DNA of 64,000 bases from Blastocatellia bacterium (GTDB taxonomy: Bacteria > Acidobacteriota > Blastocatellia > HR10): positions 3,120-67,119 of the forward strand of contig JANWYV010000022.1 in the NCBI GenBank assembly GCA_025055075.1, read 5' to 3'. The notes beneath the pieces are model-generated. The model had not been told where the DNA came from and ran no database searches. It saw only the letters and a program-made list of their open reading frames with translations. This document shows, piece by piece, positions 1 through 64,000 of this stretch. The position numbers and the translations under genes are program-made. The first letter of the stretch is position 1; each line of letters begins with the position of its first letter.

Positions 1-1
1 G

Positions 2-265
2 GCGGACCTCCGGCATGAGGGAGAGACGATCTCTGGCGCGGTGACCAGCCCGTTCGGACAATCCACGATCTCCAGCGGGTCGGTCTCCGGAAATGAAGTG
101 CGCTTCACGCTCTCGGTGGAGATCCAAGGAACACCCATGCTGGTCACGTTCGCCGGTCGCGTCGAAGGCGATCGCATGAGTGGAACGGTGACGGTCGAAG
201 GCATGGGATCATTCCCCTTCTCGGGGACACGGCCGAGACTCTCATCAGGAGGTCAGCAGCCATGA
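2..265 (+). CDS. 3' end of a gene that begins upstream of the window (C-terminal fragment, unknown product)
   Basis: Frame is open from position 2 to a stop at 263-265. The stop overlaps the next gene's ATG as ATGA. No recognisable domain in the 88 residues visible. Confidence 0.4.
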
Positions 266-1725
266 GAGACGCACGAGCATTCGCCGCACGAATGTGGGGT
301 CTTGCTGTGAGCGCGTGTCTGCTCGGAGCTTCGCTCGGCGGATCGGTTTCCGCCCAGGCTCCTTCAAGCGGCGCGCGCGAGGAGGTGACGCTCATCCGCG
401 GGGGGACGATCTTGACCGTGACGCGCGGACGGATCGAGAACGGTTCGATCCTCATTCGCGGAGGGAAGATCGCGGCCGTTGGCCGAAACATTGACGCGCC
501 GCCGGGAGCGAAGGTCATTGATGCTACGGGCAAATACATCATGCCCGGCATCATTGATTGCCATTCGCACATCGCCATAGATGGAGGGGTGAACGAGGGC
601 ACCCTCTCGGTCACCTCGATGGTGCGCATCGAGGATGTGCTCGATCCGACCGATATCAACATCTATCGCGACTTGGCCGGAGGGGTGACGACGGCCAATA
701 TCCTGCACGGGAGCGCGAACGCCATCGGCGGGTTGAACGCGGTGATCAAGCTTCGCTGGGGGAAGACGGCGTCGGAGATGCTGTTTGAAGGGGCGATGCC
801 GGGCATCAAGTTCGCGCTCGGGGAGAATCCGAAGCGCTCGAATTTCACGCCGCCGCCGGGAACGCCGCGCCGCTATCCGGCCACGCGCCTGGGGGTCGAG
901 TACACGATCCGCGAGGCGTTCACGCAAGCGCGGAACTACATGCTCCAGTGGGAAGAGTACGAACGCCGCAAGCGAGCTGGCGAGAACGTCGTTCCCCCGC
1001 GTCGGGATTTGAAGTTGGAGCCGCTCGTCGAGATCCTGCAGGGAAAGCGCTTGGTGCATGCGCACGCCTATCGCGCCGATGAGATCCTCATGCTCATTCG
1101 CCTGGCCGAGGAGTTCGGCTTCAAGATCGCCACGTTCCAACACGTGCTGGAAGGATACAAGGTCGCCCGAGAGCTTGCCGCTCACGGCGCGGGCGCCTCG
1201 ACATTCTCCGACTGGTGGGCGTACAAGGTCGAAGCCTATGACGCCATCCCGTACAATGGGGCGCTCATGGCCCGCAAGGGCGTCCTCGTCTCCTTCAATT
1301 CCGACAGCGCCGAATTGGCCCGCCGCTTGAACTTGGAAGCGGCCAAGGCCATGAAATATGGCGGCCTGAGCGAGGACGAGGCCTTGGCGCTCATCACGAT
1401 CAATCCGGCCAAGCAACTGCGCATTGATCATCGCGTCGGCTCGATCGAAGTCGGCAAAGATGCAGATCTGGTGATCTACAGCGGACATCCGCTCAGCGTC
1501 TATTCGATCGTCGAGAAGGTGTTCATTGACGGTCAGCTCTACTTCGATCGCGAGGCCGATTTGGCTCGACGCGCGGAGATCCAGAAGGAGAAGGAAGCGC
1601 TCCGGGCTCGCGAGCGTGGCGCGGAACGTCGTCCGGGGCCGCGCAATCGTCCGCCCGATGAGGGCACTGAAGGAAACGCGGAGCATCCGCTACCGCCCGG
1701 ACCGGGCAAGGAGGTGCGGCCATGA
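262..1725 (+). CDS. Periplasmic amidohydrolase-family metallohydrolase with signal peptide
   Basis: AGGAGG 9 nt upstream of the ATG. N-terminal signal peptide ([20 protein letters not shown]). Amidohydrolase metal-binding pattern (IIDCHSH, HAHAY). 487 aa. Confidence 0.85.
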
Positions 1726-3062
1726 GGAAGAGAGCGTTTGTGCTCATCGTGGCTTTTGGGCTTTGGCCCGTGCTCTCACTTTCGAGCGCGCGGGCGCAGC
1801 GCGGAGAGATCTATGCCATCACGAACGCGCGCATCGTGCCGATCACTGGGCCGGTGATCGAACGCGGCACCGTTGTGATTCGGGACGGGAAGATCGCCGC
1901 CGTCGGTCGGAACGTCTCCATTCCGGCGGGCGCGCGCGTCATCAATGCGCAAGGGATGTGGGTCTATCCCGGCTTCATTGATTCGGGGACGACCATCGGA
2001 TTGACCGAGATCGGTCAGGTCCCGGCGACCGTGGACGTCAACGAGATCGGGGATTTCAATCCGCAGCTGAAGGCGATCGTGGCCGTCAATCCGGCGAGCG
2101 AGCTTATTCCAGTAGCGCGCGTCAATGGCATCACGACGGTGCTCACGACTCCGCGGGGAGGCATTCTCTCGGGGCAGGCCGCGCTCATCAACCTGGATGG
2201 CTGGACGTGGGAGGAGATGCTCGTCAAGGCTCCCATTGGCATCTACTTCAACTTCCCCACGATCGCCGCGGGCCGCTTCTTCGATCCGGAGACGTTCCAG
2301 CCGCGCGAGCGCAGCTTCGAGGAAGCTCGACGGCAACGCGAGGAGCGATTGCAGCGCGTGCGACGGCTTCTGGATGACGCGCGCGCCTATGCGAAGGCGA
2401 AGCGCGCCGCCGAAGCTGGCGTGCCTGAAGGGAATGCCGCGAATGCTCGGGATCGGCAGCCCTTCCTGATCAATCCCGTCCTCGAGGCCCTGGTGCCGGT
2501 GGTCGAGGGGACACTGCCGCTGATCGTCGCCGCCAACGATGATCGGGACATCAAGGCCGCCGTCGAGTTCGCCGAGGAGCAGAAGGTCAAGATCATCATC
2601 AGTGGTGGGCTCGAGGCTCCGAAAGTCGCGCGACTTCTCAAGGAGAAGAACATCCCCGTGCTGCTCGGTCCTGTGCTGAGCCTTCCGCGGAACGAGGACG
2701 ATCCCTATGACAGCACATTCACGGCCGCTAAGCAATTGTATGAGGCGGGAGTGAAGTTCGCTTTCCTGACCAACGACGCCTCGAACGTGAGGAATCTCCC
2801 CTATCATGCGGCGATGGCCGTAGCCTTCGGCTTGCCTCGCGATGAGGCGTTGCGCGCGTTGACGATCTCTCCGGCTGAGATCTTCGGAGTCGCCGATCGG
2901 CTGGGGAGCATCGAGGTGGGCAAAATGGCCAACCTCGTCGTCTGGGACGGCGATCCGCTCGAAATTCGCTCGCAGGTGCGCTATCTCTTCATCAACGGTC
3001 GGCTCGTGTCGCTGGAGACCAGGCACACGCAGCTCTACGAGCGCTATCGGAATCGGCCCTGA
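1722..3062 (+). CDS. Second periplasmic amidohydrolase-family protein, paralogous partner of the upstream gene
   Basis: ATGA overlap with the upstream gene. AAGGAGG RBS. Signal peptide. Shares the N-terminal architecture of the upstream gene (IAAVGRN motif), so a paired-subunit arrangement is likely. Confidence 0.85.
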
Positions 3063-3092
3063 TCGGGCGTGGGGGCGCAACGAGCAGCGCCC

Positions 3093-3419
3093 CTACGCCT
3101 GTTCCTTCGGCAGCACGTCCATGATCCAGGTGATCGCGGCGAAGGCGCCGGACCAGCCAATCGTTGTGATGGCGAGCAAGCCGACGTGAATCAGCTCTTC
3201 CGGAGTGATCCCGGCCTTCAAAGCGCGGCGCGCGTGCGAGTGAACCGCGCCCTCGCGACCGGCGCCAATCGCGATAGCCAGCTTCACCAAGCGCTGCGTT
3301 CGCTCATCGAGGGGGCCAGCTTGCGTGGTCGCCTCCCCCAGTCGGTTGTATGCCTCCCAGACTTGCGGATATTTCGCCGCGAACTCTCGCAAGACATCTG
3401 GCAATTCCGTATTCGCCAT
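3093..3419 (-). CDS. Carboxymuconolactone decarboxylase / AhpD-like family protein
   Basis: 108 aa. AhpD-like helical fold signature (ITPEELIHVGLLAITTIGW). GGAGGAGGG RBS upstream of the minus-strand ATG at 3419. Confidence 0.75.
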   Translation of the reverse strand: MANTELPDVLREFAAKYPQVWEAYNRLGEATTQAGPLDERTQRLVKLAIAIGAGREGAVHSHARRALKAGITPEELIHVGLLAITTIGWSGAFAAITWIMDVLPKEQA

Positions 3420-3619
3420 AGCTCCCTCCTCCGAATTCCCAATTGTGAGCGCTCAATTGAATGAGTCAAGCGCGCCATGCCGTCTCTCGCGGGAAAGTTC
3501 GCTTCACCAGCTCTCGGCGAGACGCTCGGTAGCTAGCGGTCGGGAAGGGATGTCCCTAGACAGGAGGGACGGGTCTTTGCTATTTTCCCGCTGCGCGTGA
3601 TCGCTCAATGAGGAGGGGG

Positions 3620-5317
3620 ATGATGAAGCCGATCGCTGCCCTAGTGATGCTTCTTGCTTCGCTATCGGTCTGGCCGGTTCGCGGGCAAACGCCCTTGTAT
3701 GATGTGCTCATTCGCGGAGGACGCATCGTGGATGGGACGGGGAATCCGTGGTTTTCGGCTGACGTGGCCATCAAAGATGGGCGGATTGTGGCCATCGGGC
3801 GACTGGAGGGGGCGACGGCCACGCGCATCATCGATGCGCGCGGACTCTACGTCGTTCCGGGGTTCATTGACCTCCATTCGCATGCGGACGAAGGGTTGGG
3901 CTCACCGCGCACCAATGTGAACCCGAACATGCTCATGCAGGGGGTGACGACGGTCGTCGTCAATCAGGATGGGCGCTCGCCATGGCCGATCGCTGAACAG
4001 AAGGCTCTCTATGAGCGACAGGGGATCGGAACGAATGTCGTGCTCCTGGTCGGGCATGGAACCTTGCGCAGCCGCGTCATGGGAGAGGACATTCGGCGGC
4101 CGGCGACGCGCGAAGAGATCGAGCGGATGAAGGCGCTCCTCAAGCAAGGACTGGAGGAAGGCGCTTTCGGTCTGAGCGCTGGGTTGGAGTATGTGCCCGG
4201 TCGCTGGAGCACGACCGAAGAGTTGATCGAGTTGGCGAAGGTCGTCGCGGCTTATGGCGGATTCTACATCGCTCATCAGCGGAGCGAAGGGCGCGATCCC
4301 TTGTGGAAGAATGCTTCCGATGAGACGCCGTCGGTGGATCTGCTGCAAGCGGTGCAGGAGACGATCGAAATCAGCGCGAAGACGGGCGTCGTCGCCGTCG
4401 CCTCGCACTTGAAGGCGAAGGGAGCTTCGTATTGGGGGAGCAGCTATGCCGCCGTGCGGTTGATCGCCGAAGCACGGGAGCGAGGCCTGCCGGTCTACGC
4501 CGATCAATACCCCTACGATACGACGGGGACAGATGGGCAAACGGTGCTCATCCCCTTGTGGGCCCTCGCTGAAGAGGGCGTCGAAGTCGGTGGGCAATTG
4601 GGACAACTCGTGCGCGGACGAGCCGAACCGTTCGCGCGGATGAAAGAAAATCTGCGACGGCGATTGAACGATCCGAAGCAGCGGGAGAAGATCCGTCGGG
4701 ACATCGTCCATGAGATCGATCGGCGCGGCGGGCCGGAGCGCATCATCATCTACGAGTTCCCGGATCCGGAGCTGATTGGGAAATCGCTCGGCGAGGTCGC
4801 GCGTCGGCGCGGCGAGGATCCAGTGGACACGGCGCTGTGGCTCCAACTGAACGGATTGGATCGTCCCGGGGGAGCGCGCATGCGAGGCTTCTCGCTCTCA
4901 GAGCTGGACATCGAGCACATCATGCGGCAGGAGTTCACGGCGACCTGCAGCGATGCCGGCACTGTGGCTTTCGGCGAGGGAATCCCACATCCACGCTACT
5001 ACGGCGCTTTCCCTCGTAAGATTCGGCGCTACGTCTTCGAGCGCGGCGTCATCTCCTTACCCTTCGCCATTCGCTCAATGACATCGCTGCCGGCACAAAT
5101 CATCGGCCTGCGCGACCGTGGCCTCTTGCGCGAAGGCTATTGGGCGGACATCACCATCTTCGATCCCGAGAAGATCGCCGACCGCGCGACGTACACGAAT
5201 CCGCATCAGTACGCCGAAGGGATCCTCTACGTGCTGGTCAATGGCGAATTCGCGGTTGATGGGGGGAAGCTCACGGGGAAACTGGCGGGCCGAGTCCTGA
5301 CGCCCCCGCGACGCTGA
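3620..5317 (+). CDS. N-acyl-D-amino-acid deacylase (D-aminoacylase) family amidohydrolase, secreted
   Basis: Signal peptide. D-aminoacylase N-terminus (YDVLIRGGRIVDGTGNPWFSADVAIKDGRIVAIG ... PGFIDLHSHAD). Start placed at the second ATG because the GAGGAGGGGG box sits between the ATGs. Confidence 0.8.
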   Translation: MMKPIAALVMLLASLSVWPVRGQTPLYDVLIRGGRIVDGTGNPWFSADVAIKDGRIVAIGRLEGATATRIIDARGLYVVPGFIDLHSHADEGLGSPRTNVNPNMLMQGVTTVVVNQDGRSPWPIAEQKALYERQGIGTNVVLLVGHGTLRSRVMGEDIRRPATREEIERMKALLKQGLEEGAFGLSAGLEYVPGRWSTTEELIELAKVVAAYGGFYIAHQRSEGRDPLWKNASDETPSVDLLQAVQETIEISAKTGVVAVASHLKAKGASYWGSSYAAVRLIAEARERGLPVYADQYPYDTTGTDGQTVLIPLWALAEEGVEVGGQLGQLVRGRAEPFARMKENLRRRLNDPKQREKIRRDIVHEIDRRGGPERIIIYEFPDPELIGKSLGEVARRRGEDPVDTALWLQLNGLDRPGGARMRGFSLSELDIEHIMRQEFTATCSDAGTVAFGEGIPHPRYYGAFPRKIRRYVFERGVISLPFAIRSMTSLPAQIIGLRDRGLLREGYWADITIFDPEKIADRATYTNPHQYAEGILYVLVNGEFAVDGGKLTGKLAGRVLTPPRR

Positions 5318-5559
5318 TCGCGTGCGAATTCGTCGAAGGAATCGCGGGCTCAAAGTGCGCGCATCATAAGGTCTGAATTTTCGGCGCGCCTCCAAAGGGG
5401 ACGACGGTTTGTCCTTCGTTTGAACGGCTCGCTCACGAAGAGCGTGAGGAGATACCTGATTGAAGGTCCGAATCCGCATCCACGTTATGAGCGAGCACCA
5501 ACGATGAGGGAGGCACAAGGTCTATTCCGCGTGAAGCCGCCTCGCGCTCCTGACCGCCA

Positions 5560-6486
5560 TCATCCGAGCAAGCGGAGCAAGATGGCCTTTTGAATGTGGA
5601 GGCGGTTCTCCGCTTGATCGAAGACGATGCTCTGCGGTCCGTCAATGACCTCGTCGGTCATCTCGGCCCCGCGCTCGGCCGGAAGGCAATGCATGAAGAG
5701 CGCGTCGGGGCGAGCCTGCCGCATGAGGTCCGTCGTCACTTGAAAAGATCGGAGACGTCGCTCGCGTTCGGCGCGCTGTTCGGGCGGAATGTGGTAGCTC
5801 ATCCACGTGTCCGTGTAGACGATGTCGGCCGAGGCGACCGCTGCAGATGCATTGTGCACGATCTCAATCGCAGCTCCTGTCTCGCGGGCCATCGCCCGAG
5901 CCCGTTGGAGAACGGTCGCATCCGGCTCGTACTCTTGACCCTCGGGGCAACCCACGCTCACGTGCATTCCCACAGCCGCGCCACCGAGAAGCAACGAATG
6001 CGTCACGTTATTGTGCCCATCGCCCACATAGGCGAGCTTCACGCCCTGAAGTCGGCCTTTCTTCTCCCGGATGGTCATCAAATCGCCAAGCACCTGGCAG
6101 GGATGCTCGTGATCGGTCAGACCGTTGATGACGGGCACGCTCGCGTGCGCGGCCAGCTCTTCCAGATCCGCTTGCCGGAAGAGTCGCGCCATGATCGCGT
6201 CCACGTAACGCGAGGCCGTGCGCGCCGTATCGGCGATGCTCTCTTTCCCTTTCCCCAGCGGCGACGCGCCGAGGTCGTAGTAGATCGCGTGCCCGCCCAT
6301 TTGCAGCATGGCGACCTCGAACGACAGCCGCGTGCGCAACGACGGCTTCTCGAAGAGCATGAGCAACACGCGCCCTTCAAGCGCGCGCGCAACGCGAGCG
6401 GGATCGCGTTTGATTTGCACGGCATGTTCAATTGTCTCCTCGATCCATTCGCGTGGCCAATCGGCGAGGGAAAGGAGATGCTTCAT
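5560..6486 (-). CDS. Ornithine-carbamoyltransferase-family transcarbamylase with divergent substrate-loop motifs
   Basis: OTC/ATC fold: N-terminus MKHLLSLADW...LLMLFEKPSLRTRLSFEVAM, HCLPAERGAEMTDEV, and C-terminal FDQAENRLHIQKAILLRLLG. The canonical STRTR motif is SLRTR, and the DxxxSMG loop is replaced by DTWMSYHIPP. The internal ATG at 6486 was chosen (GAGGAGG RBS); the track ORF extends upstream from a non-ATG start. Confidence 0.8.
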   Translation of the reverse strand: MKHLLSLADWPREWIEETIEHAVQIKRDPARVARALEGRVLLMLFEKPSLRTRLSFEVAMLQMGGHAIYYDLGASPLGKGKESIADTARTASRYVDAIMARLFRQADLEELAAHASVPVINGLTDHEHPCQVLGDLMTIREKKGRLQGVKLAYVGDGHNNVTHSLLLGGAAVGMHVSVGCPEGQEYEPDATVLQRARAMARETGAAIEIVHNASAAVASADIVYTDTWMSYHIPPEQRAERERRLRSFQVTTDLMRQARPDALFMHCLPAERGAEMTDEVIDGPQSIVFDQAENRLHIQKAILLRLLG

Positions 6487-6499
6487 CGCTGGCCTCCTC

Positions 6500-7444
6500 T
6501 CAATCGGGATAAATGTGTGTGCCCGTGTGACCGCGAAAAGCCGCGAGCACGACATCCGGTCGCGTGATGATGACCTCGCGCCCACCGCGCTCGAGAAACG
6601 CGATGGCGGCTTCGATCTTCGGCCCCATGCTTCCGGGAGCGAAATGCCCTTCGGCCAGGTACCGTCGCGCTTCGTCAAGCGTCATCCGCTCGATGTCCTG
6701 CTCCTGAGGCGTGCCGAAGTAGAGTTTCACCTTCTCGACGGCCGTGAGATCGAGCAACCGGTCAGCTTTCAGAGCCGTCGCCAGAAGACTCGACGCCAGG
6801 TCCTTATCCACAACGGCTTCGATGCCCACGAGCGTCCCATCCTCAGCGAGCGCGACGGGAATGCCTCCGCCGCCAGCGACGATGACGATCACGCCGCTCT
6901 CGAAAAGCTGAAGGATCACCTCCTGCTCGACCAGGCGAAGCGGCAGCGGCGACGGGACGACGCGCCGATAGCCTCGATGCGCGTCTTCCATGAGCGTGTA
7001 TCCCTTGCGTCGCAACTCGTCGGCTTGCGCTGCCGTGTAGAACGGGCCGATGGGTTTGGTCGGCGAATGCAGGCGTGGATCATGGCGATCTACGACGACC
7101 TGCGTGAGAACGGTCACCACCGAACGAGCGATGCCCCTCCGATGGAGCAGGTTCTGTAAGGTGCGTTGAATGAGATACCCCATCTCGCCTTGCGACTCTG
7201 CGACGCAGACGTCGAGCGGCAGATCGTAAGCTTTCCCGCGCGCTTCTTCGACGCGAATGACGATATTGCCGACCTGTGGGCCGTTGCCGTGCGTGAGCGC
7301 GATCCGATGTCCTTCGCGGATCAATTCCACCACGCCGCCGAGCGATTCTTCCAAATTGGCGAGCTGCTCGGGGATCGTCCCGGCTTGCCCCGGTTTGATC
7401 AAAGCGTTGCCGCCAAGGGCGATGACGAGTCGTTCGCTCATCAA
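6500..7444 (-). CDS. arcC: Carbamate kinase
   Basis: 314 aa. N-terminus LVIALGGNAL and THGNGPQVG motifs typical of carbamate kinase. Lies 14 nt upstream of the transcarbamylase. Confidence 0.85.
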   Translation of the reverse strand: MMSERLVIALGGNALIKPGQAGTIPEQLANLEESLGGVVELIREGHRIALTHGNGPQVGNIVIRVEEARGKAYDLPLDVCVAESQGEMGYLIQRTLQNLLHRRGIARSVVTVLTQVVVDRHDPRLHSPTKPIGPFYTAAQADELRRKGYTLMEDAHRGYRRVVPSPLPLRLVEQEVILQLFESGVIVIVAGGGGIPVALAEDGTLVGIEAVVDKDLASSLLATALKADRLLDLTAVEKVKLYFGTPQEQDIERMTLDEARRYLAEGHFAPGSMGPKIEAAIAFLERGGREVIITRPDVVLAAFRGHTGTHIYPD

Positions 7445-8769
7445 GCGTTCATCCTCGCGAGGAAGTCTCGAAGGACATCGCCGAGCGTCGGTGGGCCGAC
7501 TTCTTCCAGCTCATACGCGACGCGACAGGTCGGATGTCGAATCTGCAGGACGCGACGCAAATCCACCGGCGTCGCCACGAGCACGACATCGCAGGGCGTG
7601 CGATTGATCGTCTCCTCCAGCTCGCGCATTTGCTCCGCGCCGTAGCCCATCGCCGGGAGCAACGGCCCGATGTGCGGATATTCGGCGAAGGTCTCGCGGA
7701 TGCTGCCGACGGCGTAGGGACGCGGGTCAATCAGCTCGCGCGCGCCGTACTGTCGAGCGGCGAGCACGCCCGCGCCATAGCTCATCTCACCGTGCGTCAG
7801 CGTCGGTCCGTCCTCGACGACGAGCACACGCCGATGGCGAATCGCCTCGGGCGCGTCCACGACGATCGGCAAATTCGCCTCGATGACGAGCGCCTTCGGA
7901 TTGAACGCGCGAATGTTCTGCCGAACGGCCTCCACATCTTCGGGGCGCGCCGTATTGACCTTGCTGATGATGAGGACATCGGCCCGCAGGAAGTTCACTT
8001 CGCCCGGAAAGTACGCCCGCTCGTGTCCGGGCCGATGTGGGTCCACGAGCACGATCTCCAAATCGGGGACGAAGAAGGGGAGATCGTTATTCCCTCCGTC
8101 CCAGACCAGGACGTCGGCCTCCGCCTCCGCTTGGCGCAAGATGCGTTCGTAATCCACGCCCGCATAGACGATGACGCCATTGCGCAAATGCGGTTCGTAC
8201 TCCTCCATCTCTTCGATGGTGCAGTTGTAGCGGCGGAGATCCTCGACCGTCTCGAATCGTTGCACGATCTGCTGGGAGAGATCGCCATAGGGCATGGGAT
8301 GACGCACGACGACGACGCGGCGACCCATCTCGCGGAGCAGCCGGGCAATTTTGCGACTCGCCGGGCTCTTGCCGCAACCCGTGCGCACGGCGCAGACGGA
8401 GATGACGGGCCGCTGCGCTCGCAGCATCGTCGCCCGCGCCCCGAGCAGCCGGAAATCAGCGCCTCGCGCCAGCGCCCGCGCCGCCTCATGCATGACGTGC
8501 TCGTGCGAGACATCGCTGTAGGAGAAGACGACCTGATCAATCTCGTACTCTTCGATCAATCGTTCCAGCTCCTCTTCCGGGTAGATGGGGAGGCCTTCGG
8601 GATACAGCGCACCAGCTAGCTCCGGCGGATAGCGCCGTCCCTCGATGTTGGGGATCTGCGTCGCCGTGAACGCGATCACTTCATACTGCGGATTGTCGCG
8701 AAAGACGACGTTGAAGTTGTGGAAGTCTCGACCGGCCGCTCCCATGATCAACACGCGCGTGCGCTTCAT
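7441..8769 (-). CDS. Cyclic 2,3-diphosphoglycerate synthetase-family P-loop protein (bacterial homologue, function unknown)
   Basis: About 443 aa. N-terminal RVLIMGAAGRDFHNFN motif and P-loop-like CGKSPASRK. ATGA overlap with arcC. Start placed at ATG 8769, which has GGAGGG 8 nt upstream. The track ORF starts at a TTG that overlaps the glgC stop. Confidence 0.5.
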   Translation of the reverse strand: MKRTRVLIMGAAGRDFHNFNVVFRDNPQYEVIAFTATQIPNIEGRRYPPELAGALYPEGLPIYPEEELERLIEEYEIDQVVFSYSDVSHEHVMHEAARALARGADFRLLGARATMLRAQRPVISVCAVRTGCGKSPASRKIARLLREMGRRVVVVRHPMPYGDLSQQIVQRFETVEDLRRYNCTIEEMEEYEPHLRNGVIVYAGVDYERILRQAEAEADVLVWDGGNNDLPFFVPDLEIVLVDPHRPGHERAYFPGEVNFLRADVLIISKVNTARPEDVEAVRQNIRAFNPKALVIEANLPIVVDAPEAIRHRRVLVVEDGPTLTHGEMSYGAGVLAARQYGARELIDPRPYAVGSIRETFAEYPHIGPLLPAMGYGAEQMRELEETINRTPCDVVLVATPVDLRRVLQIRHPTCRVAYELEEVGPPTLGDVLRDFLARMNA

Positions 8770-8813
8770 ATATTCGCCCTCCTGCAGCCGTCTCATGATC
8801 GCCGTATCCTCCG

Positions 8814-10127
8814 TCAAATCACCTGCCCCTCTGGGATGACGCTATTTTTGGGGACGATCACAATGCCTTCCCGAATGTAGTAATTCGGCCCGTCGGCGTG
8901 TTGAAGTCCAGCTTCGTTCACGATGCGCGCGCCAGCACCGATACGCACGTTCCGATCGAGGATCGCGCGGCGAATGACAGCGCCTTCTCCAATGCCGATC
9001 GGCGGGAGACCAAGGGCACGATCCCGCTCCTGCTCTTCTGGCGAGGGGAAGTATTCCGCGCCGAAAGCGATCACGCCGTCCAAATGAGCACCTTTCTCCA
9101 CGCGGCTGCGGAGCCCGAGCATTGAGCGCTCTATCCGCGCGCCCGTCACTAAAGAGCCGTTGGCGATCATGGAGTTCACGATCTCGCTCTCGCGGATCTT
9201 GGCCGGGGGAAGATAGCGCGGGCGCGTGCAAAGCGGCGCGTTCGGATCGTAGAAAGAGAGCGGCGGCTCTGCGTCGAGCATCCGCATATGCGCATCGTAG
9301 TAGGCGCTGATGGTGCTCATCTCTTCCCAATACCCACGATGCCAATAGGCGTAGACTCGAGATTGAGCGACAGCCAGTGGAAGCAGCTCCAATCCGAAGT
9401 CGAAGGGTCCCAAAGCCTGTTCCAAAAGCGACGCGAGTGCCTCTCGCCGAAAAAGGTAAATTCCCGTAGCGATCAAGTACGGCGCGTTCCCATCCGCCAT
9501 GCGAAATTCTCGCAAAGTATCCTGGCGCGGCTCTTCCTGATACCGAAGGACACGCCAGTCCGATGGCCGAGGAGAATCCACGCGCGCGCCTGCGACCCTC
9601 ACGACTCCCCGCGTGCGTGCTACCGTTTCATCGGCTGCGACGACGACCAGCGTGAGATCCGCCTCTGTCTCTACGTGGAAGGCGATGACGTCTTGCAAGG
9701 CGATCCAGCCAACGCAGTCTCCAGGAAGGATTAGGATATGTCGCGCCGGCCACGGCTCGAAATGTCGCCAGGCGCGGCGGATGGCATCAGTGGGACTGCG
9801 ATACCATTGTTGGCTCTCCAAGGTTTGCTCAGCCGCGATGACCTCGACGAATTCCACCGATTCGGAGAGCCGCCCGAACCGATACGTCTGCATCACGTGC
9901 CGATTGAGCGAAAGCGAGTTGAATTGCGTGAGGACGTAAATGCGCCGCAGCCCGGCATTCAAACATTGGCTGAGGGCTAGATCAATGAGCCGATACTGTC
10001 CGATGAAGGGCAATGCGGCTTTCGCCCGCTCCGCCGTCAGAGGGAAAAGGCGCGCTCCTTGTCCAAATCCCAACACGATGGTCAAAACCTGGTGCGCGAG
10101 CCCGCGTGTGACCGCCACCCCGTTCAT
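8814..10127 (-). CDS. glgC: Glucose-1-phosphate adenylyltransferase (ADP-glucose pyrophosphorylase) family
   Basis: GlgC signature GQGARLFPLTAERAKAALPFIGQYRLIDLALSQCLNAGLRRIYVLTQFNSLSLNRH and a left-handed beta-helix C-terminus. The start is either 10139 or 10127. Its stop lies about 45 nt before the next gene's ATG. Confidence 0.8.
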   Translation of the reverse strand: MNGVAVTRGLAHQVLTIVLGFGQGARLFPLTAERAKAALPFIGQYRLIDLALSQCLNAGLRRIYVLTQFNSLSLNRHVMQTYRFGRLSESVEFVEVIAAEQTLESQQWYRSPTDAIRRAWRHFEPWPARHILILPGDCVGWIALQDVIAFHVETEADLTLVVVAADETVARTRGVVRVAGARVDSPRPSDWRVLRYQEEPRQDTLREFRMADGNAPYLIATGIYLFRREALASLLEQALGPFDFGLELLPLAVAQSRVYAYWHRGYWEEMSTISAYYDAHMRMLDAEPPLSFYDPNAPLCTRPRYLPPAKIRESEIVNSMIANGSLVTGARIERSMLGLRSRVEKGAHLDGVIAFGAEYFPSPEEQERDRALGLPPIGIGEGAVIRRAILDRNVRIGAGARIVNEAGLQHADGPNYYIREGIVIVPKNSVIPEGQVI

Positions 10128-10227
10128 GGCGCCTTTCATTGTAGCGCAGCCGCGCGCTCGGACGCTATGGACATCTCACGCGCTCCGTGAGCGCACGGGG
10201 GACCCGGGGAGGATCGCTTCGCACGGT

Positions 10228-10241
10228 GGGAATAAATTCCC
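10228..10241. promoter_or_regulatory. Perfect 14-bp palindrome GGGAATAAATTCCC in the divergent glgC / ccp promoter region
   Basis: Read directly. A second ATTCCCC half-site follows 14 nt downstream. Confidence 0.4.
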
Positions 10242-10309
10242 GCTACCGGTGTGTATTCCCCTATGGAAGATTTTCGAGAGAGGATCGAGGCCATAAGGAG
10301 GGAAACCGT

Positions 10310-11551
10310 ATGGAGGGAAGAAGGATGAGATGCACGAAGCTGCTCGTCCTGGGACTCATCCTCGTCGGGTTCGGCATTGGGATGGGGGGAACACGCACGA
10401 GTGCTCCTAGCCCCCAGAAGTTTCAGATCCAGATCCCCTTGGGGATCCCTGCCGATCTCTGGGAGATGATGATTCCAGCCGATAATCCAATGACCGAAGC
10501 CAAGGTCGCCCTCGGTCGCGATCTCTATTTCGATAAGCGGCTTTCCGTAGACAATACCGTCAGCTGCGCGACCTGTCACGACCCGCGCTTCGCGTTCACT
10601 GATGGGAAGCCCGTCTCCGAAGGAGTTGGGGGCAAAAAGGGCGCGCGGAATGCGCCGACGGTGCTGAACGCGATGTTCAATGAGGAGCAATTCTGGGATG
10701 GACGAGCGAAGACGCTCGAAGAACAAGTCTTGCAACCGCTCATCAATCCCGTCGAGATGGCCATGCCCTCGCATGATGCCGTCGTGGCGAAGGTCCGTGG
10801 CATCCCGGAATACGTCCGGCGCTTCCAAGAAGTCTTCGGCGGGCGCAATCCGGTGACCATCGAGAACATCGCCAAGGCGATCGCTGCCTTCGAGCGCACG
10901 CTCCTTTCGGGGGATTCGCCCTTTGATCGCTTCATAGCGGGCAATCCGAACGCCATCAGCGAGGCCGCTCGCCGTGGGTGGGAGTTATTCAAGGGGAAAG
11001 CTCGCTGCATCACCTGTCATGAGTTCAATCCATCCTCGCCCTTCTTCACCGATTTCAAGTATCACAACATCGGCATCGGCATGAAAGCCACGCAGAATTT
11101 CGAACCGCTCGTGCGGCAGATTCAGCAAATGGCCCAGGAGAATCGCCTGACGGCGGAAGCGCTCGATCGGCTCGCGCTCACCGAAGGATTCTCCGAGCTC
11201 GGGCGCTTTCTCGTGACCCGTCAGCCGAAAGACTTGGGGGCGTTCAAGACCTCCCCCTTGCGCGACATCGAGCTAACGGCCCCCTACATGCACGATGGGA
11301 GTTTGAAGACGCTCCGCGAAGTGATTGATTTCTACGACAGGGGCGGCGAGCCCAATCCGAATCTCGACGGTGGGATCGTGAAGCTCAATCTCACCGAGCA
11401 AGAGAAGGCGGATCTAGAGGAGTTCCTGAAAAGTCTGACGAGCGATTGGGTGCGGCGGGTCGCTCGTGGGGAGATCAAGCTGGCCGCCGGACCCACTTCC
11501 GAGAATCCGACGCCGAACCTGGCGCGTGGTTCTCGGTCTTCGAGGAGGTGA
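10310..11551 (+). CDS. ccp: Di-haem cytochrome c peroxidase (BCCP/MauG family)
   Basis: Two CxxCH motifs (CATCH, CITCH). Conserved PYMHDGS and FKTSPLRD motifs. Signal peptide after MEGRRMRCTKLLVLG. AAGGAGGG RBS upstream of ATG 10310. Confidence 0.85.
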   Translation: MEGRRMRCTKLLVLGLILVGFGIGMGGTRTSAPSPQKFQIQIPLGIPADLWEMMIPADNPMTEAKVALGRDLYFDKRLSVDNTVSCATCHDPRFAFTDGKPVSEGVGGKKGARNAPTVLNAMFNEEQFWDGRAKTLEEQVLQPLINPVEMAMPSHDAVVAKVRGIPEYVRRFQEVFGGRNPVTIENIAKAIAAFERTLLSGDSPFDRFIAGNPNAISEAARRGWELFKGKARCITCHEFNPSSPFFTDFKYHNIGIGMKATQNFEPLVRQIQQMAQENRLTAEALDRLALTEGFSELGRFLVTRQPKDLGAFKTSPLRDIELTAPYMHDGSLKTLREVIDFYDRGGEPNPNLDGGIVKLNLTEQEKADLEEFLKSLTSDWVRRVARGEIKLAAGPTSENPTPNLARGSRSSRR

Positions 11552-11556
11552 CCGCT

Positions 11557-12681
11557 ATGTGGCCTTTGAAATGGAAGAAACGCGAACAGGAGTATCGTCG
11601 GCAGCGTGAAGAATTCTTCGAGGCTGTGAAGCGGCTCAACCGTCGGGACTTCCTGAAAATCGCGAGTCTCTCGGCGGCCGTCTTCACGGCGAAACACGTT
11701 GTCCCACCCCATTCGTTCCAAGTCGTGGACGTCGTGCGGGCCGATCCGCAGGAGAAGCCACTCTTCCGCTTCGCTTACATCTCCGATACGCACCTGTATG
11801 AGCGGGAGCTGAACGAACGCTTCGTGAATGCGGCCTTGCGCGCCGTGCGCGATGTCAATGCCCTGAATCCGCCTCCGGATTTCGTGATCTTCGGCGGCGA
11901 TTTGGCGCAGCTCGGGCAGGCGAAAGAGTTGGAGCTGGGGAAGCAGATCCTGAGCGAGCTGAAGGTGCCGGTGAAGATGATGGTCGGCGAGCACGATTGG
12001 TTCCTCGACATGGGCGAGAAATGGCGCGAGTTGTTCGGGCCCGAGAATTACTCCTTCGATCATAAGGGCGTGCACTTCATCGTCCTGATGAGCGTGCACG
12101 AGAAGGACTTCTGGACCGCGCGAGGGATGACGCCCATGGAGCGCATGCTCACGGTCGCGCAGCTTGATAATCCCCTCCAGAGCCCGTTCGAGGTGGGCGA
12201 GGCAGGACGTGAGTGGTTGCGGCGCGATCTGGCAAAAGTCTCCAAGGACACGCCCATCATCATCTTCTCGCACTCGCCACTCTACAAGTACTATCGCCCG
12301 TGGAACTTCTGGACCGAGGATGCGGAGGAGATTCACAAGATGCTCGCTCCGTTCAAGTCGGTGACGGTGATCCATGGGCACACGCATCAGTTGCTGACGA
12401 ATCGGATCCAGAACATCCACTTCCACGGGATGCTCGCGACGGCCTGGCCGTGGCCCTACGCTCCAGAGGGCTTGCCGAAGTTGACCGTGCCGATGAATCG
12501 TCCGGATCCTTTCGACGAAGCCGATGGGACAGGATGGGGGACCGTGGACGTGCATCGCGACGGCTACGTGGACAAGCATTACAACCTCTGGAGCCGAAAC
12601 CCGATCACGGTCGCCAAGGCCTATCTGGAATCGTGGGGGAAGGAGGCGATCCCTCCGGCTCCCGAATTACCACCCTACTAG
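11557..12681 (+). CDS. Tat-exported calcineurin-like metallophosphoesterase
   Basis: Twin-arginine signal (NRRDFLKIASLSAAVFTA). Metallophosphoesterase motifs (YISDTHL, GGDLAQ, GEHDW, GHTHQ). GAGGAGGTGA RBS. Separated from ccp by only 5 nt. Confidence 0.8.
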   Translation: MWPLKWKKREQEYRRQREEFFEAVKRLNRRDFLKIASLSAAVFTAKHVVPPHSFQVVDVVRADPQEKPLFRFAYISDTHLYERELNERFVNAALRAVRDVNALNPPPDFVIFGGDLAQLGQAKELELGKQILSELKVPVKMMVGEHDWFLDMGEKWRELFGPENYSFDHKGVHFIVLMSVHEKDFWTARGMTPMERMLTVAQLDNPLQSPFEVGEAGREWLRRDLAKVSKDTPIIIFSHSPLYKYYRPWNFWTEDAEEIHKMLAPFKSVTVIHGHTHQLLTNRIQNIHFHGMLATAWPWPYAPEGLPKLTVPMNRPDPFDEADGTGWGTVDVHRDGYVDKHYNLWSRNPITVAKAYLESWGKEAIPPAPELPPY

Positions 12682-12694
12682 GGAGGAGGCGGCA

Positions 12695-13300
12695 ATGAGG
12701 ACGATGAAATTGTTCGTTCTGGTTCTCGGGATCGTTGGACTGGCGCTCGTGGCGACATCGCTTGAACGGCGAACGGTGGGCGCCCAAGAGCCGAAGGCGT
12801 CTGGCGGTTCCGATCGCCTCGTCGTGCAGTTGTGCGACGGAGAGACGAAGCTGGAGATCGCTGATGCCCGCGCTGGTGAAGTCCTGCCGCCGGAGAAAGC
12901 GCGCGAAGTCGCGCGACGCATGATGGCCGCTTATACCGAACAGCAGGCGAAGCAGGCCTCCAAGTGGACGGCGCGCGATCGCATGATCTGGGAGCGCGAG
13001 CTGAAGCGCACCATCGAGGAGGGATATAAGCTCTTCCACGATTGGCGAGCGCTCGGCGGAACCATCGGGATCTCCTGCGATATGTGCCATCCCGACGCGG
13101 CGGCGACGCATCCGGAGACCTACCCGAAATTCCAGACGCAGCTCAAGCGCATCGCCACGCTGCGCGATATGATCAACTGGTGCATCGAGAATCCGATGAA
13201 GGGGAAGCCCTTGGCGGCTGATGATCCGCGCATGATCGCGCTCGAAGCTTATATCACGAGCACGCGTAAGGGCGTTCCGCTTGAACCGGGGAAACATTGA
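12695..13300 (+). CDS. Monohaem c-type cytochrome, SoxX/SoxA-like class I fold
   Basis: Signal peptide. Single CDMCH haem motif followed by LRDMINWCIENPMKGKPL...ALEAYITS, which resembles the SoxAX-type cytochrome signature. GGGAGGAGG RBS. 13 nt downstream of the metallophosphoesterase. Confidence 0.7.
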   Translation: MRTMKLFVLVLGIVGLALVATSLERRTVGAQEPKASGGSDRLVVQLCDGETKLEIADARAGEVLPPEKAREVARRMMAAYTEQQAKQASKWTARDRMIWERELKRTIEEGYKLFHDWRALGGTIGISCDMCHPDAAATHPETYPKFQTQLKRIATLRDMINWCIENPMKGKPLAADDPRMIALEAYITSTRKGVPLEPGKH

Positions 13301-13310
13301 TGAACTCGGG

Positions 13311-13348
13311 GGGCTCCGCGCGCGTGCGCGTGGAGCCCTTCTTCGTGT
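13311..13348 (+). terminator. Rho-independent terminator-like hairpin after the cytochrome operon
   Basis: GGGCTCCGCGCG...CGCGTGGAGCCC stem with one mismatch, followed by TTCTTCGTGTG. Confidence 0.45.
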
Positions 13349-13614
13349 GAGCGACCGAGCAAAGCCGCCGACGAACCGCGAGATGAGTCCGAGCGAGGCG
13401 AGTGACACGAGCGTGACCGGAGTCCAGGATTAGATCGCTCGCAAGCTCGCGATGCAGAACAGACTTGATCTTCGTAGAGGAACCGCTTTGTTATCCCACG
13501 CCGAACGCGAATCGTCCGCTCCGTGGTGCGCTTGACGCCGAAATTCGTTCGCCTGTGGCTGGCGTTCGGTGCTCTGAGGGGGCGATGAAGCGCGAGACGT
13601 GGATGTCGGACAGG

Positions 13615-14583
13615 TTAAGAAAGGCGGCCACGCAATAGGCTGTAATACTCGATTTCCTCGGGGTCCTCGATCTTGTATTTCTCCCAGATCGTGGCATAGC
13701 CGCGAACAGCGCGCAAGATCTCAGCGACCGACGCGATGTCCTGCGGGAAGATGAGGTTGAAGTTCACTCCGGGAGCTCCCGCGCGCAGCAGATGCTCGAC
13801 GATCCCGATAGTGAGCTCTATGCCGAGGCGCACGACTTCTTCCTTGCTCTTGGCCCCATCCAATCGCTCCAAAATCCAGCGAGGAACCGGAATGTGCAAG
13901 CTCGTTTGTAAGAAGAGACAGCGACGCACGCTCGTGAGCGGAATCACAGAGGGGAGGATTGGGACCGCGATCCCCTGCGCGAGCGCCGCCTCCACATAGC
14001 GGACGTAGTTCGTGGGATCGGTGATGATGTTGGCGATGATGCCATCCGCGCCGGACTCGACCTTTTGTCGTTGATAGGCCATGTGCTTTGAGAGCGCATG
14101 CGCGGGATATTCCGGATGTCCGGCGACGAAGATGTCGATCGCGTACCCCTGCTCATCGCGATAGTCCCGAATGAGTCGGACCAATTCGACCGTGGAGAAT
14201 TTGAAGGCGTCCACTTCGCGCGAACGATGAGGTGTCGGATCGCCGCGAAGGATGAGGACATCGGAGACCGCCTTTCGATTCATCTCATCGGCGCGGCTGT
14301 AGACGCTGCGGATCGAGCCTTCATCGCGCGCCGTCAGATGAATGACGATCGGCGTCTCCGGTCTCCAGGCGCGAATCGTCTCCACGACCGAGAGCGGATT
14401 CATGCGAAAGCTGCCGCCCGTGCTGTTGGTCACGGCGATGCCCGCGATATCGAAGTCCTTCAGGGCGCGCACCATCTCGTCGGTCTTCACCATGGTCTTG
14501 TAATTCGCGGGCGGACTGATTTCGACGGTGAAGGTCTTCTCACCGGCGTCAGCTTTCGCGCGCAGTGTGCTGAGCAATGCCAT
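13615..14583 (-). CDS. metF: 5,10-methylenetetrahydrofolate reductase
   Basis: MTHFR family architecture over the full 322 aa (TIM barrel, FAD-binding region). Confidence 0.8.
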   Translation of the reverse strand: MALLSTLRAKADAGEKTFTVEISPPANYKTMVKTDEMVRALKDFDIAGIAVTNSTGGSFRMNPLSVVETIRAWRPETPIVIHLTARDEGSIRSVYSRADEMNRKAVSDVLILRGDPTPHRSREVDAFKFSTVELVRLIRDYRDEQGYAIDIFVAGHPEYPAHALSKHMAYQRQKVESGADGIIANIITDPTNYVRYVEAALAQGIAVPILPSVIPLTSVRRCLFLQTSLHIPVPRWILERLDGAKSKEEVVRLGIELTIGIVEHLLRAGAPGVNFNLIFPQDIASVAEILRAVRGYATIWEKYKIEDPEEIEYYSLLRGRLS

Positions 14584-14635
14584 CGTTCTCCCTCGCCGAC
14601 TGTTTGTCGGTTATAGCAGAAGCGCCGTGGGGGAT

Positions 14636-15118
14636 TCAAGTATCCGACGGCGCCGAGTGGGGCGCATCACAGCGGATCGTCACTTGGCGTGTCGTCTCGT
14701 CCAGCCAAAGGAATTCGACGCGGTAAATAAGGCGTGGCGTTCCCGCCTTTTGTTCGAGCCATTGGATCGGCACTTTCTCTCCCCATTCGATGGCGACCAC
14801 TGCCGGAGCGGCCAGGATCTCCGCCAAACCTAGATGCTCAATGACCGCGCGTGGATCATCGATGCGATAGAGGTCAATGTGGTAGAAAGGCCATCGCCCA
14901 TGATGGAGATTGACGAGGGTGAACGAGGGGCTGGTGACCTCGTCGGGATCGATATCCAATCCTGCGGCCAAACCTTTCGCGAAGACCGTCTTCCCCGCGC
15001 CCAGCTCTCCGATAAGGAGGAAAACCGCTGGCGTCTGGAGGGAACGCGCGAGGCCTTCAGCCAATGCGCGCGTCTCTTCAGCCGAGTGCGTGAGGAAGAC
15101 TCCCTGAACGCCGCTCAT
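14636..15118 (-). CDS. tsaE: tRNA threonylcarbamoyladenosine biosynthesis protein TsaE
   Basis: P-loop GELGAGKT and TSPSFTL motifs. 160 aa. The annotated start overlaps the nnr stop by 41 nt, so the true start may be an internal GTG. Confidence 0.8.
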   Translation of the reverse strand: MSGVQGVFLTHSAEETRALAEGLARSLQTPAVFLLIGELGAGKTVFAKGLAAGLDIDPDEVTSPSFTLVNLHHGRWPFYHIDLYRIDDPRAVIEHLGLAEILAAPAVVAIEWGEKVPIQWLEQKAGTPRLIYRVEFLWLDETTRQVTIRCDAPHSAPSDT

Positions 15119-16766
15119 CTTCTCCTCCCACCTGTGCGAGGGCTTCGCCCAGGTGCGCTGTCACATCTGAAGCGAGCATCGCGCGAGTGCCCACGCGCTG
15201 AGCCGCCAGATCGCCCGCCAACCCGTGCAGATATACAGCCGCGAGCACCGCATCCGTGGGATCTTCCCCTCGATCTTGCGCCAAACATCCGGCAAGAATT
15301 CCCGTCAGGACGTCGCCCGATCCCGCCGTCGCCAATCCCGCATTTCCCGTGGGATTTACATAGACCTGTCCATTCGGAGCGGCGATGAGCGTCCGATGAC
15401 CTTTGAGCACGAGCCAAACGTGATGCGCTGTGGCGAACTCGCGCGCGACCGAGACGCGATTCTCCAGGACGTACTGATTCGTGGCTCCGATCAAGCGCGC
15501 CATCTCGCCCGGATGTGGCGTCGCGATCACGGGACGCTCTCGCCCGTGAAGCTCCTCGGGCCAAGGTGCCAAGTTGTTGAGGCCATCGGCATCCACGATG
15601 ATCGGGCACCGCACGCGCGGGAGAAGCTCGCGCACAAAGCGCTGCGTACTCTGATGCGTCGTGAGCCCTGGACCAAGAGCGACCACATCGCGCTCGGCCG
15701 CCAAGTCCAACGCGCGAGCCAGCGCGTGCTCAGCGATTGTCCCTTCCGCTGTTTCCTCAAGCGCTTCGGTCATCGCTTCGGCGACCTGCGCGACGATGAC
15801 CGATTGACTACTTGGTGCAGTAGCGACTGTGACCAATCCCGCTCCTGCAGCGAGCGCCGCGCGCGCCGCCAGACAGGCCGCGCCCGGCTTGCCACGCGAT
15901 CCCGCGATCAATAGGACATGCCCGTAAGTCCCCTTGTGGCTGAGAGGCTGTCGGCGCGTCCGCTCCAGCCAGCGGCGCACGTCCGAGGCTTCGATCACAT
16001 TCAGCTTCGCTCCCACCGAATGGATCAATTCATCCGGGGACCCAATGGGCGCGACGACAACTTCCCCAGCATACAAGTACGCGGGTGGAAGCACCAAGGC
16101 GGGCTTCGGGGCCGTGAAGGTCACCGTCAGATCAGCGCGCACCGTTGGCCCGATCACATGCTCACGATCGGCGGCTAATCCTGATGGTAGATCAATTGCG
16201 ATGATGCGCGTCGCGCGCGGGGTCTCGGCGAATCGCGCGAGATCCGCAATGACTTCTCCATAGAGCCCTTCGGCCGGTCGCTCCAGTCCCGTCCCCAAAA
16301 GGCCATCCACGAGGAGATCATAGTGCGCCAGTCGCTCTCGAAACGCATGCCATACCGGCTGTCCGACGTCCTCGAAAAAGCGCAATGCGTCCGAGTGCGC
16401 GGCCAGATTTCGAACGATCTCAAAATTAACGCGCGCATCTCCCGAAGCATTCTCAACGCGTGCGAAGAGGAGGACGTCCACGCGCGCACGCCGCATCCAA
16501 GCTTGACGCGCGAAGGCGGCGCCATCTCCGCCATTGTTCCCTTTGCCGCACAGGACGAGAATATGCCGATCGGCGACTGCTCCGAACCTCTGTTCGAGCG
16601 CGCGAAGCGTCTGCGCGGCGGCATTCTCCATCAGGAGGAGGCTCGGAATCCCATACCGCTCCGTCGTCAACCGATCCACCTCGCGCACTTCGGCGGCCGT
16701 CAGCACTTTCATAGGCTTCATAAGTGTAGCACGAAGGTGAGGGGTGACGAATCGCGGATCGGCCAT
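15078..16766 (-). CDS. nnr: Bifunctional NAD(P)H-hydrate epimerase / ADP-dependent dehydratase
   Basis: YjeF-N (LVLCGKGNNGGDG) plus YjeF-C carbohydrate-kinase-like domains. Start chosen at ATG 16766, which has GGGAGAG upstream. Confidence 0.8.
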   Translation of the reverse strand: MADPRFVTPHLRATLMKPMKVLTAAEVREVDRLTTERYGIPSLLLMENAAAQTLRALEQRFGAVADRHILVLCGKGNNGGDGAAFARQAWMRRARVDVLLFARVENASGDARVNFEIVRNLAAHSDALRFFEDVGQPVWHAFRERLAHYDLLVDGLLGTGLERPAEGLYGEVIADLARFAETPRATRIIAIDLPSGLAADREHVIGPTVRADLTVTFTAPKPALVLPPAYLYAGEVVVAPIGSPDELIHSVGAKLNVIEASDVRRWLERTRRQPLSHKGTYGHVLLIAGSRGKPGAACLAARAALAAGAGLVTVATAPSSQSVIVAQVAEAMTEALEETAEGTIAEHALARALDLAAERDVVALGPGLTTHQSTQRFVRELLPRVRCPIIVDADGLNNLAPWPEELHGRERPVIATPHPGEMARLIGATNQYVLENRVSVAREFATAHHVWLVLKGHRTLIAAPNGQVYVNPTGNAGLATAGSGDVLTGILAGCLAQDRGEDPTDAVLAAVYLHGLAGDLAAQRVGTRAMLASDVTAHLGEALAQVGGEDERRSGSLPHALG

Positions 16767-17168
16767 TTCGCTCTCCCGATAGGGAAGTCCAGCTCGGGAG
16801 AGCGACGACTTCCTCTCAGAGCGCGAAGCCATGCGATAGGGGGCGAGCCAATGAACGGCGCGTGCGCCGCAGCCCTACGGAGATTCGCGTCGCTGCCAAA
16901 TGTGGCGTTCGATCTCTTCAAGTGGGAGCACTGATTGGGGGTAAGCGCTATGAGAATTGCGGCACATCATCGGTTTTGTGGCGGGCGCGGTCATGCGCCG
17001 ATAGAGGGCGGGCCATTGTCGGGAGCGGAGCCCTGATGACGTCGCGCCTGCGACGTCACACATCCTCTGCGTATGGGATTCTGCTCGCCGTGAAGACGGG
17101 GGAATCTAGGAGCGCTTGCGTCCAGCGGGTCTGAAGAAGCGCTCCCGATTTTCTATGGCGTCGAATTC

Positions 17169-20100
17169 TCATCGGATGGTGAGAGTGAGCTCATAGGTGA
17201 AAGTCGGGCCGCCGCGGCCTTGGGCTTCGGTGAGGCGCACGAAATAGCGTCCGAAAAGGGGCAGGGTGACGAAAGTCAGCGAAGGATCGCGCGTATCTGA
17301 GGCGACGCTCTCTGCGAGCTTCACCATCCCGAAGAAAAGCTCGAGCTTGAGCGTCGCTGGAGAAGGAGGCGTGAGCGTCTTCGCTCTGACCGTGATCGTC
17401 ACCACATCACTGCGCTCGCTGTCGAAGAAGAAAACGTCTGCGTCTCCGGCGGGATTGATCGTCCCCGTGATCGGCGTCTCTGGTGGGAGTTGATTCGCTT
17501 GTGCGAATTCATTATTGGGCTCCGTCTCCTGCGGGCGTGCGGCGCCCGTGAGCGTCACCGTAGCTCGGTAGATATAGTTCGGCCCGCCCTTCCCGTCGAA
17601 GCTGCGCACGCGGAAGAAATAGCGACCGTCAGCGGGAATCGTGAAGCTGAGCCGCGAATCGGTCGAACCTTCGGCATCATCGTTCTCGGCCAATTGCTGG
17701 CCGCGACTGTCAAAGAGCGTGACGACCGTATCCAAAGGCGAAGGCGGCATGAGCGAGCGCGCGTCCAGATCAATGACGAGCTGTTGGCCGCGTCTGGCTT
17801 CGAAGGCGAAGAAGTCCACGTCGCCCGCTGGGTTGATCGTCCCGCTTACGGTCACATTCGGCGTGATCGCATTCGCCTGAGTCAGCGAATTATTCGGCTC
17901 CGATTCCATCGCCATGCCGGGAGGAGGGGGAGCGGCTCCCGTCAGCGTGACGAGCGCCTCATACGTGTAAGAGGGACCGCCTTTCGGGCTGAAGTTGCGG
18001 ATGCGCACGAAGTACTGCCCCGAACGGGGGATTTCAAATGTGAGGAGCGAGTCGAGCGCGCCTTCGGCGTCATCGTTCTCCGCGAGCTGTTGCCCGTTGC
18101 TATCGAAGAGCGTGACAATGGTATCCGCCTCGGACGGCGGCGTGAGCGAGCGCGCATTGATATCCACCGTCAGGCGCTGACCGGGATTGGCCGTGAATGA
18201 GAAGAAGTCCACGTCGCCAGCTGGATCAAGCCTTCCCACGATGAGGACATCGGGCGTGATCGCCTGAGCTTGGGCGAAGGCGTTATTGGGTTCGGATTCG
18301 TTCACTCGCGCGGGCGCGCCTCCAGTGAGGGTGACGGAAGCTTCGTAGGTGAAGTCTCGTCCGCCTTTGTTCCCGAAGTCCCGGATGCTGAAGACATAGC
18401 GTCCGGCGGCGGTGAACGTGAACTCGAGCAGAGAATCGAGCTGTCCGGGCGCGCGATCATCGTTCTCGGCCAGTTTTCGCCCGCTGCTGTCGAAAAGCGC
18501 GACGATCGTATCAGCCGCCGAAGGAGGAGTGAGCCGCTTGGCCGCGACATCAATCCGCACGCGTTGTCCGGCGCTCGCTTGGAAGGCGAAGAAGTCCACG
18601 TCGCCCTGAGGATCGAGCACGCCGCGGATCGTTACATTCGGTGTGATCGGATTCGCTTGCGCGACGGAATTATTCGGCTCGGCTTCAGTGAAGCGACCGG
18701 GGGGAACGCCGCCCGTGAGGGCCACGCGCACTCGATAGGCGAAGTTCGGCCCGCCACGTTGCGAGAAATCGCGAATGCGAAAGATGTATCGGCCTGCTGC
18801 GGGCACGGTGAAGCGTAAGAGCGAATCCCGCGTGTCCGAGGATTCGTCGTCGTTCTCGGCCAATTGTCGCCCGCTGCTGTCGTAGAGCGTGACGACCGTA
18901 TCAGCCGGAGATTTCGGCGTGAGCGATTGCGCATCCACGTCAATGATCACCTGCTGTCCGGCACTGGCTTCGAAGGCGAAGAAATCCACGTCATTGGCTG
19001 GATCCAAGGTGCCCACAATGGTGGTATCGGGGACGATCGAATTCGCCGTCGCGAGCGTGTTGTTCGGCTCCGTCTCGTTCACCATTCCTTCGCTCATCCT
19101 CTCAACAGCAGACGTCGCCGATGTGGAGAACGGCGCGCTCGTGCTGCTGAAGCGGAAGGTGAACGCGAGCGTGGCGTCTTGCGGCCGAGGGACCGGCCCC
19201 CCAGCGCTCGTGATCGCGATGAGGTAAGTCGTTGCTGCTCTCACGTTCACTGTGAGCTGAGAAGTGGCCAGGAAGCCCCAATCGTCGTTGCAGGCGATCT
19301 CCCGGAGCGCGGGGCATGAGCCCGTGTAGACGGCGATGGTCGTATCGTAGCTACTTCCGAGTGTGCTCAGCGTGATCGTCCCGTTGCTCGGAGGGGTGAA
19401 GCTATACCATACGCTTTGGCTGCCGCGCCTTCCTCCTGTGCAGGATTGCAGGGGGTCAGTCGCCACCGAGGTCGCCGTCCAGACGTTCACTCGATCCACG
19501 AACGATGTGCCAGAGATCGGTGTCGCCGAAGCGCAGTCGTCGTTCGACGGGCGCGCGACCGAAGTGTTCAAGATGATGTCCGCATTCTCGACGACCATCC
19601 CGGGGAAGACAGTGATGAGCGCGCGATCGTTCGGATCATCGCGATCAGATTCTCCAGGGCCACTGTAGAATTCGGGGGGCGCCGGCAAAGGGGAAGGGGG
19701 ATCCAACGGGCCGACACGTGAGGCATCAGTGAAGCGCGGATCAATAGGCTCGATCTCGACCGTATAGGTGCCGGGAGGAAGCCCTCGAAGCTCGTAGTAT
19801 CCGAACAGATCGGGATCGTCCGAGCCCACGTATCCCAGGCGAAACGATTTGTCCGACTTCGGAACGGTGCCAATGTAGCGGTATCCGGAGATAGTGGAGA
19901 CAGCCGTCAGTCGCGGATCATCCACTTTCCGCGCGATGACGTTCGCCCCCATGAAGCCATGGCCGTCGGCGTAGCGGATGCGTCCGCGGATCGTCCCGGT
20001 CGTCAGCCCGAAGTCGGGCGCGGGATAGAGGTTGGAGATCGCCACTCGATCATCGAGATGCAGCGTGGCCCACTCCTCGACGCGAAATTGCGCGGTGAAG

Positions 20101-20741
20101 AAGGGAAACATCGTGGGAACCGTGTGATCGTTGGTCGGGTCAGCGTCGAAGACGGCTTCCGAGTTGAGCTGGGAATGATCGAGGCCGAGGAAATGACCGA
20201 TCTCGTGGGTGAGGAAGCCGCGAAGCCGATCCGGCGTTGTGGCGAAGCGCCCGTTGATGAGGATGACGCCTTGGAGGATTTCAGCATCCGTCATTGTGAG
20301 TGGGGCGGCCCACGCTCCCAAACGAGTGCTGCTGCCCCGTCCAAGGAGAGCGTCCATGGCGCTCCCATCGGAATCCAGGATCACTGGGTTCGTGCAGAGG
20401 CGTTGCTCGGTGCACTGGCGGATGATCTCGTTCATGAAGGAGAGCACGTTCATGCCGGTCACATCTACGCTCGTGAGGCCGACCATTTGGAATCGAAGGC
20501 GCGCTGTAGGGACACTCGCCCAGGTCTCGAAGGCCGCTCTGACGAGCGCTGCGGCATCTGCGTGAGAGAGTGAGCCGAGCGACCCTTGATCGAGCGTGTA
20601 TGTGATCGGCCGCGTCGGGTTCCAGCGGAACGGCAGACCCCCTCGGGTAAAGGCTATGGGGCCGCCGGCCCAAAGGCGGAAGGAGTGAAAGGGCCCAAGG
20701 AGGACCATTGCGCTGAGGATGAGAGCGATTCGACGAGTCAT
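17169..20741 (-). CDS. Secreted zinc metalloprotease (metzincin, matrixin/M10-like) with carboxypeptidase-regulatory-like domain and six pre-peptidase C-terminal (PPC) domains
   Basis: Signal peptide MTRRIALILSAMVLLG. HEIGHFLGLDHS zinc site (HExxHxxGxxH) with a downstream Met-turn. One Cys-containing PPC-like domain followed by five tandem ~120-aa repeats (EPNNxxAQANxITP...GDVDFFxF...LAENDD...GRY). GGAGG RBS 9 nt upstream. Confidence 0.85.
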   Translation of the reverse strand: MTRRIALILSAMVLLGPFHSFRLWAGGPIAFTRGGLPFRWNPTRPITYTLDQGSLGSLSHADAAALVRAAFETWASVPTARLRFQMVGLTSVDVTGMNVLSFMNEIIRQCTEQRLCTNPVILDSDGSAMDALLGRGSSTRLGAWAAPLTMTDAEILQGVILINGRFATTPDRLRGFLTHEIGHFLGLDHSQLNSEAVFDADPTNDHTVPTMFPFFTAQFRVEEWATLHLDDRVAISNLYPAPDFGLTTGTIRGRIRYADGHGFMGANVIARKVDDPRLTAVSTISGYRYIGTVPKSDKSFRLGYVGSDDPDLFGYYELRGLPPGTYTVEIEPIDPRFTDASRVGPLDPPSPLPAPPEFYSGPGESDRDDPNDRALITVFPGMVVENADIILNTSVARPSNDDCASATPISGTSFVDRVNVWTATSVATDPLQSCTGGRRGSQSVWYSFTPPSNGTITLSTLGSSYDTTIAVYTGSCPALREIACNDDWGFLATSQLTVNVRAATTYLIAITSAGGPVPRPQDATLAFTFRFSSTSAPFSTSATSAVERMSEGMVNETEPNNTLATANSIVPDTTIVGTLDPANDVDFFAFEASAGQQVIIDVDAQSLTPKSPADTVVTLYDSSGRQLAENDDESSDTRDSLLRFTVPAAGRYIFRIRDFSQRGGPNFAYRVRVALTGGVPPGRFTEAEPNNSVAQANPITPNVTIRGVLDPQGDVDFFAFQASAGQRVRIDVAAKRLTPPSAADTIVALFDSSGRKLAENDDRAPGQLDSLLEFTFTAAGRYVFSIRDFGNKGGRDFTYEASVTLTGGAPARVNESEPNNAFAQAQAITPDVLIVGRLDPAGDVDFFSFTANPGQRLTVDINARSLTPPSEADTIVTLFDSNGQQLAENDDAEGALDSLLTFEIPRSGQYFVRIRNFSPKGGPSYTYEALVTLTGAAPPPPGMAMESEPNNSLTQANAITPNVTVSGTINPAGDVDFFAFEARRGQQLVIDLDARSLMPPSPLDTVVTLFDSRGQQLAENDDAEGSTDSRLSFTIPADGRYFFRVRSFDGKGGPNYIYRATVTLTGAARPQETEPNNEFAQANQLPPETPITGTINPAGDADVFFFDSERSDVVTITVRAKTLTPPSPATLKLELFFGMVKLAESVASDTRDPSLTFVTLPLFGRYFVRLTEAQGRGGPTFTYELTLTIR
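17172..19085 (-). repeat. Five tandem in-frame coding repeats of ~370 nt (PPC domains) inside the metalloprotease gene
   Basis: Repeated protein blocks are also visible at DNA level, for example a recurring GTTATTCGGCTC / GTTGTTCGGCTC block that encodes the EPNN motif. Confidence 0.7.
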
Positions 20742-20760
20742 GGCAAAAGGACCTCCATCA

Positions 20761-21336
20761 CTAGCGGGATGCGTTCGCCCCTCGCGCGATGAGTGCGGCG
20801 AGCACCTCATACTCGATGGGGCCATGCTCATGGCGACTGACGAGCGCCCGCTCGGCGGACGAGAGTGCCAAGCGGGCGGACGAGTCGTCGAAGAGCCCTC
20901 GGTTATCGAAGCCGTTGACAGCCATCCGTCGTTTCGTCTGCGGATCTCGGAAGAGGCGGAATTTCCCAGCCATTCCAGCAACGGGGCTGGTCAGGCCATA
21001 ACGGCTCTTCGGATAGAGGAAGAGCATGACCTCCTCGCCTTCCCGATAGCTGGGCAAATGAAATGGACGAAAGGTCTTCGAACCGCCGATCTGGAGGAAC
21101 GTGAACGAATCTCCCTCGAGGCTCCCTTTGAACGCGCGCTCGACGGCGAGCGTGACGCGCGTGATGGTCAGGAAGGGATATTGTGGGTGTGGTTCTTCGC
21201 GAACCTTGAGAACACGTCCGACGAGGATCGTGCCCGCGCTCTCGACCAGCTCCGCAAGCGTCGCCGGGGCGTGTTGGGCTCGCGCTGAGGGCGCGAGGCA
21301 TCCCAGGAGAAGAAGAACGATGAGAGCGCGTCTCAT
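20761..21336 (-). CDS. Hypothetical secreted protein encoded immediately upstream of the metalloprotease
   Basis: 191 aa. Signal peptide MRRALIVLLLLGCLAPSARAQ. GGGAGGAAAGG RBS. 20-nt gap to the protease start. No recognisable domain. Confidence 0.6.
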   Translation of the reverse strand: MRRALIVLLLLGCLAPSARAQHAPATLAELVESAGTILVGRVLKVREEPHPQYPFLTITRVTLAVERAFKGSLEGDSFTFLQIGGSKTFRPFHLPSYREGEEVMLFLYPKSRYGLTSPVAGMAGKFRLFRDPQTKRRMAVNGFDNRGLFDDSSARLALSSAERALVSRHEHGPIEYEVLAALIARGANASR

Positions 21337-21550
21337 GACCTTTCCTCCCATGCAAAGATTGTCGCGCGTGGCGCGCCGGTGCGTGAAAGTTTCATTTTGC
21401 CCACGGATTCGCTTCATCGTAGTGATCATCTCCCCCATTTTCGACCGACATCGTAGACCAGGCATCGAGCGTCGGCAAGAGGGGCAAGTAATGGCACGGC
21501 GAGCGCGGCCGCTTGCGTGGCATCGGGAGTGACTTTTATGATCAAGGGCG

Positions 21551-22066
21551 ATGGAGCCGGATGTCTCCTCCAAACGAAGCTTCGGGCGCGTGCGCGAGCG
21601 AGCGCAGGCGATCGAACGCGAGATCGAGGAAGAATTCCCGGAGTGGCCCCGTTGGAAGCAGCGCGCGCGGCGGTGGGGGATGATTGGTCTCGTGCTCGTC
21701 CTGATGGGGATCGCATTCGGTGAGCTTCTCGATTGGCTCGAGCGCCGAGAGGAGATACGACGCCAGCGAGAGCGTGGGCGGGTCATCCAACTCATCAGTC
21801 CGGTGAGCGAAGTGCGCGAGGAGATCATCGAGTTCGTCTGGCGGCCGTCACCGCTTGTTGATCGCTATGTCGTCGAGGTGAGCGATGTGAGCTATCGGCT
21901 GATTTGGCGGAGTCCGCCAGTGAAAGAGGTCGAGCTGCGACTGCCCGAGGCCGTGCGTCGGCAATTGCATCGCGGCGAACGTTATCTCTGGCAGGTGCGG
22001 GGCTTCGATGCGAGCGAGAACGAGGTGGCCAGCTCACCATTTGAGGAGATTCTCATCGTGCGATGA
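21551..22066 (+). CDS. Hypothetical single-pass membrane protein
   Basis: Charged N-terminus, one TM segment (WGMIGLVLVLMGIAFG), then an extracytoplasmic domain of about 110 aa. Weak RBS. Confidence 0.45.
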   Translation: MEPDVSSKRSFGRVRERAQAIEREIEEEFPEWPRWKQRARRWGMIGLVLVLMGIAFGELLDWLERREEIRRQRERGRVIQLISPVSEVREEIIEFVWRPSPLVDRYVVEVSDVSYRLIWRSPPVKEVELRLPEAVRRQLHRGERYLWQVRGFDASENEVASSPFEEILIVR

Positions 22067-22195
22067 GGCGTGTCAGCGGACGATCCATCACGGCCGCGTT
22101 CTCCGATCGGTTCGCCAGTAGATAAAGAGGCATTCCCTCTGGTACCATTTCCCTCTTGAGTGAACGGCGTCTGGTGCGCTCGAGGGGAAGGGGAT

Positions 22196-22801
22196 ATGTG
22201 GAAGAAAGGCGGCGTGGCTCTAGCGCTTGTTGGAGCGTTCCTGATGGGCGCGTGGGCGCGCGGGGAGCTTTCGCCTGGCGAAGCGCGCCGCTTAATCGCG
22301 ACGGTCGGGGGGATTCAACTCCCCAAGGAAAACGTGCACGTTCGTCGGATTGATCGCCTAGGCGGGCGCGATGCCGTCGTCGAAGCGTTTGTCCTGACGG
22401 CCTTCAAATTCACGCGGCGGGACAACGAGTGGGAGGTCACCGAAGTGCGCGTCGGCGATCGGCAATGGGAGAGCGTTGAGCTGGTGACGACGGCTGTGCG
22501 CGCGGAGAAGACGCGACGCACGATCGCCGACTTGCGCGAGGTGGCGGCCGCCGTCGAGGCCTTCCGCAAGGAGCGCGGCTTTTACCCCTCGGTCGCCGAT
22601 TTCGTCGCCCTCGTGGATCAGCTCACGCCGACCTATCTCAAGCGGGTGATTCGCGAGGATTGGTGGCACCGCCCGTTCCTCTACGCGGTCACGGCGAGAG
22701 GCTATCGGTTGGAATCCCTCGGGCCGGATGGCAAACCGGGCACGGGCGATGAGATCATCCTGGAGAACGGAGAACTCGTCGCGCCGCGTCCCGTATTGTG
22801 A
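22196..22801 (+). CDS. Membrane-anchored protein with type II secretion GspG-like globular domain but no prepilin leader
   Basis: The C-terminus (WWHRPFLYAVTARGYRLESLGPDGKPGTGDEI) matches the GspG pseudopilin C-terminal pattern. The N-terminus is a plain hydrophobic anchor without the G/FTLIE prepilin peptidase motif. GAGGGGAAGGGG RBS. Confidence 0.5.
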   Translation: MWKKGGVALALVGAFLMGAWARGELSPGEARRLIATVGGIQLPKENVHVRRIDRLGGRDAVVEAFVLTAFKFTRRDNEWEVTEVRVGDRQWESVELVTTAVRAEKTRRTIADLREVAAAVEAFRKERGFYPSVADFVALVDQLTPTYLKRVIREDWWHRPFLYAVTARGYRLESLGPDGKPGTGDEIILENGELVAPRPVL

Positions 22802-22813
22802 GGGGAGCAAGGA

Positions 22814-23287
22814 ATGGACGAGCGGACGTCTTTCGAGATGCGCCATCGGCTTGCGGTGTTTCTGCATCTGGCCATGGTGTCCAGTGGGCTCGTCGCGTTT
22901 TTGGTGAGTTATCTCTTCAGCCAGACGATGGGCGTTTCGATCGCCTCGGCCGCTGAGCATAGGGCGCTCCGGCAAGCGCTCTATGGCGCCGCCTTCGTCA
23001 TGAGCATTGGGGTGATCGTGCTGCGTCGTTGGCTGTTCGGCATCGGGCGCGTAGGGCGCGTGGCGCAGCGACACGGGATCGTGGGCGTCATCGAGCATCT
23101 GCTGAAGTCGACGATCATCTTGGGGGCGATCAGCGAATCGGTGGTACTTGTGGGGTTCGTGTTGAGCATGCTCACGCGCGTGTTCGAAGACATGTGGCGC
23201 TTGGGAGGGATCGGCATGGTCCTCCTGCTGTACACGTACCCCTGGCGCTCGATGTGGGCTCGCGCCATCGAGCGCGCACAGCCATAG
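22814..23287 (+). CDS. Hypothetical polytopic membrane protein (4 predicted TM segments)
   Basis: 157 aa with four hydrophobic stretches. 12 nt downstream of the previous gene. Confidence 0.5.
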   Translation: MDERTSFEMRHRLAVFLHLAMVSSGLVAFLVSYLFSQTMGVSIASAAEHRALRQALYGAAFVMSIGVIVLRRWLFGIGRVGRVAQRHGIVGVIEHLLKSTIILGAISESVVLVGFVLSMLTRVFEDMWRLGGIGMVLLLYTYPWRSMWARAIERAQP

Positions 23288-23297
23288 GGAGGCGAAG

Positions 23298-25322
23298 ATG
23301 CGCGAAGTCGGAAAACGAGCGCGGATTCTCATAAGCACATTCGGCGTTTTGCTTCTGCTGGGAAACGAAGCGCCAGCGGGAGCACCGGTGATTCTCCAAA
23401 GGAGGCCGGAGGCATCGGCGGAACGACGCGAGGAGCCCAAACGCAAGCCGCGGGTCGAAGCATTGTTGATCTATGGCGAAGCGATGCGAGCGGCCATGCG
23501 GGGCGATTATATTCGCGCCCTGGAGTTGTTTCGGAAAGTGGCTGCGCTCGATCCCACAGCTCCTCAGCCGCACGTCGCCATGGCGGAGCTGTATTATCAG
23601 CTTCGGAATTTCGCCCAGGCGCAACGCGAGGCGGAAGCGGCGTTGAAGCTCGATCCGAAGGAGATCGGCGCGCACCGTATTTTGGGACGCCTCCTTCGCG
23701 AAGAAGCGCTCACGGCGCGGGATCGGGAGAAAGCCCGTCGCGCGATCGAGGCCTTCCGGAAGGTCGTGGTCGAGGACGATTTGGACGTCGAAGCGTGGCA
23801 ATCGCTCGCGCAACTCTATGCGTTTTTGGAAGACACGGATGGGTTGAAGGAGGCTCTCGAGCGATGGACCGGGAGTGATCCGACGGCTGACGAAGCATTC
23901 TACCGATTGGCGTTGATCTATTTCGATCGGCGGCAGTATCGGCAAGCTGCCGAGAATGCGGCGCGCGCGCTAATGAATCAGCCGGAATCTGAGTACGCCA
24001 TCTTGCTGGCGAAATCGCTCCTCTATCAGGGGCACACGACCGAGGCGCTTCAGGCGTATCGCGAGGCGCTCGAGCGCGACCCGAGCAATAGTGAGCTGCG
24101 AATCAACTATGCCGAGGCCCTCATCTTCTCCGGGAAGTACGACGAGGCCATCGAGATCCTGCGGCGCATTCTGACCGAACAGCCGCGGAACTTAGAGGCT
24201 TTGCGCTTGACGGCGCAAGCCCATCGCCGCGCGGGGCGTCGCGCCGAGGCCATCCAGACGTTGAAGAACGCGCTCAGGGAGAGCCCTCCGGGTGAGGGGC
24301 TGAACGTGCGCTTTGTGCTCGCGCAGACATACGAGGAGATCGGGCAGGTGGATGAGGCGATTGCGACTTACGAGGAGATCCTCAAGGCCTTGCTCGCCCC
24401 CGATGGGACAGCGCCCGAGCGCCATCGCGAGGCTATCGAGATGGTGCTGACAAACATGGCGCTCGCCTATCGGCAGGCGGGACGACGCGAGGATGCTTTT
24501 CGCGTGTTCGAGCGCATGCGGCGCGTATTGGGGGAGAAGAATCCGCGAGCGGACCTCTTGATCGTGGACACCTTCCGCGAGGAGCGGAATTTCGAGGCTA
24601 TGCTCGCGCATGCGCAGGAGGCGGCCGCGCGATATCCCGAGGAGCGTCGCTTTCGACTCCTGCAGGCACAAGCCCTCGGACGCTTGGGGCGCGTGGACGA
24701 AGCGCTGCGGCTACTCGATGGCTTGCTCACCGGACTCAGCGAGGACATCGAAGTGCTCTCGATGAAAGCCCTCGTGCTCAGCGATGCCGAACGCTACGCG
24801 GAAGCCGAGGCCGTGGTGCGGGAGGCTCTGCAGCGCGATCCCCGCAATAATGGGTTGCTCATCCAATTGAGCCTGATTCAGGAGCGATTGGGGCGCTTCG
24901 CCGAAGCCGAGGCGACGCTGCGGCAGGTGCTCGAACGCGATGCCGATAATGCGACGGCCCTCAACAACCTCGGCTATTACTTGGCGGAGCGAGGGGAACG
25001 GTTGGAGGAAGCCCTGGAGCTGATCCGTCGTGCGGTGAACATTGAGCCGAATAACGGTGCGTTCTTGGACAGCCTCGGGTGGGTTTACTTCCAGATGGGG
25101 AATCTGGACGAAGCCGAACGGTATCTCGAGCAAGCCGTGCTCTATCAACCGCGCGATGCCACGATCCACGAGCATCTGGGAGATCTCCATCAGCGTCGGG
25201 GCCGGCTCGAGCAAGCGCTTCAGGCCTACGAGCGCGCGCTGCAGTTGGCGACCGAGTCGCGCGAGCGCGAGCGCATCCATCAGAAGTTGGAGAAACTGCG
25301 CCAAGCGATGGGACGGAAATAA
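23298..25322 (+). CDS. Secreted tetratricopeptide-repeat protein (~18 TPR units)
   Basis: Signal peptide followed by continuous TPR consensus (A..Y.....G.Y..A...........P.......LG). 674 aa. Confidence 0.75.
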   Translation: MREVGKRARILISTFGVLLLLGNEAPAGAPVILQRRPEASAERREEPKRKPRVEALLIYGEAMRAAMRGDYIRALELFRKVAALDPTAPQPHVAMAELYYQLRNFAQAQREAEAALKLDPKEIGAHRILGRLLREEALTARDREKARRAIEAFRKVVVEDDLDVEAWQSLAQLYAFLEDTDGLKEALERWTGSDPTADEAFYRLALIYFDRRQYRQAAENAARALMNQPESEYAILLAKSLLYQGHTTEALQAYREALERDPSNSELRINYAEALIFSGKYDEAIEILRRILTEQPRNLEALRLTAQAHRRAGRRAEAIQTLKNALRESPPGEGLNVRFVLAQTYEEIGQVDEAIATYEEILKALLAPDGTAPERHREAIEMVLTNMALAYRQAGRREDAFRVFERMRRVLGEKNPRADLLIVDTFREERNFEAMLAHAQEAAARYPEERRFRLLQAQALGRLGRVDEALRLLDGLLTGLSEDIEVLSMKALVLSDAERYAEAEAVVREALQRDPRNNGLLIQLSLIQERLGRFAEAEATLRQVLERDADNATALNNLGYYLAERGERLEEALELIRRAVNIEPNNGAFLDSLGWVYFQMGNLDEAERYLEQAVLYQPRDATIHEHLGDLHQRRGRLEQALQAYERALQLATESRERERIHQKLEKLRQAMGRK

Positions 25323-25360
25323 GATGCCCTGAAATGCCGCCATCTGGGTCAGGAGAGCCG

Positions 25361-25879
25361 ATGAGACGGAGCCGCATCAACAGCCTCACGCTGGGCGTGG
25401 CCCTCATCAGCTTGACTCTCCTCGCGCATCCGCGGGCCAGGAGTGAGGGCGTCGGAGTGCCGCACGATTTCGTTCGATTCTCTCCGGCGCAACTGGAGAT
25501 GTGGATCTTCGAAGGGGTGAATCGAGAGCGCGCGCTGCGCCGTCTTCCTCTTCTTGAGTGGGATGCGCGGTTGGCCGAGGCCGCGCGTCGGCATAGCGAG
25601 GATATGGCGGCGCGCCGATTCTTCGGGCACATCACGCCCGAGGGGGAAGATCTCAGCATGCGCGTGCGGCAGATAGGCCTGACCCGTTACCGCGCGGTGG
25701 CGGAAAATATCGCCCTCAACTTCGACCCCATCTATCCCGTGGGCACGACGATCCATCAGTGGATGGTGAGTCCGTGGCATCGACGAAACCTCCTCGGACC
25801 GTTCCGATCTACGGGCGTCGGCGTGGCCATCGCGGCGACCGGAGCACACTACGTCACGCAAATTTTCCTGGATCCGTGA
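25361..25879 (+). CDS. CAP/SCP/PR-1-like domain protein, secreted
   Basis: Signal peptide. CAP domain motifs (HSEDMAARRFFGHITPEG, YRAVAENIA, HYVTQIF). GGAGAG RBS. Confidence 0.65.
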   Translation: MRRSRINSLTLGVALISLTLLAHPRARSEGVGVPHDFVRFSPAQLEMWIFEGVNRERALRRLPLLEWDARLAEAARRHSEDMAARRFFGHITPEGEDLSMRVRQIGLTRYRAVAENIALNFDPIYPVGTTIHQWMVSPWHRRNLLGPFRSTGVGVAIAATGAHYVTQIFLDP

Positions 25880-26826
25880 TGCGCCTGAGCGTTCCCGCTT
25901 TCGCGAAGATCAACTGGATGCTGGAAGTGCTGGATCTGCGCCCAGATGGGTATCACGAGATTCGCACGGTGCTGCAGACGATTGCGCTCGCGGACGTGCT
26001 CCATTTCGAGTGGATGGAAGACGGGATCGAAGTCGCATGCACACATCCGCAGGTCCCGAAGGGACCGGAGAATCTCGTCTTTCGGGCAGCCGAACGGTTA
26101 CGCAGCGCGAAAGGCGTGAAGGTGGGAGCGCGAATTCGGATCGAGAAGCGCATTCCCGTCGCCGCAGGACTTGGGGGAGGCAGCAGCAATGCCGCCGTTG
26201 CGCTCTTGGCGCTGGCGCGACTCTGGGAGATCCCGCTCGGGCCCGAGGAGCTGCTCGGTCTGGGACGAGAGCTTGGTGCCGATGTCCCCTTCTTCTTCAT
26301 CGGTGGGACGGCATTAGGAATCGGGCGTGGAGATGAGGTTTATCCGCTCCCGGATGTGCGAGCAGAGGTGTTGGTGCTCGCCAATCCCGGCTTCGCCCTC
26401 TCAACGTCTTGGGCTTATGGGCAATTGACAAAGCGAGCTGCCCCGGGTAACATTTCGGTTTGCTCAAGGGCTTGGCATCGCGCTGTGCGGGCATGGCCTG
26501 CGATTGGACCGGGTGAGGGGGGTGAGGCGACGCGGCCCCTCACTGCGATCGTCGCAGGAAATGACTTCGAGGCGGTTGTGCGGGAGCGATACCCGGAGCT
26601 GACGCGCGGGCTCGAGCGGTTGCGAGAGTGCGGGGCGCTCGCCGTCGGGCTCTCGGGAAGCGGACCAACGATCTTCGGGGTCTTTGAAAGCGAGCGCGAA
26701 GCCGAGCAGGCGGAAGCTGCTTTCGCGACGCTCGGTTGGTGGTGGGCGCGAACGCGGACGGTGGATCGGTCCGAATATTGGGCGCGCCTTACAGCCGGCC
26801 TTTCGGGCGAAGCGAACGGCCCTTGA
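25879..26826 (+). CDS. ispE: 4-diphosphocytidyl-2-C-methyl-D-erythritol kinase
   Basis: GHMP kinase motifs (PAFAKINW, IPVAAGLGGGSSNAAV). ATG overlaps the upstream stop (TGATG). Confidence 0.85.
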   Translation: MRLSVPAFAKINWMLEVLDLRPDGYHEIRTVLQTIALADVLHFEWMEDGIEVACTHPQVPKGPENLVFRAAERLRSAKGVKVGARIRIEKRIPVAAGLGGGSSNAAVALLALARLWEIPLGPEELLGLGRELGADVPFFFIGGTALGIGRGDEVYPLPDVRAEVLVLANPGFALSTSWAYGQLTKRAAPGNISVCSRAWHRAVRAWPAIGPGEGGEATRPLTAIVAGNDFEAVVRERYPELTRGLERLRECGALAVGLSGSGPTIFGVFESEREAEQAEAAFATLGWWWARTRTVDRSEYWARLTAGLSGEANGP

Positions 26827-26861
26827 GAGATCTCACTGCGGTTTCGGATGATTGGCGATGC

Positions 26862-26936
26862 TGGAGGGTGGTGAAACTGGCATCACACCGGCCTTTGGAG
26901 CCGGGTTTGAAGGTTCGAGTCCTTCCCCTCCAGCCA
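26862..26936 (+). tRNA. tRNA-Gln (anticodon TTG)
   Basis: 75-nt cloverleaf folded by hand: acceptor TGGAGGG/CCCTCCA with a U1:A72 pair, D-arm GTGA/TCAC, anticodon stem CCGGC/GCCGG with loop CTTTGGA, T-arm GAAGG-TTCGAGT-CCTTC, discriminator G, encoded CCA. Confidence 0.8.
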
Positions 26937-27039
26937 TTCCCCTCCCGAAGGCTCAGCGCTCACGATGTGTGCCCCCGCGAGGCTGGAAGCACTGCCATCG
27001 CGGCGGTGAAGGACTCTCAGCAGGGCGAGGGCGAAACGG

Positions 27040-27978
27040 ATGAACGGGATGAAGATTTTCTCCGGGAACTCGAACCGAGCCTTAGCCGAAGAGATCTGTC
27101 AATACCTGAAGGTCCCTTTGGGGAATGCGTTCCTCGGACGCTTCAGCGATGGCGAGATCCAGTTTCAGATCCTGGAGAATGTGCGTGGCGCCGATGTCTT
27201 CGTCATCCAATCCACCTGTCCTCCGGTGGATTCCAATCTAATGGAGCTGCTCATCATGCTGGACGCCTTTCGGCGCGCGTCGGCGCAGCGGATCACGGCC
27301 GTGATCCCATACTTCGGCTACGCGCGGCAGGACCGCAAGGACAAACCGCGCGTGCCCATCTCAGCCAAACTCGTGGCCGATTTGCTGACGACAGCGGGGG
27401 CCTCGCGCATCTTGACGATGGATCTGCACGCGGGCCAGATCCAAGGATTCTTCAGTATTCCGGTGGATCACCTCTTCGCCGCTCCGGTGCTGGTCGAGTA
27501 TTTCCGCCGAAAGGGAATTCCGGATTTGGTCGTCGTCTCTCCGGATGCCGGGGGAGTCGAGCGCGCGCGCGCCTATGCGAAACGCTTGGACGCGGAATTG
27601 GCCATCATTGACAAACGGCGGGAACGAGCCAACGTGGCTGAGGTCCTCCACATCATCGGAGAGGTCAAGGGGCGCACGGCGCTCATCGTGGATGACATGA
27701 TTGATACGGCGGGCACGTTGACGGAGGTGACCGAAGCGCTGTTGGAGGGGGGGGCTCGCGAGGTCTATGCGTGCTGTACGCACGCCATCTTCTCTGGACC
27801 AGCCATCGAGCGGATCGAGCGCGCGCCGCTGCGGGAAGTCGTCGTGACCAATACGATTCCGCTCTCCCCGCGCGGCCAACAGGTCTCGAAGATCACCTAC
27901 TTGAGTGTCGCTCCCCTCTTGGGCGAAGCGATCCGCTCGATTCACGAGGAGACCTCCGTCAGCCGATTGTTCATCTAG
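27040..27978 (+). CDS. prs: Ribose-phosphate pyrophosphokinase
   Basis: Canonical Prs motifs ([22 protein letters not shown]-binding [10 protein letters not shown]). Confidence 0.9.
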
Positions 27979-28006
27979 AGTGTGTCGCCAGGGGAGGAGG
28001 GCGTCT

Positions 28007-28648
28007 ATGAGTCTTTTGGACGTGACCGTGTCAGCCAACATTCGGACGCGCTTGGGCAAAGGAGGAGCGCGGCAGTTGCGCCGCGCCGGGAAAATTCCGG
28101 CGATCCTCTATGGAGGCGCGGAGCCGCCGGTCCCGATCGCTGTGGAGAAAGCGCGAGTGCTGGAGATCTTCCGAAAGTATGGGCACACGAGCATCTTCAC
28201 GCTCGCCGTGGATGGGAACACGGTGCCAGTGATCATCAAGGATTGGCAATTAGACCCCATCACGGGCGTGCTCCTGCATGTGGATTTCCTGCGCGTGGAT
28301 CTCGGCAAGCCCACCCGCGTGAAAGTCCCCGTCGAGCTCGTCGGTGAGGCCGTCGGCGTCCGACAGGGTGGATTGCTCGATTTCGCGACGCATGAATTGG
28401 AGATCGAGTGCTTACCGACGGAGATCCCCGCGCGTCTGCAGGTGGACGTGAGCGCGTTGGAGATCGGGGATCACATCGCTGTGAAAGACCTGCAGCTTGG
28501 CGACCGGGTTCGCGTCCTCGATGATCCGGAACGCGTGATCGTGAGCGTGCTCGCGCCACGGGTGATCGCAGAAGAGGCTGCGCCGACGATGCCGGTCGAA
28601 CCCGAGGTCATCAAGAAGGGGAAAGCCGAAGAGGAGGAAGAAGCGTGA
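28007..28648 (+). CDS. rplY: 50S ribosomal protein L25 / general stress protein Ctc
   Basis: L25 N-domain (RTRLGKGGARQLRRAGKIPAILYG) plus the Ctc-type C-domain. GGGGAGGAGG RBS. Confidence 0.85.
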   Translation: MSLLDVTVSANIRTRLGKGGARQLRRAGKIPAILYGGAEPPVPIAVEKARVLEIFRKYGHTSIFTLAVDGNTVPVIIKDWQLDPITGVLLHVDFLRVDLGKPTRVKVPVELVGEAVGVRQGGLLDFATHELEIECLPTEIPARLQVDVSALEIGDHIAVKDLQLGDRVRVLDDPERVIVSVLAPRVIAEEAAPTMPVEPEVIKKGKAEEEEEA

Positions 28649-29256
28649 AGTTGATCGTGGGGCTCGGCAACCCCGGCCATGCCTATGCCCGCACGCGGCA
28701 TAACCTGGGGTTTCGCGTGGTGGATCGTTTGGCGGAAATCCTCGGCGCGTCCATCGAGCGGCAGGAAGCCCATGCGCTCATCGGAGCTGCCCAAGCAGAG
28801 GGCGTCTCCCTTCTGCTGGCCAAGCCACAAACGTACATGAACCGGAGCGGGCATGCGGTCGGGGAATTGGTGCGACGATATGAGATCCCCTTGGAGGACC
28901 TCTTGGTCGTGCTCGATGATTTGGATCTCCCATTGGGGACGATCCGAATTCGCCGCAAGGGGAGCGCCGGTGGCCATCGCGGATTGCTCTCGGTGATCGA
29001 AGCGCTCACCAGCACTGCATTCCCGCGATTGCGGCTAGGGATTCGACCGCACGCCCCGATCGCCGACACGGTCGCATTCGTCCTCTCCCCATTCGAGCCC
29101 GACGAGGAGCCGATCGTGGAGGCTATGATCGAGCGCGCAGCCGCGGCCGCATTGCTCTGGGTGCGCGAAGGAATCGAGAAAGCGATGGCTGAATTCAATG
29201 CGCGAAAGTCGGCGCTCGCGGAACCATCGCCGGTCGCCGGCTGCCCTGAAGTTTAA
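28645..29256 (+). CDS. pth: Peptidyl-tRNA hydrolase
   Basis: MKLIVGLGNPG...TRHNLGF and GHRGLLS motifs. ATGA overlap with rplY. Confidence 0.9.
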   Translation: MKLIVGLGNPGHAYARTRHNLGFRVVDRLAEILGASIERQEAHALIGAAQAEGVSLLLAKPQTYMNRSGHAVGELVRRYEIPLEDLLVVLDDLDLPLGTIRIRRKGSAGGHRGLLSVIEALTSTAFPRLRLGIRPHAPIADTVAFVLSPFEPDEEPIVEAMIERAAAAALLWVREGIEKAMAEFNARKSALAEPSPVAGCPEV

Positions 29257-29329
29257 GGGAATGTGACTCCTCGCTTCGCCGAATGGCGAGGCTGTTCGGG
29301 AAGTCGCGAACATCCGTGAGGAGGAGGAC

Positions 29330-29752
29330 ATGAGAAAATACGAACTTCTCTTCATCGCTCGTCCGACGTTGTCCGATCAAGAGACGGCGGCCCTCACCGA
29401 GCAGGTGAAGGGACACATTGAGAATTTGGGAGCGACTGTCACCAACGTTCAACCCCTAGGGCGTCGTCAACTCGCGTATGAGATCGATCACGTGCGCGAG
29501 GGGACATATGTGCTCATGCATTTCGAGGGGCGGGGAACGGAGGTGGCGGAATTGGATCGCCGCCTGCGCGTCTCGGACGCCGTTCTGCGTCACCTCATCA
29601 TTCGGATTGATGATGAGCTGCGGCGGAAGGAGCGGATGAAACGCCGCCGACAACGAAAGGCCGCACGTCGAGCGCAGGCCGCAGCATCGCGGCAAGCGCG
29701 CGAGCAGAAATCCGGGACGCGGAACAAAAGCGGAGAAGAGGCGAAATCGTGA
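29330..29752 (+). CDS. rpsF: 30S ribosomal protein S6 with lysine/arginine-rich C-terminal extension
   Basis: MRKYELLFIARP...QLAYEI S6 signature. 140 aa. Confidence 0.9.
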   Translation: MRKYELLFIARPTLSDQETAALTEQVKGHIENLGATVTNVQPLGRRQLAYEIDHVREGTYVLMHFEGRGTEVAELDRRLRVSDAVLRHLIIRIDDELRRKERMKRRRQRKAARRAQAAASRQAREQKSGTRNKSGEEAKS

Positions 29753-29784
29753 GCTCGTAGCCCCACGGAGGGAGGTGACTGAAG

Positions 29785-30048
29785 ATGGCTGAGAATGTGA
29801 GTGTCGCGCCGACGATGAGCGGGATGACTCCGCAGCGAGTCCGCCGTCGTCGCGAATGCCGATTCTGTCGGGAGAAGGTGGATTGGATTGATTACAAGGA
29901 CGTCGAGACGTTGAAGGCCTTCATCCCCGAGCGAGGGAAAATCATGCCGCGCCGCCTCTCCGGCGTATGTGCTCCGCATCAGCGCATGTTGACGCGCGCG
30001 ATCAAACGGGCGCGTAACATCGCACTCTTGCCATATGTGACGGATTGA
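29785..30048 (+). CDS. rpsR: 30S ribosomal protein S18
   Basis: [23 protein letters not shown]...[27 protein letters not shown]. Confidence 0.9.
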
Positions 30049-30083
30049 GCCGCGGAGGCCTCGGGCGCAAGGGGGGATTGCCT

Positions 30084-30554
30084 ATGGCGACGGTCGAAGT
30101 CTTACTACGGGAAGACGTGGAGCATTTGGGACGAAGGGGACAGATCGTGCGCGTGAAGGCCGGCTATGCGCGGAATTATCTCCTGCCGCGCGGGTTGGCC
30201 GTGCTCGCCACAGCGGCGAACATAAAGGCGGTCGAGCAGGAGAAACGGCTCCTTGAGCGTCGGGAAATGCGGGAGCGAACGCAGGCCGAAGCTGTGGCCG
30301 AACGGCTCAAGGAGTTGGTCCTCACATTCCCGCGCAAGGTTGGGGATCAGGATATGCTCTTTGGATCCGTCACCGCGATGGACATCGCCGCGGCGTTGGC
30401 CGAGCGGGGGATTGATGTGGATCGGCGCAAGATCCTCATCGAACACCCGATCAAGTACCTGGGCGAGTACACAATCCCCGTGAAGCTCCATCGCGAGGTG
30501 ACGGCCGAAATTCGGATTCAAGTCGTTCGCGAAGAAGGCGAATCTCAGGGATGA
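30084..30554 (+). CDS. rplI: 50S ribosomal protein L9
   Basis: MATVEVLLREDVEHLGRRGQIVRVKAGYARNYLLPRGLA. No ssb gene lies between rpsF and rpsR. Confidence 0.9.
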   Translation: MATVEVLLREDVEHLGRRGQIVRVKAGYARNYLLPRGLAVLATAANIKAVEQEKRLLERREMRERTQAEAVAERLKELVLTFPRKVGDQDMLFGSVTAMDIAAALAERGIDVDRRKILIEHPIKYLGEYTIPVKLHREVTAEIRIQVVREEGESQG

Positions 30555-30606
30555 CCCTCTCCCTCATCCTGGCGGGCTTGGCAAGTGGCTCGCGCGTGAG
30601 AGAAGA

Positions 30607-30642
30607 GAGGGTCTCGACCTGAGGCGTGCCGCCGAGACCCTC
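30607..30642. terminator. Bidirectional terminator hairpin between the convergent rplI and TonB-receptor genes
   Basis: Perfect 10-bp inverted repeat GAGGGTCTCG...CGAGACCCTC with a 16-nt loop. C/T-rich tract follows on the plus strand. Confidence 0.55.
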
Positions 30643-30660
30643 TTCCCCTCTTCGTCAGCT

Positions 30661-33657
30661 TCAAAACACGATCTTCACCGCGAGTTGCAGGATTCGAGGG
30701 TCGAACGTCTCCGTCGGCGTGCCGAAGTCAGTGCGGCGCACGAGCTTCCCCGCGTTGGGCCCACTTGTGGCGAGCGTGTACATGATGGCGTTCACGCTCG
30801 GCAAGGCCCCGCCCAAGGTGATCGTCCGAAAGTTCGTCCGATTGAGGATGTTGAACCCTTCGAAGATGAAGTGAAGTTTCGCCTTCTCTCCTAAAGCGAT
30901 CTCGCGGGTCAGGCGCGGATCGAGACTGACGAAGTTGAATCCGCGGAATGTGTTGCGCCCGAATCCCGGCACGCGATCCGTCCGCGCATTGGTGTCATTG
31001 TTGAGATCGGTCCCGACCAGGGCCGAGTAAGCGGGAGCGGATTGTGCCGTCAAAATCCCGCTCACGGACCATCCTCCGAGGATCGCGCGCGCCACACGAT
31101 TCTGCAGATTCCGCGCATAGGCGAGGTCCCAGATCCAACTGAGGACGAGGCGTTGGGGAATGTCCGTGTAGCTGATCCCTCGATCATCGCGGAGGTTGAA
31201 GGGATCTTGCACCTGCTTGGCGTCATCGCCACTGCTGAAGGCGACGACGGAGGTCGCATCCGGCGTATCGTCAATCGCTTTGGAGATCGTGTACGAGAGG
31301 AGGAATTGGACGTTGTGCGAGAATCGTTTGTGGACCTGAAAGGCCGCGCCGTGATAGATCGAATTCGCCGTGCTCTCGAAGAGGCTGATGCGGACGAACT
31401 GAGGGAGCAGGCGTCCGGGGAAGCGACGGTACGTCCGGATGCCTTCTCCGACGATCTCGATCTGAGCGAGCACGGGAGGGAGCAGATTGATGTTGCGCGT
31501 GCGCTGCAAATGCGTTCCCTTCACAGCGAGATAATTCGCCGAGATCGAGAGATTGGGCGCCAGCTCGTATTCCACCCCTAGGCTTCCTTGCTGGACATAG
31601 GGATTCACGTAATCCGGGGCGAAGACGAAGATGCTCGGTGGGGAGGGAACGCCTCCAGTTGGAGGCCGATCGAAGCGTTGCGGGTACGTCGGCACGAGAT
31701 CGCCCGTGAACGTGAGCACGCGCACGTTGATCGCGTTCTGGGAGTGAGCCTGAGCCGCCATGATCGAAGGCGTTCGCGCATAAAAGATGCCGTAGCCGCC
31801 TCGGATCACCAGCCGATGGCTGGCCAACGGACTCCAAGCGAATCCGAACCTCGGCGCGAAGTTGTTCTTGTCGAGATTGATGCGGTCGGTCCGAAGGCCG
31901 AGCGCGGCCAGCCCCGGATCGGGATTTCGCGTCGGGGGATCGGCGATGTTCTGGAGGTCGTAGCGAAGCCCGAGATTGAGCGTGAGGCGCGGCGTCACGC
32001 GCCAATCGTCTTGGAAGAATCCGGCGAATTCGCTGTTGTGAGGAAATGTCAGGGGACCTGTCGTGCCCTCACCAGCGAAGGCCTGCACGTAGCGCGAGGG
32101 GCGTCCCGTGGCGAATTGCGCCAGGCTGTCGAAGAAATACTGCCCACCGAATTGGCCGGGGAAGAAGTTCTTGATGCGGTCAATGTTGATGTCCACGCCG
32201 AACTTCAGCCCATGACGCCCGATCAAGGCCGAGAGGTTATTGACGAGTTGATACCGGCGGATCGTCGTCTCGCGCGGGCTGAAGAAATTTCGACCGATCG
32301 TCAGCACGACGCGTCCGCGCTCGCGGATCTCCGCTTCGGGCTTATCGCTGTTGGCTTTCCCGGGTTGTTTGTCGCGGGCGAATTGGAAGCGAAATTCATT
32401 CAGCCATCGCGTCGTGAGCGTCGAGCTGAGCGAGAGGGTGAGTGTGTCGGTCCAGACCAGACTATCCCCCGTATGTTCGAGAGCGCTCGTCTGCCCGGGA
32501 TTCTCCAGGTTTCCACCAGTGAAGCGTTGGGCATTATATCGTCCGCTCAGGCGATGTGCGGGAGAGATCTGCCAATCCCCCTTCCCCATGAAAACGTCTT
32601 GATCGAACGTCCGATTGTAGCTCTGGGCCAAGGCCAGGAGGGATTGAAAGGCGCGTTGTGAGTCCGGATCTGAGGGAGGGACGAATCCCGGCCCGCCCGG
32701 AATGACAACGTTGGGGAGCTTCTGGCGCTGTCCGTCATAGAGGAAGAAGAAGAACGCCTTATCGCGAACGATGGGGCCGCCGACATTACCGCCGAATTGG
32801 TTGATGTGAAACGGAGGCTTGGGCAAACGGCGGGCGTTGCTGAAGAAGTCGTTGGCATTGAGCGCCTTATCCCGATAGTACCAGAAGGCCGTGCCGTGAA
32901 ATTCATTCGTGCCCGATTTCGTCACGACGTTGATGACGGCTCCTCCAGCGCGACCGAATTCCGCGGAATAACTGTTCGTGTTGACCTGGAACTCTTTGAC
33001 GGCGTCAATGCTGAACTGATATGGGGCGCGCCCGGACCCCGTGCGGCCGAGCGTCTGGCCGAAGAACGTGTTGTTATTGTCCACGCCGTCAATTTGTAAG
33101 CTGTTGAGCGGCCCTCGCAATCCGCCGAAACTGAGATCTCCAGCGCGATGATCGCGCGTGACCCCAGGCGTCAGGAGGATGAAATCGAGGAAGTTACGAC
33201 CTTGTGCCGGTAAGTTCGCCACCGCTCGATCGTTGACCGAAGCCGCGACATGCGTGCGCGTGACTTCCACCATCGGGGGTTCGGCCGTCACGGTCACGAC
33301 CTCCGCGAGCGCTGCGGCTTGAAGCGTGAGGTCGAGCGTCAGCGTTTGTCCGACCATCAATCGGATCCCGCTGCGCTTGAGCGTCGCGAAACCTGGCGCT
33401 TCCGCGATCAGCTCGTACTCGCCGACGGGCAGAAGCGAGAGGTAGTAGTAGCCCACCTCATTAGTCATCGTCGCGCGTTCAAATCCCGTGTTCACATTCC
33501 GCACGGTGACCTTCGCATTTGGGATCACCGCTCCCGTTTGGTCGGTGATGGTCCCTTTGAGGATCGCATCGGAGGCTTGGGCGAAAACCGCCCCCGCGAA
33601 TCCTCCGAAGAGAAGAATCCAGAGGATGAAGCTTTGCGGGAATCGCGCTCGGCTCAT
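30661..33657 (-). CDS. TonB-dependent outer-membrane receptor with N-terminal carboxypeptidase-regulatory-like domain
   Basis: Signal peptide. CarbopepD_reg-like beta-sandwich (ILKGTITDQTGAVIPNAKVTVRNVNTGFERATMTNEVGYYYLSLLPVGEYEL). Plug domain (NLPAQGRNFLDFILLTPGV...LRGPLNSLQIDGVDNN). Long beta-barrel ending in a terminal Phe. Confidence 0.8.
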   Translation of the reverse strand: MSRARFPQSFILWILLFGGFAGAVFAQASDAILKGTITDQTGAVIPNAKVTVRNVNTGFERATMTNEVGYYYLSLLPVGEYELIAEAPGFATLKRSGIRLMVGQTLTLDLTLQAAALAEVVTVTAEPPMVEVTRTHVAASVNDRAVANLPAQGRNFLDFILLTPGVTRDHRAGDLSFGGLRGPLNSLQIDGVDNNNTFFGQTLGRTGSGRAPYQFSIDAVKEFQVNTNSYSAEFGRAGGAVINVVTKSGTNEFHGTAFWYYRDKALNANDFFSNARRLPKPPFHINQFGGNVGGPIVRDKAFFFFLYDGQRQKLPNVVIPGGPGFVPPSDPDSQRAFQSLLALAQSYNRTFDQDVFMGKGDWQISPAHRLSGRYNAQRFTGGNLENPGQTSALEHTGDSLVWTDTLTLSLSSTLTTRWLNEFRFQFARDKQPGKANSDKPEAEIRERGRVVLTIGRNFFSPRETTIRRYQLVNNLSALIGRHGLKFGVDINIDRIKNFFPGQFGGQYFFDSLAQFATGRPSRYVQAFAGEGTTGPLTFPHNSEFAGFFQDDWRVTPRLTLNLGLRYDLQNIADPPTRNPDPGLAALGLRTDRINLDKNNFAPRFGFAWSPLASHRLVIRGGYGIFYARTPSIMAAQAHSQNAINVRVLTFTGDLVPTYPQRFDRPPTGGVPSPPSIFVFAPDYVNPYVQQGSLGVEYELAPNLSISANYLAVKGTHLQRTRNINLLPPVLAQIEIVGEGIRTYRRFPGRLLPQFVRISLFESTANSIYHGAAFQVHKRFSHNVQFLLSYTISKAIDDTPDATSVVAFSSGDDAKQVQDPFNLRDDRGISYTDIPQRLVLSWIWDLAYARNLQNRVARAILGGWSVSGILTAQSAPAYSALVGTDLNNDTNARTDRVPGFGRNTFRGFNFVSLDPRLTREIALGEKAKLHFIFEGFNILNRTNFRTITLGGALPSVNAIMYTLATSGPNAGKLVRRTDFGTPTETFDPRILQLAVKIVF

Positions 33658-33940
33658 AAGAACGCCTCCATTTTGGATTTCAGCCTTCGTTCGAGTTCAA
33701 TTTGTAAGCGGGAATATGCCATCTCCTCCGTCGCTTGTCAAGCGAACGCTGCGCCCCGGCTGAACTCGCGGAAGGCTCGTGCGCGGGGTTCCGCGTCGGA
33801 TTCCTCAAGAGGCAGCGCGTCAGATCAAGGCGAGGGCAATCGGGCGTGAGACCGCTCGCGCCCTGAGTGCTCATGCTGTCGCAGCATCTTGGGGAGCGCG
33901 TGGAACTCCCGATTGGGGGTTTGGTACAATTCCCTCGCTT

Positions 33941-36196
33941 ATGGTGGAGCCGAAGCGAACACCCGTGCGGGCGTGGGTAGTGATCCTGAGCCTCTCGGCG
34001 GCAACGTTCATCGCCTTCATGGTGTTGCTTCTGCTCGGCGTCTTGCGCATCCCGCCGATGGATGTGGTGAGCGCTGATGAGACGCTGATCCTCTATTTGT
34101 TGACGGCGTTCAACTTCGTCGCCTTCTCAGTCTTCGCCTTCATTCTGGCGCGGAATCTGCTGCGGCTGATGCGAGAGCGGCGCGCGCGTCAGCTCGGCTC
34201 GCATTTGAAGGCGCGGCTCGTGCGATATTTCATCCTCATCTCGATCCTGCCGCTCGTCTTCCTGGCCATGTTCTCTTATCTCGTCATCAATCGCACGCTG
34301 GAGAAGTGGTTCGGCGAGCCATATCGCAATATCGTGCGGGAATCGGAGAAGCTCGCGCGGGCTTATGTGGAGGATGAGGTGGCCGATCTTCGAGCGACGC
34401 TCGATCGCATGGAGCGGCAATTGGCCGTCGGAGAGGCTCGATCCCGAGAGCGCGCGATCGCCGCTGAGTTGGAGCATCCGAAGGTGAGGGAGATCACCCT
34501 CATTCAAGGGACTCAGCCGCGGACCTGGACGAAACCGGGCTTCGTGCGATCGCCGCATCTCGAGGAGGCGTTCGCTGCGGCCATTGACGCTGTGCGGGCC
34601 GAACGCTCGTATGAGGCATTCCCCGTCGAAGGGGATGAAGCGCGATTCGTCGTTCTCGGCCGTCCCATCGGTGCGTCCTCTGAAGGGGCGAACGTCACTG
34701 GGATCATTCTCCTGGCGGAGGTTCCGCAGCAGATCGCCCGAGTCATGGCGGCGCTGTCCCGGCAGCAAGAGGCGTATGAGCAGCTCCATCGTCGGCAGGG
34801 GCAGACGCGGCGCGTCACGCTGCAGGTGCTCGGTGTGATCACGTTCTTGCTCCTTTTCGCCGCGACGTGGACGGGGATGTATTTGGCCAAGGGGATCACC
34901 GAACCGATTCAGGCCCTGGCCGAAGCGACGCAGCACGTCGCGCGGGGAGATTTCTCGCGACCCGTCGTTTGTGTGGCCGAGGACGAGCTGGCCATGCTTG
35001 TGGACTCGTTCAATCGAATGATCGCGGAACTCTCGGAGAACCGGCGTCGTCTGGAAGCTTCGGCTCGCGAGCTGCAGGCGATGAATCTCGCCCTGGAAGA
35101 GCGGCGCCGATATATCGAGACGGTGTTGGAGAGCTTGAGCACGGGCGTCATCTCCTTCGAGGAGTCGGGGCGGATCACGACCGTGAATCGCGCGGCGCGC
35201 GAGATGCTGCGCCTCTCCGATCCATTGCCCGCGGAGACGGCTGTGGATCTCTTTCGTTCAGTCTTCGGCGAGGCACAGGCGGCGATCGTCGAGGGCGTGA
35301 TCGCGCGCGCGTCCACAGAGGGATGGGCTGTGCAAGAGATAGATTGGCCGACGCCGATGGGACAGCGGCATCTCATCCTCACGGCTTCACCGTTGTGGGA
35401 CCCCGAGGGCGCGATGCGCGGCGCCGTCCTCATGCTGGAAGATGTCACCGAGCTCGTGCAAGCGCAGCGACAGGCCGTCTGGAGCGAAGTCGCCCGTCGC
35501 ATGGCGCATGAGATCAAGAATCCGCTCACGCCGATTCGGCTCTCGGCCGAACGGATCGCCAAGCATCTGCTCGGCGATCCGAAGGCGCTCGCCGAAGAGC
35601 GATATCGCCGGATCGTGCGGGAGGGAACGGCGATTATCCAGAGCGAGGTGCAGACCCTTCAACGGTTGGTGAACGAGTTCGCACAATTCGCGCGATTGCC
35701 GGAGGCACGCTTGGTCGAAGGGGAGATCAACGATGCGATTCGAGCGGCCTTGCAGCTTTACGATGAGCGTCCCGAGGGGATTGTGTTGGAGGCCGATCTG
35801 GCGCCGGATGTGCCGCGTCTTCGATTCGATGCTGAGCAGCTCAAGCGGGCGCTCGTCAATCTCATCGAGAACGCCGTGGAAGCGCTCGATGGCGTGCCGG
35901 GGGAGAAGCGGATCACCGTGAGCACGCGCTATCTGCCCGAGCGCGGACGCGTCCGCGTGAGCGTCGCCGACACTGGACCGGGAATTGCGCCGAGCGTGCG
36001 GGAGAGGCTCTTCACGCCCTATTTCTCGAACAAAGCGAAGGGCATGGGATTGGGCTTGGCGATCGTCCGACAGATCATCGCCGAGCACGGGGGAACGATT
36101 TGGGTGGAGGAGAACGAGCCGCGCGGCGCGCGCTTCGTCATCGAGCTGCCCGTCCTCGACCGTTCGTCATCGTCGCTATGGCCCACTCGATCCTGA
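33941..36196 (+). CDS. ntrY: Sensor histidine kinase, NtrY-like (multi-TM, HAMP, PAS, HisKA, HATPase)
   Basis: N-terminal TM helices. HAMP domain (GITEPIQALAEATQHVARGDFS). H-box HEIKNPLTPIRLSAERI. G-boxes (DTGPGI, GMGLGLAIV). Start codon uncertain. Confidence 0.75.
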   Translation: MVEPKRTPVRAWVVILSLSAATFIAFMVLLLLGVLRIPPMDVVSADETLILYLLTAFNFVAFSVFAFILARNLLRLMRERRARQLGSHLKARLVRYFILISILPLVFLAMFSYLVINRTLEKWFGEPYRNIVRESEKLARAYVEDEVADLRATLDRMERQLAVGEARSRERAIAAELEHPKVREITLIQGTQPRTWTKPGFVRSPHLEEAFAAAIDAVRAERSYEAFPVEGDEARFVVLGRPIGASSEGANVTGIILLAEVPQQIARVMAALSRQQEAYEQLHRRQGQTRRVTLQVLGVITFLLLFAATWTGMYLAKGITEPIQALAEATQHVARGDFSRPVVCVAEDELAMLVDSFNRMIAELSENRRRLEASARELQAMNLALEERRRYIETVLESLSTGVISFEESGRITTVNRAAREMLRLSDPLPAETAVDLFRSVFGEAQAAIVEGVIARASTEGWAVQEIDWPTPMGQRHLILTASPLWDPEGAMRGAVLMLEDVTELVQAQRQAVWSEVARRMAHEIKNPLTPIRLSAERIAKHLLGDPKALAEERYRRIVREGTAIIQSEVQTLQRLVNEFAQFARLPEARLVEGEINDAIRAALQLYDERPEGIVLEADLAPDVPRLRFDAEQLKRALVNLIENAVEALDGVPGEKRITVSTRYLPERGRVRVSVADTGPGIAPSVRERLFTPYFSNKAKGMGLGLAIVRQIIAEHGGTIWVEENEPRGARFVIELPVLDRSSSSLWPTRS

Positions 36197-37533
36197 TCGT
36201 GGACGACGAAGAGGGAATTCGACAGTCGCTCGCCGCCATCCTCGAGGATGAGGGCTTCACCGTCGAGGCTGTCGAAAGCGGCGAAGCCTGTTTGGCAGCG
36301 TTCGAGCGTCGGCCGTACAGTTGCGTGCTTCTGGACATCTGGCTCCCTGGAATGGACGGGTTGGAGACACTGCGGAAGTTGCGCGAGGTGGCGCCCGATG
36401 CGGCCGTGGTGATCATCTCCGGGCACGGGACGATTCAGATGGCCGTGCAGGCGACCAAGCTCGGCGCGTTCGATTTCCTGGAGAAGCCGCTCTCGCTGGA
36501 GCGGACGTTGCTCACGGTCAAGAATGCCATCGAGCAGAAGCGCTTGGAGCGAGAGGCGCGAGAGCTGCAGGAGCGTCTCGTGCGGGATTACGAGATGATC
36601 GGGGAGAGCGTCCCCATGCGGGCGCTCCGGCAGCAGATCGCTCTCGTGGGGCCGACGGACGGGCGCGTGCTCATCTATGGAGAATCCGGCACGGGGAAGG
36701 AGTTGGTCGCGCGCGCGCTGCATGCCGCCTCGCGGCGCGTCGGGAAACCGTTCGTCGAGGTCAATTGTTCGGCCATTCCCGAAGAGTTGGTGGAATCCGA
36801 ATTGTTCGGACACGTCAAAGGGGCGTTCACCGGCGCGACGACGGCGCGCCGGGGGAAGTTCGAGTTGGCCGATGGCGCCACGCTCTTTCTGGATGAGATC
36901 GGCGACATGAGCCTTCGCACGCAAGCGAAGATTCTGCGCGTGCTCGAAGAGGGACGGATTCAACCGCTCGGCAGCAATGTGTGGATTGACGTGGACGTGC
37001 GCGTCATCGCGGCAACGAACAAAAACCTGCAGCGGCTCATCGAGCGCGGCGAATTTCGCGACGACCTCTTCTATCGGTTGAACGTCATCCCCTTCGTCGT
37101 CCCTCCGCTGCGTGAGCGCGTGGAGGATATTCCGCTGCTTGTGGAGCATTTCAATCGGAAATTCTCCCGCGCCTATATGCGCACGCCGAAGGAGTTCACG
37201 CCGGCGGCCATCGCCCGACTGCAGGAATATCACTGGCCGGGAAACGTGCGCGAACTGCGGAACATCGTCGAACGCATCGTCATCATGTGGGCGCGCCCAG
37301 TCGTGGACGCCGACGATCTCCCTCCCCTGCTCGGCGATCCTCTGGCGTTCGCCGAGCGCGCCGAGTATAAGACCTTTCAAGAAGCTGTTGAGGCCTTCGA
37401 GCGCCAATACATCTTGCAGAAGCTCGCCGAACATCATGGCAACGTCACGCGCGCGGCTGAAGCTATGGGAATGGATCGCAGCCATCTCTATCGGCGCATG
37501 CGCGCGCTCGGCATCTCGCCCCCAAGATCATGA
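36178..37533 (+). CDS. ntrX: Sigma-54-dependent response regulator (NtrX/NtrC family)
   Basis: Receiver domain (ILIVDDEEGIR...D). AAA+ sigma-54 activator motifs (GESGTGKE, ESELFGH). C-terminal Fis-type HTH. 19-nt overlap with the kinase gene. Confidence 0.85.
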   Translation: MAHSILIVDDEEGIRQSLAAILEDEGFTVEAVESGEACLAAFERRPYSCVLLDIWLPGMDGLETLRKLREVAPDAAVVIISGHGTIQMAVQATKLGAFDFLEKPLSLERTLLTVKNAIEQKRLEREARELQERLVRDYEMIGESVPMRALRQQIALVGPTDGRVLIYGESGTGKELVARALHAASRRVGKPFVEVNCSAIPEELVESELFGHVKGAFTGATTARRGKFELADGATLFLDEIGDMSLRTQAKILRVLEEGRIQPLGSNVWIDVDVRVIAATNKNLQRLIERGEFRDDLFYRLNVIPFVVPPLRERVEDIPLLVEHFNRKFSRAYMRTPKEFTPAAIARLQEYHWPGNVRELRNIVERIVIMWARPVVDADDLPPLLGDPLAFAERAEYKTFQEAVEAFERQYILQKLAEHHGNVTRAAEAMGMDRSHLYRRMRALGISPPRS

Positions 37534-37634
37534 ACATCTGTCGCGCCGTTCGCCTCGAAGCCGTTCGCCTTGCTCGCCGACGAGGGGGTTGGGTACTCTT
37601 TATCCGAAACATCTCGCGACGAAGAGGAGGACTT

Positions 37635-39128
37635 ATGAGGAAGACGGGCAAGATCGCAGGGCTTGTGGTGAGCTTGTGCCTCGCGTGGGGAGCCTCGCAG
37701 GCGTTGGCGCAAGGAGCAGGGACGCTCGTCATCACGTGCGTGGATGCGGCGGGTCAGCCGCTCAAGGACGTGAACGTCACGGTGATGAGCTTGCAGGTGC
37801 AGAGGGTCCTGGAGGCCAAGAGCGATAAAGAGGGAAAGGCCGTTTTCAAGAAGCTCGATCCGGGCGTGTATCGTGTGATCGGACGACGCAAGGGATACGA
37901 CCCGGTCTCTCGCGAACCGCTCACCGTGATCGCAGAGAAGGAGACGGCCGTGACCCTGCACTTTCAAGCGGGCGAGATGACCAAGAGGCTCTACTTCGAG
38001 GACCCGGCACTCATTCAGCAAGCGAATCAGCTCTTGCAAGAGGGCTTCCAGGCCCTGCAGCAGCAACGTTTTTCCGAGGCCGCCGAGAAGTTGGAACGAC
38101 TGCTCCAAATCGCTCCGGGGAATGCCGAAGCGCGATTCTTCTACGGTGTGGCGCTCGCGCAACAGCGAAAGTGGGATGAAGGCGAGCGACAGATCCGCAT
38201 GGCCGTCGAGATGAATCCCAACGAGGCCCGGTATCGGGAGGTGATGGAGCGACTGCCGGAATTCCGCAAACGCGATGAGTTGCACGAGGCGGGGCAACGG
38301 GCGATGCAGAATCGCGATTTCAAGACGGCTATTGCCAAGTTCTCCGAGCTGCTCGCTTTGCAGCCGGAGAATACGGACGTCCGCTACAATCTCGCTCTCG
38401 CCTACGCCAATGATGGTCAGTACGACAAGGCCATCGAAGTCATTGACGAGGCGATTCGGCAGCGACCGCAAGAGGCGGAGTATCAGCGCTTGAAGAGCCA
38501 AATTCTCGAACACAAGGAATACGCCACGATTCAAAAGGCGAACGAGATCCTGGCCGAGGGCGATCAACTGCTGCGCGATGGAAAGTATCAGGAGGCGTTG
38601 CAAAAGTACGAGGCGGCGCGCCAGATGATCTCGCGCGAGGAGCCTTCGATCTGGTTCGCCATGGGCCGATGCTATGTCGGCCTGCAGCAGACGGACAAGG
38701 CCATCGCCGCCTATCGCAAGGCCATCGAGCTGAACCCGCGCAAGCCGGAATACCATCAAGCGCTCGCGCTGCTCTATTTGAACGAGGGGCGCTTGTCCGA
38801 CGCCATTCGCGCGTACACGGAGGCCTACACGCAATTGGGCGAGCCCGTGGATGAGCGCCTCTTCGAGTTGGGCCAACGACTCGTTCAAGAGAACAAGCTC
38901 GAGATGGCCGCTCAAGTCTTCGAGCGCGTGCTCGAGCTGAATCCGAACCACGCCGAGAGCTACTACGAATTGGGCGTCTACAACTTCTACAACGCCGACA
39001 AGGGGCGGGCGCGGGTGCTCCTGACCAAGTACGTCGAAATTGGGAAGGATCCCAAGCATCTGGAGGACGCTAAGAACATCCTCGCCGTGATGGAACGCCA
39101 GACGCGGCCGCGACCTCGACGGCGATGA
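37635..39128 (+). CDS. Secreted protein with carboxypeptidase-regulatory-like domain followed by TPR repeats
   Basis: Signal peptide. CarbopepD_reg-like segment (VDAAGQPLKDVNVTVMS...KEGKAVFKKLDPGVYRV). About 8 TPR units. GAGGAGG RBS. Confidence 0.7.
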   Translation: MRKTGKIAGLVVSLCLAWGASQALAQGAGTLVITCVDAAGQPLKDVNVTVMSLQVQRVLEAKSDKEGKAVFKKLDPGVYRVIGRRKGYDPVSREPLTVIAEKETAVTLHFQAGEMTKRLYFEDPALIQQANQLLQEGFQALQQQRFSEAAEKLERLLQIAPGNAEARFFYGVALAQQRKWDEGERQIRMAVEMNPNEARYREVMERLPEFRKRDELHEAGQRAMQNRDFKTAIAKFSELLALQPENTDVRYNLALAYANDGQYDKAIEVIDEAIRQRPQEAEYQRLKSQILEHKEYATIQKANEILAEGDQLLRDGKYQEALQKYEAARQMISREEPSIWFAMGRCYVGLQQTDKAIAAYRKAIELNPRKPEYHQALALLYLNEGRLSDAIRAYTEAYTQLGEPVDERLFELGQRLVQENKLEMAAQVFERVLELNPNHAESYYELGVYNFYNADKGRARVLLTKYVEIGKDPKHLEDAKNILAVMERQTRPRPRRR

Positions 39129-39129
39129 T

Positions 39130-39984
39130 CTAGATCATCGGGAGAGGGCTATCCCGCGTTGGCGGGGGGAACACTTCATCCAGGGCTGCGAGGTCCTCAG
39201 GAGCGAGCGTCCAGCCGACAGCCTCGGCGTTCTCTCGAACGTGCTCGGGACGACTGGCTTTCGGAATCGTGAACACGTTCGGTCGCCGTGTGAGGAAATT
39301 GAGCGCGACCTGATGCGGGGTCTTCCCATATTTCGCCCCGATCTCGGCGAGCACGCGTCCACCGCGGCTTCTCGGTGACGGGAAATCCCCGCTCCCGAAG
39401 GGAGAATATCCGACGATGGCGATGCCCTGTTGCTCGCAATAGGGGAGCAAGCGGTATTCGATGTGACGCGCCTTCAGGTGGTAACAGACTTGATCGCACA
39501 CGATCCGCTCGCGCGCCAGCGCGCGTTGAGCGCGTTCCAATTGCTCGACAGTGAAGTTGCTCACCCCGATGAAGCGGATCTTCCCAGCCGCCACCAAGTC
39601 CTCCATCGCGCGCATCGTCTCTTCGATCGGGTGACGATCGCTCCACCAGTGGACGAGATAGAGGTCGAGATAATCGGTGCGCAAGCGACGCAAGCTCTGC
39701 TCACAAGCCCGAATCGTTCCCTTGTATGAAGCATGTTCGGGATAGACTTTGCTCACGAGGAAGACTTCGTGACGGCGTCCCGCGATGGCTTTTCCGACCA
39801 ATTCCTCCGTGCGTCCGTTCCCATAGATCTCGGCCGTGTCAATGTGCGTGAGGCCGAGATCCAACCCCAAGCGCAAGGCTTCGATCTCCTCCCGCTCGCG
39901 CGCGGCGCGTTCGCCCATGCGCCATGTCCCTTGACCGATGATCGGAACCTGAACGCCCGTGCGATCCAGTTCGCGCGTGAGCAT
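39130..39984 (-). CDS. Aldo/keto reductase
   Basis: AKR motifs (IGQGTW, THIDTAEIYGNG, LVSKV, GVSNF). 284 aa. Confidence 0.85.
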   Translation of the reverse strand: MLTRELDRTGVQVPIIGQGTWRMGERAAREREEIEALRLGLDLGLTHIDTAEIYGNGRTEELVGKAIAGRRHEVFLVSKVYPEHASYKGTIRACEQSLRRLRTDYLDLYLVHWWSDRHPIEETMRAMEDLVAAGKIRFIGVSNFTVEQLERAQRALARERIVCDQVCYHLKARHIEYRLLPYCEQQGIAIVGYSPFGSGDFPSPRSRGGRVLAEIGAKYGKTPHQVALNFLTRRPNVFTIPKASRPEHVRENAEAVGWTLAPEDLAALDEVFPPPTRDSPLPMI

Positions 39985-40004
39985 GGATCAGCCCTCGCGC
40001 GCGT

Positions 40005-40403
40005 TCACCACCAGCCCAATTGCAAGCGCGCCGTCTCGCTCATCCGATCCGGCGTCCACGGCGGATCCCACACGAGCTCCACACGAGCATCAGTCACGCC
40101 TTCGATGCCGCGTAGCTTCGCCTCGACCTCGAGGGGAAGCGAGAAGGCGACCGGACATCCTGGGGCCGTGAGCGTCATGCGCACGGTCACCGCCCCTTCG
40201 GGCGTGATCTCGATGTCGTAGATGAGGCCGAGATCGTAGATGTTGACCGGAATCTCCGGATCGTAACAGGTCCGCAGCACCGCGATGATCTTCTCCCGCA
40301 GCTCCGCTGTGGACGTTGCCGACGTGGCCGAATCCGCCGAAGCATTGGACTCCGCAGGCGTCGTCACCGGTTCCGATGGCGATGTCGGTCGAATCTCCTC
40401 CAT
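40005..40403 (-). CDS. sufT: DUF59 / SufT-like Fe-S cluster assembly protein
   Basis: CYDPEIPVNIYDLGLIYDIEI...TAPGCP, the MIP18/DUF59 signature. Last gene of the suf operon. Confidence 0.75.
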   Translation of the reverse strand: MEEIRPTSPSEPVTTPAESNASADSATSATSTAELREKIIAVLRTCYDPEIPVNIYDLGLIYDIEITPEGAVTVRMTLTAPGCPVAFSLPLEVEAKLRGIEGVTDARVELVWDPPWTPDRMSETARLQLGWW

Positions 40404-40425
40404 AGATCCCCTCCCTCCGGCGGTC

Positions 40426-40878
40426 TCATTCAGTTGAGACCGTCTCGGCCTTCTGTTCGAGAGCCGCGCGCAAGGTGTGCCACGCGAGCGTCGCGCATTT
40501 GACGCGAACAGGATATTTCCGCACGCCGGCGAAGATCGCGAGCTTCCCCAATTCGGGAGCTTCGGCGACGTCGGAATCTTTGCTCGTGAGCAATTCGTGG
40601 AAGCGTTCGAACAGCGCTTCCGCTTCCGCGCGCGTCTTGCCCTTGACGCTCTCGGTCATCATCGAAGCCGAAGCTTGCGAGACGGCGCATCCCTGGCCTT
40701 GAAAGCGAATCTCGGCGATCCGGTCCCCTTCCATCCGCAGGTAGACGACGACCTTGTCTCCACAGAGCGGGTTATGCCCGACGGCCGTATGATCGGCGTC
40801 TTCCAGGACACCGAAATTTCGCGGTCGCTTACTGTGATCGAGCAATACCTCTTGATAGAGATCGCGCAGATCGGTCAT
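40426..40878 (-). CDS. sufU: SUF-type Fe-S cluster scaffold (zinc-dependent sulfurtransferase)
   Basis: NPLCGD...[13 protein letters not shown]...ATLAW cysteine ligand pattern of SufU/IscU. Confidence 0.85.
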
Positions 40879-42131
40879 AGCCCGAACACCTCCCGCGCCT
40901 TCTCCAAAGCCCTCACCAACGCGTCCACTTCCTCCCTCGTGTTGTAGAGGGCGAAAGAGGCGCGCGCCGTCGCCGGCACGCCGAAGCGCTCCATGACCGG
41001 TTGCGCGCAGTGATGACCCGCCCGAATGGCGATCCCTTCTTGATCCAAGATCGTCCCGATGTCGTGAGGATGGATGCCTTCGAGTGTGAATGAAAGGATG
41101 CTCGCTTTTTCACGTGCAGTGCCAATGAGGCGCACCCCCGGGATCCCTGAGATGGCTTCCGTGGCATATGTGAGCAAATCGCGCTCATGAGCCGCGATGG
41201 CCTCCAGGCCGAGCGCCGTCACATATTCGATCGCGGCGCCCAGACCAATGGCGCCTGCGATGTGCGGCGTCCCCGCCTCGAACTTGTAGGGCAGCCGATT
41301 GTAGGTCGTTCTCTCGAACGTCACCGAACTGATCATATCCCCCCCGCCCTGATACGGGGGCATCGCCTCCAGCCATTCCGCCTTCCCGTAGAGGACGCCG
41401 ATTCCCGTCGGCCCATAGAGCTTGTGCCCGGAGAACGCATAGAAGTCGCAATCGAGCTCCTGCACGTCCACTTTCAGATGGGCGACGGCTTGCGCGCCAT
41501 CGAGCAAAACTGGGATGCCCCGTTCATGGGCGAGTCGGATGATCTCCCGAACGGGAACGATCGTCCCCAGGGCATTCGACAAGTGCGTGATGGCGACGAG
41601 CCGCGTGCGTGGATTCAGAAGTCGCTCGAATTCCTCCAGCAGCAGTTCTCCCGCATCGTTGATCGGAGCGACGCGAAGCCGCGCGCCCGTCTCCTCACAG
41701 AGGATCTGCCACGGCACGATGTTCGAGTGATGTTCCATGGCCGAGATGAGGATCTCATCGCCCGCTCGCACGTATCGCCGGCCGAAGCTATGGGCCACCA
41801 GATTGATCGCTTCAGTTGTCCCTCGGACGAAGACGATCTCCTGCTCGGATCGGGCGTTGAGGAATCGTCGGACGCTCTCCCGCGCGCGCTCATAAGCTTC
41901 GGTCGCTCGTTGACTCAACGTGTGCACGCCCCGATGCACATTCGAGCAGTCCTCTTCGTAGAAGCGTCGCACCGCTTCTAGAACCTGGCGCGGCTTCTGC
42001 GTCGTGGCCGCGTTATCCAAATAAACGAGGGGTTTTCCGTTCACCTGCTGCCACAAGGCTGGGAAATCCTCTCGAACATGCCTCACATCAAAAGACGTCG
42101 TGGACGAACAGGCCGGATTCACAGCGTTCAT
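40875..42131 (-). CDS. sufS: Cysteine desulfurase, SufS class
   Basis: [15 protein letters not shown]-lysine region [16 protein letters not shown], and class-[11 protein letters not shown] active-site loop. ATG 42131 has AAGGAG upstream. ATGA overlap with sufU. Confidence 0.9.
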
Positions 42132-43477
42132 AGCAACTCCTTGAGCTTCTCTCCTTCGGGCCACTCCGTCAAGACCCATTCCCCGACAGAGCGCCGCAAG
42201 GGACCAAAGGCGATCGTATTGAGGATGTCCGAGGCGAACGCATACGTGAGCATCTCGCGCGCCGTCTCCGCGTCCAAGCCGCGCGAGCGGCAATAGAAGA
42301 GCGCATCTTCGTCCAGATGCCCGGTGGTCGCGCCATGACTGCACTTCACATCATCGGCGAGGATCTGCAGGCGCGGATTCGTGTTGACCAACGCTTCGGT
42401 CGAGAGCAGCAAGTTCTTGTTCACTTGTCGGGCGTCGGTCTTCTGCGCCCCCGGGCGCACGACGATCGTCCCATCGAAGACCCCACGAGCTTCGTCGTCG
42501 AGGATGCCTTTGTAGAATTCACGGCTCGTGCCGTGTGGCGCCACATGCTCGATCACCGTATGGTGATCCACGAGCTGTTGGCCCCGCGCCCAGTAAAAGC
42601 CGTTCAACGTGCATTCGGCGCCTTCGCCTTTCAAGAGCGCCACGATGTCCGTCCGCGCCAACGCTCCTCCGAGTGCGATGGAGAAATCGAGGACCGTCGC
42701 CGTGCGTTCTTCCGTGATGCCCACGCTCGCGATGTGGAAGGCCGCGGAGCTTTCGCGCTGCACCTTATAATGCTGCACGATGGCGTTCTCCCCTGCCCAG
42801 ATCTCCGTGACGGCGTTGGTGAAGTACTGGCCATCGCCGAGACTCACATAGCTCTCGATGATCGTCGCTTGGCTATTTTCCTCGGCGAGGATCACATTCC
42901 GAGGATGGGTGACTATGGGCGCTCCCTCGTCGAGGGCGAGGAAAAGGAGATGAATAGGCGTCTCCACAATGGCACCTCGCGGGATTCGCACGAACGCCCC
43001 ATCAGTGAGGAAAGCCGCGTTCAGCGCGGCGAAGGCATTCGTCGTCCTTTCCTCCAGACTGGCCAAATAGGGCTTCACAAGATCCGGTTCCTCGCGAAGG
43101 AGCGCGCGGATTCCCCGCGCGAGGAGTCTCGGCGGATGATCGCCGGCCGGAATCTCTCCCACAAAATGTCCGTTCACGAAGACGAGATGATGCGCCATCC
43201 ATTCCCGATAAGGGGCGAGCCACTCCTCCAGGAGTGAGCGTTCTGATCGGGCGACGGCCAATTGAAACGGGACGCGCAGCATAGGCGCAAGGTTCGTGAA
43301 GCGCCATTCCTCTTGGCGCGTCGTCGGGAATCCCAAGGCCTCGAAGCGAGCAAAAGCCGCTTCTCGACGAGCCCGCAGCCATGCCGGCTCTTGCTGACGA
43401 ACGATTTCGTTCCATTCCGCGAAATGGGCCCGATATAGCGTCTTCTCTTCGCTTCGACCGAACATCGCGTCGTTCAT
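42128..43477 (-). CDS. sufD: Fe-S cluster assembly protein SufD
   Basis: SufB/SufD beta-helix family. ATGA overlaps at both ends (with sufC and with sufS). Confidence 0.85.
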
Positions 43478-44249
43478 GAGCGCAGCGAGCCGATGATCTC
43501 TTCGGCGATCCATCCGTAGCCTTTCTCTTCCAGCTCCAGGGCCAGCTCCTTCCCCCCCGATTTCACGATGCGGCCATCGTAGAGGACGTGCACGACATCC
43601 GGGGTGACGTAGTTGAGCAGCCGCTGATAGTGAGTGATGAGGACGATGGCGCGATCCGGATGGCGCAGGGCATTGATCCCCTGCGCGACGATGCGAAGGG
43701 CGTCAATGTCCAGACCCGAATCCGTCTCATCCAAGATGGCGAGCCTCGGCTCCAGCAGCGCCATTTGGAAGATCTCGTTCCGCTTCTTCTCCCCACCGGA
43801 GAAGCCATCGTTCACCGCCCGCTGCAGCAGGTTCTCGTCCAGCTCGACAAGCTTCGCCTTCTCGCGAGCGAGCGTGAGAAATTCCATGGCGTCCAGCTCC
43901 GGCAACCCCCGCTGCTTGCGGATGGTGTTCACGGCGGCTTTGAGGAAGTAGAGGTTGCTCACGCCCGGGATCTCGACCGGATATTGAAAGGCGAGGAAGA
44001 TCCCTCGGCGCGCCCGTTCCTCCGGGGGCATCAGCAAGAGGTCCTCCCCGTCGTAGAGGACTTCCCCTTCGACGATCTCATAGATCTCGCGTCCGGCTAA
44101 TACCTGAGCGAGAGTGCTCTTGCCAGAGCCATTGGGCCCCATGATCGAATGGACCTCTCCCGGATATACGGTCAGCGCGATCCCCTTGAGGATCTCCTGC
44201 CCGTCCACGCGAACGCGAAGGTTCCGAATCTCCAAAAGTGGTCGCTTGC

Positions 44250-44253
<4 letters not shown>
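43474..44253 (-). CDS. sufC: Fe-S cluster assembly ATPase SufC
   Basis: Walker [13 protein letters not shown] signature SGGEKKR, Walker B LAILDE. Confidence 0.9.
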
Positions 44254-45707
<1,454 letters not shown>

Positions 45708-45752
45708 CTCCTGGAATCCTCACTAAAAAGTCATCATTGCGCGCAAAAAACC

Positions 45753-46220
45753 TCACACGGCGATGAAGCTCGATCGGCCCGTCTCCAAGAGATCGCGCTC
45801 GACCTTTTGCTCATCGTGGAGCAAGGCCGAGAGAGGGATACGATCGAGCATGCTTTGAATGTAAAATGCCACGCGCCAGAGTGGTCGAATCCCACAATTG
45901 TTCACGTGGACGCAATAGTCCAAATTCCCCGTGAACTGATTGCAGATCTCGGCGTCGGAAACGAACCCGCCGAGCGCGCGGATGATCTCCCCGAGCGAGA
46001 TCTCCTGTGGCGAGCGACTCAAGCAATAACCACCACTTTGTCCACGCACGCTGCGGGTCAGACCGGCGCGACTGAGCAGATGCAGGAGCTTCTCCACATA
46101 AGCCGTCGAAAGCCCTTCACGCCGGGCGATCTCCCGAACGGTCAACGGTTCCCCTTCCGGCTGCAACGCCAGTTGCAGCAGGCAGCGAAGGCCATATTCC
46201 TCTTGCGCCGTAATCCGCAT
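45753..46220 (-). CDS. Rrf2-family transcriptional regulator (IscR/SufR-like), probable repressor of the suf operon
   Basis: Winged-HTH YGLRCLLQLA...LTVREIARREGLSTAYVEKLL, with a Cys triad near CNQFTGNLDYCVHVNNC. GGAGGGGG RBS upstream of ATG 46220. Confidence 0.85.
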   Translation of the reverse strand: MRITAQEEYGLRCLLQLALQPEGEPLTVREIARREGLSTAYVEKLLHLLSRAGLTRSVRGQSGGYCLSRSPQEISLGEIIRALGGFVSDAEICNQFTGNLDYCVHVNNCGIRPLWRVAFYIQSMLDRIPLSALLHDEQKVERDLLETGRSSFIAV

Positions 46221-46260
46221 CGCCCCCTCCAAGAACGACCACGCTCAAGTCTGGCAAAAC

Positions 46261-46277
46261 CTGACTAATTTGTCAAG
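46261..46277. promoter_or_regulatory. Candidate Rrf2 (IscR/SufR-type) operator CTGACTAATTTGTCAAG upstream of the suf operon
   Basis: Imperfect dyad CTGAC-N6-GTCAAG located 40 nt upstream of the regulator start codon, on the promoter side. Confidence 0.35.
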
Positions 46278-46419
46278 TTTCGCCGACCGTCTTTCCCCGT
46301 GATCGCCAGGACGGCCCTCCGAGGTCGGGCGTCCCCATGTCATTCGTGTGCTTGTTTTCCCGGGGAGTCGCCGATAAGATTAATGCTTTCGCGCGGTGCG
46401 GATACCGCGCGGTCGTGTA

Positions 46420-47181
46420 ATGATCTACGAACGCGTTACGGAGGAACTCAAGGAGCGATTTCGCGAAGCGTGGGCAGTCGCCGTGCTGACGGGGGCAGGA
46501 GTTTCAGCGGAAAGCGGTGTGCCGACGTTTCGCGGTGGCGGAGGGGCGCCCGTGTGGAAGGGGCTGCCGGTAGAGAAGATTGCGACCCCAGAGATGCTTC
46601 GCGCGGATCCGGTCACGTTCTGGGAATGGTATGCCTATCGTCGGGAAGTGATCGAACGGGCTGAGCCCAATCCGGCGCATCGAGCGATCGCCGCTTGGGA
46701 GCGACATTTCGAGCGGCTCACGGTGATCACGCAGAACGTGGATGGATTGCATCAACGAGCGGGAAGTCACAACGTGCTGGAATTGCACGGCAGTCTCTGG
46801 CGGGTTCGCTGCATGCGGTGTGACTTGAAGGCGGAAGATCGTCGTGTGCCGCTTCCGGAGATCCCGCCGCGCTGTTCGGCGTGCGGGGGGCTCTTGCGGC
46901 CTGATGTCGTCTTGTTCGGAGAGGCTGTGCCGGAGGCGATCTTCGCACAAGCGGTAGCGGCGACGGCGACGTGCGACCTTTTCCTCGTCGTTGGGACCTC
47001 GGCCGTGGTTTATCCGGCAGCCGCGCTCCCTGTGCTCGCCCAGCAGAATCGCGCGTTGGTGATCGAGGTGAACCCGGAGACGACGCCGATCACGGAGATC
47101 GCGGATATCACGATCCTCGGTCGAGCAGGAGAGGTCTTGCCGTTGCTCTCTCCGTCAGAAGGTGGAGTGGAGGACGAGTGA
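46420..47181 (+). CDS. cobB: NAD-dependent protein deacylase, sirtuin family
   Basis: GAGVSAESGVPTFRG, QNVDGLH, and zinc ribbon CxxC...CxxC (CMRCD...CSACGG). Confidence 0.85.
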   Translation: MIYERVTEELKERFREAWAVAVLTGAGVSAESGVPTFRGGGGAPVWKGLPVEKIATPEMLRADPVTFWEWYAYRREVIERAEPNPAHRAIAAWERHFERLTVITQNVDGLHQRAGSHNVLELHGSLWRVRCMRCDLKAEDRRVPLPEIPPRCSACGGLLRPDVVLFGEAVPEAIFAQAVAATATCDLFLVVGTSAVVYPAAALPVLAQQNRALVIEVNPETTPITEIADITILGRAGEVLPLLSPSEGGVEDE

Positions 47182-48389
47182 TGGGGCGCACGCTCTACTT
47201 CGACTGTTTCGCGGGAGCGAGCGGCGACATGATCTTGGGGGCGCTGCTCGACCTCGGTCTGGATTTCGACGCGCTCAGAAGCGAATTAGCGAAGCTGCCG
47301 CTTCGCGGATATGAATTGCGGCGGAGCGAAGTTCGCCGCGCGCACCTGCGGGGTACGAAATTCGATGTGTGGATCGAGGGAGAGGATCATGCGCACGCTC
47401 ACGGGGCGGGACATCCGCATCGGCGGCTTGAGGAGATCGTGCAAATCATTCGAGCGTCAGAACTCTCGGAGAGGGTGAAGAGACGAGCGGAGGAGGTCTT
47501 CCACCGATTGGCGCAGGCCGAGGCGCGGGCGCACGGATGTGCCGTCGAGGAGGTCACCTTTCACGAAGTGGGTGCCGTGGATTCGATCGTGGATATCGTG
47601 GGCGCGTGCGTGGGGTTCGAGCTATTGGGGATCGAGCGATTTCTCGCGTCGCCGGTTCACTTGGGGCGAGGATTCCTCGGATGCGCGCATGGGCGATATC
47701 CGGTTCCAGTTCCAGCGACGGCAGAGTTACTCAAAGGGGCGCGCGTGTACACGAGCGACATTGAGGCGGAGCTGGTGACGCCGACAGGAGCGGCGCTGCT
47801 GGCGACGTTTTGCGAGGACTTCGGGCCGATGCCGGAGATGCGTCTGGAGGGGATCGGCTATGGAGCAGGAACCCGGGATTTCCCCGATTTTCCGAATCTC
47901 CTGCGGGTGATGCTTGGGGAGACGCGTGCGGCGTCGGGACGGGAGCGCTTACTCATGCTCGAAACCAACTTGGACGATGCCAGCCCGCAGATCCTCGGCC
48001 ACGTCGTGGAGCGAGCGTTGCAGGCAGGGGCGCTCGAGGCCTTCGCCGTTCCTGTCGTGATGAAGAAAGGGAGATTGGGGACGCTGCTCACCCTCCTGTG
48101 TCGGCCCGAGGATCGAGAGGCGCTCTTGACGCTCCTTTTTCGCGAGACGCCGACGCTCGGCGTGCGCTTCTATGAGGTTGAGCGGCGCGCGTTGGCCCGC
48201 GAGGTGGTCTCGGTGGAGACGCCGTATGGGCCGATCCCGGTGAAGGTCGCCACCTTGGACGGTGAGATCGTGAACGCGGCCCCGGAGTTCGATGTCTGTC
48301 GGCAGGCAGCCGAGCGCCATCGGGTGCCGGTGCGAGAAGTCATGCTGGCGGCGCTTGTGGCATTTCGGCGCCGCGACAGGGAGGGGTGA
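47181..48389 (+). CDS. larC: LarC-family nickel insertion protein (nickel-pincer nucleotide cofactor biosynthesis; DUF111)
   Basis: LYFDCFAGASGDMILGALLDLG N-terminus and the H-rich region HAHAHGAGHPHRRLEE characteristic of LarC. ATGA-type overlap with the cobB stop, according to the ORF track. Confidence 0.7.
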   Translation: MGRTLYFDCFAGASGDMILGALLDLGLDFDALRSELAKLPLRGYELRRSEVRRAHLRGTKFDVWIEGEDHAHAHGAGHPHRRLEEIVQIIRASELSERVKRRAEEVFHRLAQAEARAHGCAVEEVTFHEVGAVDSIVDIVGACVGFELLGIERFLASPVHLGRGFLGCAHGRYPVPVPATAELLKGARVYTSDIEAELVTPTGAALLATFCEDFGPMPEMRLEGIGYGAGTRDFPDFPNLLRVMLGETRAASGRERLLMLETNLDDASPQILGHVVERALQAGALEAFAVPVVMKKGRLGTLLTLLCRPEDREALLTLLFRETPTLGVRFYEVERRALAREVVSVETPYGPIPVKVATLDGEIVNAAPEFDVCRQAAERHRVPVREVMLAALVAFRRRDREG

Positions 48390-50338
48390 TGAAGACGTTC
48401 TATGTCACCACGCCCATCTACTACGTCAACAGCTTCCCGCATCTGGGACATCTCTACTCGACATTGGTGGCCGATACGCTCGCCCGCTATAAGCGGCAAT
48501 GCGGGTACGACACGTTCTTCCTGACGGGCACGGATGAGCATGGGCAAAATATCGAACGCATCGCGCGCGAGCGAGGCGTCTCCCCACAGGCGCATTGCGA
48601 TGAGATGGCCGAAGCGTTCAAGGGCATGATTCGGGATTTCGGCCTGGAGCCGAGTTATTTCATTCGCACGTCGGATGCCTATCATCACCGCGGGGCGCAA
48701 GCGTTGTGGCGGCGCGTGCACGAGGCCGGATACATCTACAAGGGACAATACGAGGGCTGGTTCTGTCCGGCCTGTGCGGAATTCAAAGAGGAGGAAGAGC
48801 CGGGACGCCCGCCGCTGTGCGAGCTGCACAATCGTCCGGCGGAACGCGTGGCTGAAGAGAGTTACTTCTTCCGCCTCTCAGCGTTTCAAGATCGGCTGCT
48901 GGCTTATTATCGAGAGCATCCCGAGTGCGTGCGTCCGACCTCGCGCTACAACGAGGTGGTGAGTTTCGTCAAAGGCGGGTTGAAGGACCTCTCGATCAGT
49001 CGTGTCTCGGTTCGATGGGGAGTACCGGTTCCCGAGGATCCGCAGCATACGATGTACGTGTGGTTCGATGCCCTGTCGAATTACATCACGGCATTGGGCT
49101 GGGGGAACGATGGGGAACATTTGCGGGCAGCGGGGATCAGCGAGGGCCCGATCTTCGAACGGTATTGGCCGGCCGACGTGCACATCGTGGGCAAGGACAT
49201 CCTGCGCTTCCACGCCGTCTACTGGCCGGCGTTCTTGATGGCGGCGGGACTGCCGCTGCCGCGCACGGTCTATGCGCACGGGATGTGGCTCTCGGGGGGG
49301 CGCAAGATGTCCAAGACCCTCGGCAACGTCATTGACCTGGCTGTGCTGCGCCGCTTCTTCCCGCGCGATGTCGTGCGCTACTTCTGCTTGCGCGAGATGG
49401 TCTTCGGCGAGGATGCCGATTTCACCTACGGAGCGCTCATCGAGCGCGCGAATGCTGATCTGGCCGATGGGGTGGGGAATCTCGCCAGTCGCACGCTCAC
49501 GATGGTGCAGCGGTTCTGCGGGGGGAGTCTCCCTTCGATCTCGACGCGCGCGTTGGGGGGATACGAGGAGGAGATTCGGGCGGCCATTGAGGCGACGATC
49601 CGCACATTCATCGCCGAATTCGACGCGTACAATTTCAGCCGGGCCTTAGAAGCCGCCTGGGGGCTGATCGCCCGCGTGGATAAATATCTCTCGGACACGA
49701 AGCCATGGGATCTGGCGCGTCGTCCCGAAGAGCGAGCGCGCGTGGAGACCGTGCTCGCCATCGCCGTGCGCGCCCTGCGGGTATTGGCCGTGCTGCTAGC
49801 TCCCGTCCTTCCGGAGACCATGCGCGCGCTCTGGAGGCAGCTGGGACTTCCCGATGAGCCCGCTCACGTGAATCCGATCGCGCTCGAGTTCGAGGCGCCG
49901 ATGGCCGGAGCCCGCATCGGCGAGGTGCGCCCACTCTTTCCCAGGATGGACAAGGAGAGGATTATGGCAGAGATCGAGAGTCAAGGTCATTCGCCGGCAT
50001 CGCCGTCATCGATCACTATTGAGGAATTTGCGCGCGTGGACTTGCGCGCGGGGACTGTGGTCTTCGCCGAGAAGGTGGCGGGAGCGGATAAGCTCCTGCG
50101 ATTGCTGGTAGACATCGGCGAAGCGGAGCCGCGACAGGTCGTCGCGGGGATCGCTCCCTATTACCGACCGGAAGAACTGGTCGGACGAAAGGTGATCCTC
50201 GTGGCGAACTTGCAGCCACGGAAGGTCCGGGGGATCGAATCGCGGGGTATGGTGTTGGCAGCCGTCGTGGGGCCGGAAGAACGTCCGGTGCTCGCTGGAT
50301 TCCTGGAGGACGTGCCAAGCGGGGCGAAGCTGCGATGA
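48389..50338 (+). CDS. metG: Methionyl-tRNA synthetase with C-terminal tRNA-binding (EMAP/Trbp111-like) domain
   Basis: HLGH and KMSKT class I motifs, zinc knuckle CPAC, C-terminal OB-fold (GKVILVANLQPRKVRGIESRGMVLAA). Confidence 0.9.
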   Translation: MKTFYVTTPIYYVNSFPHLGHLYSTLVADTLARYKRQCGYDTFFLTGTDEHGQNIERIARERGVSPQAHCDEMAEAFKGMIRDFGLEPSYFIRTSDAYHHRGAQALWRRVHEAGYIYKGQYEGWFCPACAEFKEEEEPGRPPLCELHNRPAERVAEESYFFRLSAFQDRLLAYYREHPECVRPTSRYNEVVSFVKGGLKDLSISRVSVRWGVPVPEDPQHTMYVWFDALSNYITALGWGNDGEHLRAAGISEGPIFERYWPADVHIVGKDILRFHAVYWPAFLMAAGLPLPRTVYAHGMWLSGGRKMSKTLGNVIDLAVLRRFFPRDVVRYFCLREMVFGEDADFTYGALIERANADLADGVGNLASRTLTMVQRFCGGSLPSISTRALGGYEEEIRAAIEATIRTFIAEFDAYNFSRALEAAWGLIARVDKYLSDTKPWDLARRPEERARVETVLAIAVRALRVLAVLLAPVLPETMRALWRQLGLPDEPAHVNPIALEFEAPMAGARIGEVRPLFPRMDKERIMAEIESQGHSPASPSSITIEEFARVDLRAGTVVFAEKVAGADKLLRLLVDIGEAEPRQVVAGIAPYYRPEELVGRKVILVANLQPRKVRGIESRGMVLAAVVGPEERPVLAGFLEDVPSGAKLR

Positions 50339-51156
50339 GCATCTTCGCGGATGCGCACGCGCATGTGAATGCTCCCGAATTCGATGTTGATCGCCACGAG
50401 GTGCTCGCGCGAGCTCGCGCTGGTGGCGTCGCCGTGATCCTCGATGTCGCATTGAGTGGACCGGAGCCGACGTTCGAGCGCGCGCTCGCCCTCGCGGAGG
50501 CGCACGACGGGATCTATCTGGCGCTCGGCGTTCATCCCCACGATGCGAAGACGTACACGGCGGACTTGGAAGAGCGATTGCTCGCGCTGTCTGCTCATCC
50601 CAAGGTCATCGCCTGGGGGGAGATCGGGCTCGATTACCACTACGATCATTCTCCTCGTCCGGTGCAGCGCGAGGTCTTCCGTCGGCAACTGCAGGTGGCC
50701 GAACGTCGAGGGCTCCCCGTCATCATCCATTCGCGCGAAGCGGAGGCCGATACCCTCGCGCTCTTGCAGGAGCATGGGCCTCGCGTGCGCGGTATGATGC
50801 ATTGCTTCACGGGGAGCTTGGAGATGGCGCGCCGATGCGTGGAGTTGGGGTTGTACATTTCGTTCTCGGGCATCATCACGTTTCGGAATGCGTCGGCGCT
50901 CGTCGAAGTGGTCCGCGCATTGCCGCGCGAGCGCATCCTGATCGAGACCGATTGCCCCTATCTGGCTCCCGTCCCCTATCGCGGGAAGCGGAACGAACCG
51001 CTCTTTGTGCGCGAGGTCGCTCGTCGGCTCGCCGACGTGTGGGGAGAATCGCTGGAGGCTGTCGCCCGGCAGACGACGGAGAATTTTCTCGCGCTCTTCG
51101 CCGATCGTCTGCAGCCTCGCGATGTGCGGCGCTTGCGGGGAGACGGCGCGTTTTGA
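50335..51156 (+). CDS. tatD: TatD-family metal-dependent DNase/hydrolase
   Basis: HAHVN, GEIGLDYH and IHSREA motifs. ATGA overlap with metG. Confidence 0.85.
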   Translation: MSIFADAHAHVNAPEFDVDRHEVLARARAGGVAVILDVALSGPEPTFERALALAEAHDGIYLALGVHPHDAKTYTADLEERLLALSAHPKVIAWGEIGLDYHYDHSPRPVQREVFRRQLQVAERRGLPVIIHSREAEADTLALLQEHGPRVRGMMHCFTGSLEMARRCVELGLYISFSGIITFRNASALVEVVRALPRERILIETDCPYLAPVPYRGKRNEPLFVREVARRLADVWGESLEAVARQTTENFLALFADRLQPRDVRRLRGDGAF

Positions 51157-51191
51157 AGTTCGGGCTGTTCTTCGCATTCCATCGGGCGAGG

Positions 51192-52382
51192 ATGTCGGGG
51201 ATGCGTGGAGAACGGGAGATCGCGCATGCGGATCTCATTCGGGGATTGAGACAATTCGCGACGTTGCGGGCGCTCTATGCTTCGGACTTCTACCGTCGGC
51301 ACGCCGAGCGACTGCGCGCGCTTCTGGAGACCGTGCAGTGGTACGTGCGCGATGGCGTGCGGCCGCGCGTGCGCGCGTTCTTGCGCGCTGTTCAGTGGAA
51401 CATCGAGAAGGGAAAGCGCTTCGAAGGTCTGCGCCATCTTCTGGAGACGCATCCCATTTTGCGAGAGGCCGATCTGCTCTTCCTCAACGAAGTGGATCAC
51501 GGTATGAACCGATCGGGGAATCGAGACATCACCGAGGCGCTCAGTCGCTCGCTCGGGATGCACGGCGTCTTCGCGCCCGCGTATGTGGAGTTGACTAAAG
51601 GCGTCGGGGCCGAACGCGAGCTGCCCGGGGAGAATACGACGGCGTTGCAGGGCAATGCCATCTTGTCGCGCTATCCCGTGCGCGCGGCGCGGATTCTCTC
51701 GCTCCCGCAGTGCTTCGAATATTTCGAGTTTGGTGAGAAGCGCTTCGGTCGGCGGATCGCCCTGATCGCGGATGTAGAGCTGCCGGGAGGGAAACTTTTG
51801 CGCGCCGTCTGCACGCACCTGGAGACGCGCACGACGCCGCGCGAGCGCGCGCGACAGATGGCGGCGATCCTCGATGCCTTGGAGGGGACGGACGTCCCCG
51901 TGCTGCTGGCTGGCGATTGGAATACGAGCACGTTCGCGCGAGGCACGCGATGGCGCGCGCTTCGGGAATTGTTGCGCATTCTGTTGTGTTCGGCCGAGCG
52001 CATGCAACGCGACCTTCGCTATCCCGATCGCGGGCGCGAGCCGCTCTTCGACGTATTGCGCCAGCGCGGCTATCACTACCGCGAGTGGAATGACGAAACG
52101 CCGACACACATCCTTCCGGTCGAAGTCGCCGAAGATGCGCACTACGTGCCGGGATTCTCGCACGCGTGGGTGATCCGCAAGTACCAGCCGTATGGCTGTC
52201 GGATCGGACTTCGGCTCGATTGGTTCGCCGCGCGCGCGTTGCGTCCGCTCGCTGAGGGAGAAGTTCAAGATGGGGAGTCCGGAGTGTCGAGCGTGCGTCC
52301 GCAGACGCTCTCGGGCTTGACGTATCAGGAGCAACCGGTCTCGGATCACGCGCCCATCGTCGTGGATGTGGCGCTTCCGTAA
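51192..52382 (+). CDS. Endonuclease/exonuclease/phosphatase (EEP) family protein
   Basis: EEP catalytic motifs (LLFLNEVD, LAGDWNT, SDHAPIVVDV). The track ORF extends upstream in frame across tatD; start chosen at the first ATG after the tatD stop. Confidence 0.65.
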   Translation: MSGMRGEREIAHADLIRGLRQFATLRALYASDFYRRHAERLRALLETVQWYVRDGVRPRVRAFLRAVQWNIEKGKRFEGLRHLLETHPILREADLLFLNEVDHGMNRSGNRDITEALSRSLGMHGVFAPAYVELTKGVGAERELPGENTTALQGNAILSRYPVRAARILSLPQCFEYFEFGEKRFGRRIALIADVELPGGKLLRAVCTHLETRTTPRERARQMAAILDALEGTDVPVLLAGDWNTSTFARGTRWRALRELLRILLCSAERMQRDLRYPDRGREPLFDVLRQRGYHYREWNDETPTHILPVEVAEDAHYVPGFSHAWVIRKYQPYGCRIGLRLDWFAARALRPLAEGEVQDGESGVSSVRPQTLSGLTYQEQPVSDHAPIVVDVALP

Positions 52383-52417
52383 GGGCCGTGCTACACTTCC
52401 CGAGCAAGGGAGGGGTG

Positions 52418-52948
52418 ATGCGGCGGTTGCTGAACCTGGGGCGCGAGCTTTCGATCGTCGTGAGCGCGCTCGTCGTCTTCGTCCTGAGCGCTTCGGTCGC
52501 GATGTATCTTGTGCTGCGTCAGCCGGTCGTGCGGACTCCGGCTTTGGTGGGCAAGCCGCTCTCGGAAGCTGAACGCATGGCCGAGCGCACGGGCTTGAAG
52601 CTTCAGGTGAAAGGCACCGTCTACGACGAGCGCTATCCGGCCCAGTTCATCGTTGAGCAATGGCCGCCGCCGGGGATGAGCGTCAAGCGCGGTCAGCCAC
52701 TGCGCGTCAACGTGAGCTTGGGACCGCGTCCTTCCGATCGCGCGCCGTCGCCGGAAGCCATGGAGCGAAAAGCCCCTGGTTCCGGCGAACGATCATCATC
52801 GGAGCCGGCTTCTCTCGAAGCGGGAGAGGCACAACCTCACGCTTCGTCTCCTCCGTTGACTGAGGAGCGCCCGCCGTTCGCCTCGCCGGAGTTGAAAGCG
52901 CGTGGCGAGCCATCCGAGCCTTCGCCACAGAGGAGGCCGGAGCGATGA
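52418..52948 (+). CDS. Membrane-anchored single-PASTA-domain protein with Pro/Ser/Glu-rich tail
   Basis: One TM segment, then a PASTA fold (VRTPALVGKPLSEAERMAERTGLKLQVKGTVYDERYPAQFIVEQWPPPGMSVKRGQPLRVNVSLG), then a low-complexity tail. GGGAGGGG RBS. Confidence 0.6.
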   Translation: MRRLLNLGRELSIVVSALVVFVLSASVAMYLVLRQPVVRTPALVGKPLSEAERMAERTGLKLQVKGTVYDERYPAQFIVEQWPPPGMSVKRGQPLRVNVSLGPRPSDRAPSPEAMERKAPGSGERSSSEPASLEAGEAQPHASSPPLTEERPPFASPELKARGEPSEPSPQRRPER

Positions 52949-53622
52949 TTCACATCGCCCCATCCATTCTCTCAGCGGATTTCGCGCGTTTGGGGGAGCA
53001 GATCGCTTTGGTGGAGCGAGCCGGGGCTTCTCTCATTCACATTGATGTGATGGACGGGCGCTTCGTTCCCAACATCACCGTCGGACCGCTGGTGGTGGAG
53101 GCCGTTCGTCGAGTGACGACGTTGCCGCTGGACGTGCATCTGATGATCGTCGAGCCGGAGCGTTACCTGGAGGACTTCGCGCGCGCTGGGGCGAACTATA
53201 TCTCGGTCCATGTGGAGGCGAGTCCGCATTTACATCGGACGCTCACGCGAATTCGCGAGCTGGGTTGCCGCGCGGGCATCGCTTTGAATCCCGCCACGCC
53301 CCTGTGGGCCATCGAGGAAGCGCTGGAGTATGCCGATTTCGTCCTGCTCATGTCGGTGAATCCGGGATGGGGAGGACAGCGATTCATCCCCGCATCGCTC
53401 GATCGCGCGCGGCGCTTACGCGCGATGATCCGCGAGCGCGGTCTTCTGACGCGGATCGAGATGGATGGAGGGATCGGTGTGGAGAACCTCATGGAGGTCC
53501 TGGAAGGCGGGGTCGAGATGGTCGTAGCCGGATCGGCGATTTTCGCGGCGCCCGACCCTGCCCAAGTCGTCGCAGAGATGGTAGAATTAGCTCGACGCTT
53601 CGAGAGGCGAACAACGTGTTGA
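52945..53622 (+). CDS. rpe: Ribulose-phosphate 3-epimerase
   Basis: IAPSILSADFARLGE...HIDVMDGRFVPN...MSVNPGWGGQ. Confidence 0.9.
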   Translation: MIHIAPSILSADFARLGEQIALVERAGASLIHIDVMDGRFVPNITVGPLVVEAVRRVTTLPLDVHLMIVEPERYLEDFARAGANYISVHVEASPHLHRTLTRIRELGCRAGIALNPATPLWAIEEALEYADFVLLMSVNPGWGGQRFIPASLDRARRLRAMIRERGLLTRIEMDGGIGVENLMEVLEGGVEMVVAGSAIFAAPDPAQVVAEMVELARRFERRTTC

Positions 53623-53630
53623 GGGGGATC

Positions 53631-54791
53631 ATGAGGGACAAACGGCTTGCGTTGATCATCCTGCTCGCTTCCGCCGCCCTGCTCCTTGGCGGATGCGGTC
53701 GTGGCAAGAAGGTCGTCTTGGAGGAAGCGCGACCTGGGCGCGATAAGGAGCTGTTCGAGCAGGGATTGACGGAGTTGAGCAAGAACAAATTCATCGTCGG
53801 GCGTTTGCTGCTGCAAACGCTTATCACGACGTATCCGGATAGTCCCTATCTGCCGATCGCCAAACTCGCCATTGCCGATTCGTTCTATCTGGAGGGAACG
53901 TCGGAAGCGCTCGCGCAGGCGGAAGTCGAATACACCGATTTCGCCAATTTCTTCCCCACGCACCCGTTGGCGGATGACGCGCTCTTGCAGGTGGCACTGG
54001 CGAAGATGCGACGCATTCAGCCGCCGGATCGCGATCAGAAGCCGACGCGTGAGGCCGAGCGCCGATTGTTGGCCGTCTTGCAGCGCTATCCGAACACGGA
54101 TCGCAAGGACGAGGTTCAGCAGTGGCTGAAGGCCGTTCGAGACGTCCTCGCCGAGCACGAGATGTACGTCGCCCGCCACTACATGATCCGCGAGCGTCCG
54201 CGCGGGGCGAAGCGTCGGTTGATGACGATCATCGAGCGCTATCCCACGTACTCGAAATTCGACGAAGCGCTCTACCGGCTTGGTACGGTCCTCTTCCAGG
54301 AAGAGGAGCCGGAGGAAGCCGCCAAATATTTCGCGTGGTTGGTGCGCGAGTTCCCCAACAGCGAATATCGGCGTCAGGCGGCTGAGATGCTGGAGCGTAT
54401 CGGCAAGCCTGTGCCCGAAGTGGATCCAGCCGAGATCGCTCGTGCCGACGGATCGGCGAACAAGGGCTTCCTCAGCGCGATGTGGGGGAAGATGAAGACG
54501 GTGTTGGGGATCGTGGATTTGGATGTCCCCAAAGAGGGGGTGCTGCTCAGGCGGGGCGAGACGGCTGAAGAACTGATCGCTTCGGCAACGGCGCTTCTGC
54601 CAACGCAGACGGTCATCACCCCACAAGCCACGACGGTCGTCGTCGGTCCGACCGCACCGGCCGGAGCAGGGGGCACGGCCCAAGGGCGACAGGAATTGCG
54701 CATCGGCGTGACGACGGGTTCGGAGACCTCCTCACCTGATGCCAAGGCGAAGGAAAAGAAGGACGAGAGGAAGAGGCCGGAGAAGAAGTGA
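53631..54791 (+). CDS. bamD: Outer-membrane assembly lipoprotein BamD-like (TPR lipoprotein) with Lys/Glu-rich C-terminal tail
   Basis: Lipobox LLGGC. BamD/YfiO-like TPR region (LPIAKLAIADSFYLEG...YTDFANFFPTHPLADDALLQVALA). 386 aa. Confidence 0.7.
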   Translation: MRDKRLALIILLASAALLLGGCGRGKKVVLEEARPGRDKELFEQGLTELSKNKFIVGRLLLQTLITTYPDSPYLPIAKLAIADSFYLEGTSEALAQAEVEYTDFANFFPTHPLADDALLQVALAKMRRIQPPDRDQKPTREAERRLLAVLQRYPNTDRKDEVQQWLKAVRDVLAEHEMYVARHYMIRERPRGAKRRLMTIIERYPTYSKFDEALYRLGTVLFQEEEPEEAAKYFAWLVREFPNSEYRRQAAEMLERIGKPVPEVDPAEIARADGSANKGFLSAMWGKMKTVLGIVDLDVPKEGVLLRRGETAEELIASATALLPTQTVITPQATTVVVGPTAPAGAGGTAQGRQELRIGVTTGSETSSPDAKAKEKKDERKRPEKK

Positions 54792-54956
54792 GATGGGGGT
54801 CGGTCTGGACCGCGGCCATCACGAAGGTCGTCAGAACGATTCCAAGGTGCTCGCACGGGTGTGACGAGGAAAATCCGCCCGTGTGGATCCTTCATCCGCA
54901 GGGGATCAGCCGATGAAGTCGCGCGTGATCCCCAATTTTTTTGAGAGGGAAGGGCG

Positions 54957-57644
54957 ATGTCGGAGCTGCCGAAGGCCTATGATCCACATGAGGTCGAACG
55001 GCGATGGTACCGAATTTGGGAAGAGCGAGGATATTTTCGCCCGGAAATGCGGCCCGAAGGACCGCCGTTCGCCATCGTTTTGCCCCCGCCGAATGTGACC
55101 GGGCATCTGCATATCGGGCATGCACTCAATCACACGCTTCAAGACGTCGTCGTGCGTTGGCGGCGCATGTGTGGGGATCGGGTCCTCTGGGTGCCGGGGA
55201 CGGATCATGCGGGGATCGCCACACAGGTCGTCGTGGAGCGAGAGTTGGCTAAGGAGGGGGTGACGCGCCAACAGTTGGGGCGCGAGGCGTTCGAACAGCG
55301 CGTCTGGCAGTGGCGCGAGCACAGTGGCGGCGTGATCCTGCAGCAGATGCGACGCGAAGGCATCTCGGTGGACTGGACGCGCGAGGCGTTCACTCTCGAT
55401 GCCCCGCGGTCGCGCGCTGTCATCGAGGCGTTCGTCCGGCTCTACGAGGAAGGCCTCATCTATCGAGGCGAGTACATCATCAATTGGTGCCCGCGCTGTC
55501 AGACGGCGCTCTCGGATCTGGAAGCGCCCAAACGGGAAGTGCGCGGGCGGCTCTATTACATCGCGTATGCTTTGAAAGAGGAGCCGAGCGCCGCGCCCTC
55601 CGAGCGAGCCTTGGTGATCGCGACGACGCGCCCGGAGACGATGTTCGGCGATACTGCGGTCGCCGTCCATCCGGACGATGAGCGATATCGGCATCTGATC
55701 GGTCGGACGGCCATCCTTCCCTTCGTGCATCGCGAAGTGCCGATCTTGGCCGATACCCGCGTGGAACGGGAGTTCGGGACGGGCGCGGTCAAGATCACGC
55801 CCGCGCATGATCCGGTGGATTTCGAGATCGGAAGGACGCATGGATTGCCGCGCGTCCTCGCGCTCGATCAGGCTGGGCGCATGACGGAAGCCGCCGGGCC
55901 CTTCGCGGGTCTGGATCGGTTCGAGGCGCGTCGGCGCGTGGTGGAGGAGTTGGAGAAGCTGGGGCAATTGGTGCGCGTCGAAGAGCACACCCATGCCGTC
56001 GGCCATTGTCAGCGATGTGAGACGGTCATCGAGCCGCTCGTCTCCACGCAATGGTTCTTGCACGTGAAGCCACTCGCGGAGGAGGCCATTCGCGCTGTTC
56101 GAGAGGGACGGACGCGCATTCTGCCGGAGAATTGGACCAAGGTCTATTTTGAGTGGCTGGAGAACATCCGCGATTGGTGCATCAGTCGGCAGTTGTGGTG
56201 GGGGCATCGCATCCCGGCTTGGTATTGTGCGGAGGGGCATGTCACCGTCGCCCGGCACACGCCCGCGGCGTGCACCGCTTGCGGCCGCACGGAATTGCGG
56301 CAGGATGAAGATGTGCTCGACACGTGGTTCAGCTCGGCGCTCTGGCCCTTCTCGACGCTCGGGTGGCCCGAGGATACGGAAGACTTACGCACCTTCTATC
56401 CCACGTCGCTCTTGGTCACCGGCTTCGACATCCTCTTCTTCTGGGTCGCGCGCATGATGATGATGGGGTTGAAATTCATGACGGATCATCCCTCGCGCGC
56501 ACATGCTCGCGATCCTGACGCCGTCCCATTTCGCGTCGTGCTCATTCACGGACTCGTGCGCGATCCGTATGGGCAGAAGATGTCCAAGACGCGTGGCAAC
56601 GTCATTGATCCTCTGGAGGTCTTCGAGCGCTATGGGACCGATGCCGTGCGCTTCACGCTATTGGCCTCGGCGGCGCCGGGCAACGACATCTCGTTGCAGT
56701 ATTCGAAGCTGGAGACGTATCGGAACTTCTGCAATAAGATTTGGAACGCCGCGCGCTTCGTCTTGATGCACACTGATGCGACGGACGTCGCATCTTCGAC
56801 CGATGAGGTGCCGCTGACGCTCGCCGATCGGTGGATGCAGAGCGTCTTGCATCGAACGATCGCCGAAGTCACGCGCGATCTCGAAGAATTTCGCTTTCAC
56901 GAGGCCGCGCATCGGCTCTATCACTTCTTCTGGCACGACTTCTGCGACTGGTATTTGGAGTTGCAGAAGGGCGCGGCCACGCAAGCTGAAGATTCGCCGC
57001 AGCGACGGGCAGCGCGCCAGCGCTTGCGCGAGGTCCTAGAGACGGCGCTGCGACTGCTGCATCCCTTCATGCCCTTCATCACCGAGGAGCTGTGGCAGCG
57101 TCTGCCGCATCATGGGGAGACGATCTGCCTAGCGCCCTATCCGACGTCGAATCCCATGCGCATTGATCCGGTGGCCGAACGGCGCATGGAGACGATCATC
57201 GAAGTCATCACGAAGGTGCGGAACATTCGCGCGGTGATGAATATTGATCCGGCCAAGGAGCTACGGCTGTTGGTGCGTCCCTCGACGGCAGAGGCGGCGG
57301 CCTTGATCGAGGAGCAGGATGCGGCGATTCGCCGCTTGGCGCGCGTGGAGCGGATCGAGTGTGTCGCGTCGCTGGATGGATATGGGCAAGTGGCACGCGA
57401 TGTGGCGAACGAGATTGAGTTGGCCGTGCCTCTGGAGGGTCTCATTGATGTGGAGCGGGAGCGGGAGCGGCTTCGTCGTACCGTTGAGAAACTGGAGAAG
57501 GAGTTGGAGCAACTCGAACGTCGCTTGGCCAATGCCGATTTCCTGGAGCGAGCGCCGGAGGAGGTCGTGCGAGAGACGCGCGAGCGCCATGAGGAAGTGA
57601 GCGAGCGCCGGCAGCGGCTTCTGGCGATCCTCGAGGGATTGTGA
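54957..57644 (+). CDS. valS: Valyl-tRNA synthetase
   Basis: [14 protein letters not shown] and KMSKTRGN class I motifs. C-terminal coiled coil. 895 aa. Confidence 0.9.
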
Positions 57645-57679
57645 GCGCCCTCGGGATGACGATGCGGAGGGAGGGGCCG

Positions 57680-58531
57680 ATGCGACTGAATCCGTCCGAC
57701 CTCTTCAAATTGGCGGGAGATTTCCTGGCCGAGGATGTCGGTCGAGGGGATATTACGACGGAGGCCGTCGTGCTGCCTGGGGTGAGGGCGCGCGGCCGCT
57801 TCATCGCCAAGCAGGATTTGGTCGTCGCCGGACTCGAGGTGGCCGATGCCGTCTTCGCCGTCCTCGATTCCTCGGTGGAGATCGAAGCGTTCGTCACCGA
57901 TGGGGATCGCGTGCGCGCCGGAGACGTTTTCGCGCGCGTGGAGGGGCCGGCCGAGGTCTTGCTCGCTGCCGAGCGTACGGCGCTCAATCTCCTGCAGCAT
58001 CTCTCCGGCATCGCGACGCTGACGCGCGCTTTCGTCGAGGCCGTGGCCGGAACGCGCGCGCAGATCGTGGACACGCGCAAGACGCTGCCGGGCCTGCGCA
58101 TGCTTCAGAAATACGCCGTGGTCGTAGGCGGTGGACGCAATCATCGGTTCGGCCTGGACGACGGCGTCCTCATCAAGGACAATCACATCGCGTTGGCCGG
58201 GAGCGTGCGCACGGCTGTCGAACGCGCGCGCAAGTATGCCGGCCATATGCATAAGATCGAGGTCGAAGTCTCCAATATGGAGGATTTGCAAGAGGCGCTC
58301 GATGCTCGCGCCGATATCATCCTGCTCGATAACATGTCGCCGGAGGAAGTGCGCGAGGCCGTGCGTCTGATCCGCGAGCGCGCCCCGGAGGTCTTGGTGG
58401 AAGCGTCCGGAGGGATCACTCTGGAGAACGTGCGCGCCTATGCCGAAGCGGGCGTGGACTTCATCTCCATCGGTGCGCTGACCCATTCGGCGCCCGCTGC
58501 CGACATCAGCATGAAGCTCACGACGCTCTAG
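57680..58531 (+). CDS. nadC: Nicotinate-nucleotide pyrophosphorylase (carboxylating)
   Basis: QAPRTase family motifs (DITTEA, TRKTLPGLR, IKDNHIALAG, LLDNMSPEE). GGAGGGAGGGG RBS. Confidence 0.85.
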   Translation: MRLNPSDLFKLAGDFLAEDVGRGDITTEAVVLPGVRARGRFIAKQDLVVAGLEVADAVFAVLDSSVEIEAFVTDGDRVRAGDVFARVEGPAEVLLAAERTALNLLQHLSGIATLTRAFVEAVAGTRAQIVDTRKTLPGLRMLQKYAVVVGGGRNHRFGLDDGVLIKDNHIALAGSVRTAVERARKYAGHMHKIEVEVSNMEDLQEALDARADIILLDNMSPEEVREAVRLIRERAPEVLVEASGGITLENVRAYAEAGVDFISIGALTHSAPAADISMKLTTL

Positions 58532-58602
58532 GGGGAACTTTGCTCCGAAAGCCTCGGCGATGTAACCAAATCCCTCGGGCCGACGTCTGAAAGGACGTAG
58601 CT

Positions 58603-59151
58603 ATGGCGAGGAGGCGTATGCGACGAGCGATCAACGTGATGGGATTCGTTTTGGTCGTCGGCTTGGCCGGAAGCGCCTGGGCGCAGCAAGCGCGGCGCAA
58701 TGAACGCGGGACCGCTCCGATCATCCCCGTGACGGCTCAAGAGCTGCTCACCCGAGTGCGCGACGGAAAGGCTCGCGTGACCGTCGTCAACCTCTGGGCG
58801 ACCTTCTGCCAACCCTGTGTCGAGGAGTTCCCGGATCTGGTTCGGTTGGAGAAGGCCTATCGGAATCAAGGCGTGCGCGTGTTCTTCGTCTCGGCGGACT
58901 TCGATTCAGACCTTCCGGCCGTGCGCCGATTCCTACAGAAGCATGGCGTGACATATCCGACGTTCTTGAAAGCCCAGGACGACGATAATGCCTTCATCAC
59001 GACGCTTCATCCGGATTGGTCGGGGGCGCTCCCGGCCACGTTCATTTATGACGCCCAAGGCCGATTGCGCCATTTTCACGAAGGCAAGGGCGATTTCGCC
59101 TTGTTTGAGCGGTTGGTTCAAGAAGTGCTGCGAAATCCAAATCCAGAATGA
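58603..59151 (+). CDS. TlpA-like periplasmic thiol:disulfide oxidoreductase (redoxin)
   Basis: Signal peptide and a WATFCQPC CxxC motif in a thioredoxin fold. Confidence 0.75.
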   Translation: MARRRMRRAINVMGFVLVVGLAGSAWAQQARRNERGTAPIIPVTAQELLTRVRDGKARVTVVNLWATFCQPCVEEFPDLVRLEKAYRNQGVRVFFVSADFDSDLPAVRRFLQKHGVTYPTFLKAQDDDNAFITTLHPDWSGALPATFIYDAQGRLRHFHEGKGDFALFERLVQEVLRNPNPE

Positions 59152-59163
59152 GGAGGTGAGCTT

Positions 59164-59784
59164 ATGAAGCATCGCGTGCTCGCATGGGGAATGGCGATCG
59201 TTTTGCCGCTGGTCGTGTGGGCTCAGAACACGCCCAAGCTCAAGCCCGGGGACACAATCCCGGCTTCCGTCAAAGACGTGAAGATGCTCAGCGTCACGGG
59301 CCGTCAGCTCTCCATCGCAGATGTCAAAGGGCCGAAAGGGACGCTGGTGATCTTCTCCTGCAACTCCTGCCCGTGGGTCAAGGCCTGGGAGACGCGCATC
59401 GCGGAGGTCGGCAACTGGGCGCAGAAGCAAGGCATCGGCGTGATCATGATCAACCCGAACGATCCGGCGAAGAACCCCGAGGATAGTTACGAGGTGATGC
59501 AGCAACGGACGAAAGAGCGGGGCTTCGAGTTCCCTTACGTCGTGGACGCCACGAGCGATGTGGCGAGAGCTTTCGGGGCCACACATACGCCCGAATTCTT
59601 CCTCTTCGACGCGACGGGGAAGCTCGTTTACACCGGCGCGCTTGACGATAATGCGCGCAATCCCGAGGCCGTGAAGGAGCGGTACCTCCAAAATGCCATC
59701 GAGGCGCTCCTGGCCGGCAAACCTATCCCAGTCGCGCAGACCCGGAGCATCGGCTGCACGATCAAATTCCGCGAGAAGATCTGA
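59164..59784 (+). CDS. Secreted thioredoxin-fold protein (CxxC CNSCP)
   Basis: Signal peptide. IFSCNSCPWV active site. Redoxin-like C-terminal half. Confidence 0.7.
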   Translation: MKHRVLAWGMAIVLPLVVWAQNTPKLKPGDTIPASVKDVKMLSVTGRQLSIADVKGPKGTLVIFSCNSCPWVKAWETRIAEVGNWAQKQGIGVIMINPNDPAKNPEDSYEVMQQRTKERGFEFPYVVDATSDVARAFGATHTPEFFLFDATGKLVYTGALDDNARNPEAVKERYLQNAIEALLAGKPIPVAQTRSIGCTIKFREKI

Positions 59785-59941
59785 CGCAACCGTCAACGGG
59801 GCATTCGCACGAGGTCAAGCGGATTGGGGCTCGCTGAACAAGCGGGCCCCACTTTGAGGGATCCGTCTGCCCCGTTGATCTCGATCCGGGGAGAGGTGCG
59901 GATCTCTTGCGAGGGGGAAGCTCTCGGCGAGTGACCGTGAG

Positions 59942-60322
59942 CTATAAGTGCGCCTCGGAGGAAGAGCCCGGCTTCTCCTCCTCTCCCATTCTCGTGCGAA
60001 ATTGGCGAGCGCCCAGCTCATCCAGAAGGGTCCCTTCCCAAAACGGGACGCCGACGAAATACGCGACGCGGCCTATAACGTGCGCAGCGATCGGCGCCGT
60101 CAGAAGGATGAACGCCAACGTCGCCAATGCGCGCGCTGAGATGCCGAGATCCCCGTAGTGAATGGCCACGGCCAGGAGGATGAGCCCAGCTCCAAGTGAA
60201 CCGGCCTTCGACGTGGCGTGCATGCGCGTGAAGAGATCGGGCATGCGGATCAATCCCAGTGCCGCGATGAGCATGAAGGTCGCTCCGCATAGCATCATCA
60301 CCGCGACGATGTAGGCCCTCAT
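59942..60322 (-). CDS. mrpG: Monovalent cation/H+ antiporter subunit G
   Basis: MnhG/PhaG family (AALGLIRMPDLFTRMHATSKAGSLG). ATGA overlap with mrpF. Confidence 0.8.
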   Translation of the reverse strand: MRAYIVAVMMLCGATFMLIAALGLIRMPDLFTRMHATSKAGSLGAGLILLAVAIHYGDLGISARALATLAFILLTAPIAAHVIGRVAYFVGVPFWEGTLLDELGARQFRTRMGEEEKPGSSSEAHL

Positions 60323-60585
60323 GGCTGTCCTCGTTTTCGCACGTATTGGGCGAAGGCGATCGTGCCCAGAAAGGAGATAAGTGCCAGTAGGGTGGCGACA
60401 TCCAAAAATACCGGATTCTGCGCGGCGATGGCGTAGACAGCACTCAATCCGACGCAGAGGGTGGAGAGGAGATCGAGCGCGACGACTCGATCCGGCAGCG
60501 TCGGTCCGCGAAGCAAGCGCACGAAGGCCAGAAAGAGCGCCGCGACGAGTATTCCCAGAGCGAGCGAAGGTGCGGCGTCCATCAT
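60319..60585 (-). CDS. mrpF: Monovalent cation/H+ antiporter subunit F
   Basis: 88-aa, three-TM MnhF-like protein (LLRGPTLPDRVVALD). Confidence 0.8.
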   Translation of the reverse strand: MMDAAPSLALGILVAALFLAFVRLLRGPTLPDRVVALDLLSTLCVGLSAVYAIAAQNPVFLDVATLLALISFLGTIAFAQYVRKRGQP

Positions 60586-61058
60586 CGAAGCACCTCCATG
60601 ATCCGTCGTTCAAAGCCCTCTTTCACCCGGCGTCGCACGGCATCGGCATCGTCAATGTACATGACGTGGATATAGAGCGTGCGCCGGTCGGGAGAGACTT
60701 CCAGACTGAGCGTCCCTGGCGTCAACGTGATCAAGTTCGCCAGGAAAGTGATCCCCACATCGGTCCGCAGGTCGAGTGGGATGCCAACTACGCCAGGACG
60801 CATGTAGTGCGTCGGAGTGAGCACATCGTGAGCCACCCGCAGGCTGGAGAGGATCAGTTCCCAGAGGAAGAAGACGATGAGGCCGAGGACCTGCGGGACC
60901 TTGCGAAAATACGGCGGAGGGCTTCCCAAGACTCGATGTGTGAACAGCAGGATCCCATACCCGAGCAAAAAGCCCAACAGGAAATTGTCCGGTGCAAAAC
61001 GCCCCGTCAAGACGACCCACGCCAAGGCCAACAGCAGATTCCACAGCAGAAGCGTCAT
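60582..61058 (-). CDS. mrpE: Monovalent cation/H+ antiporter subunit E
   Basis: MnhE family. ATGA overlaps at both ends. Confidence 0.8.
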
Positions 61059-62578
61059 GACCGACCCCGGAACATTGTGGAGATGTAGAGATCCGGATCT
61101 TGCAATTGTTCGGCTGCCGCTTCCGCCAGCGCGAGCACGAATTCGGCGCCCAAGCCGATCAGGATTGTCAGGAGCGCCAGTCCCGCGCTCGAGAGAATCC
61201 CCCAGCGGGCCGTCACAACGCCCGACGGCGCGAGCGGGGTGAGCGTCGAGGGAACTGGAGCGGGCGCCGACGATGCAGGCGGATCATCGGCTGCGGGTTT
61301 CCAAAAGGCCTCCGTCCAAATCTTCATCATCGAGAGAAGCGTCAGCAGACTCACTCCCAGGGCGACGGCGACGATGATCCAGCGACCCGCTTGTAGGCCA
61401 GCTTGGACCAAAAGCAGCTTCGCGAAGAAGCCCGAAAGCGGAGGGAGACCCGCCAGCGAGAGCGCTGGGATTAAGAAGAGTATTGCCAGGCTCGGATGCG
61501 TTCGATACAGCCCCCCGAGCCGGTTCAGGTCGAAGCTCCCCTGCACGGCGTGCGCGAGACCACTTGTGAGGAAGAGGTTCGTTTTGACGATGATGTGGTG
61601 GATGATGTAGAAGATCGAGCCCGCGAGTCCCGCCGTCGTGAGGAGTCCAAGCCCCATGATCATGTAGCCAATTTGGCTGATGATGTGGAAGGAAAGGATG
61701 CGCCGAAATTCGTTCTGAGCGAGGGCGCCCAGGACGCCAGTGAGCATCGTGAGACCGGAGACGATGAGAATCACCGCATGCCCCTGGTCGGGGAAGATCA
61801 GGGTGAACACGCGAAGCAAGGCATAGACACCCACCTTCGTGAGCAATCCGGCGAAGATGGCCGAGACGGCGACCGGGGGCGTGTGATACGAGGCCGGAAG
61901 CCAGAAGAAGAGAGGGAAGATGGCCGCCTTGATCCCAAAGGCCGTCAGCAACAAGAAGGCGATCGCCGTTTTCGCCCCTGAAGGTGGCAGAGGGCGAAGT
62001 CGCTGGGCGAGGTCGGCCATATTCAGCGTTCCCACGAGACCGTAGAGCAGTCCGACGGCCGTCAGAAAGAGCGCCGAGGCCATGAGATTGAGCGTCACAT
62101 ACTTGATCGCTCCTTCGAGCTGCGCTCGTTCGCCTCCGAGTGCGAGGAGGACGAACGATGCCATGAGCATGACCTCGAACCAAACGTAGAGGTTGAAGAG
62201 ATCGCCCGTCAGGAAGGCTCCGCACACGCCCATCAGGAGGATCTGCGAAAGGGGGTAATAGCCGAAGGTCTCACGGGCCGGATCCATGTGCGCGAGGGAG
62301 AAAAGAGCGACGGCCACGCCAATCGTCGCCGCCAGCACGACCATGATAGCGCTCAACAGATCAGCGATCAACGCAATGCCGAACGGTGCAGGCCAGTTGC
62401 CCACCCAGAGGACTTGAGGACCGTGCTGCCATACTCGCACCAAAAGGTTGATGGAAGCGACCAACAGAGCCACACTCCCGACGACGCCTAATCCCCGCTG
62501 CCACTGTCGCCCGCGCCAGGCAAGGAATCCCACAGTGGCTGTCGCGAGAGGGATGAGGATGGGGAGGATGAGCGCCAT
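61055..62578 (-). CDS. mrpD: Monovalent cation/H+ antiporter subunit D (NuoN/ND4-like)
   Basis: Proton-pumping NuoL/M/N-family membrane protein. Start chosen at ATG 62578, which has GAGGAGGG upstream. An alternative start at 62599 overlaps the mrpC stop. Confidence 0.85.
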
Positions 62579-62595
62579 GAAGCATCCCTCCTCGC

Positions 62596-62943
62596 TCATG
62601 TATCCGTCGTCTTCAGGTCATCCAGGTCATCCGTGCCAACCGTTTGATACGCGCGATGAATGAGCGCCAGAGCGAAGGCGAGCACTCCGAAGCTGATGAC
62701 GATGGCCGTCAGGATGAGCGCCTGAGGGAGCGGATCCGCATATGGCGGAGGGACGCTCGATTCTCCCTCAGGGACGATTGGCGGCCGACCGCGAACCAAA
62801 CGTCCCATGGTGAAGATGAGCAAGTTGCTCCCGTTGGAGAGGAGTCCTAGGCCGATGATGAGCTTCACCACGCTGCGTCGCAGCATCATGTAGAGCCCGG
62901 TCGCGTATAAACTCCCAATGACCACAGCCAGAACGACTTCCAT
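62596..62943 (-). CDS. mrpC: Monovalent cation/H+ antiporter subunit C (NuoK-like)
   Basis: [23 protein letters not shown]...NLLIF NuoK/MnhC signature. GGAGGA is 6 nt upstream of ATG 62943. Confidence 0.85.
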
Positions 62944-62945
62944 GC

Positions 62946-63419
62946 TCATTCCTCCATGAGCGTGAAGACGATCAAAAGGGTGACGCCGACGACGACCAAA
63001 TATACGCCGACGTCGAATAGCACTGGCGTTCCGAGTTCCAGACGATCCCACTTGATCCACCGGCCGGTGAGAAACGGCATTCCTTCCAATGGCCCCAGCA
63101 GACCACTGGCGAGGGCCGTCAGTAGGCCTGCGGCGATCAATCCCTTCGGAGGGAGCCGCAGCAAAGAGTGCGCTGCTGCTGCTCCCTGCGCGAGTGCGTA
63201 AAGCGCGATGGCCGCTGCTGCCACGAGTCCGCCCACAAATCCTCCCCCCGGCGCATGGTGCCCGCGAAAGAGCAAGAAGATCGAGAAGAGCAATAGCAGC
63301 GGCAGCAACAGCCGCACGGCCAGGTTGAGAATCAGCGATGGCCGCTCCCATTCCAACAGGCGAGGACGCGCTCGCTGTCGCGGTGTCTCAAGCTCGTCGT
63401 GCGTTCGCTCTTCTCTCAT
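62946..63419 (-). CDS. mrpB: Monovalent cation/H+ antiporter subunit B
   Basis: MnhB-family membrane protein. ATGA overlap with the upstream mrpA fragment. Confidence 0.8.
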
Positions 63420-64000
63420 TGGCGATCCTCCAGACGCAAGCGGAGCAAAACATAGACCCCAATGCCAGCGAGAGCCAGCACGGTGATCTCCCCGAGCGTA
63501 TCCAGCGCGCGAAAGTCCACCAGGATCACGTTCACCACATTGCGACCGTGCGCCATGGGGACACTCTCGCGCGCGAAATATTCGGAGATGGTGGCCGGCG
63601 GCGGCATCCTCAGGATGGAGAGCACAAGCCCGCCCACCAAACTGCCGGCCAGCCCGCACATCAGGATGTCACGTACCCGCGCCCGTGGACTGGAGAGCGT
63701 CGCAAATCGCGGCAGGTAGTAAAAGACGAGAACAAAGAGGATGACCGTCAGGGATTCGATCATGAACTGCGTGAGCGCCAGATCGGGAGCGCCGAAGATC
63801 ATGTAGAACAGCGCGATCGTGTAGCCGACAACGCCGAGGGCAGCGATCGCCGCCAGTCGTGACGTGAAGCGCACGGCGGCCACGGCCGCGGCGACGATGA
63901 GTCCGGCGAGCGCGATCTCCACCACGCGCCCGCGTGAGAAGGCTTCAAAGGCGATCAGCCCTCTTTCCGCCAAAAGAGGGTATCCGGCCACGCCCACCGT
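63416..64000 (-). CDS. mrpA: Monovalent cation/H+ antiporter subunit A, C-terminal portion (5' end lies beyond the window)
   Basis: The reading frame is open to the window edge. It is the MrpA C-terminal MnhB-like domain, directly upstream of mrpB. Confidence 0.75.

Follow-up and report, generated by a model that had tools for sequence, protein, structure and literature searches.

Introduction

All characterised di-haem enzymes with a His/Tyr-type E haem (MauG, MbnH and BthA) form a bis-Fe(IV) species and act as oxidants, whereas canonical bacterial cytochrome c peroxidases (bCCPs) are defined by His/Met ligation of this haem (PMC11892367). MauG works with pre-methylamine dehydrogenase and MbnH with MbnP, and the Trp targeted by MbnH lies within a WxW motif (PMC11951088). 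In Burkholderia, the MauG-type His/Tyr enzyme BthA is always encoded beside PhosA, an exported protein of the metallophosphoesterase superfamily and putative purple acid phosphatase (PAP) that has been proposed as its oxidation target (PMC6405878). Canonical bCCPs have a di-haem peroxidase fold and are encoded with a small periplasmic donor, cytochrome c551, azurin or pseudoazurin. In their resting state the peroxidatic haem is ligated by a distal His carried on a loop (His71 in P. aeruginosa numbering).

Haems with His/Cys ligation, as found in the SoxA/TsdA family, act in the periplasm with the Tat-exported two-metal enzyme SoxB, both in the SoxAX-SoxB(-SoxYZ) system and in Erythrobacter flavus, for which a two-enzyme TsdA + SoxB route without SoxYZ has been demonstrated (PMC7608252). 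GpdQ and Rv0805 (class III phosphodiesterases) and the PAPs in turn share the metal-ligand pattern D-x-H / G-D / G-x-H-D / H / G-H-x-H. MauG-type di-haem enzymes, His/Cys SoxA/TsdA haems and two-metal phosphoesterases are all subjects of active metalloenzyme research. Here we analyse a locus that brings the three together, a combination that is apparently undescribed; we found no paper on this module in the literature.

Results

The window, a 64,000-nucleotide stretch of contig JANWYV010000022.1 from a Blastocatellia bacterium (Acidobacteriota), contains three co-directional genes, here called CCP, MPE and CYT. The features of the locus are as follows.

10229..10256, + strand: ECF-type promoter-like motif, with GGAAT at 10229-10233, a 16-nt spacer and TGTGT at 10250-10254
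10310..11551, + strand: CCP, Sec-exported MauG-type di-haem enzyme of 413 aa (408 aa from the alternative ATG at 10325); stop TGA 11549-11551
11557..12681, + strand: MPE, probably Tat-exported two-metal metallophosphoesterase-fold protein of the "GEHD" clade, 374 aa; start ATG 11557, stop TAG 12679-12681
12695..13300, + strand: CYT, Sec-exported mono-haem SoxA/TsdA-type cytochrome with a predicted His/Cys haem, 201 aa; start ATG 12695, stop TGA 13298-13300
13308..13341, + strand: terminator-like hairpin directly 3' of the CYT stop codon, followed by UUCUUCGUGU

Reading of the sequence confirmed the tight spacing reported in a first-pass annotation, with 5 nt between CCP and MPE, 13 nt between MPE and CYT, and strong SD sites (AAGGAGGG, GAGGAGG and GGGAGGAGG, respectively) 6-8 nt 5' of the three starts. 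The genes predicted in public records of four contigs that are identical or nearly so have lengths of 413 or 408, 374 and 201 aa; the middle protein had been put at 375 aa. The hairpin folds as RNA at -32.6 kcal/mol (z = -4.4), a stability reached by none of 200 shuffled sequences, and was missed by a simple terminator scan because its T-tract is weak. Since the flanking genes, GlgC-like (8814-10139) and MTHFR (13615-14583), are unrelated and lie on the opposite strand, the three genes form one stand-alone unit. The best explanation is that CCP-MPE-CYT is a single operon for a self-contained periplasmic redox module, which supports the compact redox operon proposed at the outset.

Upstream of CCP, the sequence GGAATAA(A/G)-N12-13-(C/T/G)TGT recurs 44-308 nt (mostly 44-156) 5' of the CCP start in every Acidobacteriota/Kryptonia triad locus (19/77 loci). 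A simple sigma-70 scan found no promoter at 10229..10256, and the putative promoter there is to be read as a phylogenetic footprint only. Many of the loci with this motif also carry an adjacent ECF sigma/anti-sigma pair. Two kinds of regulator recur beside the triad: an ECF sigma factor, paired with an anti-sigma factor that has a conserved periplasmic CxxCH at its end, or a member of the Fur family; both are compatible with a redox, peroxide or metal signal.

CCP-MPE-CYT is a real conserved unit. The complete triad is present in the same order in 73 of 80 related genome loci; of the exceptions, six are truncated where the contig stops and the seventh carries a small cytochrome c instead of CCP. 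These loci span at least six phyla (Acidobacteriota, Myxococcota, Planctomycetota, Binatota, Kryptonia, and Alpha- and Gammaproteobacteria), and Nitrosococcus halophilus and a plasmid of Methylocystis carry the triad as well. Apart from the regulators, the neighbourhoods of the 80 loci hold no other conserved gene. MPE identity across phyla is 61-68%, and the MPE and CYT families are nearly equal in size (5356 and 5148 hits).

CCP matches the Pfam family CCP_MauG (PF03150; 1.6e-61, 207.8 bits, cut-off 25.6), and both of its haem motifs, C86xxC89H90 and C233xxC236H237, are invariant. Tyr342, which is invariant in 78/78 orthologues, falls on MauG Tyr294 in an ungapped alignment of a query fragment (residues 13-56) with MauG residues 257-300, and it takes the place of the Met ligand in canonical bCCPs (Met of Paracoccus bCCP). 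The His of the Marinobacter bCCP "SIGHGW" motif aligns with Val106, a position that is Val or Ile in 76/77 sequences and never His. These data support CCP as a MauG-type enzyme with a predicted His/Tyr E haem, the Tyr ligand being assigned by alignment. Thus, of the initial description of this gene as peroxidase/MauG-type, the MauG part stands, while a canonical bCCP is rejected on the sequence, given Tyr for Met at the E haem and no distal His switch. CCP does retain the peroxidatic-pocket Glu149, the Ca-site Asn114 and Trp129 (71/78) of canonical bCCPs, and among solved structures it is closest to bCCPs and to the MauG-like di-haem enzyme 6e1c, the latter being nearest to its C-terminal half.

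With MauG and MbnH, CCP shares two c-haems, the E-haem Tyr, the lack of a distal His and an inter-haem Trp. The best NCBIfam models are likewise MbnH (TIGR04039) and MauG (TIGR03791), but CCP falls far below both cut-offs (259.1 versus 362.85 bits and 242.8 versus 443.85 bits, respectively) and is neither protein proper. It has an extra insertion of 20-35 aa (approximately residues 258-295), its partners are a metallophosphoesterase and a cytochrome rather than MbnP, no mbn genes accompany it, and mau genes are absent from the window and from the 80 loci. BthA is only distantly related (E 3.8e-14): the inter-haem Trp and the Ca site that CCP retains are both missing from BthA, and no cytochrome of the SoxA/TsdA type has been described alongside it.

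MPE matches Pfam Metallophos (PF00149; 6.7e-18, 66.3 bits, cut-off 21.5). Its motifs D77xH79, G114-D115, H239 and G274-H275-x-H277 are invariant, and motif III reads GEHD rather than GNHD in 81/81 sequences, so that the ligand set D77, H79, D115, E145, H239, H275 and H277, with Glu replacing Asn, is invariant (81/81). The equivalent of Glu145 is at least 90% conserved across the wide GEHD clade, and the catalytic pair His146-Asp147 is retained. The N-terminus carries a twin-arginine motif, NRRDFLK (consensus (S/T)-R-R-x-F-L-K), followed by the stretch IASLSAAVFTA; R29-R30 are invariant in 80/80 orthologues, and the Pfam TAT_signal score of 14.7 bits is below the cut-off of 22.7. By fold, MPE comes closest to GpdQ, Rv0805 and PAPs (Foldseek E 4e-11 to 1e-6), with target-normalised TM scores of 0.55-0.71 and identities of only 13-18%; both structure models in this study are of moderate confidence (pLDDT 71 and 74). 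MPE differs from these proteins in the invariant Glu, in a putative Tat signal with a long conserved N-region, in approximately 90 extra C-terminal residues that include an invariant WPWPYAPEG loop (W297-P-W299-P-Y301) and end in Tyr or Phe, and in its obligate linkage to redox proteins. MPE is thus its own tightly conserved twin-arginine clade, with an invariant GEHD and a predicted GpdQ/PAP-like fold. PhosA, predicted to be an outer-membrane protein and called PAP-type, is set apart by this description from the GpdQ-like, probably Tat-exported MPE.

Two familiar assignments for MPE were rejected. The CpdA/Icc model (NF008359) gives 34 bits against a 225-bit cut-off; MPE is not an ordinary phosphatase of that kind but belongs to its own conserved family. 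The "CpdA/Icc" names on MPE relatives at JGI are automatic annotation. The resemblance to SoxB that had been noted holds at the level of the common superfamily and no further: the nearest folds are those named above, no 5'-nucleotidase C-terminal domain (5_nucleotid_C) is present, as the first-pass annotation had also observed, and no SoxB model appears among the Pfam and NCBIfam matches with E up to 0.1.

CYT contains a single CxxCH (C128xxC131H132) and matches Pfam SoxA-TsdA_cyt-c (PF21342; 1.1e-14, 54.6 bits, cut-off 27), and the best fold matches of its model are TsdA and SoxA (probability 0.96-1.00). The signature of the cytochrome, initially described as SoxX-like, belongs to the SoxA/TsdA domain; this is the sole significant family, with no match to SoxX or class I cytochrome models in Pfam or NCBIfam. 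In an ungapped 55-residue alignment, Cys163, invariant in 76/76 sequences, aligns with TsdA Cys96, and the CYT haem is predicted to be His/Cys-ligated with Cys163 as the ligand. CYT is not SoxA proper (TIGR04484; 47.4 bits versus a cut-off of 110). The substrate-binding pair of TsdA is Arg109 and Arg119 in precursor numbering (PMC6879331), which we infer to be Arg82 and Arg92 in chain numbering (minus 27); these align with the invariant Gln149 and Met159 of CYT. Given this replacement and one haem domain rather than two, thiosulfate dehydrogenase was rejected as well. Unlike the di-haem or two-domain proteins SoxAX and TsdA, CYT consists of a single 90-aa haem domain and an unrelated N-terminal segment, where an extra Cys47 (LCDG) near the mature N-terminus is invariant in 25 full-length aligned sequences. 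The C-terminal PGKH is invariant in the same 25 sequences, and His201 is His in 63/76 orthologues, the others having Lys, Arg or Met.

Relatives in which the first gene is exchanged show which genes belong together. In locus L010 a class I cytochrome c occupies the first position beside an MPE of 74% identity; in Sinorhizobium and Phyllobacterium MPE and CYT are kept and the CCP position holds a secreted protein with a Cys-x2-His-x2-Met motif, possibly a copper site. CYT thus stays with MPE where CCP has been exchanged, and its tie is to MPE rather than to the peroxidase. The Phyllobacterium MPE-CYT genes lie directly upstream of a cbb3-type oxidase. In the wider GEHD clade, members are fused to a plastocyanin-like cupredoxin (P0358), a CuA/COX2-like domain (P0374) or a Rieske domain (P0361), and cupredoxin genes adjoin members in Ralstonia and Streptomyces. 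These fusions and adjacencies to electron carriers suggest that MPE is part of a redox chain and no ordinary phosphatase.

Discussion

We favour a model, to which we give close to but slightly less than an even chance, in which MPE is a two-metal enzyme, redox-wired or redox-gated, that a low-potential His/Cys haem connects with an H2O2-using di-haem enzyme. The model builds on what the sequences show: the gene structure, the conservation of the unit, the families assigned from individual residues, and the GEHD-clade members that are repeatedly fused or adjacent to electron-transfer proteins. The MPE + CYT pair would be the core of the module. MPE would be folded and loaded with metal in the cytoplasm and then exported by Tat. 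Because of the extra carboxylate of Glu145 and the dedicated electron carriers, the oxidation state of its metal centre would change during function. In one version MPE would itself catalyse redox chemistry, with a tetrahedral oxyanion or ester bound to it; in the other it would be a hydrolase that is turned on or off by the redox state of a site containing Fe or Mn. CYT would be the dedicated wire to this centre, with Cys47 possibly a reactive thiol, and the first gene would provide the outlet or inlet of the chain, here a MauG-type enzyme reacting with H2O2. Net flow would then run from substrate or metal centre to CYT, to CCP and to H2O2; the identity of the metal, the direction of flow and the substrate are the parts that we infer.

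The potentials fit such a chain. MauG-type E haems lie at approximately -100 to -200 mV (PMC11892367) and His/Cys haems at -185 mV (TsdA) or at -400 mV and lower (SoxAX) (PMC6879331); CCP and CYT would therefore be thermodynamically matched, while the candidate donor of CCP is not a high-potential His/Met cytochrome as in canonical bCCP systems. Against the redox model, MPE keeps the full hydrolase machinery, His146-Asp147 and all metal ligands but for the Asn-to-Glu exchange, so plain hydrolysis is also compatible. Electron carriers beside an enzyme can, moreover, serve activation or protection only. The characterised MauG-type enzymes, finally, are protein oxidants and no terminal peroxidases.

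A bolder form of the redox-wired model is possible but doubtful: the GEHD clade would be the first oxidoreductase family with a metallophosphoesterase fold, in which a Tat-delivered Fe/Mn centre carries out redox chemistry on a tetrahedral oxyanion or ester. Candidate reactions would be the oxidative hydrolysis of reduced S or P species or the reduction of a toxic oxyanion. The dedicated His/Cys haem would serve interchangeable outlets: the MauG-type enzyme with H2O2, cupredoxins, Rieske domains or a cbb3-type oxidase.

The first-pass annotation also raised a MauG-like maturation system for the metallophosphoesterase. Worked out in full, CCP with H2O2 would oxidise an MPE residue, for example in the invariant W-P-W-P-Y loop, or CYT Cys47 to a protein-derived cofactor or metal ligand, on the model of MauG/methylamine dehydrogenase and MbnH/MbnP, and CYT would re-reduce or prime the di-haem enzyme. 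The invariant His/Tyr-type E haem, the missing distal His, the oxidant chemistry of all characterised members, the constant pairing of BthA with its proposed phosphatase target and the WxW target of MbnH all fit this account; the invariant WPW of MPE aligns with an active-site loop of GpdQ, where the alignment is low-scoring. However, the CCP-less operons of Sinorhizobium, Phyllobacterium and L010 keep every invariant MPE motif, with the WPWPYAPEGLP loop, GEHD and the C-terminal Tyr, although a CCP elsewhere in the genome is possible. A maturase also need not be fixed stoichiometrically or syntenically as in 73/80 loci, and the cupredoxin and Rieske fusions point to electron transfer to the mature enzyme. 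These findings weaken maturation, which we consider unlikely.

A minimal sulfur oxidation pathway appears decidedly unlikely. Here CYT, acting like the catalytic haem of SoxA/TsdA, would form a cysteinyl-thiosulfonate on Cys163 or Cys47, a SoxB-like MPE would hydrolyse off sulfate, and CCP would pass two electrons to H2O2. The conserved catalytic Cys of the SoxA/TsdA-type domain, the additional free Cys47 and the E. flavus precedent favour this pathway, as does the setting of some relatives: the Sinorhizobium MPE-CYT pair, whose CYT lacks the Cys47 segment, adjoins SoxY, SoxZ, a c-type cytochrome and an FCSD-like flavoprotein, an FCSD-like gene recurs with TauE/SafE in Phyllobacterium, and rhodanese genes flank the MPE relative of B. 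vietnamiensis. The Burkholderia rhodanese, however, belongs to a chromate-resistance island. The surroundings of the 80 triads out to 6 kb, and the window itself, contain no SoxYZ, FCSD or rhodanese gene, and SoxX is likewise missing near the triad. The replaced TsdA arginines and the GpdQ-like fold of MPE, outside the SoxB/5'-nucleotidase family, tell against it as well, and the fused cupredoxin and Rieske domains would be superfluous for a hydrolase. The periplasmic sulfur substrate suggested earlier is weakened accordingly.

That the three are independent proteins, a phosphodiesterase for phosphate scavenging or envelope turnover, an H2O2-removing peroxidase and its electron-donor cytochrome, co-transcribed only through a common envelope-stress sigma factor, is highly improbable: the ECF-type motif, the adjacent ECF or Fur-family regulators, the intact hydrolase residues and the automatic CpdA/Icc annotation agree with it, but fixed order, 5-13 nt spacing, the cross-phylum MPE identity and equal MPE and CYT family sizes would be unexpected, CYT goes with MPE when CCP is replaced, CCP is no canonical His/Met peroxidase, and MPE relatives have acquired redox domains independently.

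The findings correct the automatic labels "CpdA/Icc", "thiosulfate dehydrogenase" and "cytochrome c peroxidase", through which metagenome surveys miscount cAMP, sulfur and peroxide functions. The module occurs in thousands of metagenomic proteins and in culturable Myxococcus, Corallococcus, Cystobacter, Methylocystis and Nitrosococcus halophilus. The triad provides the natural partners of a new MauG-type subfamily in a form open to genetics; for such enzymes, knowledge of the physiological substrates and electron donors has long been lacking. With its Asn-to-Glu ligand exchange and its cupredoxin and Rieske fusions, the family offers a testable case of a hydrolase fold recruited to electron transfer, analogous to the metallo-beta-lactamase fold in flavodiiron proteins. 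If the GEHD clade does consist of oxidoreductases, the triad in the window would be an H2O2-linked periplasmic respiratory or detoxifying module present in soil Acidobacteriota, Myxococcota, methanotrophs and planctomycetes.

Organization of the CCP-MPE-CYT operon

Reading of positions 10130-13660 shows three co-directional open reading frames separated by spacers of 5 and 13 nt, and the compact three-gene operon proposed in the first-pass annotation is upheld. Public gene calls on identical contigs, which derive from metagenome-assembled genomes of Blastocatellia (Acidobacteriota), give lengths of 413 or 408, 374, and 201 aa for CCP, MPE, and CYT, and the sequences upstream of the three starts are, in turn, AAGGAGGG, GAGGAGG, and GGGAGGAGG.

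Features of the triad locus
10229-10256: ECF-type promoter-like motif, upstream of CCP
10310-11551, + strand: CCP; ATG 10310 (alternative in-frame ATG 10325), stop 11549-11551
11557-12681, + strand: MPE; ATG 11557, stop 12679-12681
12695-13300, + strand: CYT; ATG 12695, stop 13298-13300
13308-13341: terminator-like hairpin after the CYT stop, 15 bp, G+C-rich; RNA folding, -32.6 kcal/mol, z = -4.4

The flanking genes lie on the other strand and are unrelated to the triad, with a GlgC-like nucleotidyltransferase upstream and MTHFR, TsaE, and YjeF downstream. Given these neighbors and the hairpin after the last stop, the triad is an isolated transcription unit. A simple scan of 10000-13700 for sigma-70 promoters and terminators gave no useful result; the ECF-type motif was found by alignment and the hairpin by folding. 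Further along the window, 17169-20981 (- strand) encodes a 1270-aa secreted protein in which a metalloprotease-like HExxH segment (HEIGHFLGLDH) precedes at least five tandem repeats of ~110 aa of the form EPNN...A..I.....I.G.L.P.GDVDFF.F.A..GQ.......

The triad is conserved as a unit across phyla

MPE has 5356 database relatives and CYT about as many (5148). MPE orthologues share 61-68% identity across Acidobacteriota, Myxococcota, Planctomycetota, Binatota, Kryptonia, methanotrophic Alphaproteobacteria, and Gammaproteobacteria, and clustering at 50% reduces the whole MPE family to essentially one full-length representative. Conservation of the triad elsewhere, which the first-pass annotation had marked for checking, is extensive: at 73 of the 80 best genome loci, tblastn shows the genes complete and following one another in the order CCP, MPE, CYT. 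Contig ends cut six of the 80, and at one locus (L010) the CCP position is held by a 142-aa class I cytochrome c. Nitrosococcus halophilus Nc4 also carries the triad, as does a Methylocystis plasmid; the gene annotations there read cytochrome c peroxidase, metallophosphoesterase, and hypothetical protein.

Vitiosangium sp. GDMCC 1.1324 carries two triad copies on two contigs (L030 and L037), one with a downstream ECF sigma/anti-sigma pair and the other without. In N. halophilus Nc4 (L090 9820-17152), genes for a P-type ATPase with a weak heavy-metal-associated domain and for two TonB-dependent receptors follow the triad in the same orientation, and Mnh/Mbh-type antiporter genes lie upstream. 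The window also contains Mrp/Mnh genes, ~47 kb from the triad, and this resemblance to L090 is probably coincidence. At 60000-64000 the + strand shows strongly positive AT skew (0.23) over a run of minus-strand genes for hydrophobic Mrp/Mnh-type antiporter subunits; the skew reflects the codon composition of membrane proteins and does not mark a feature of its own.

All-against-all clustering of the flanking ORFs revealed no further conserved structural gene beside the triad, only regulators. An ECF sigma factor with a zf-HC2 anti-sigma occurs at 16-18 loci from three phyla. The anti-sigma proteins paired with the sigma factor beside the triad, from Acidobacteriota, Kryptonia, and Myxococcota, have a conserved C-terminal periplasmic CxxCH (16/16), which suggests a haem-c-binding anti-sigma sensor. 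At seven loci, from Planctomycetota, one Binatia, and one deltaproteobacterial genome, a Fur-family protein (PF01475) is encoded directly upstream of CCP on the same strand. All Acidobacteriota and Kryptonia loci, and those of no other group, have the promoter-like motif GGAATAA(A/G)-N12-13-xTGT upstream of CCP. The triad-linked ECF sigma, anti-sigma, and Fur genes were not found within the 64-kb window.

Regulatory features at triad loci
zf-HC2 anti-sigma with CxxCH: L004 1500-2354 (-), L012 8466-9275 (+), L055 3220-4104 (-), and 13 more loci
Fur-family gene, 1.3-2.5 kb upstream of the MPE start: L031, L047, L048, L049, L062, L069, L076
ECF-type motif upstream of CCP, in addition to the window: L001-L009, L038, L045, L052, L055, L058, L060, L064, L074

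Residue-level family assignment of CCP, MPE, and CYT

CCP matches the Pfam CCP_MauG family (1.6e-61) and has two CxxCH motifs; its inter-haem residue is Trp129, its Ca-site residue Asn114, and its pocket residue Glu149. Val106 aligns with the distal His of canonical peroxidases, a position occupied by Val or Ile in 76 of 77 orthologues, while Tyr342, invariant in 78/78, aligns with both the E-haem Met ligand of Paracoccus bCCP and Tyr294 of MauG. The E-haem ligation, His/Met versus His/Tyr, divides canonical bCCPs from MauG-type enzymes (PMC11892367). By this criterion the Tyr in the Met-ligand position makes CCP a predicted MauG-type enzyme, one of the two types (peroxidase/MauG) named in the first-pass annotation, and the Tyr342 and Val106 positions rule out a canonical peroxidase. 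CCP is neither MauG itself (243 bits against a cut-off of 444 bits) nor MbnH itself (259 against 363 bits).

MPE matches the Pfam Metallophos family (6.7e-18) and has no second domain, confirming that the 5'-nucleotidase C-terminal domain is missing. The N-terminus forms a conserved 26-residue helix followed by N-R-R-D-F-L-K. The metal ligands are all present and invariant save in the GNH(D/E) motif, which is G-E145-H-D in 81/81 sequences. Also invariant is the loop W297-P-W-P-Y-A-P-E-G, and the C-terminal residue is Tyr or Phe. The best fold matches of the AlphaFold model (pLDDT 71) are GpdQ, Rv0805, and purple acid phosphatases. W297 falls on GpdQ His217, an active-site residue, in a weak second alignment segment, and the placement of the WPW loop relative to the metals rests on this weak alignment. 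Membership of MPE in SoxB does not survive these comparisons: beyond the missing domain, there is no match to the SoxB model and the fold is GpdQ-like. MPE likewise does not group with the housekeeping phosphodiesterases CpdA/Icc (34 bits against a cut-off of 225 bits), and its synteny is obligate.

CYT, with one CxxCH, matches the Pfam SoxA-TsdA_cyt-c family at 54.6 bits (cut-off 27 bits), and TsdA and SoxA are the sole significant fold neighbors of its model. Its invariant Cys163 aligns with Cys96 of A. vinosum TsdA, ungapped over 55 residues; in TsdA this Cys is a haem ligand and is essential for catalysis (PMC6879331). The family match, the alignment, and the fold neighbors displace the SoxX-like reading of the first-pass annotation. 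The two arginines implicated in TsdA substrate binding align with the invariant CYT residues Gln149 and Met159, the numbering conversion for the arginines being our own. CYT of the triad type carries Cys47 in a V-x-L-C-D-G strand ~10 residues past the predicted signal cleavage site, and this Cys is invariant in the 25 full-length sequences aligned. The C-terminus is usually PGKH, but 13 of 76 orthologues have Lys, Arg, or Met instead of His201.

Relatives of MPE pair with or are fused to electron carriers

Wider-clade relatives that keep the GEHD motif were collected by tblastn against annotated plasmids and megaplasmids, a census that is a sample of the clade. In this clade the Asn position is occupied by Glu with at least 90% conservation, and a twin-arginine N-terminus is found in nearly every member. 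A profile search started from distant GEHD relatives (A3) mostly recovered the abundant core family, and no new contexts emerged.

Loci of the rhizobial variant
L081 4239-10232: Sinorhizobium meliloti pSymA
L085 6303-16978: Phyllobacterium plasmid

The Sinorhizobium and Phyllobacterium MPE proteins show 49-51% identity and keep WPWPYAPEGLP. Their operons run from an SCO copper chaperone through a secreted CarboxypepD_reg protein to MPE and a CYT homologue, the latter scoring 39 bits on PF21342 and having no Cys47 segment. The secreted protein contains a Cys-x2-His-x2-Met segment (CDAHGWM), which we read as a putative copper site; in the Sinorhizobium protein Pfam found no cupredoxin, only the CarboxypepD_reg domain. 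Neighbors of this variant are an FCSD-like flavoprotein, a cytochrome c, SoxZ, and SoxY, located in S. meliloti on the strand opposite the MPE operon. The Phyllobacterium operon immediately precedes genes for a cbb3-type oxidase (with a fused FixO-dihaem subunit) and a P-type ATPase, and TauE/SafE is also encoded there.

Other partners are found in more distant members. In a Ralstonia relative (31% identity), MPE is followed by a 125-aa CuA/COX2-type cupredoxin and has an ECF sigma/anti-sigma pair in divergent orientation, while in Streptomyces the MPE start is overlapped by a plastocyanin-family cupredoxin gene. Among the 50%-identity representatives, which are drawn from outside the window, Pfam confirmed GEHD-type, putatively Tat-exported MPE proteins fused to a plastocyanin-like cupredoxin (P0358), a CuA/COX2-like cupredoxin (P0374), and a Rieske [2Fe-2S] domain (P0361). 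In Burkholderia vietnamiensis, MPE lies in a chromate-resistance island together with rhodanese and CcsA-like genes. Strain G4 has this arrangement on pBVIE01 (L084) and pBVIE03 (L087), with the GEHD MPE flanked by rhodanese genes and accompanied by a CcsA-like cytochrome c assembly gene; the island (chrB, chrA, SOD) is duplicated and edged by a Tn3-family transposase. Homologues of SoxY, SoxZ, FCSD, rhodanese, TauE, SCO, and cbb3 were found neither around the 80 triads nor in the window, the one exception being a CuA-like gene in each of L080 and L063.

A redox-wiring model for the module

What the sequences show directly is the operon structure, the conservation of the unit, the residue-level families, and the swapping and fusion of partners. 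Four kinds of electron carrier are independently fused to, or encoded beside, relatives of MPE, and the MPE-CYT pair persists while the first gene is swapped; together these findings indicate that the two-metal center of MPE exchanges electrons with partners. The fusions and adjacencies are the strongest evidence for redox wiring. The E haems of MauG-type enzymes have potentials of about -100 to -200 mV (PMC11892367), and His/Cys haems lie at -185 mV in TsdA and at or below -400 mV in SoxAX (PMC6879331). These literature values would make CYT a thermodynamically sensible partner of CCP, in contrast to the high-potential donors that serve canonical peroxidases. In the model that we tentatively favor, and that we regard as close to an even prospect, MPE would be loaded with metal in the cytoplasm and then exported by Tat, its extra carboxylate favoring a harder or higher-valent metal, Fe or Mn. 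The center might catalyze redox chemistry with an oxyanion or ester bound to it, or act as a hydrolase gated by its redox state. CYT would connect MPE to CCP, and CCP would couple the chain to H2O2. All functional readings draw on sequence, synteny, and models of moderate confidence, and the haem ligands and metals are predicted.

Maturation of MPE or CYT by CCP in the manner of MauG, which the first-pass annotation had suggested for MPE, can point to genuine precedents: BthA-PhosA, MbnH-MbnP, and the WxW motif. Operons without CCP nevertheless retain every invariant MPE feature, which weakens this reading, and we consider it unlikely. A mini-Sox pathway, or one combining TsdA with a SoxB-like protein, would account for the CYT family, Cys47, the rhizobial SoxYZ/FCSD neighborhood, and an Erythrobacter precedent (PMC7608252). 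The points against it are that CYT has lost the arginine pair, that MPE is not SoxB, that no sulfur genes lie near any of the 80 triads, and that relatives of MPE are fused to redox domains; we regard this pathway as improbable. A loosely organized stress operon whose enzymes work independently fits poorly with the synteny and with the MPE-CYT linkage and is very improbable.

Compared with known systems, the module is not a member of Sox, TsdA, MauG/mau, MbnH/MbnP, or CpdA, and is analogous only to BthA-PhosA. Full-text literature searches turned up no description of a CCP-MPE-CYT module, the only partial precedents being the BthA-PhosA adjacency and the TsdA plus SoxB pathway. That MPE represents a categorically new family of metallophosphoesterase-fold oxidoreductases is possible, if on the doubtful side. 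The components come from known superfamilies, but the module that they form matches no characterized system.

Follow-up and report, generated by a model that had tools for sequence, protein, structure and literature searches.

The two genes described here encode an exported matrixin-like metalloprotease that lacks a propeptide and, directly upstream, a small exported protein that our analysis suggests is most likely a co-translated latency or immunity inhibitor of that protease. Both lie on the minus strand of a 64,000-nucleotide stretch of a Blastocatellia (Acidobacteriota) bacterium contig (JANWYV010000022.1, positions 3,120 to 67,119; "the window"). The small protein always precedes such a protease in the loci found through it, and its predicted fold is that of TIMP; therefore, it is probably a built-in inhibitor. 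We favor, with moderate confidence, the fuller reading of a two-gene operon that pairs a soluble OB-barrel inhibitor acting in trans with a propeptide-less matrixin-like endopeptidase, including the binding and latency mechanism proposed below.

A two-gene locus with conserved order

Both open reading frames were read from the sequence and agree with the first-pass annotation, which had described a 191-aa signal-peptide protein and a 1190-aa protease on the same strand (Table 1). The small gene has its own putative ribosome-binding site, as that annotation stated; the spacer, given there as 20 nt, measures 19 nt, and no terminator-like site was found within it.

Table 1. Features of the gene pair (positions in the window)
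Feature	Position (nt)	Strand	Basis or remark
Shine-Dalgarno-like GGGAGG	21344-21349	-	7 nt 5' of small gene ATG; visible in the sequence
Small partner gene, 191 aa + stop	20761-21336	-	ORF and start, family size, model, fold matches
Signal peptide of small protein, aa 1-20	21277-21336	-	Sec/SPase I type site A-R-A/Q
Intergenic spacer, 19 nt	20742-20760	-	GGAGG at 20752-20756, precedes protease gene
Metzincin gene, 1190 aa + stop	17169-20741	-	ATG 20741, stop 17169-17171
Signal peptide of protease, aa 1-25	20667-20741	-	cleaved before conserved mature N-terminus GGP
Matrixin-like catalytic domain, aa 26-245	20007-20666	-	PF00413 at zinc site, invariant residues, Foldseek
Zinc site HEIGHFLGLDHS, aa 179-190	20172-20207	-	within catalytic domain
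Met-turn M211	20109-20111	-	within catalytic domain
Helix-C motif LDDRVAISNLYP		-	in catalytic domain (aa 26-245)
Beta-sandwich, CarboxypepD_reg-like, aa 246-398	19548-20006	-	model; PF13620 in homologues
Galactose-binding-like domain, four Cys, aa 399-510	19212-19547	-	PF23759 GBD_T9SS_assoc
PPC repeat 1, aa 558-687	18681-19070	-	Pfam, repeat comparison, PDB sequence match
PPC repeat 2, aa 688-816	18294-18680	-	Pfam, repeat comparison
PPC repeat 3, aa 817-947	17901-18293	-	Pfam, repeat comparison
PPC repeat 4, aa 948-1073	17523-17900	-	Pfam, repeat comparison, PDB sequence match
PPC repeat 5, aa 1074-1190	17172-17522	-	most divergent, 42-44% identity to other repeats

A metzincin of the same catalytic family lies next on the same strand in all 97 judgeable loci found via the small protein, which span Acidobacteriota, an anammox planctomycete, cultivated Pseudoalteromonas and soil metagenomes. 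Adjacency held in 25 of 25 loci from genomes and close homologues, in 69 of 69 judgeable metagenome loci of a distant subgroup and for all three members at the edge of the family, as well as in cultivated Pseudoalteromonas; the metzincins of all these sets match the same core HMM, and the genes around the pair vary from locus to locus. A co-oriented signal-peptide ORF immediately upstream in a conserved pair is the arrangement of an inhibitor-peptidase operon, and the two genes are probably co-transcribed. Spacing was determined for 12 pairs, the one in the window and 11 with called genes; the extremes are genes overlapping by 14 nt and genes 33 nt apart, and in half of the pairs (6/12) the overlap is 4 nt.

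The first-pass annotation had proposed the small ORF as a cognate partner, a claim to be abandoned if it showed no conservation or co-occurrence with homologous proteases. The claim is strongly supported: the ORF is conserved, predicted to fold and followed by a metzincin wherever this could be judged. That it might be an unrelated neighbor or not a real gene has a single point in its favor, the absence of database annotation, and we give this almost no weight; family size (7,349 clusters), a confident fold and unbroken adjacency across contexts and phyla refute it.

Proteases with a partner vary in length from 326 to 1335 aa, their C termini are unrelated, and some of the pairs involve proteases of 326-465 aa lacking PPC. 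The partner is thus coupled to the catalytic core and beta-sandwich, not to the giant PPC-bearing architecture.

The protease is matrixin-like and has no propeptide

An M10-like catalytic domain had been proposed for the protease. Peptidase_M10 (PF00413) scores above its cutoff (31.8 bits, cutoff 24), although it aligns only with aa 177-195 at the zinc site, and many homologues carry a precomputed PF00413 match, some of them named "matrixin family metalloprotease" by NCBI. The protein has the matrixin zinc motif (HExxHxxGxxH, with Ser after the third His; HEIGHFLGLDH at aa 179-189) and a Met-turn 22 residues past the third His, a spacing longer than in MMPs. We take its motifs HExGHxLGLxHS (zinc) and DDxxxIxxLY (helix C) to resemble those of matrixins. 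Across 54 aligned protease homologues, E180, H183, H189, M211 and D230 are invariant and G27 and P28 nearly so. No His beyond H179, H183 and H189 is invariant or nearly invariant in this alignment, so a conserved structural zinc site of three His and one Asp is not recognizable. Within the catalytic domain, Cys occurs only as C110 and C116.

The model of the core (pLDDT 90.2) has the matrixin catalytic-domain fold (reference: MEROPS M10A, Pfam PF00413), and Foldseek ranks MMP-13, karilysin, MMP-3 and MMP-12 highest (target TM scores 0.65-0.73). A propeptide with a cysteine switch (PRCGxPD) is absent; the mature protease starts at GGP right after the signal peptide. The same A/GGP mature start is found in the proteases of two other loci (L005 and L007) and of Pseudoalteromonas. 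The model is confident from aa ~31, and the conserved mature N terminus is part of the fold.

The accessory domains needed more revision. A carboxypeptidase-regulatory-like beta-sandwich had been described; the CarboxypepD_reg match is below the Pfam cutoff in this protease (22.9 vs. 32.3), but the sandwich is modeled with high confidence at aa ~249-400, and many homologues have PF13620. It always accompanies the catalytic domain, and the core HMM spans it in all loci. Five stretches match PPC (PF04151; E 2e-52, 176 bits vs. cutoff 25.9), whereas the supposed sixth, Cys-containing PPC-like domain matches the galactose-binding-like family PF23759 GBD_T9SS_assoc instead (37.4 bits, cutoff 27; Cys 403/434/476/484). 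The repeats share 42-64% identity in protein and 61-69% in DNA and are therefore not near-identical, as had been claimed. PDB sequence matches to the C-terminal repeats are confined to the collagen-binding domains of ColH and ColG (3jqw, 5iku), clostridial domains that, like the repeats here, belong to the PPC superfamily. The E-x-E-P-N-N start of each repeat resembles the Ca-binding N-terminal linker of these domains. The present protein carries five PPC copies on a matrixin-like enzyme, whereas ColG and ColH, which are M9 collagenases, have one to three.

The small protein represents an undescribed family with a TIMP/NTR-like predicted fold

The N terminus of the small protein is signal-like by inspection of the ORF (MRRALIVLLLLGCLAPSARA, cleaved before Q), and 92% of 90 family members have Ala at position -1; the mature chain comprises 171 residues (aa 21-191). 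Its sole Cys, Cys13, lies in the signal peptide and is not conserved, so the protein is not a lipoprotein, and no conserved Cys was found among the 90 members. The conserved site of the family is A-x-A with no lipobox, arguing against outer-membrane anchoring of the potempin type. Of the three roles suggested by the first-pass annotation (inhibitor, chaperone or anchor), anchoring finds no support, with no lipobox, transmembrane segment or wall-binding module in the small protein; the other two are both compatible with the data.

"No recognisable family" is correct for curated libraries, since neither Pfam nor NCBIfam has a match, but the protein is a member of a very large unnamed family (7,349 representative clusters) that nobody has described. 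A His50-Pro51 hairpin tip is near-invariant in this family, and a loop, Y113-G-L-T-S-P-V-G..Q-G-[RK]-F126, is conserved.

Structure prediction of the small protein alone, a check proposed in the first-pass annotation, gave a confidently folded AF2 model (pLDDT 83.8, pTM 0.78). It shows a five-stranded OB beta-barrel with N- and C-terminal helices, the TIMP/NTR fold; a C-terminal helical extension of ~45 aa reaches past the barrel. The best 18 Foldseek matches in the PDB all belong to the TIMP/NTR superfamily (E 1e-4 to 8e-3), among them agrin NtA (1.1e-4), TIMP-1 (1.1e-3), the PCOLCE NTR domain (1.3e-3) and TIMP-2; target TM scores are 0.28-0.53, and about 0.45-0.5 for single-domain targets. 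Generic OB folds rank below these (E>1e-2), and a viral structure library yielded weak generic OB matches only.

This likeness does not extend to sequence. With MEROPS I35 and Pfam PF00965/PF01759 as the TIMP/NTR reference, a Pfam search with 30 family members returned no match at E<=10, and hhalign against human N-TIMP1-4 gave E 0.27 and a probability of 0.2%. In TIMPs, the amine and carbonyl of Cys1 bind the zinc, and Cys1 is held by the disulfides Cys1-Cys70 and Cys3-Cys99; this device is absent from the small protein. Membership of the TIMP family was therefore rejected, because the mature chain has no cysteines and no TIMP sequence similarity. Some proteins with an NTR fold, such as agrin NtA and PCOLCE, are not inhibitors.

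Comparison with known metzincin partners

As an inhibitor, the small protein would have its counterparts in the pairs potempin A-karilysin, AprI-AprA and BamI-Mep72. AprI is an eight-stranded barrel that binds zinc via its N-terminal amine. As with AprI/Inh (MEROPS I38) and BamI, the pair in the window consists of a small, putatively periplasmic or co-expressed protein encoded with a secreted metzincin, which those proteins neutralize before export; Pfam matched the small protein to neither the AprI/Inh nor the BamI family. In Pseudomonas aeruginosa, bamI lies upstream in a bicistronic operon with the gene for Mep72, a family M72 enzyme, and BamI, described as partly unfolded, relieves toxicity and forms a complex (PMC4334185).

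Potempin A (PotA) of Tannerella forsythia, an OB-fold inhibitor encoded upstream of karilysin and co-transcribed with it (PMC9890683), provides a similar gene order: a small signal-peptide ORF directly precedes a bacterial MMP-like metzincin. However, PotA is an outer-membrane lipoprotein of 98 residues reported only from T. forsythia (PMC9890683), whereas the partner here is soluble, has 171 mature residues, ends in a helical extension and comes from a family found across several phyla; the protease also differs in having no propeptide. No PotA chain was among the best 50 fold matches of the small protein. With regard to the animal TIMP-MMP pair (MEROPS I35/M10A), NTR/TIMP is the nearest match for the fold predicted for the partner, and MMP catalytic domains are nearest for that of the enzyme; unlike in animals, the partner lacks Cys1, disulfides and any sequence similarity to TIMP, the two genes sit together in a putative operon, and the enzyme has neither a cysteine-switch propeptide nor conserved structural-zinc His residues.

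In Listeria monocytogenes, the secreted metzincin Mtz is consistently paired with an adjoining, predicted TIMP-like protein, Tim, whose TIMP likeness rested on Phyre2 only (PMC8235301). Tim is a lipoprotein cleaved by Mtz, a substrate rather than a demonstrated inhibitor, and the pair occurs in Gram-positive bacteria and prophages (PMC8235301). This raises the possibility, in our view quite unlikely, that the protease acts on the small protein as its substrate or pro-effector, or that the small protein is a non-inhibitory subunit directing the enzyme to a substrate. In the only published bacterial pair of a metzincin and a TIMP-like protein, the fragment released from Tim carries the phenotype (PMC8235301), and NTR modules, those of PCOLCE and agrin NtA among them, serve as binding or enhancer modules (PMC2871463). 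The arrangement here differs, with the reverse gene order (metzincin first in mtz-tim), no lipid anchor for release and no phage relatives in 50,697 records (tblastn); in addition, the most conserved features of the small protein map to compact loops of the modeled barrel and not to an exposed linker. The distinction from Tim was drawn from its description and the phage search.

Proposed function of the pair

In the mechanism we propose for an inhibitor, the first gene would encode a soluble protein of ~19 kDa, exported by Sec and folded as a TIMP/NTR-like OB barrel, and the second a Sec-exported matrixin-like zinc endopeptidase without a propeptide. The small protein would be made first, with translational coupling likely in many relatives, and would bind the catalytic domain 1:1 in the periplasm, blocking the active-site cleft. 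Other metzincins owe their latency to a propeptide; here the small protein would provide it in trans and would shield the cell's own envelope until export or release of the enzyme. Contact is likely to be made through the loop end of the barrel, which carries the His50-Pro51 tip, the Y113-F126 loop and the short mature N terminus. The C-terminal array of a galactose-binding-like domain and five Ca-type PPC repeats may be a lineage-specific substrate- or surface-binding addition outside the conserved module.

In secreted proteases, the propeptide frequently acts as both chaperone and inhibitor. The small protein could accordingly be a dedicated folding or secretion chaperone, a propeptide in trans that does not tightly inhibit the mature enzyme, or does so only transiently; the propeptide-less metzincin would need it to reach the native state or for hand-over to an outer-membrane secretion system. 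We consider this unlikely, although strict adjacency and putative translational coupling fit it equally, the missing propeptide is compatible with it, and the helical extension is absent from the minimal inhibitors PotA and AprI. In its predicted fold, the small protein resembles modules for inhibition and binding rather than any known steric chaperone. When four proteases were sampled from the protease side, two had no small gene next to them; the enzyme family can thus dispense with it, and folding of this catalytic domain is unlikely to depend on it strictly. At two further loci (L015 and L017), a single small gene is shared by two tandem proteases. The TIMP-like fold and the missing propeptide together favor an inhibitor over a chaperone.

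Should the small protein prove to be an inhibitor, it would define a very large, completely unannotated family, with thousands of clusters now labeled "hypothetical protein", and would explain how widespread propeptide-less bacterial matrixin-like proteases are exported harmlessly. Its cysteine-free, TIMP-shaped scaffold would extend the small set of proteins known to inhibit MMP-type enzymes; potempin A, with a Ki of 5-10 nM against MMP-12, illustrates that such scaffolds can be potent and selective. The strict gene-pair rule offers a simple annotation route for both genes in many soil and hot-spring genomes. Because the pair is present in the cultivated Pseudoalteromonas donghaensis HJ51 (WP_036972403.1 and WP_036972402.1), the question is experimentally accessible.

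The pair is also relevant to where the MMP/TIMP axis came from; the TIMP-evolution literature consulted regards that axis as an animal feature. It is very unlikely, in our judgment, that the small protein is the first to be recognized of a prokaryotic, phylum-spanning family of TIMP-fold metzincin inhibitors truly homologous to animal NTR/TIMP, such that the MMP-TIMP pair would be a pre-animal bacterial operon, or one exchanged with animals, and not a metazoan invention, with a cysteine-free inhibitory device. On that reading, the invariant His50 or the mature N terminus could, for example, serve as the zinc ligand.

Gene arrangement and genomic context

The small protein (191 aa, with a signal peptide) and the 1190-aa metzincin encoded directly after it (the protease) each have a purine-rich motif ahead of their start codon. 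Scanning for promoters and terminators gave no informative signal. Longer upstream versions of both ORFs (355 aa for the small gene and 1270 aa for the protease) were discounted as high-GC artefacts, with the shorter starts set by homologue alignments. An identical small protein is already recorded from a Blastocatellia MAG, on a 3.08-Mb contig, as hypothetical protein N0A16_03210.

Coordinates of the gene pair and associated features in the window
Feature	Position	Strand	Basis or detail
Small gene, 191-aa ORF	ATG 21336, stop 20761-20763	-	ORF reading
GGGAGG	7 nt ahead of small-gene ATG	-	direct sequence reading
Inter-gene spacer, 19 nt	between small-gene stop and protease ATG	-	contains GGAGG
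Protease gene, 1190-aa ORF	ATG 20741, end 17169-17171	-	ORF reading
Last PPC repeat, protease aa 1074-1190	17172-17522	-	42-44% identity to other repeats, markedly more divergent
Divergent block: 171-aa protein; 213-aa T2SS-G-like pseudopilin (PF08334, E 2e-6); 157-aa predicted membrane protein; 674-aa TPR protein	21551-25322	+	

Gene content around the pair is typical of a chromosome (MTHFR, TsaE, NAD(P)HX epimerase/dehydratase, a TPR protein, tRNA synthetases and Mrp antiporter subunits). The divergent genes, including the pseudopilin and TPR protein, were rejected as members of the module because their synteny extends only to the closest relative, bacterium HR08, and the block is absent beside more distant pairs. 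Further along the window, 30661-33657 (-) encodes an outer-membrane beta-barrel protein of 998 aa that begins with a CarboxypepD_reg domain (PF25183 and PF13620), and the next gene, on the opposite strand, encodes a HAMP/PAS histidine kinase (33779-36196). AT skew reaches about 0.23 at 60001-64000, compared with an absolute value of 0.12 or less elsewhere; this segment encodes membrane subunits of an Mrp/Mnh-type cation antiporter on the minus strand (PF00361, PF00420 and PF03334), which probably account for the skew.

Loci found through the small protein: a metzincin follows in every judgeable case

Profile HMMs for the catalytic core and the small-protein family were run over all six-frame ORFs of every fetched locus. 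A core-matching ORF lay directly after the small gene, on the same strand, in 25/25 loci (E 1e-61 to 1e-215), a set made up of close homologues and one-genome-per-species contigs. Most were Blastocatellia, but Terriglobales, Ca. Anammoxibacter and two bins labelled Heliobacteriaceae and Pseudomonadota were also represented. A metagenome scan using a distant TFRQY-type subgroup yielded 395 confirmed relatives. Eighty of these were retained, and a metzincin was adjacent in all 69 of the retained loci whose downstream DNA was 450 nt or longer. Three outlying members of the family (E 1e-13 to 1e-14) likewise precede core-related HExxHxxGxxH proteins. A tblastn search against plasmid and chromid sequences located the pair in cultivated Pseudoalteromonas; in P. 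donghaensis HJ51, WP_036972403.1 precedes WP_036972402.1, a protein of 877 aa, and both are annotated as hypothetical. The first-pass annotation had paired the small ORF with the protease from the window alone; that idea survives the co-occurrence test and becomes more general.

Genes flanking the pair vary by lineage. The shortest partnered protease has 326 aa and the longest 1335 aa; the C-terminal part is missing in some, PPC in others and unrelated in the rest. Among the window pair and 11 others with called genes, the two ORFs overlap by up to 14 nt or are separated by up to 33 nt, and six of these 12 pairs share a 4-nt overlap. Chance adjacency, in which the two genes would be neighbours by accident of gene order, is excluded. 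In two loci (L015 5060-9237 and L017 6872-10946) a single small gene precedes a tandem pair of metzincins, which suggests that one small partner serves two paralogous proteases.

When loci were sampled from the protease side, a small-family gene lay upstream in 2/4 and was absent from the other two, both low-GC and Omnitrophota-like: L029 2002-6851, with two cores in tandem, and L026 446-1666; in one of the two, the available upstream sequence is just ~445 nt long. Taken with the adjacency counts, this sampling makes the dependence one-sided: the small protein seems never to stand without the protease, and some branches of the protease family lack the small protein. The upstream gap in L029 contains short ORFs with repeated "GFEPT"-type translations that might, from their sequence, be tRNA genes.

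The protease has a predicted matrixin-like core and a variable C terminus

An AlphaFold2 model of protease residues 1-400, built from 54 homologues, was of very high confidence (pLDDT 90.2, pTM 0.88) and placed a catalytic domain at ~27-245 ahead of a beta-sandwich at ~249-400. In Foldseek searches of the PDB, matrixins ranked first (MMP-13, karilysin, MMP-3 and MMP-12; target TM 0.65-0.73, 18-21% identity), with a few adamalysins and myroilysin interspersed among the top matches. The protease has a Met-turn and the motif HExGHxLGLxHS; all 54 aligned sequences share E180, H183, H189, M211 and D230, and H179 is nearly invariant. G27-P28, immediately after the signal peptide, is also nearly invariant, and the P. 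donghaensis HJ51 protease likewise begins A|GGPL. Based on the fold matches and alignment invariants, we classify the protease as a predicted matrixin-like metzincin without a propeptide or cysteine switch. No conserved His other than H179, H183 and H189 was found in the alignment, and the structural zinc site of MMPs is probably missing.

For the M10-like catalytic domain proposed in the first pass, Pfam gave a Peptidase_M10 match restricted to the zinc site; a CarboxypepD_reg match fell under the cutoff. The six PPC domains originally counted became five (E 2e-52), and residues 399-510 were instead assigned to GBD_T9SS_assoc. The repeats, which NCBIfam types as FDP/DVUA0089, each begin with EPNN (residues 558, 688, 817, 948 and 1074), and a sequence search of the PDB related them only to the ColH/ColG collagen-binding domains. 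They had been described as near-identical, but identities of 42-64% for protein and 61-69% for DNA indicate old duplications. The last repeat lacks the D-x-x-x-D-V-D pattern that comes after EPNN in repeats 1-3; because of this loss and its divergence, it may have a different role, e.g., as a C-terminal export or attachment signal.

The same catalytic core is fused elsewhere to cohesin, CARDB, FlgD-Ig, dockerin or T9SS-tail modules, and the giant PPC array is an appendage specific to its lineage. In three loci (L005 8675-12522, L006 and L027 1242-4057), core-only metzincins of 449-465 aa are followed by a separate He_PIG (and PPC) repeat-protein gene; the binding modules fused in the window protease seem to come here as a separate polypeptide.

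The small protein belongs to an unannotated family with a predicted TIMP/NTR-like fold

A word-indexed search returned 14 homologues of the small protein (34-100% identity), and a profile search over 1.84 billion cluster representatives gave 7,349 members at E<=1e-3, 1,811 at E<=1e-10 and 148 at E<=1e-30. Among the 150 matches listed, all were full-length or nearly so (141-283 aa). No member checked had a Pfam domain or a name beyond "hypothetical protein". The Ala at -1 of the A-x-A site is conserved and the signal-peptide Cys is not, so we regard the small protein as a Sec/SPase I substrate and not a lipoprotein; the lipoprotein reading of LLGC (residues 10-13) was ruled out on the same grounds. 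Tat export, considered because RR occurs in both signal peptides, was also ruled out, as the RR is missing in homologues. The anchoring role suggested in the first pass found no supporting feature.

Across 90 distinct members, the most conserved sites are G40, H50-P51 (96-98%), K70-G71, F80, Q82 and Y97, followed by the loop Y113-G-L-T-S-P-V-G..Q123-G-[RK]-F126, D131, N141, N145 and L148-F149. No Cys is conserved in this set.

The AlphaFold2 model of the small protein (pLDDT 83.8, pTM 0.78) predicts a structured protein with an N-terminal helix, a six-stranded barrel and three C-terminal helices. In Foldseek searches of the PDB, the first 18 ranks all belonged to the TIMP/NTR superfamily, which was still dominant to rank 24. 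Agrin NtA matched with E 1.1e-4 (target TM 0.50, rmsd 4.2 A), alongside TIMP-1, the PCOLCE NTR domain (TM 0.53), TIMP-2 and complement C345C. Generic OB folds (PriB, SSB and exosome subunits) ranked later, with E>1e-2, and a control search of a viral structure library gave only weak generic OB matches with poor rmsd. By OB-fold topology, the conserved H50-P51 hairpin tip (loop 1-2) and the conserved loop 108-124 (loop 4-5) would share one end of the modelled barrel, corresponding to the end that TIMPs insert into the MMP cleft.

The small protein had no sequence match in the PDB, its family had no Pfam TIMP or NTR match, and comparison of the family profile with four human N-TIMP domains (of which TIMP-1 was checked against the PDB) was not significant (E 0.27). 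TIMPs have Cys1 and three disulfides, whereas the small protein has neither. Membership of the TIMP family was therefore rejected; we describe the predicted fold as TIMP/NTR-like and do not claim homology.

Proposed function of the small protein

The pair is a conserved two-gene module of several phyla, entirely unannotated, that couples a partner of predicted TIMP-like fold to a propeptide-less matrixin-like core. A secreted endopeptidase lacking a propeptide would be active once folded in the periplasm, and a soluble, Sec-exported protein translated just before it could act in trans as a latency or immunity factor. We somewhat favor such an inhibitor as the simplest reading because of the strict genetic coupling, prior translation, Sec export and classical-MMP-inhibitor fold. 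The genetic evidence is matched just as well by a chaperone for folding or secretion, acting as a propeptide in trans, and such a role would be compatible with inhibition; the existence of partnerless relatives speaks against it.

Bicistronic inhibitor-peptidase operons are already known as a kind of system, and potempin A-karilysin, BamI-Mep72 and AprI-AprA are characterized examples of the same logic. Potempin A, an OB-fold barrel encoded upstream of karilysin and co-transcribed with it, protects the outer membrane (PMC9890683), and the upstream bamI gene relieves toxicity in E. coli, its product forming a complex with Mep72 (PMC4334185). The sole published bacterial pairing of a metzincin with a TIMP-like protein is Listeria Mtz-Tim, in which Tim is a lipoprotein cleaved by the protease; its authors could trace no prior report of TIMP-like proteins in bacteria (PMC8235301). 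The gene order of Mtz-Tim is opposite to that of the window pair, and the Tim fold was assigned by Phyre2 only. The small protein could also act like Tim, as a substrate or effector, or serve to target the enzyme as a subunit, but gene order and the missing anchor fit it less well, and tblastn of phage records with the small protein, testing a link to Tim, gave no match. A 2025 survey of bacterial MMP genes mentions neither TIMPs, inhibitors nor neighboring genes, and a study of TIMP evolution was confined to Metazoa. The novelty lies in the small-protein family, in how large it is, and in a scaffold that resembles TIMPs yet is free of cysteines.

P. donghaensis HJ51 also encodes, about 1 kb downstream of its small gene-metzincin pair (L113 9212-10426; NZ_CP032091.1 663144-665284), a hypothetical protein of 193 aa that carries a lipobox-like ILSGC and lies 14 nt upstream of an S8 serine peptidase (stop 9793, start 9808). 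It did not match the small-family HMM, and the two genes could be a second, potempin-like inhibitor-peptidase pair.
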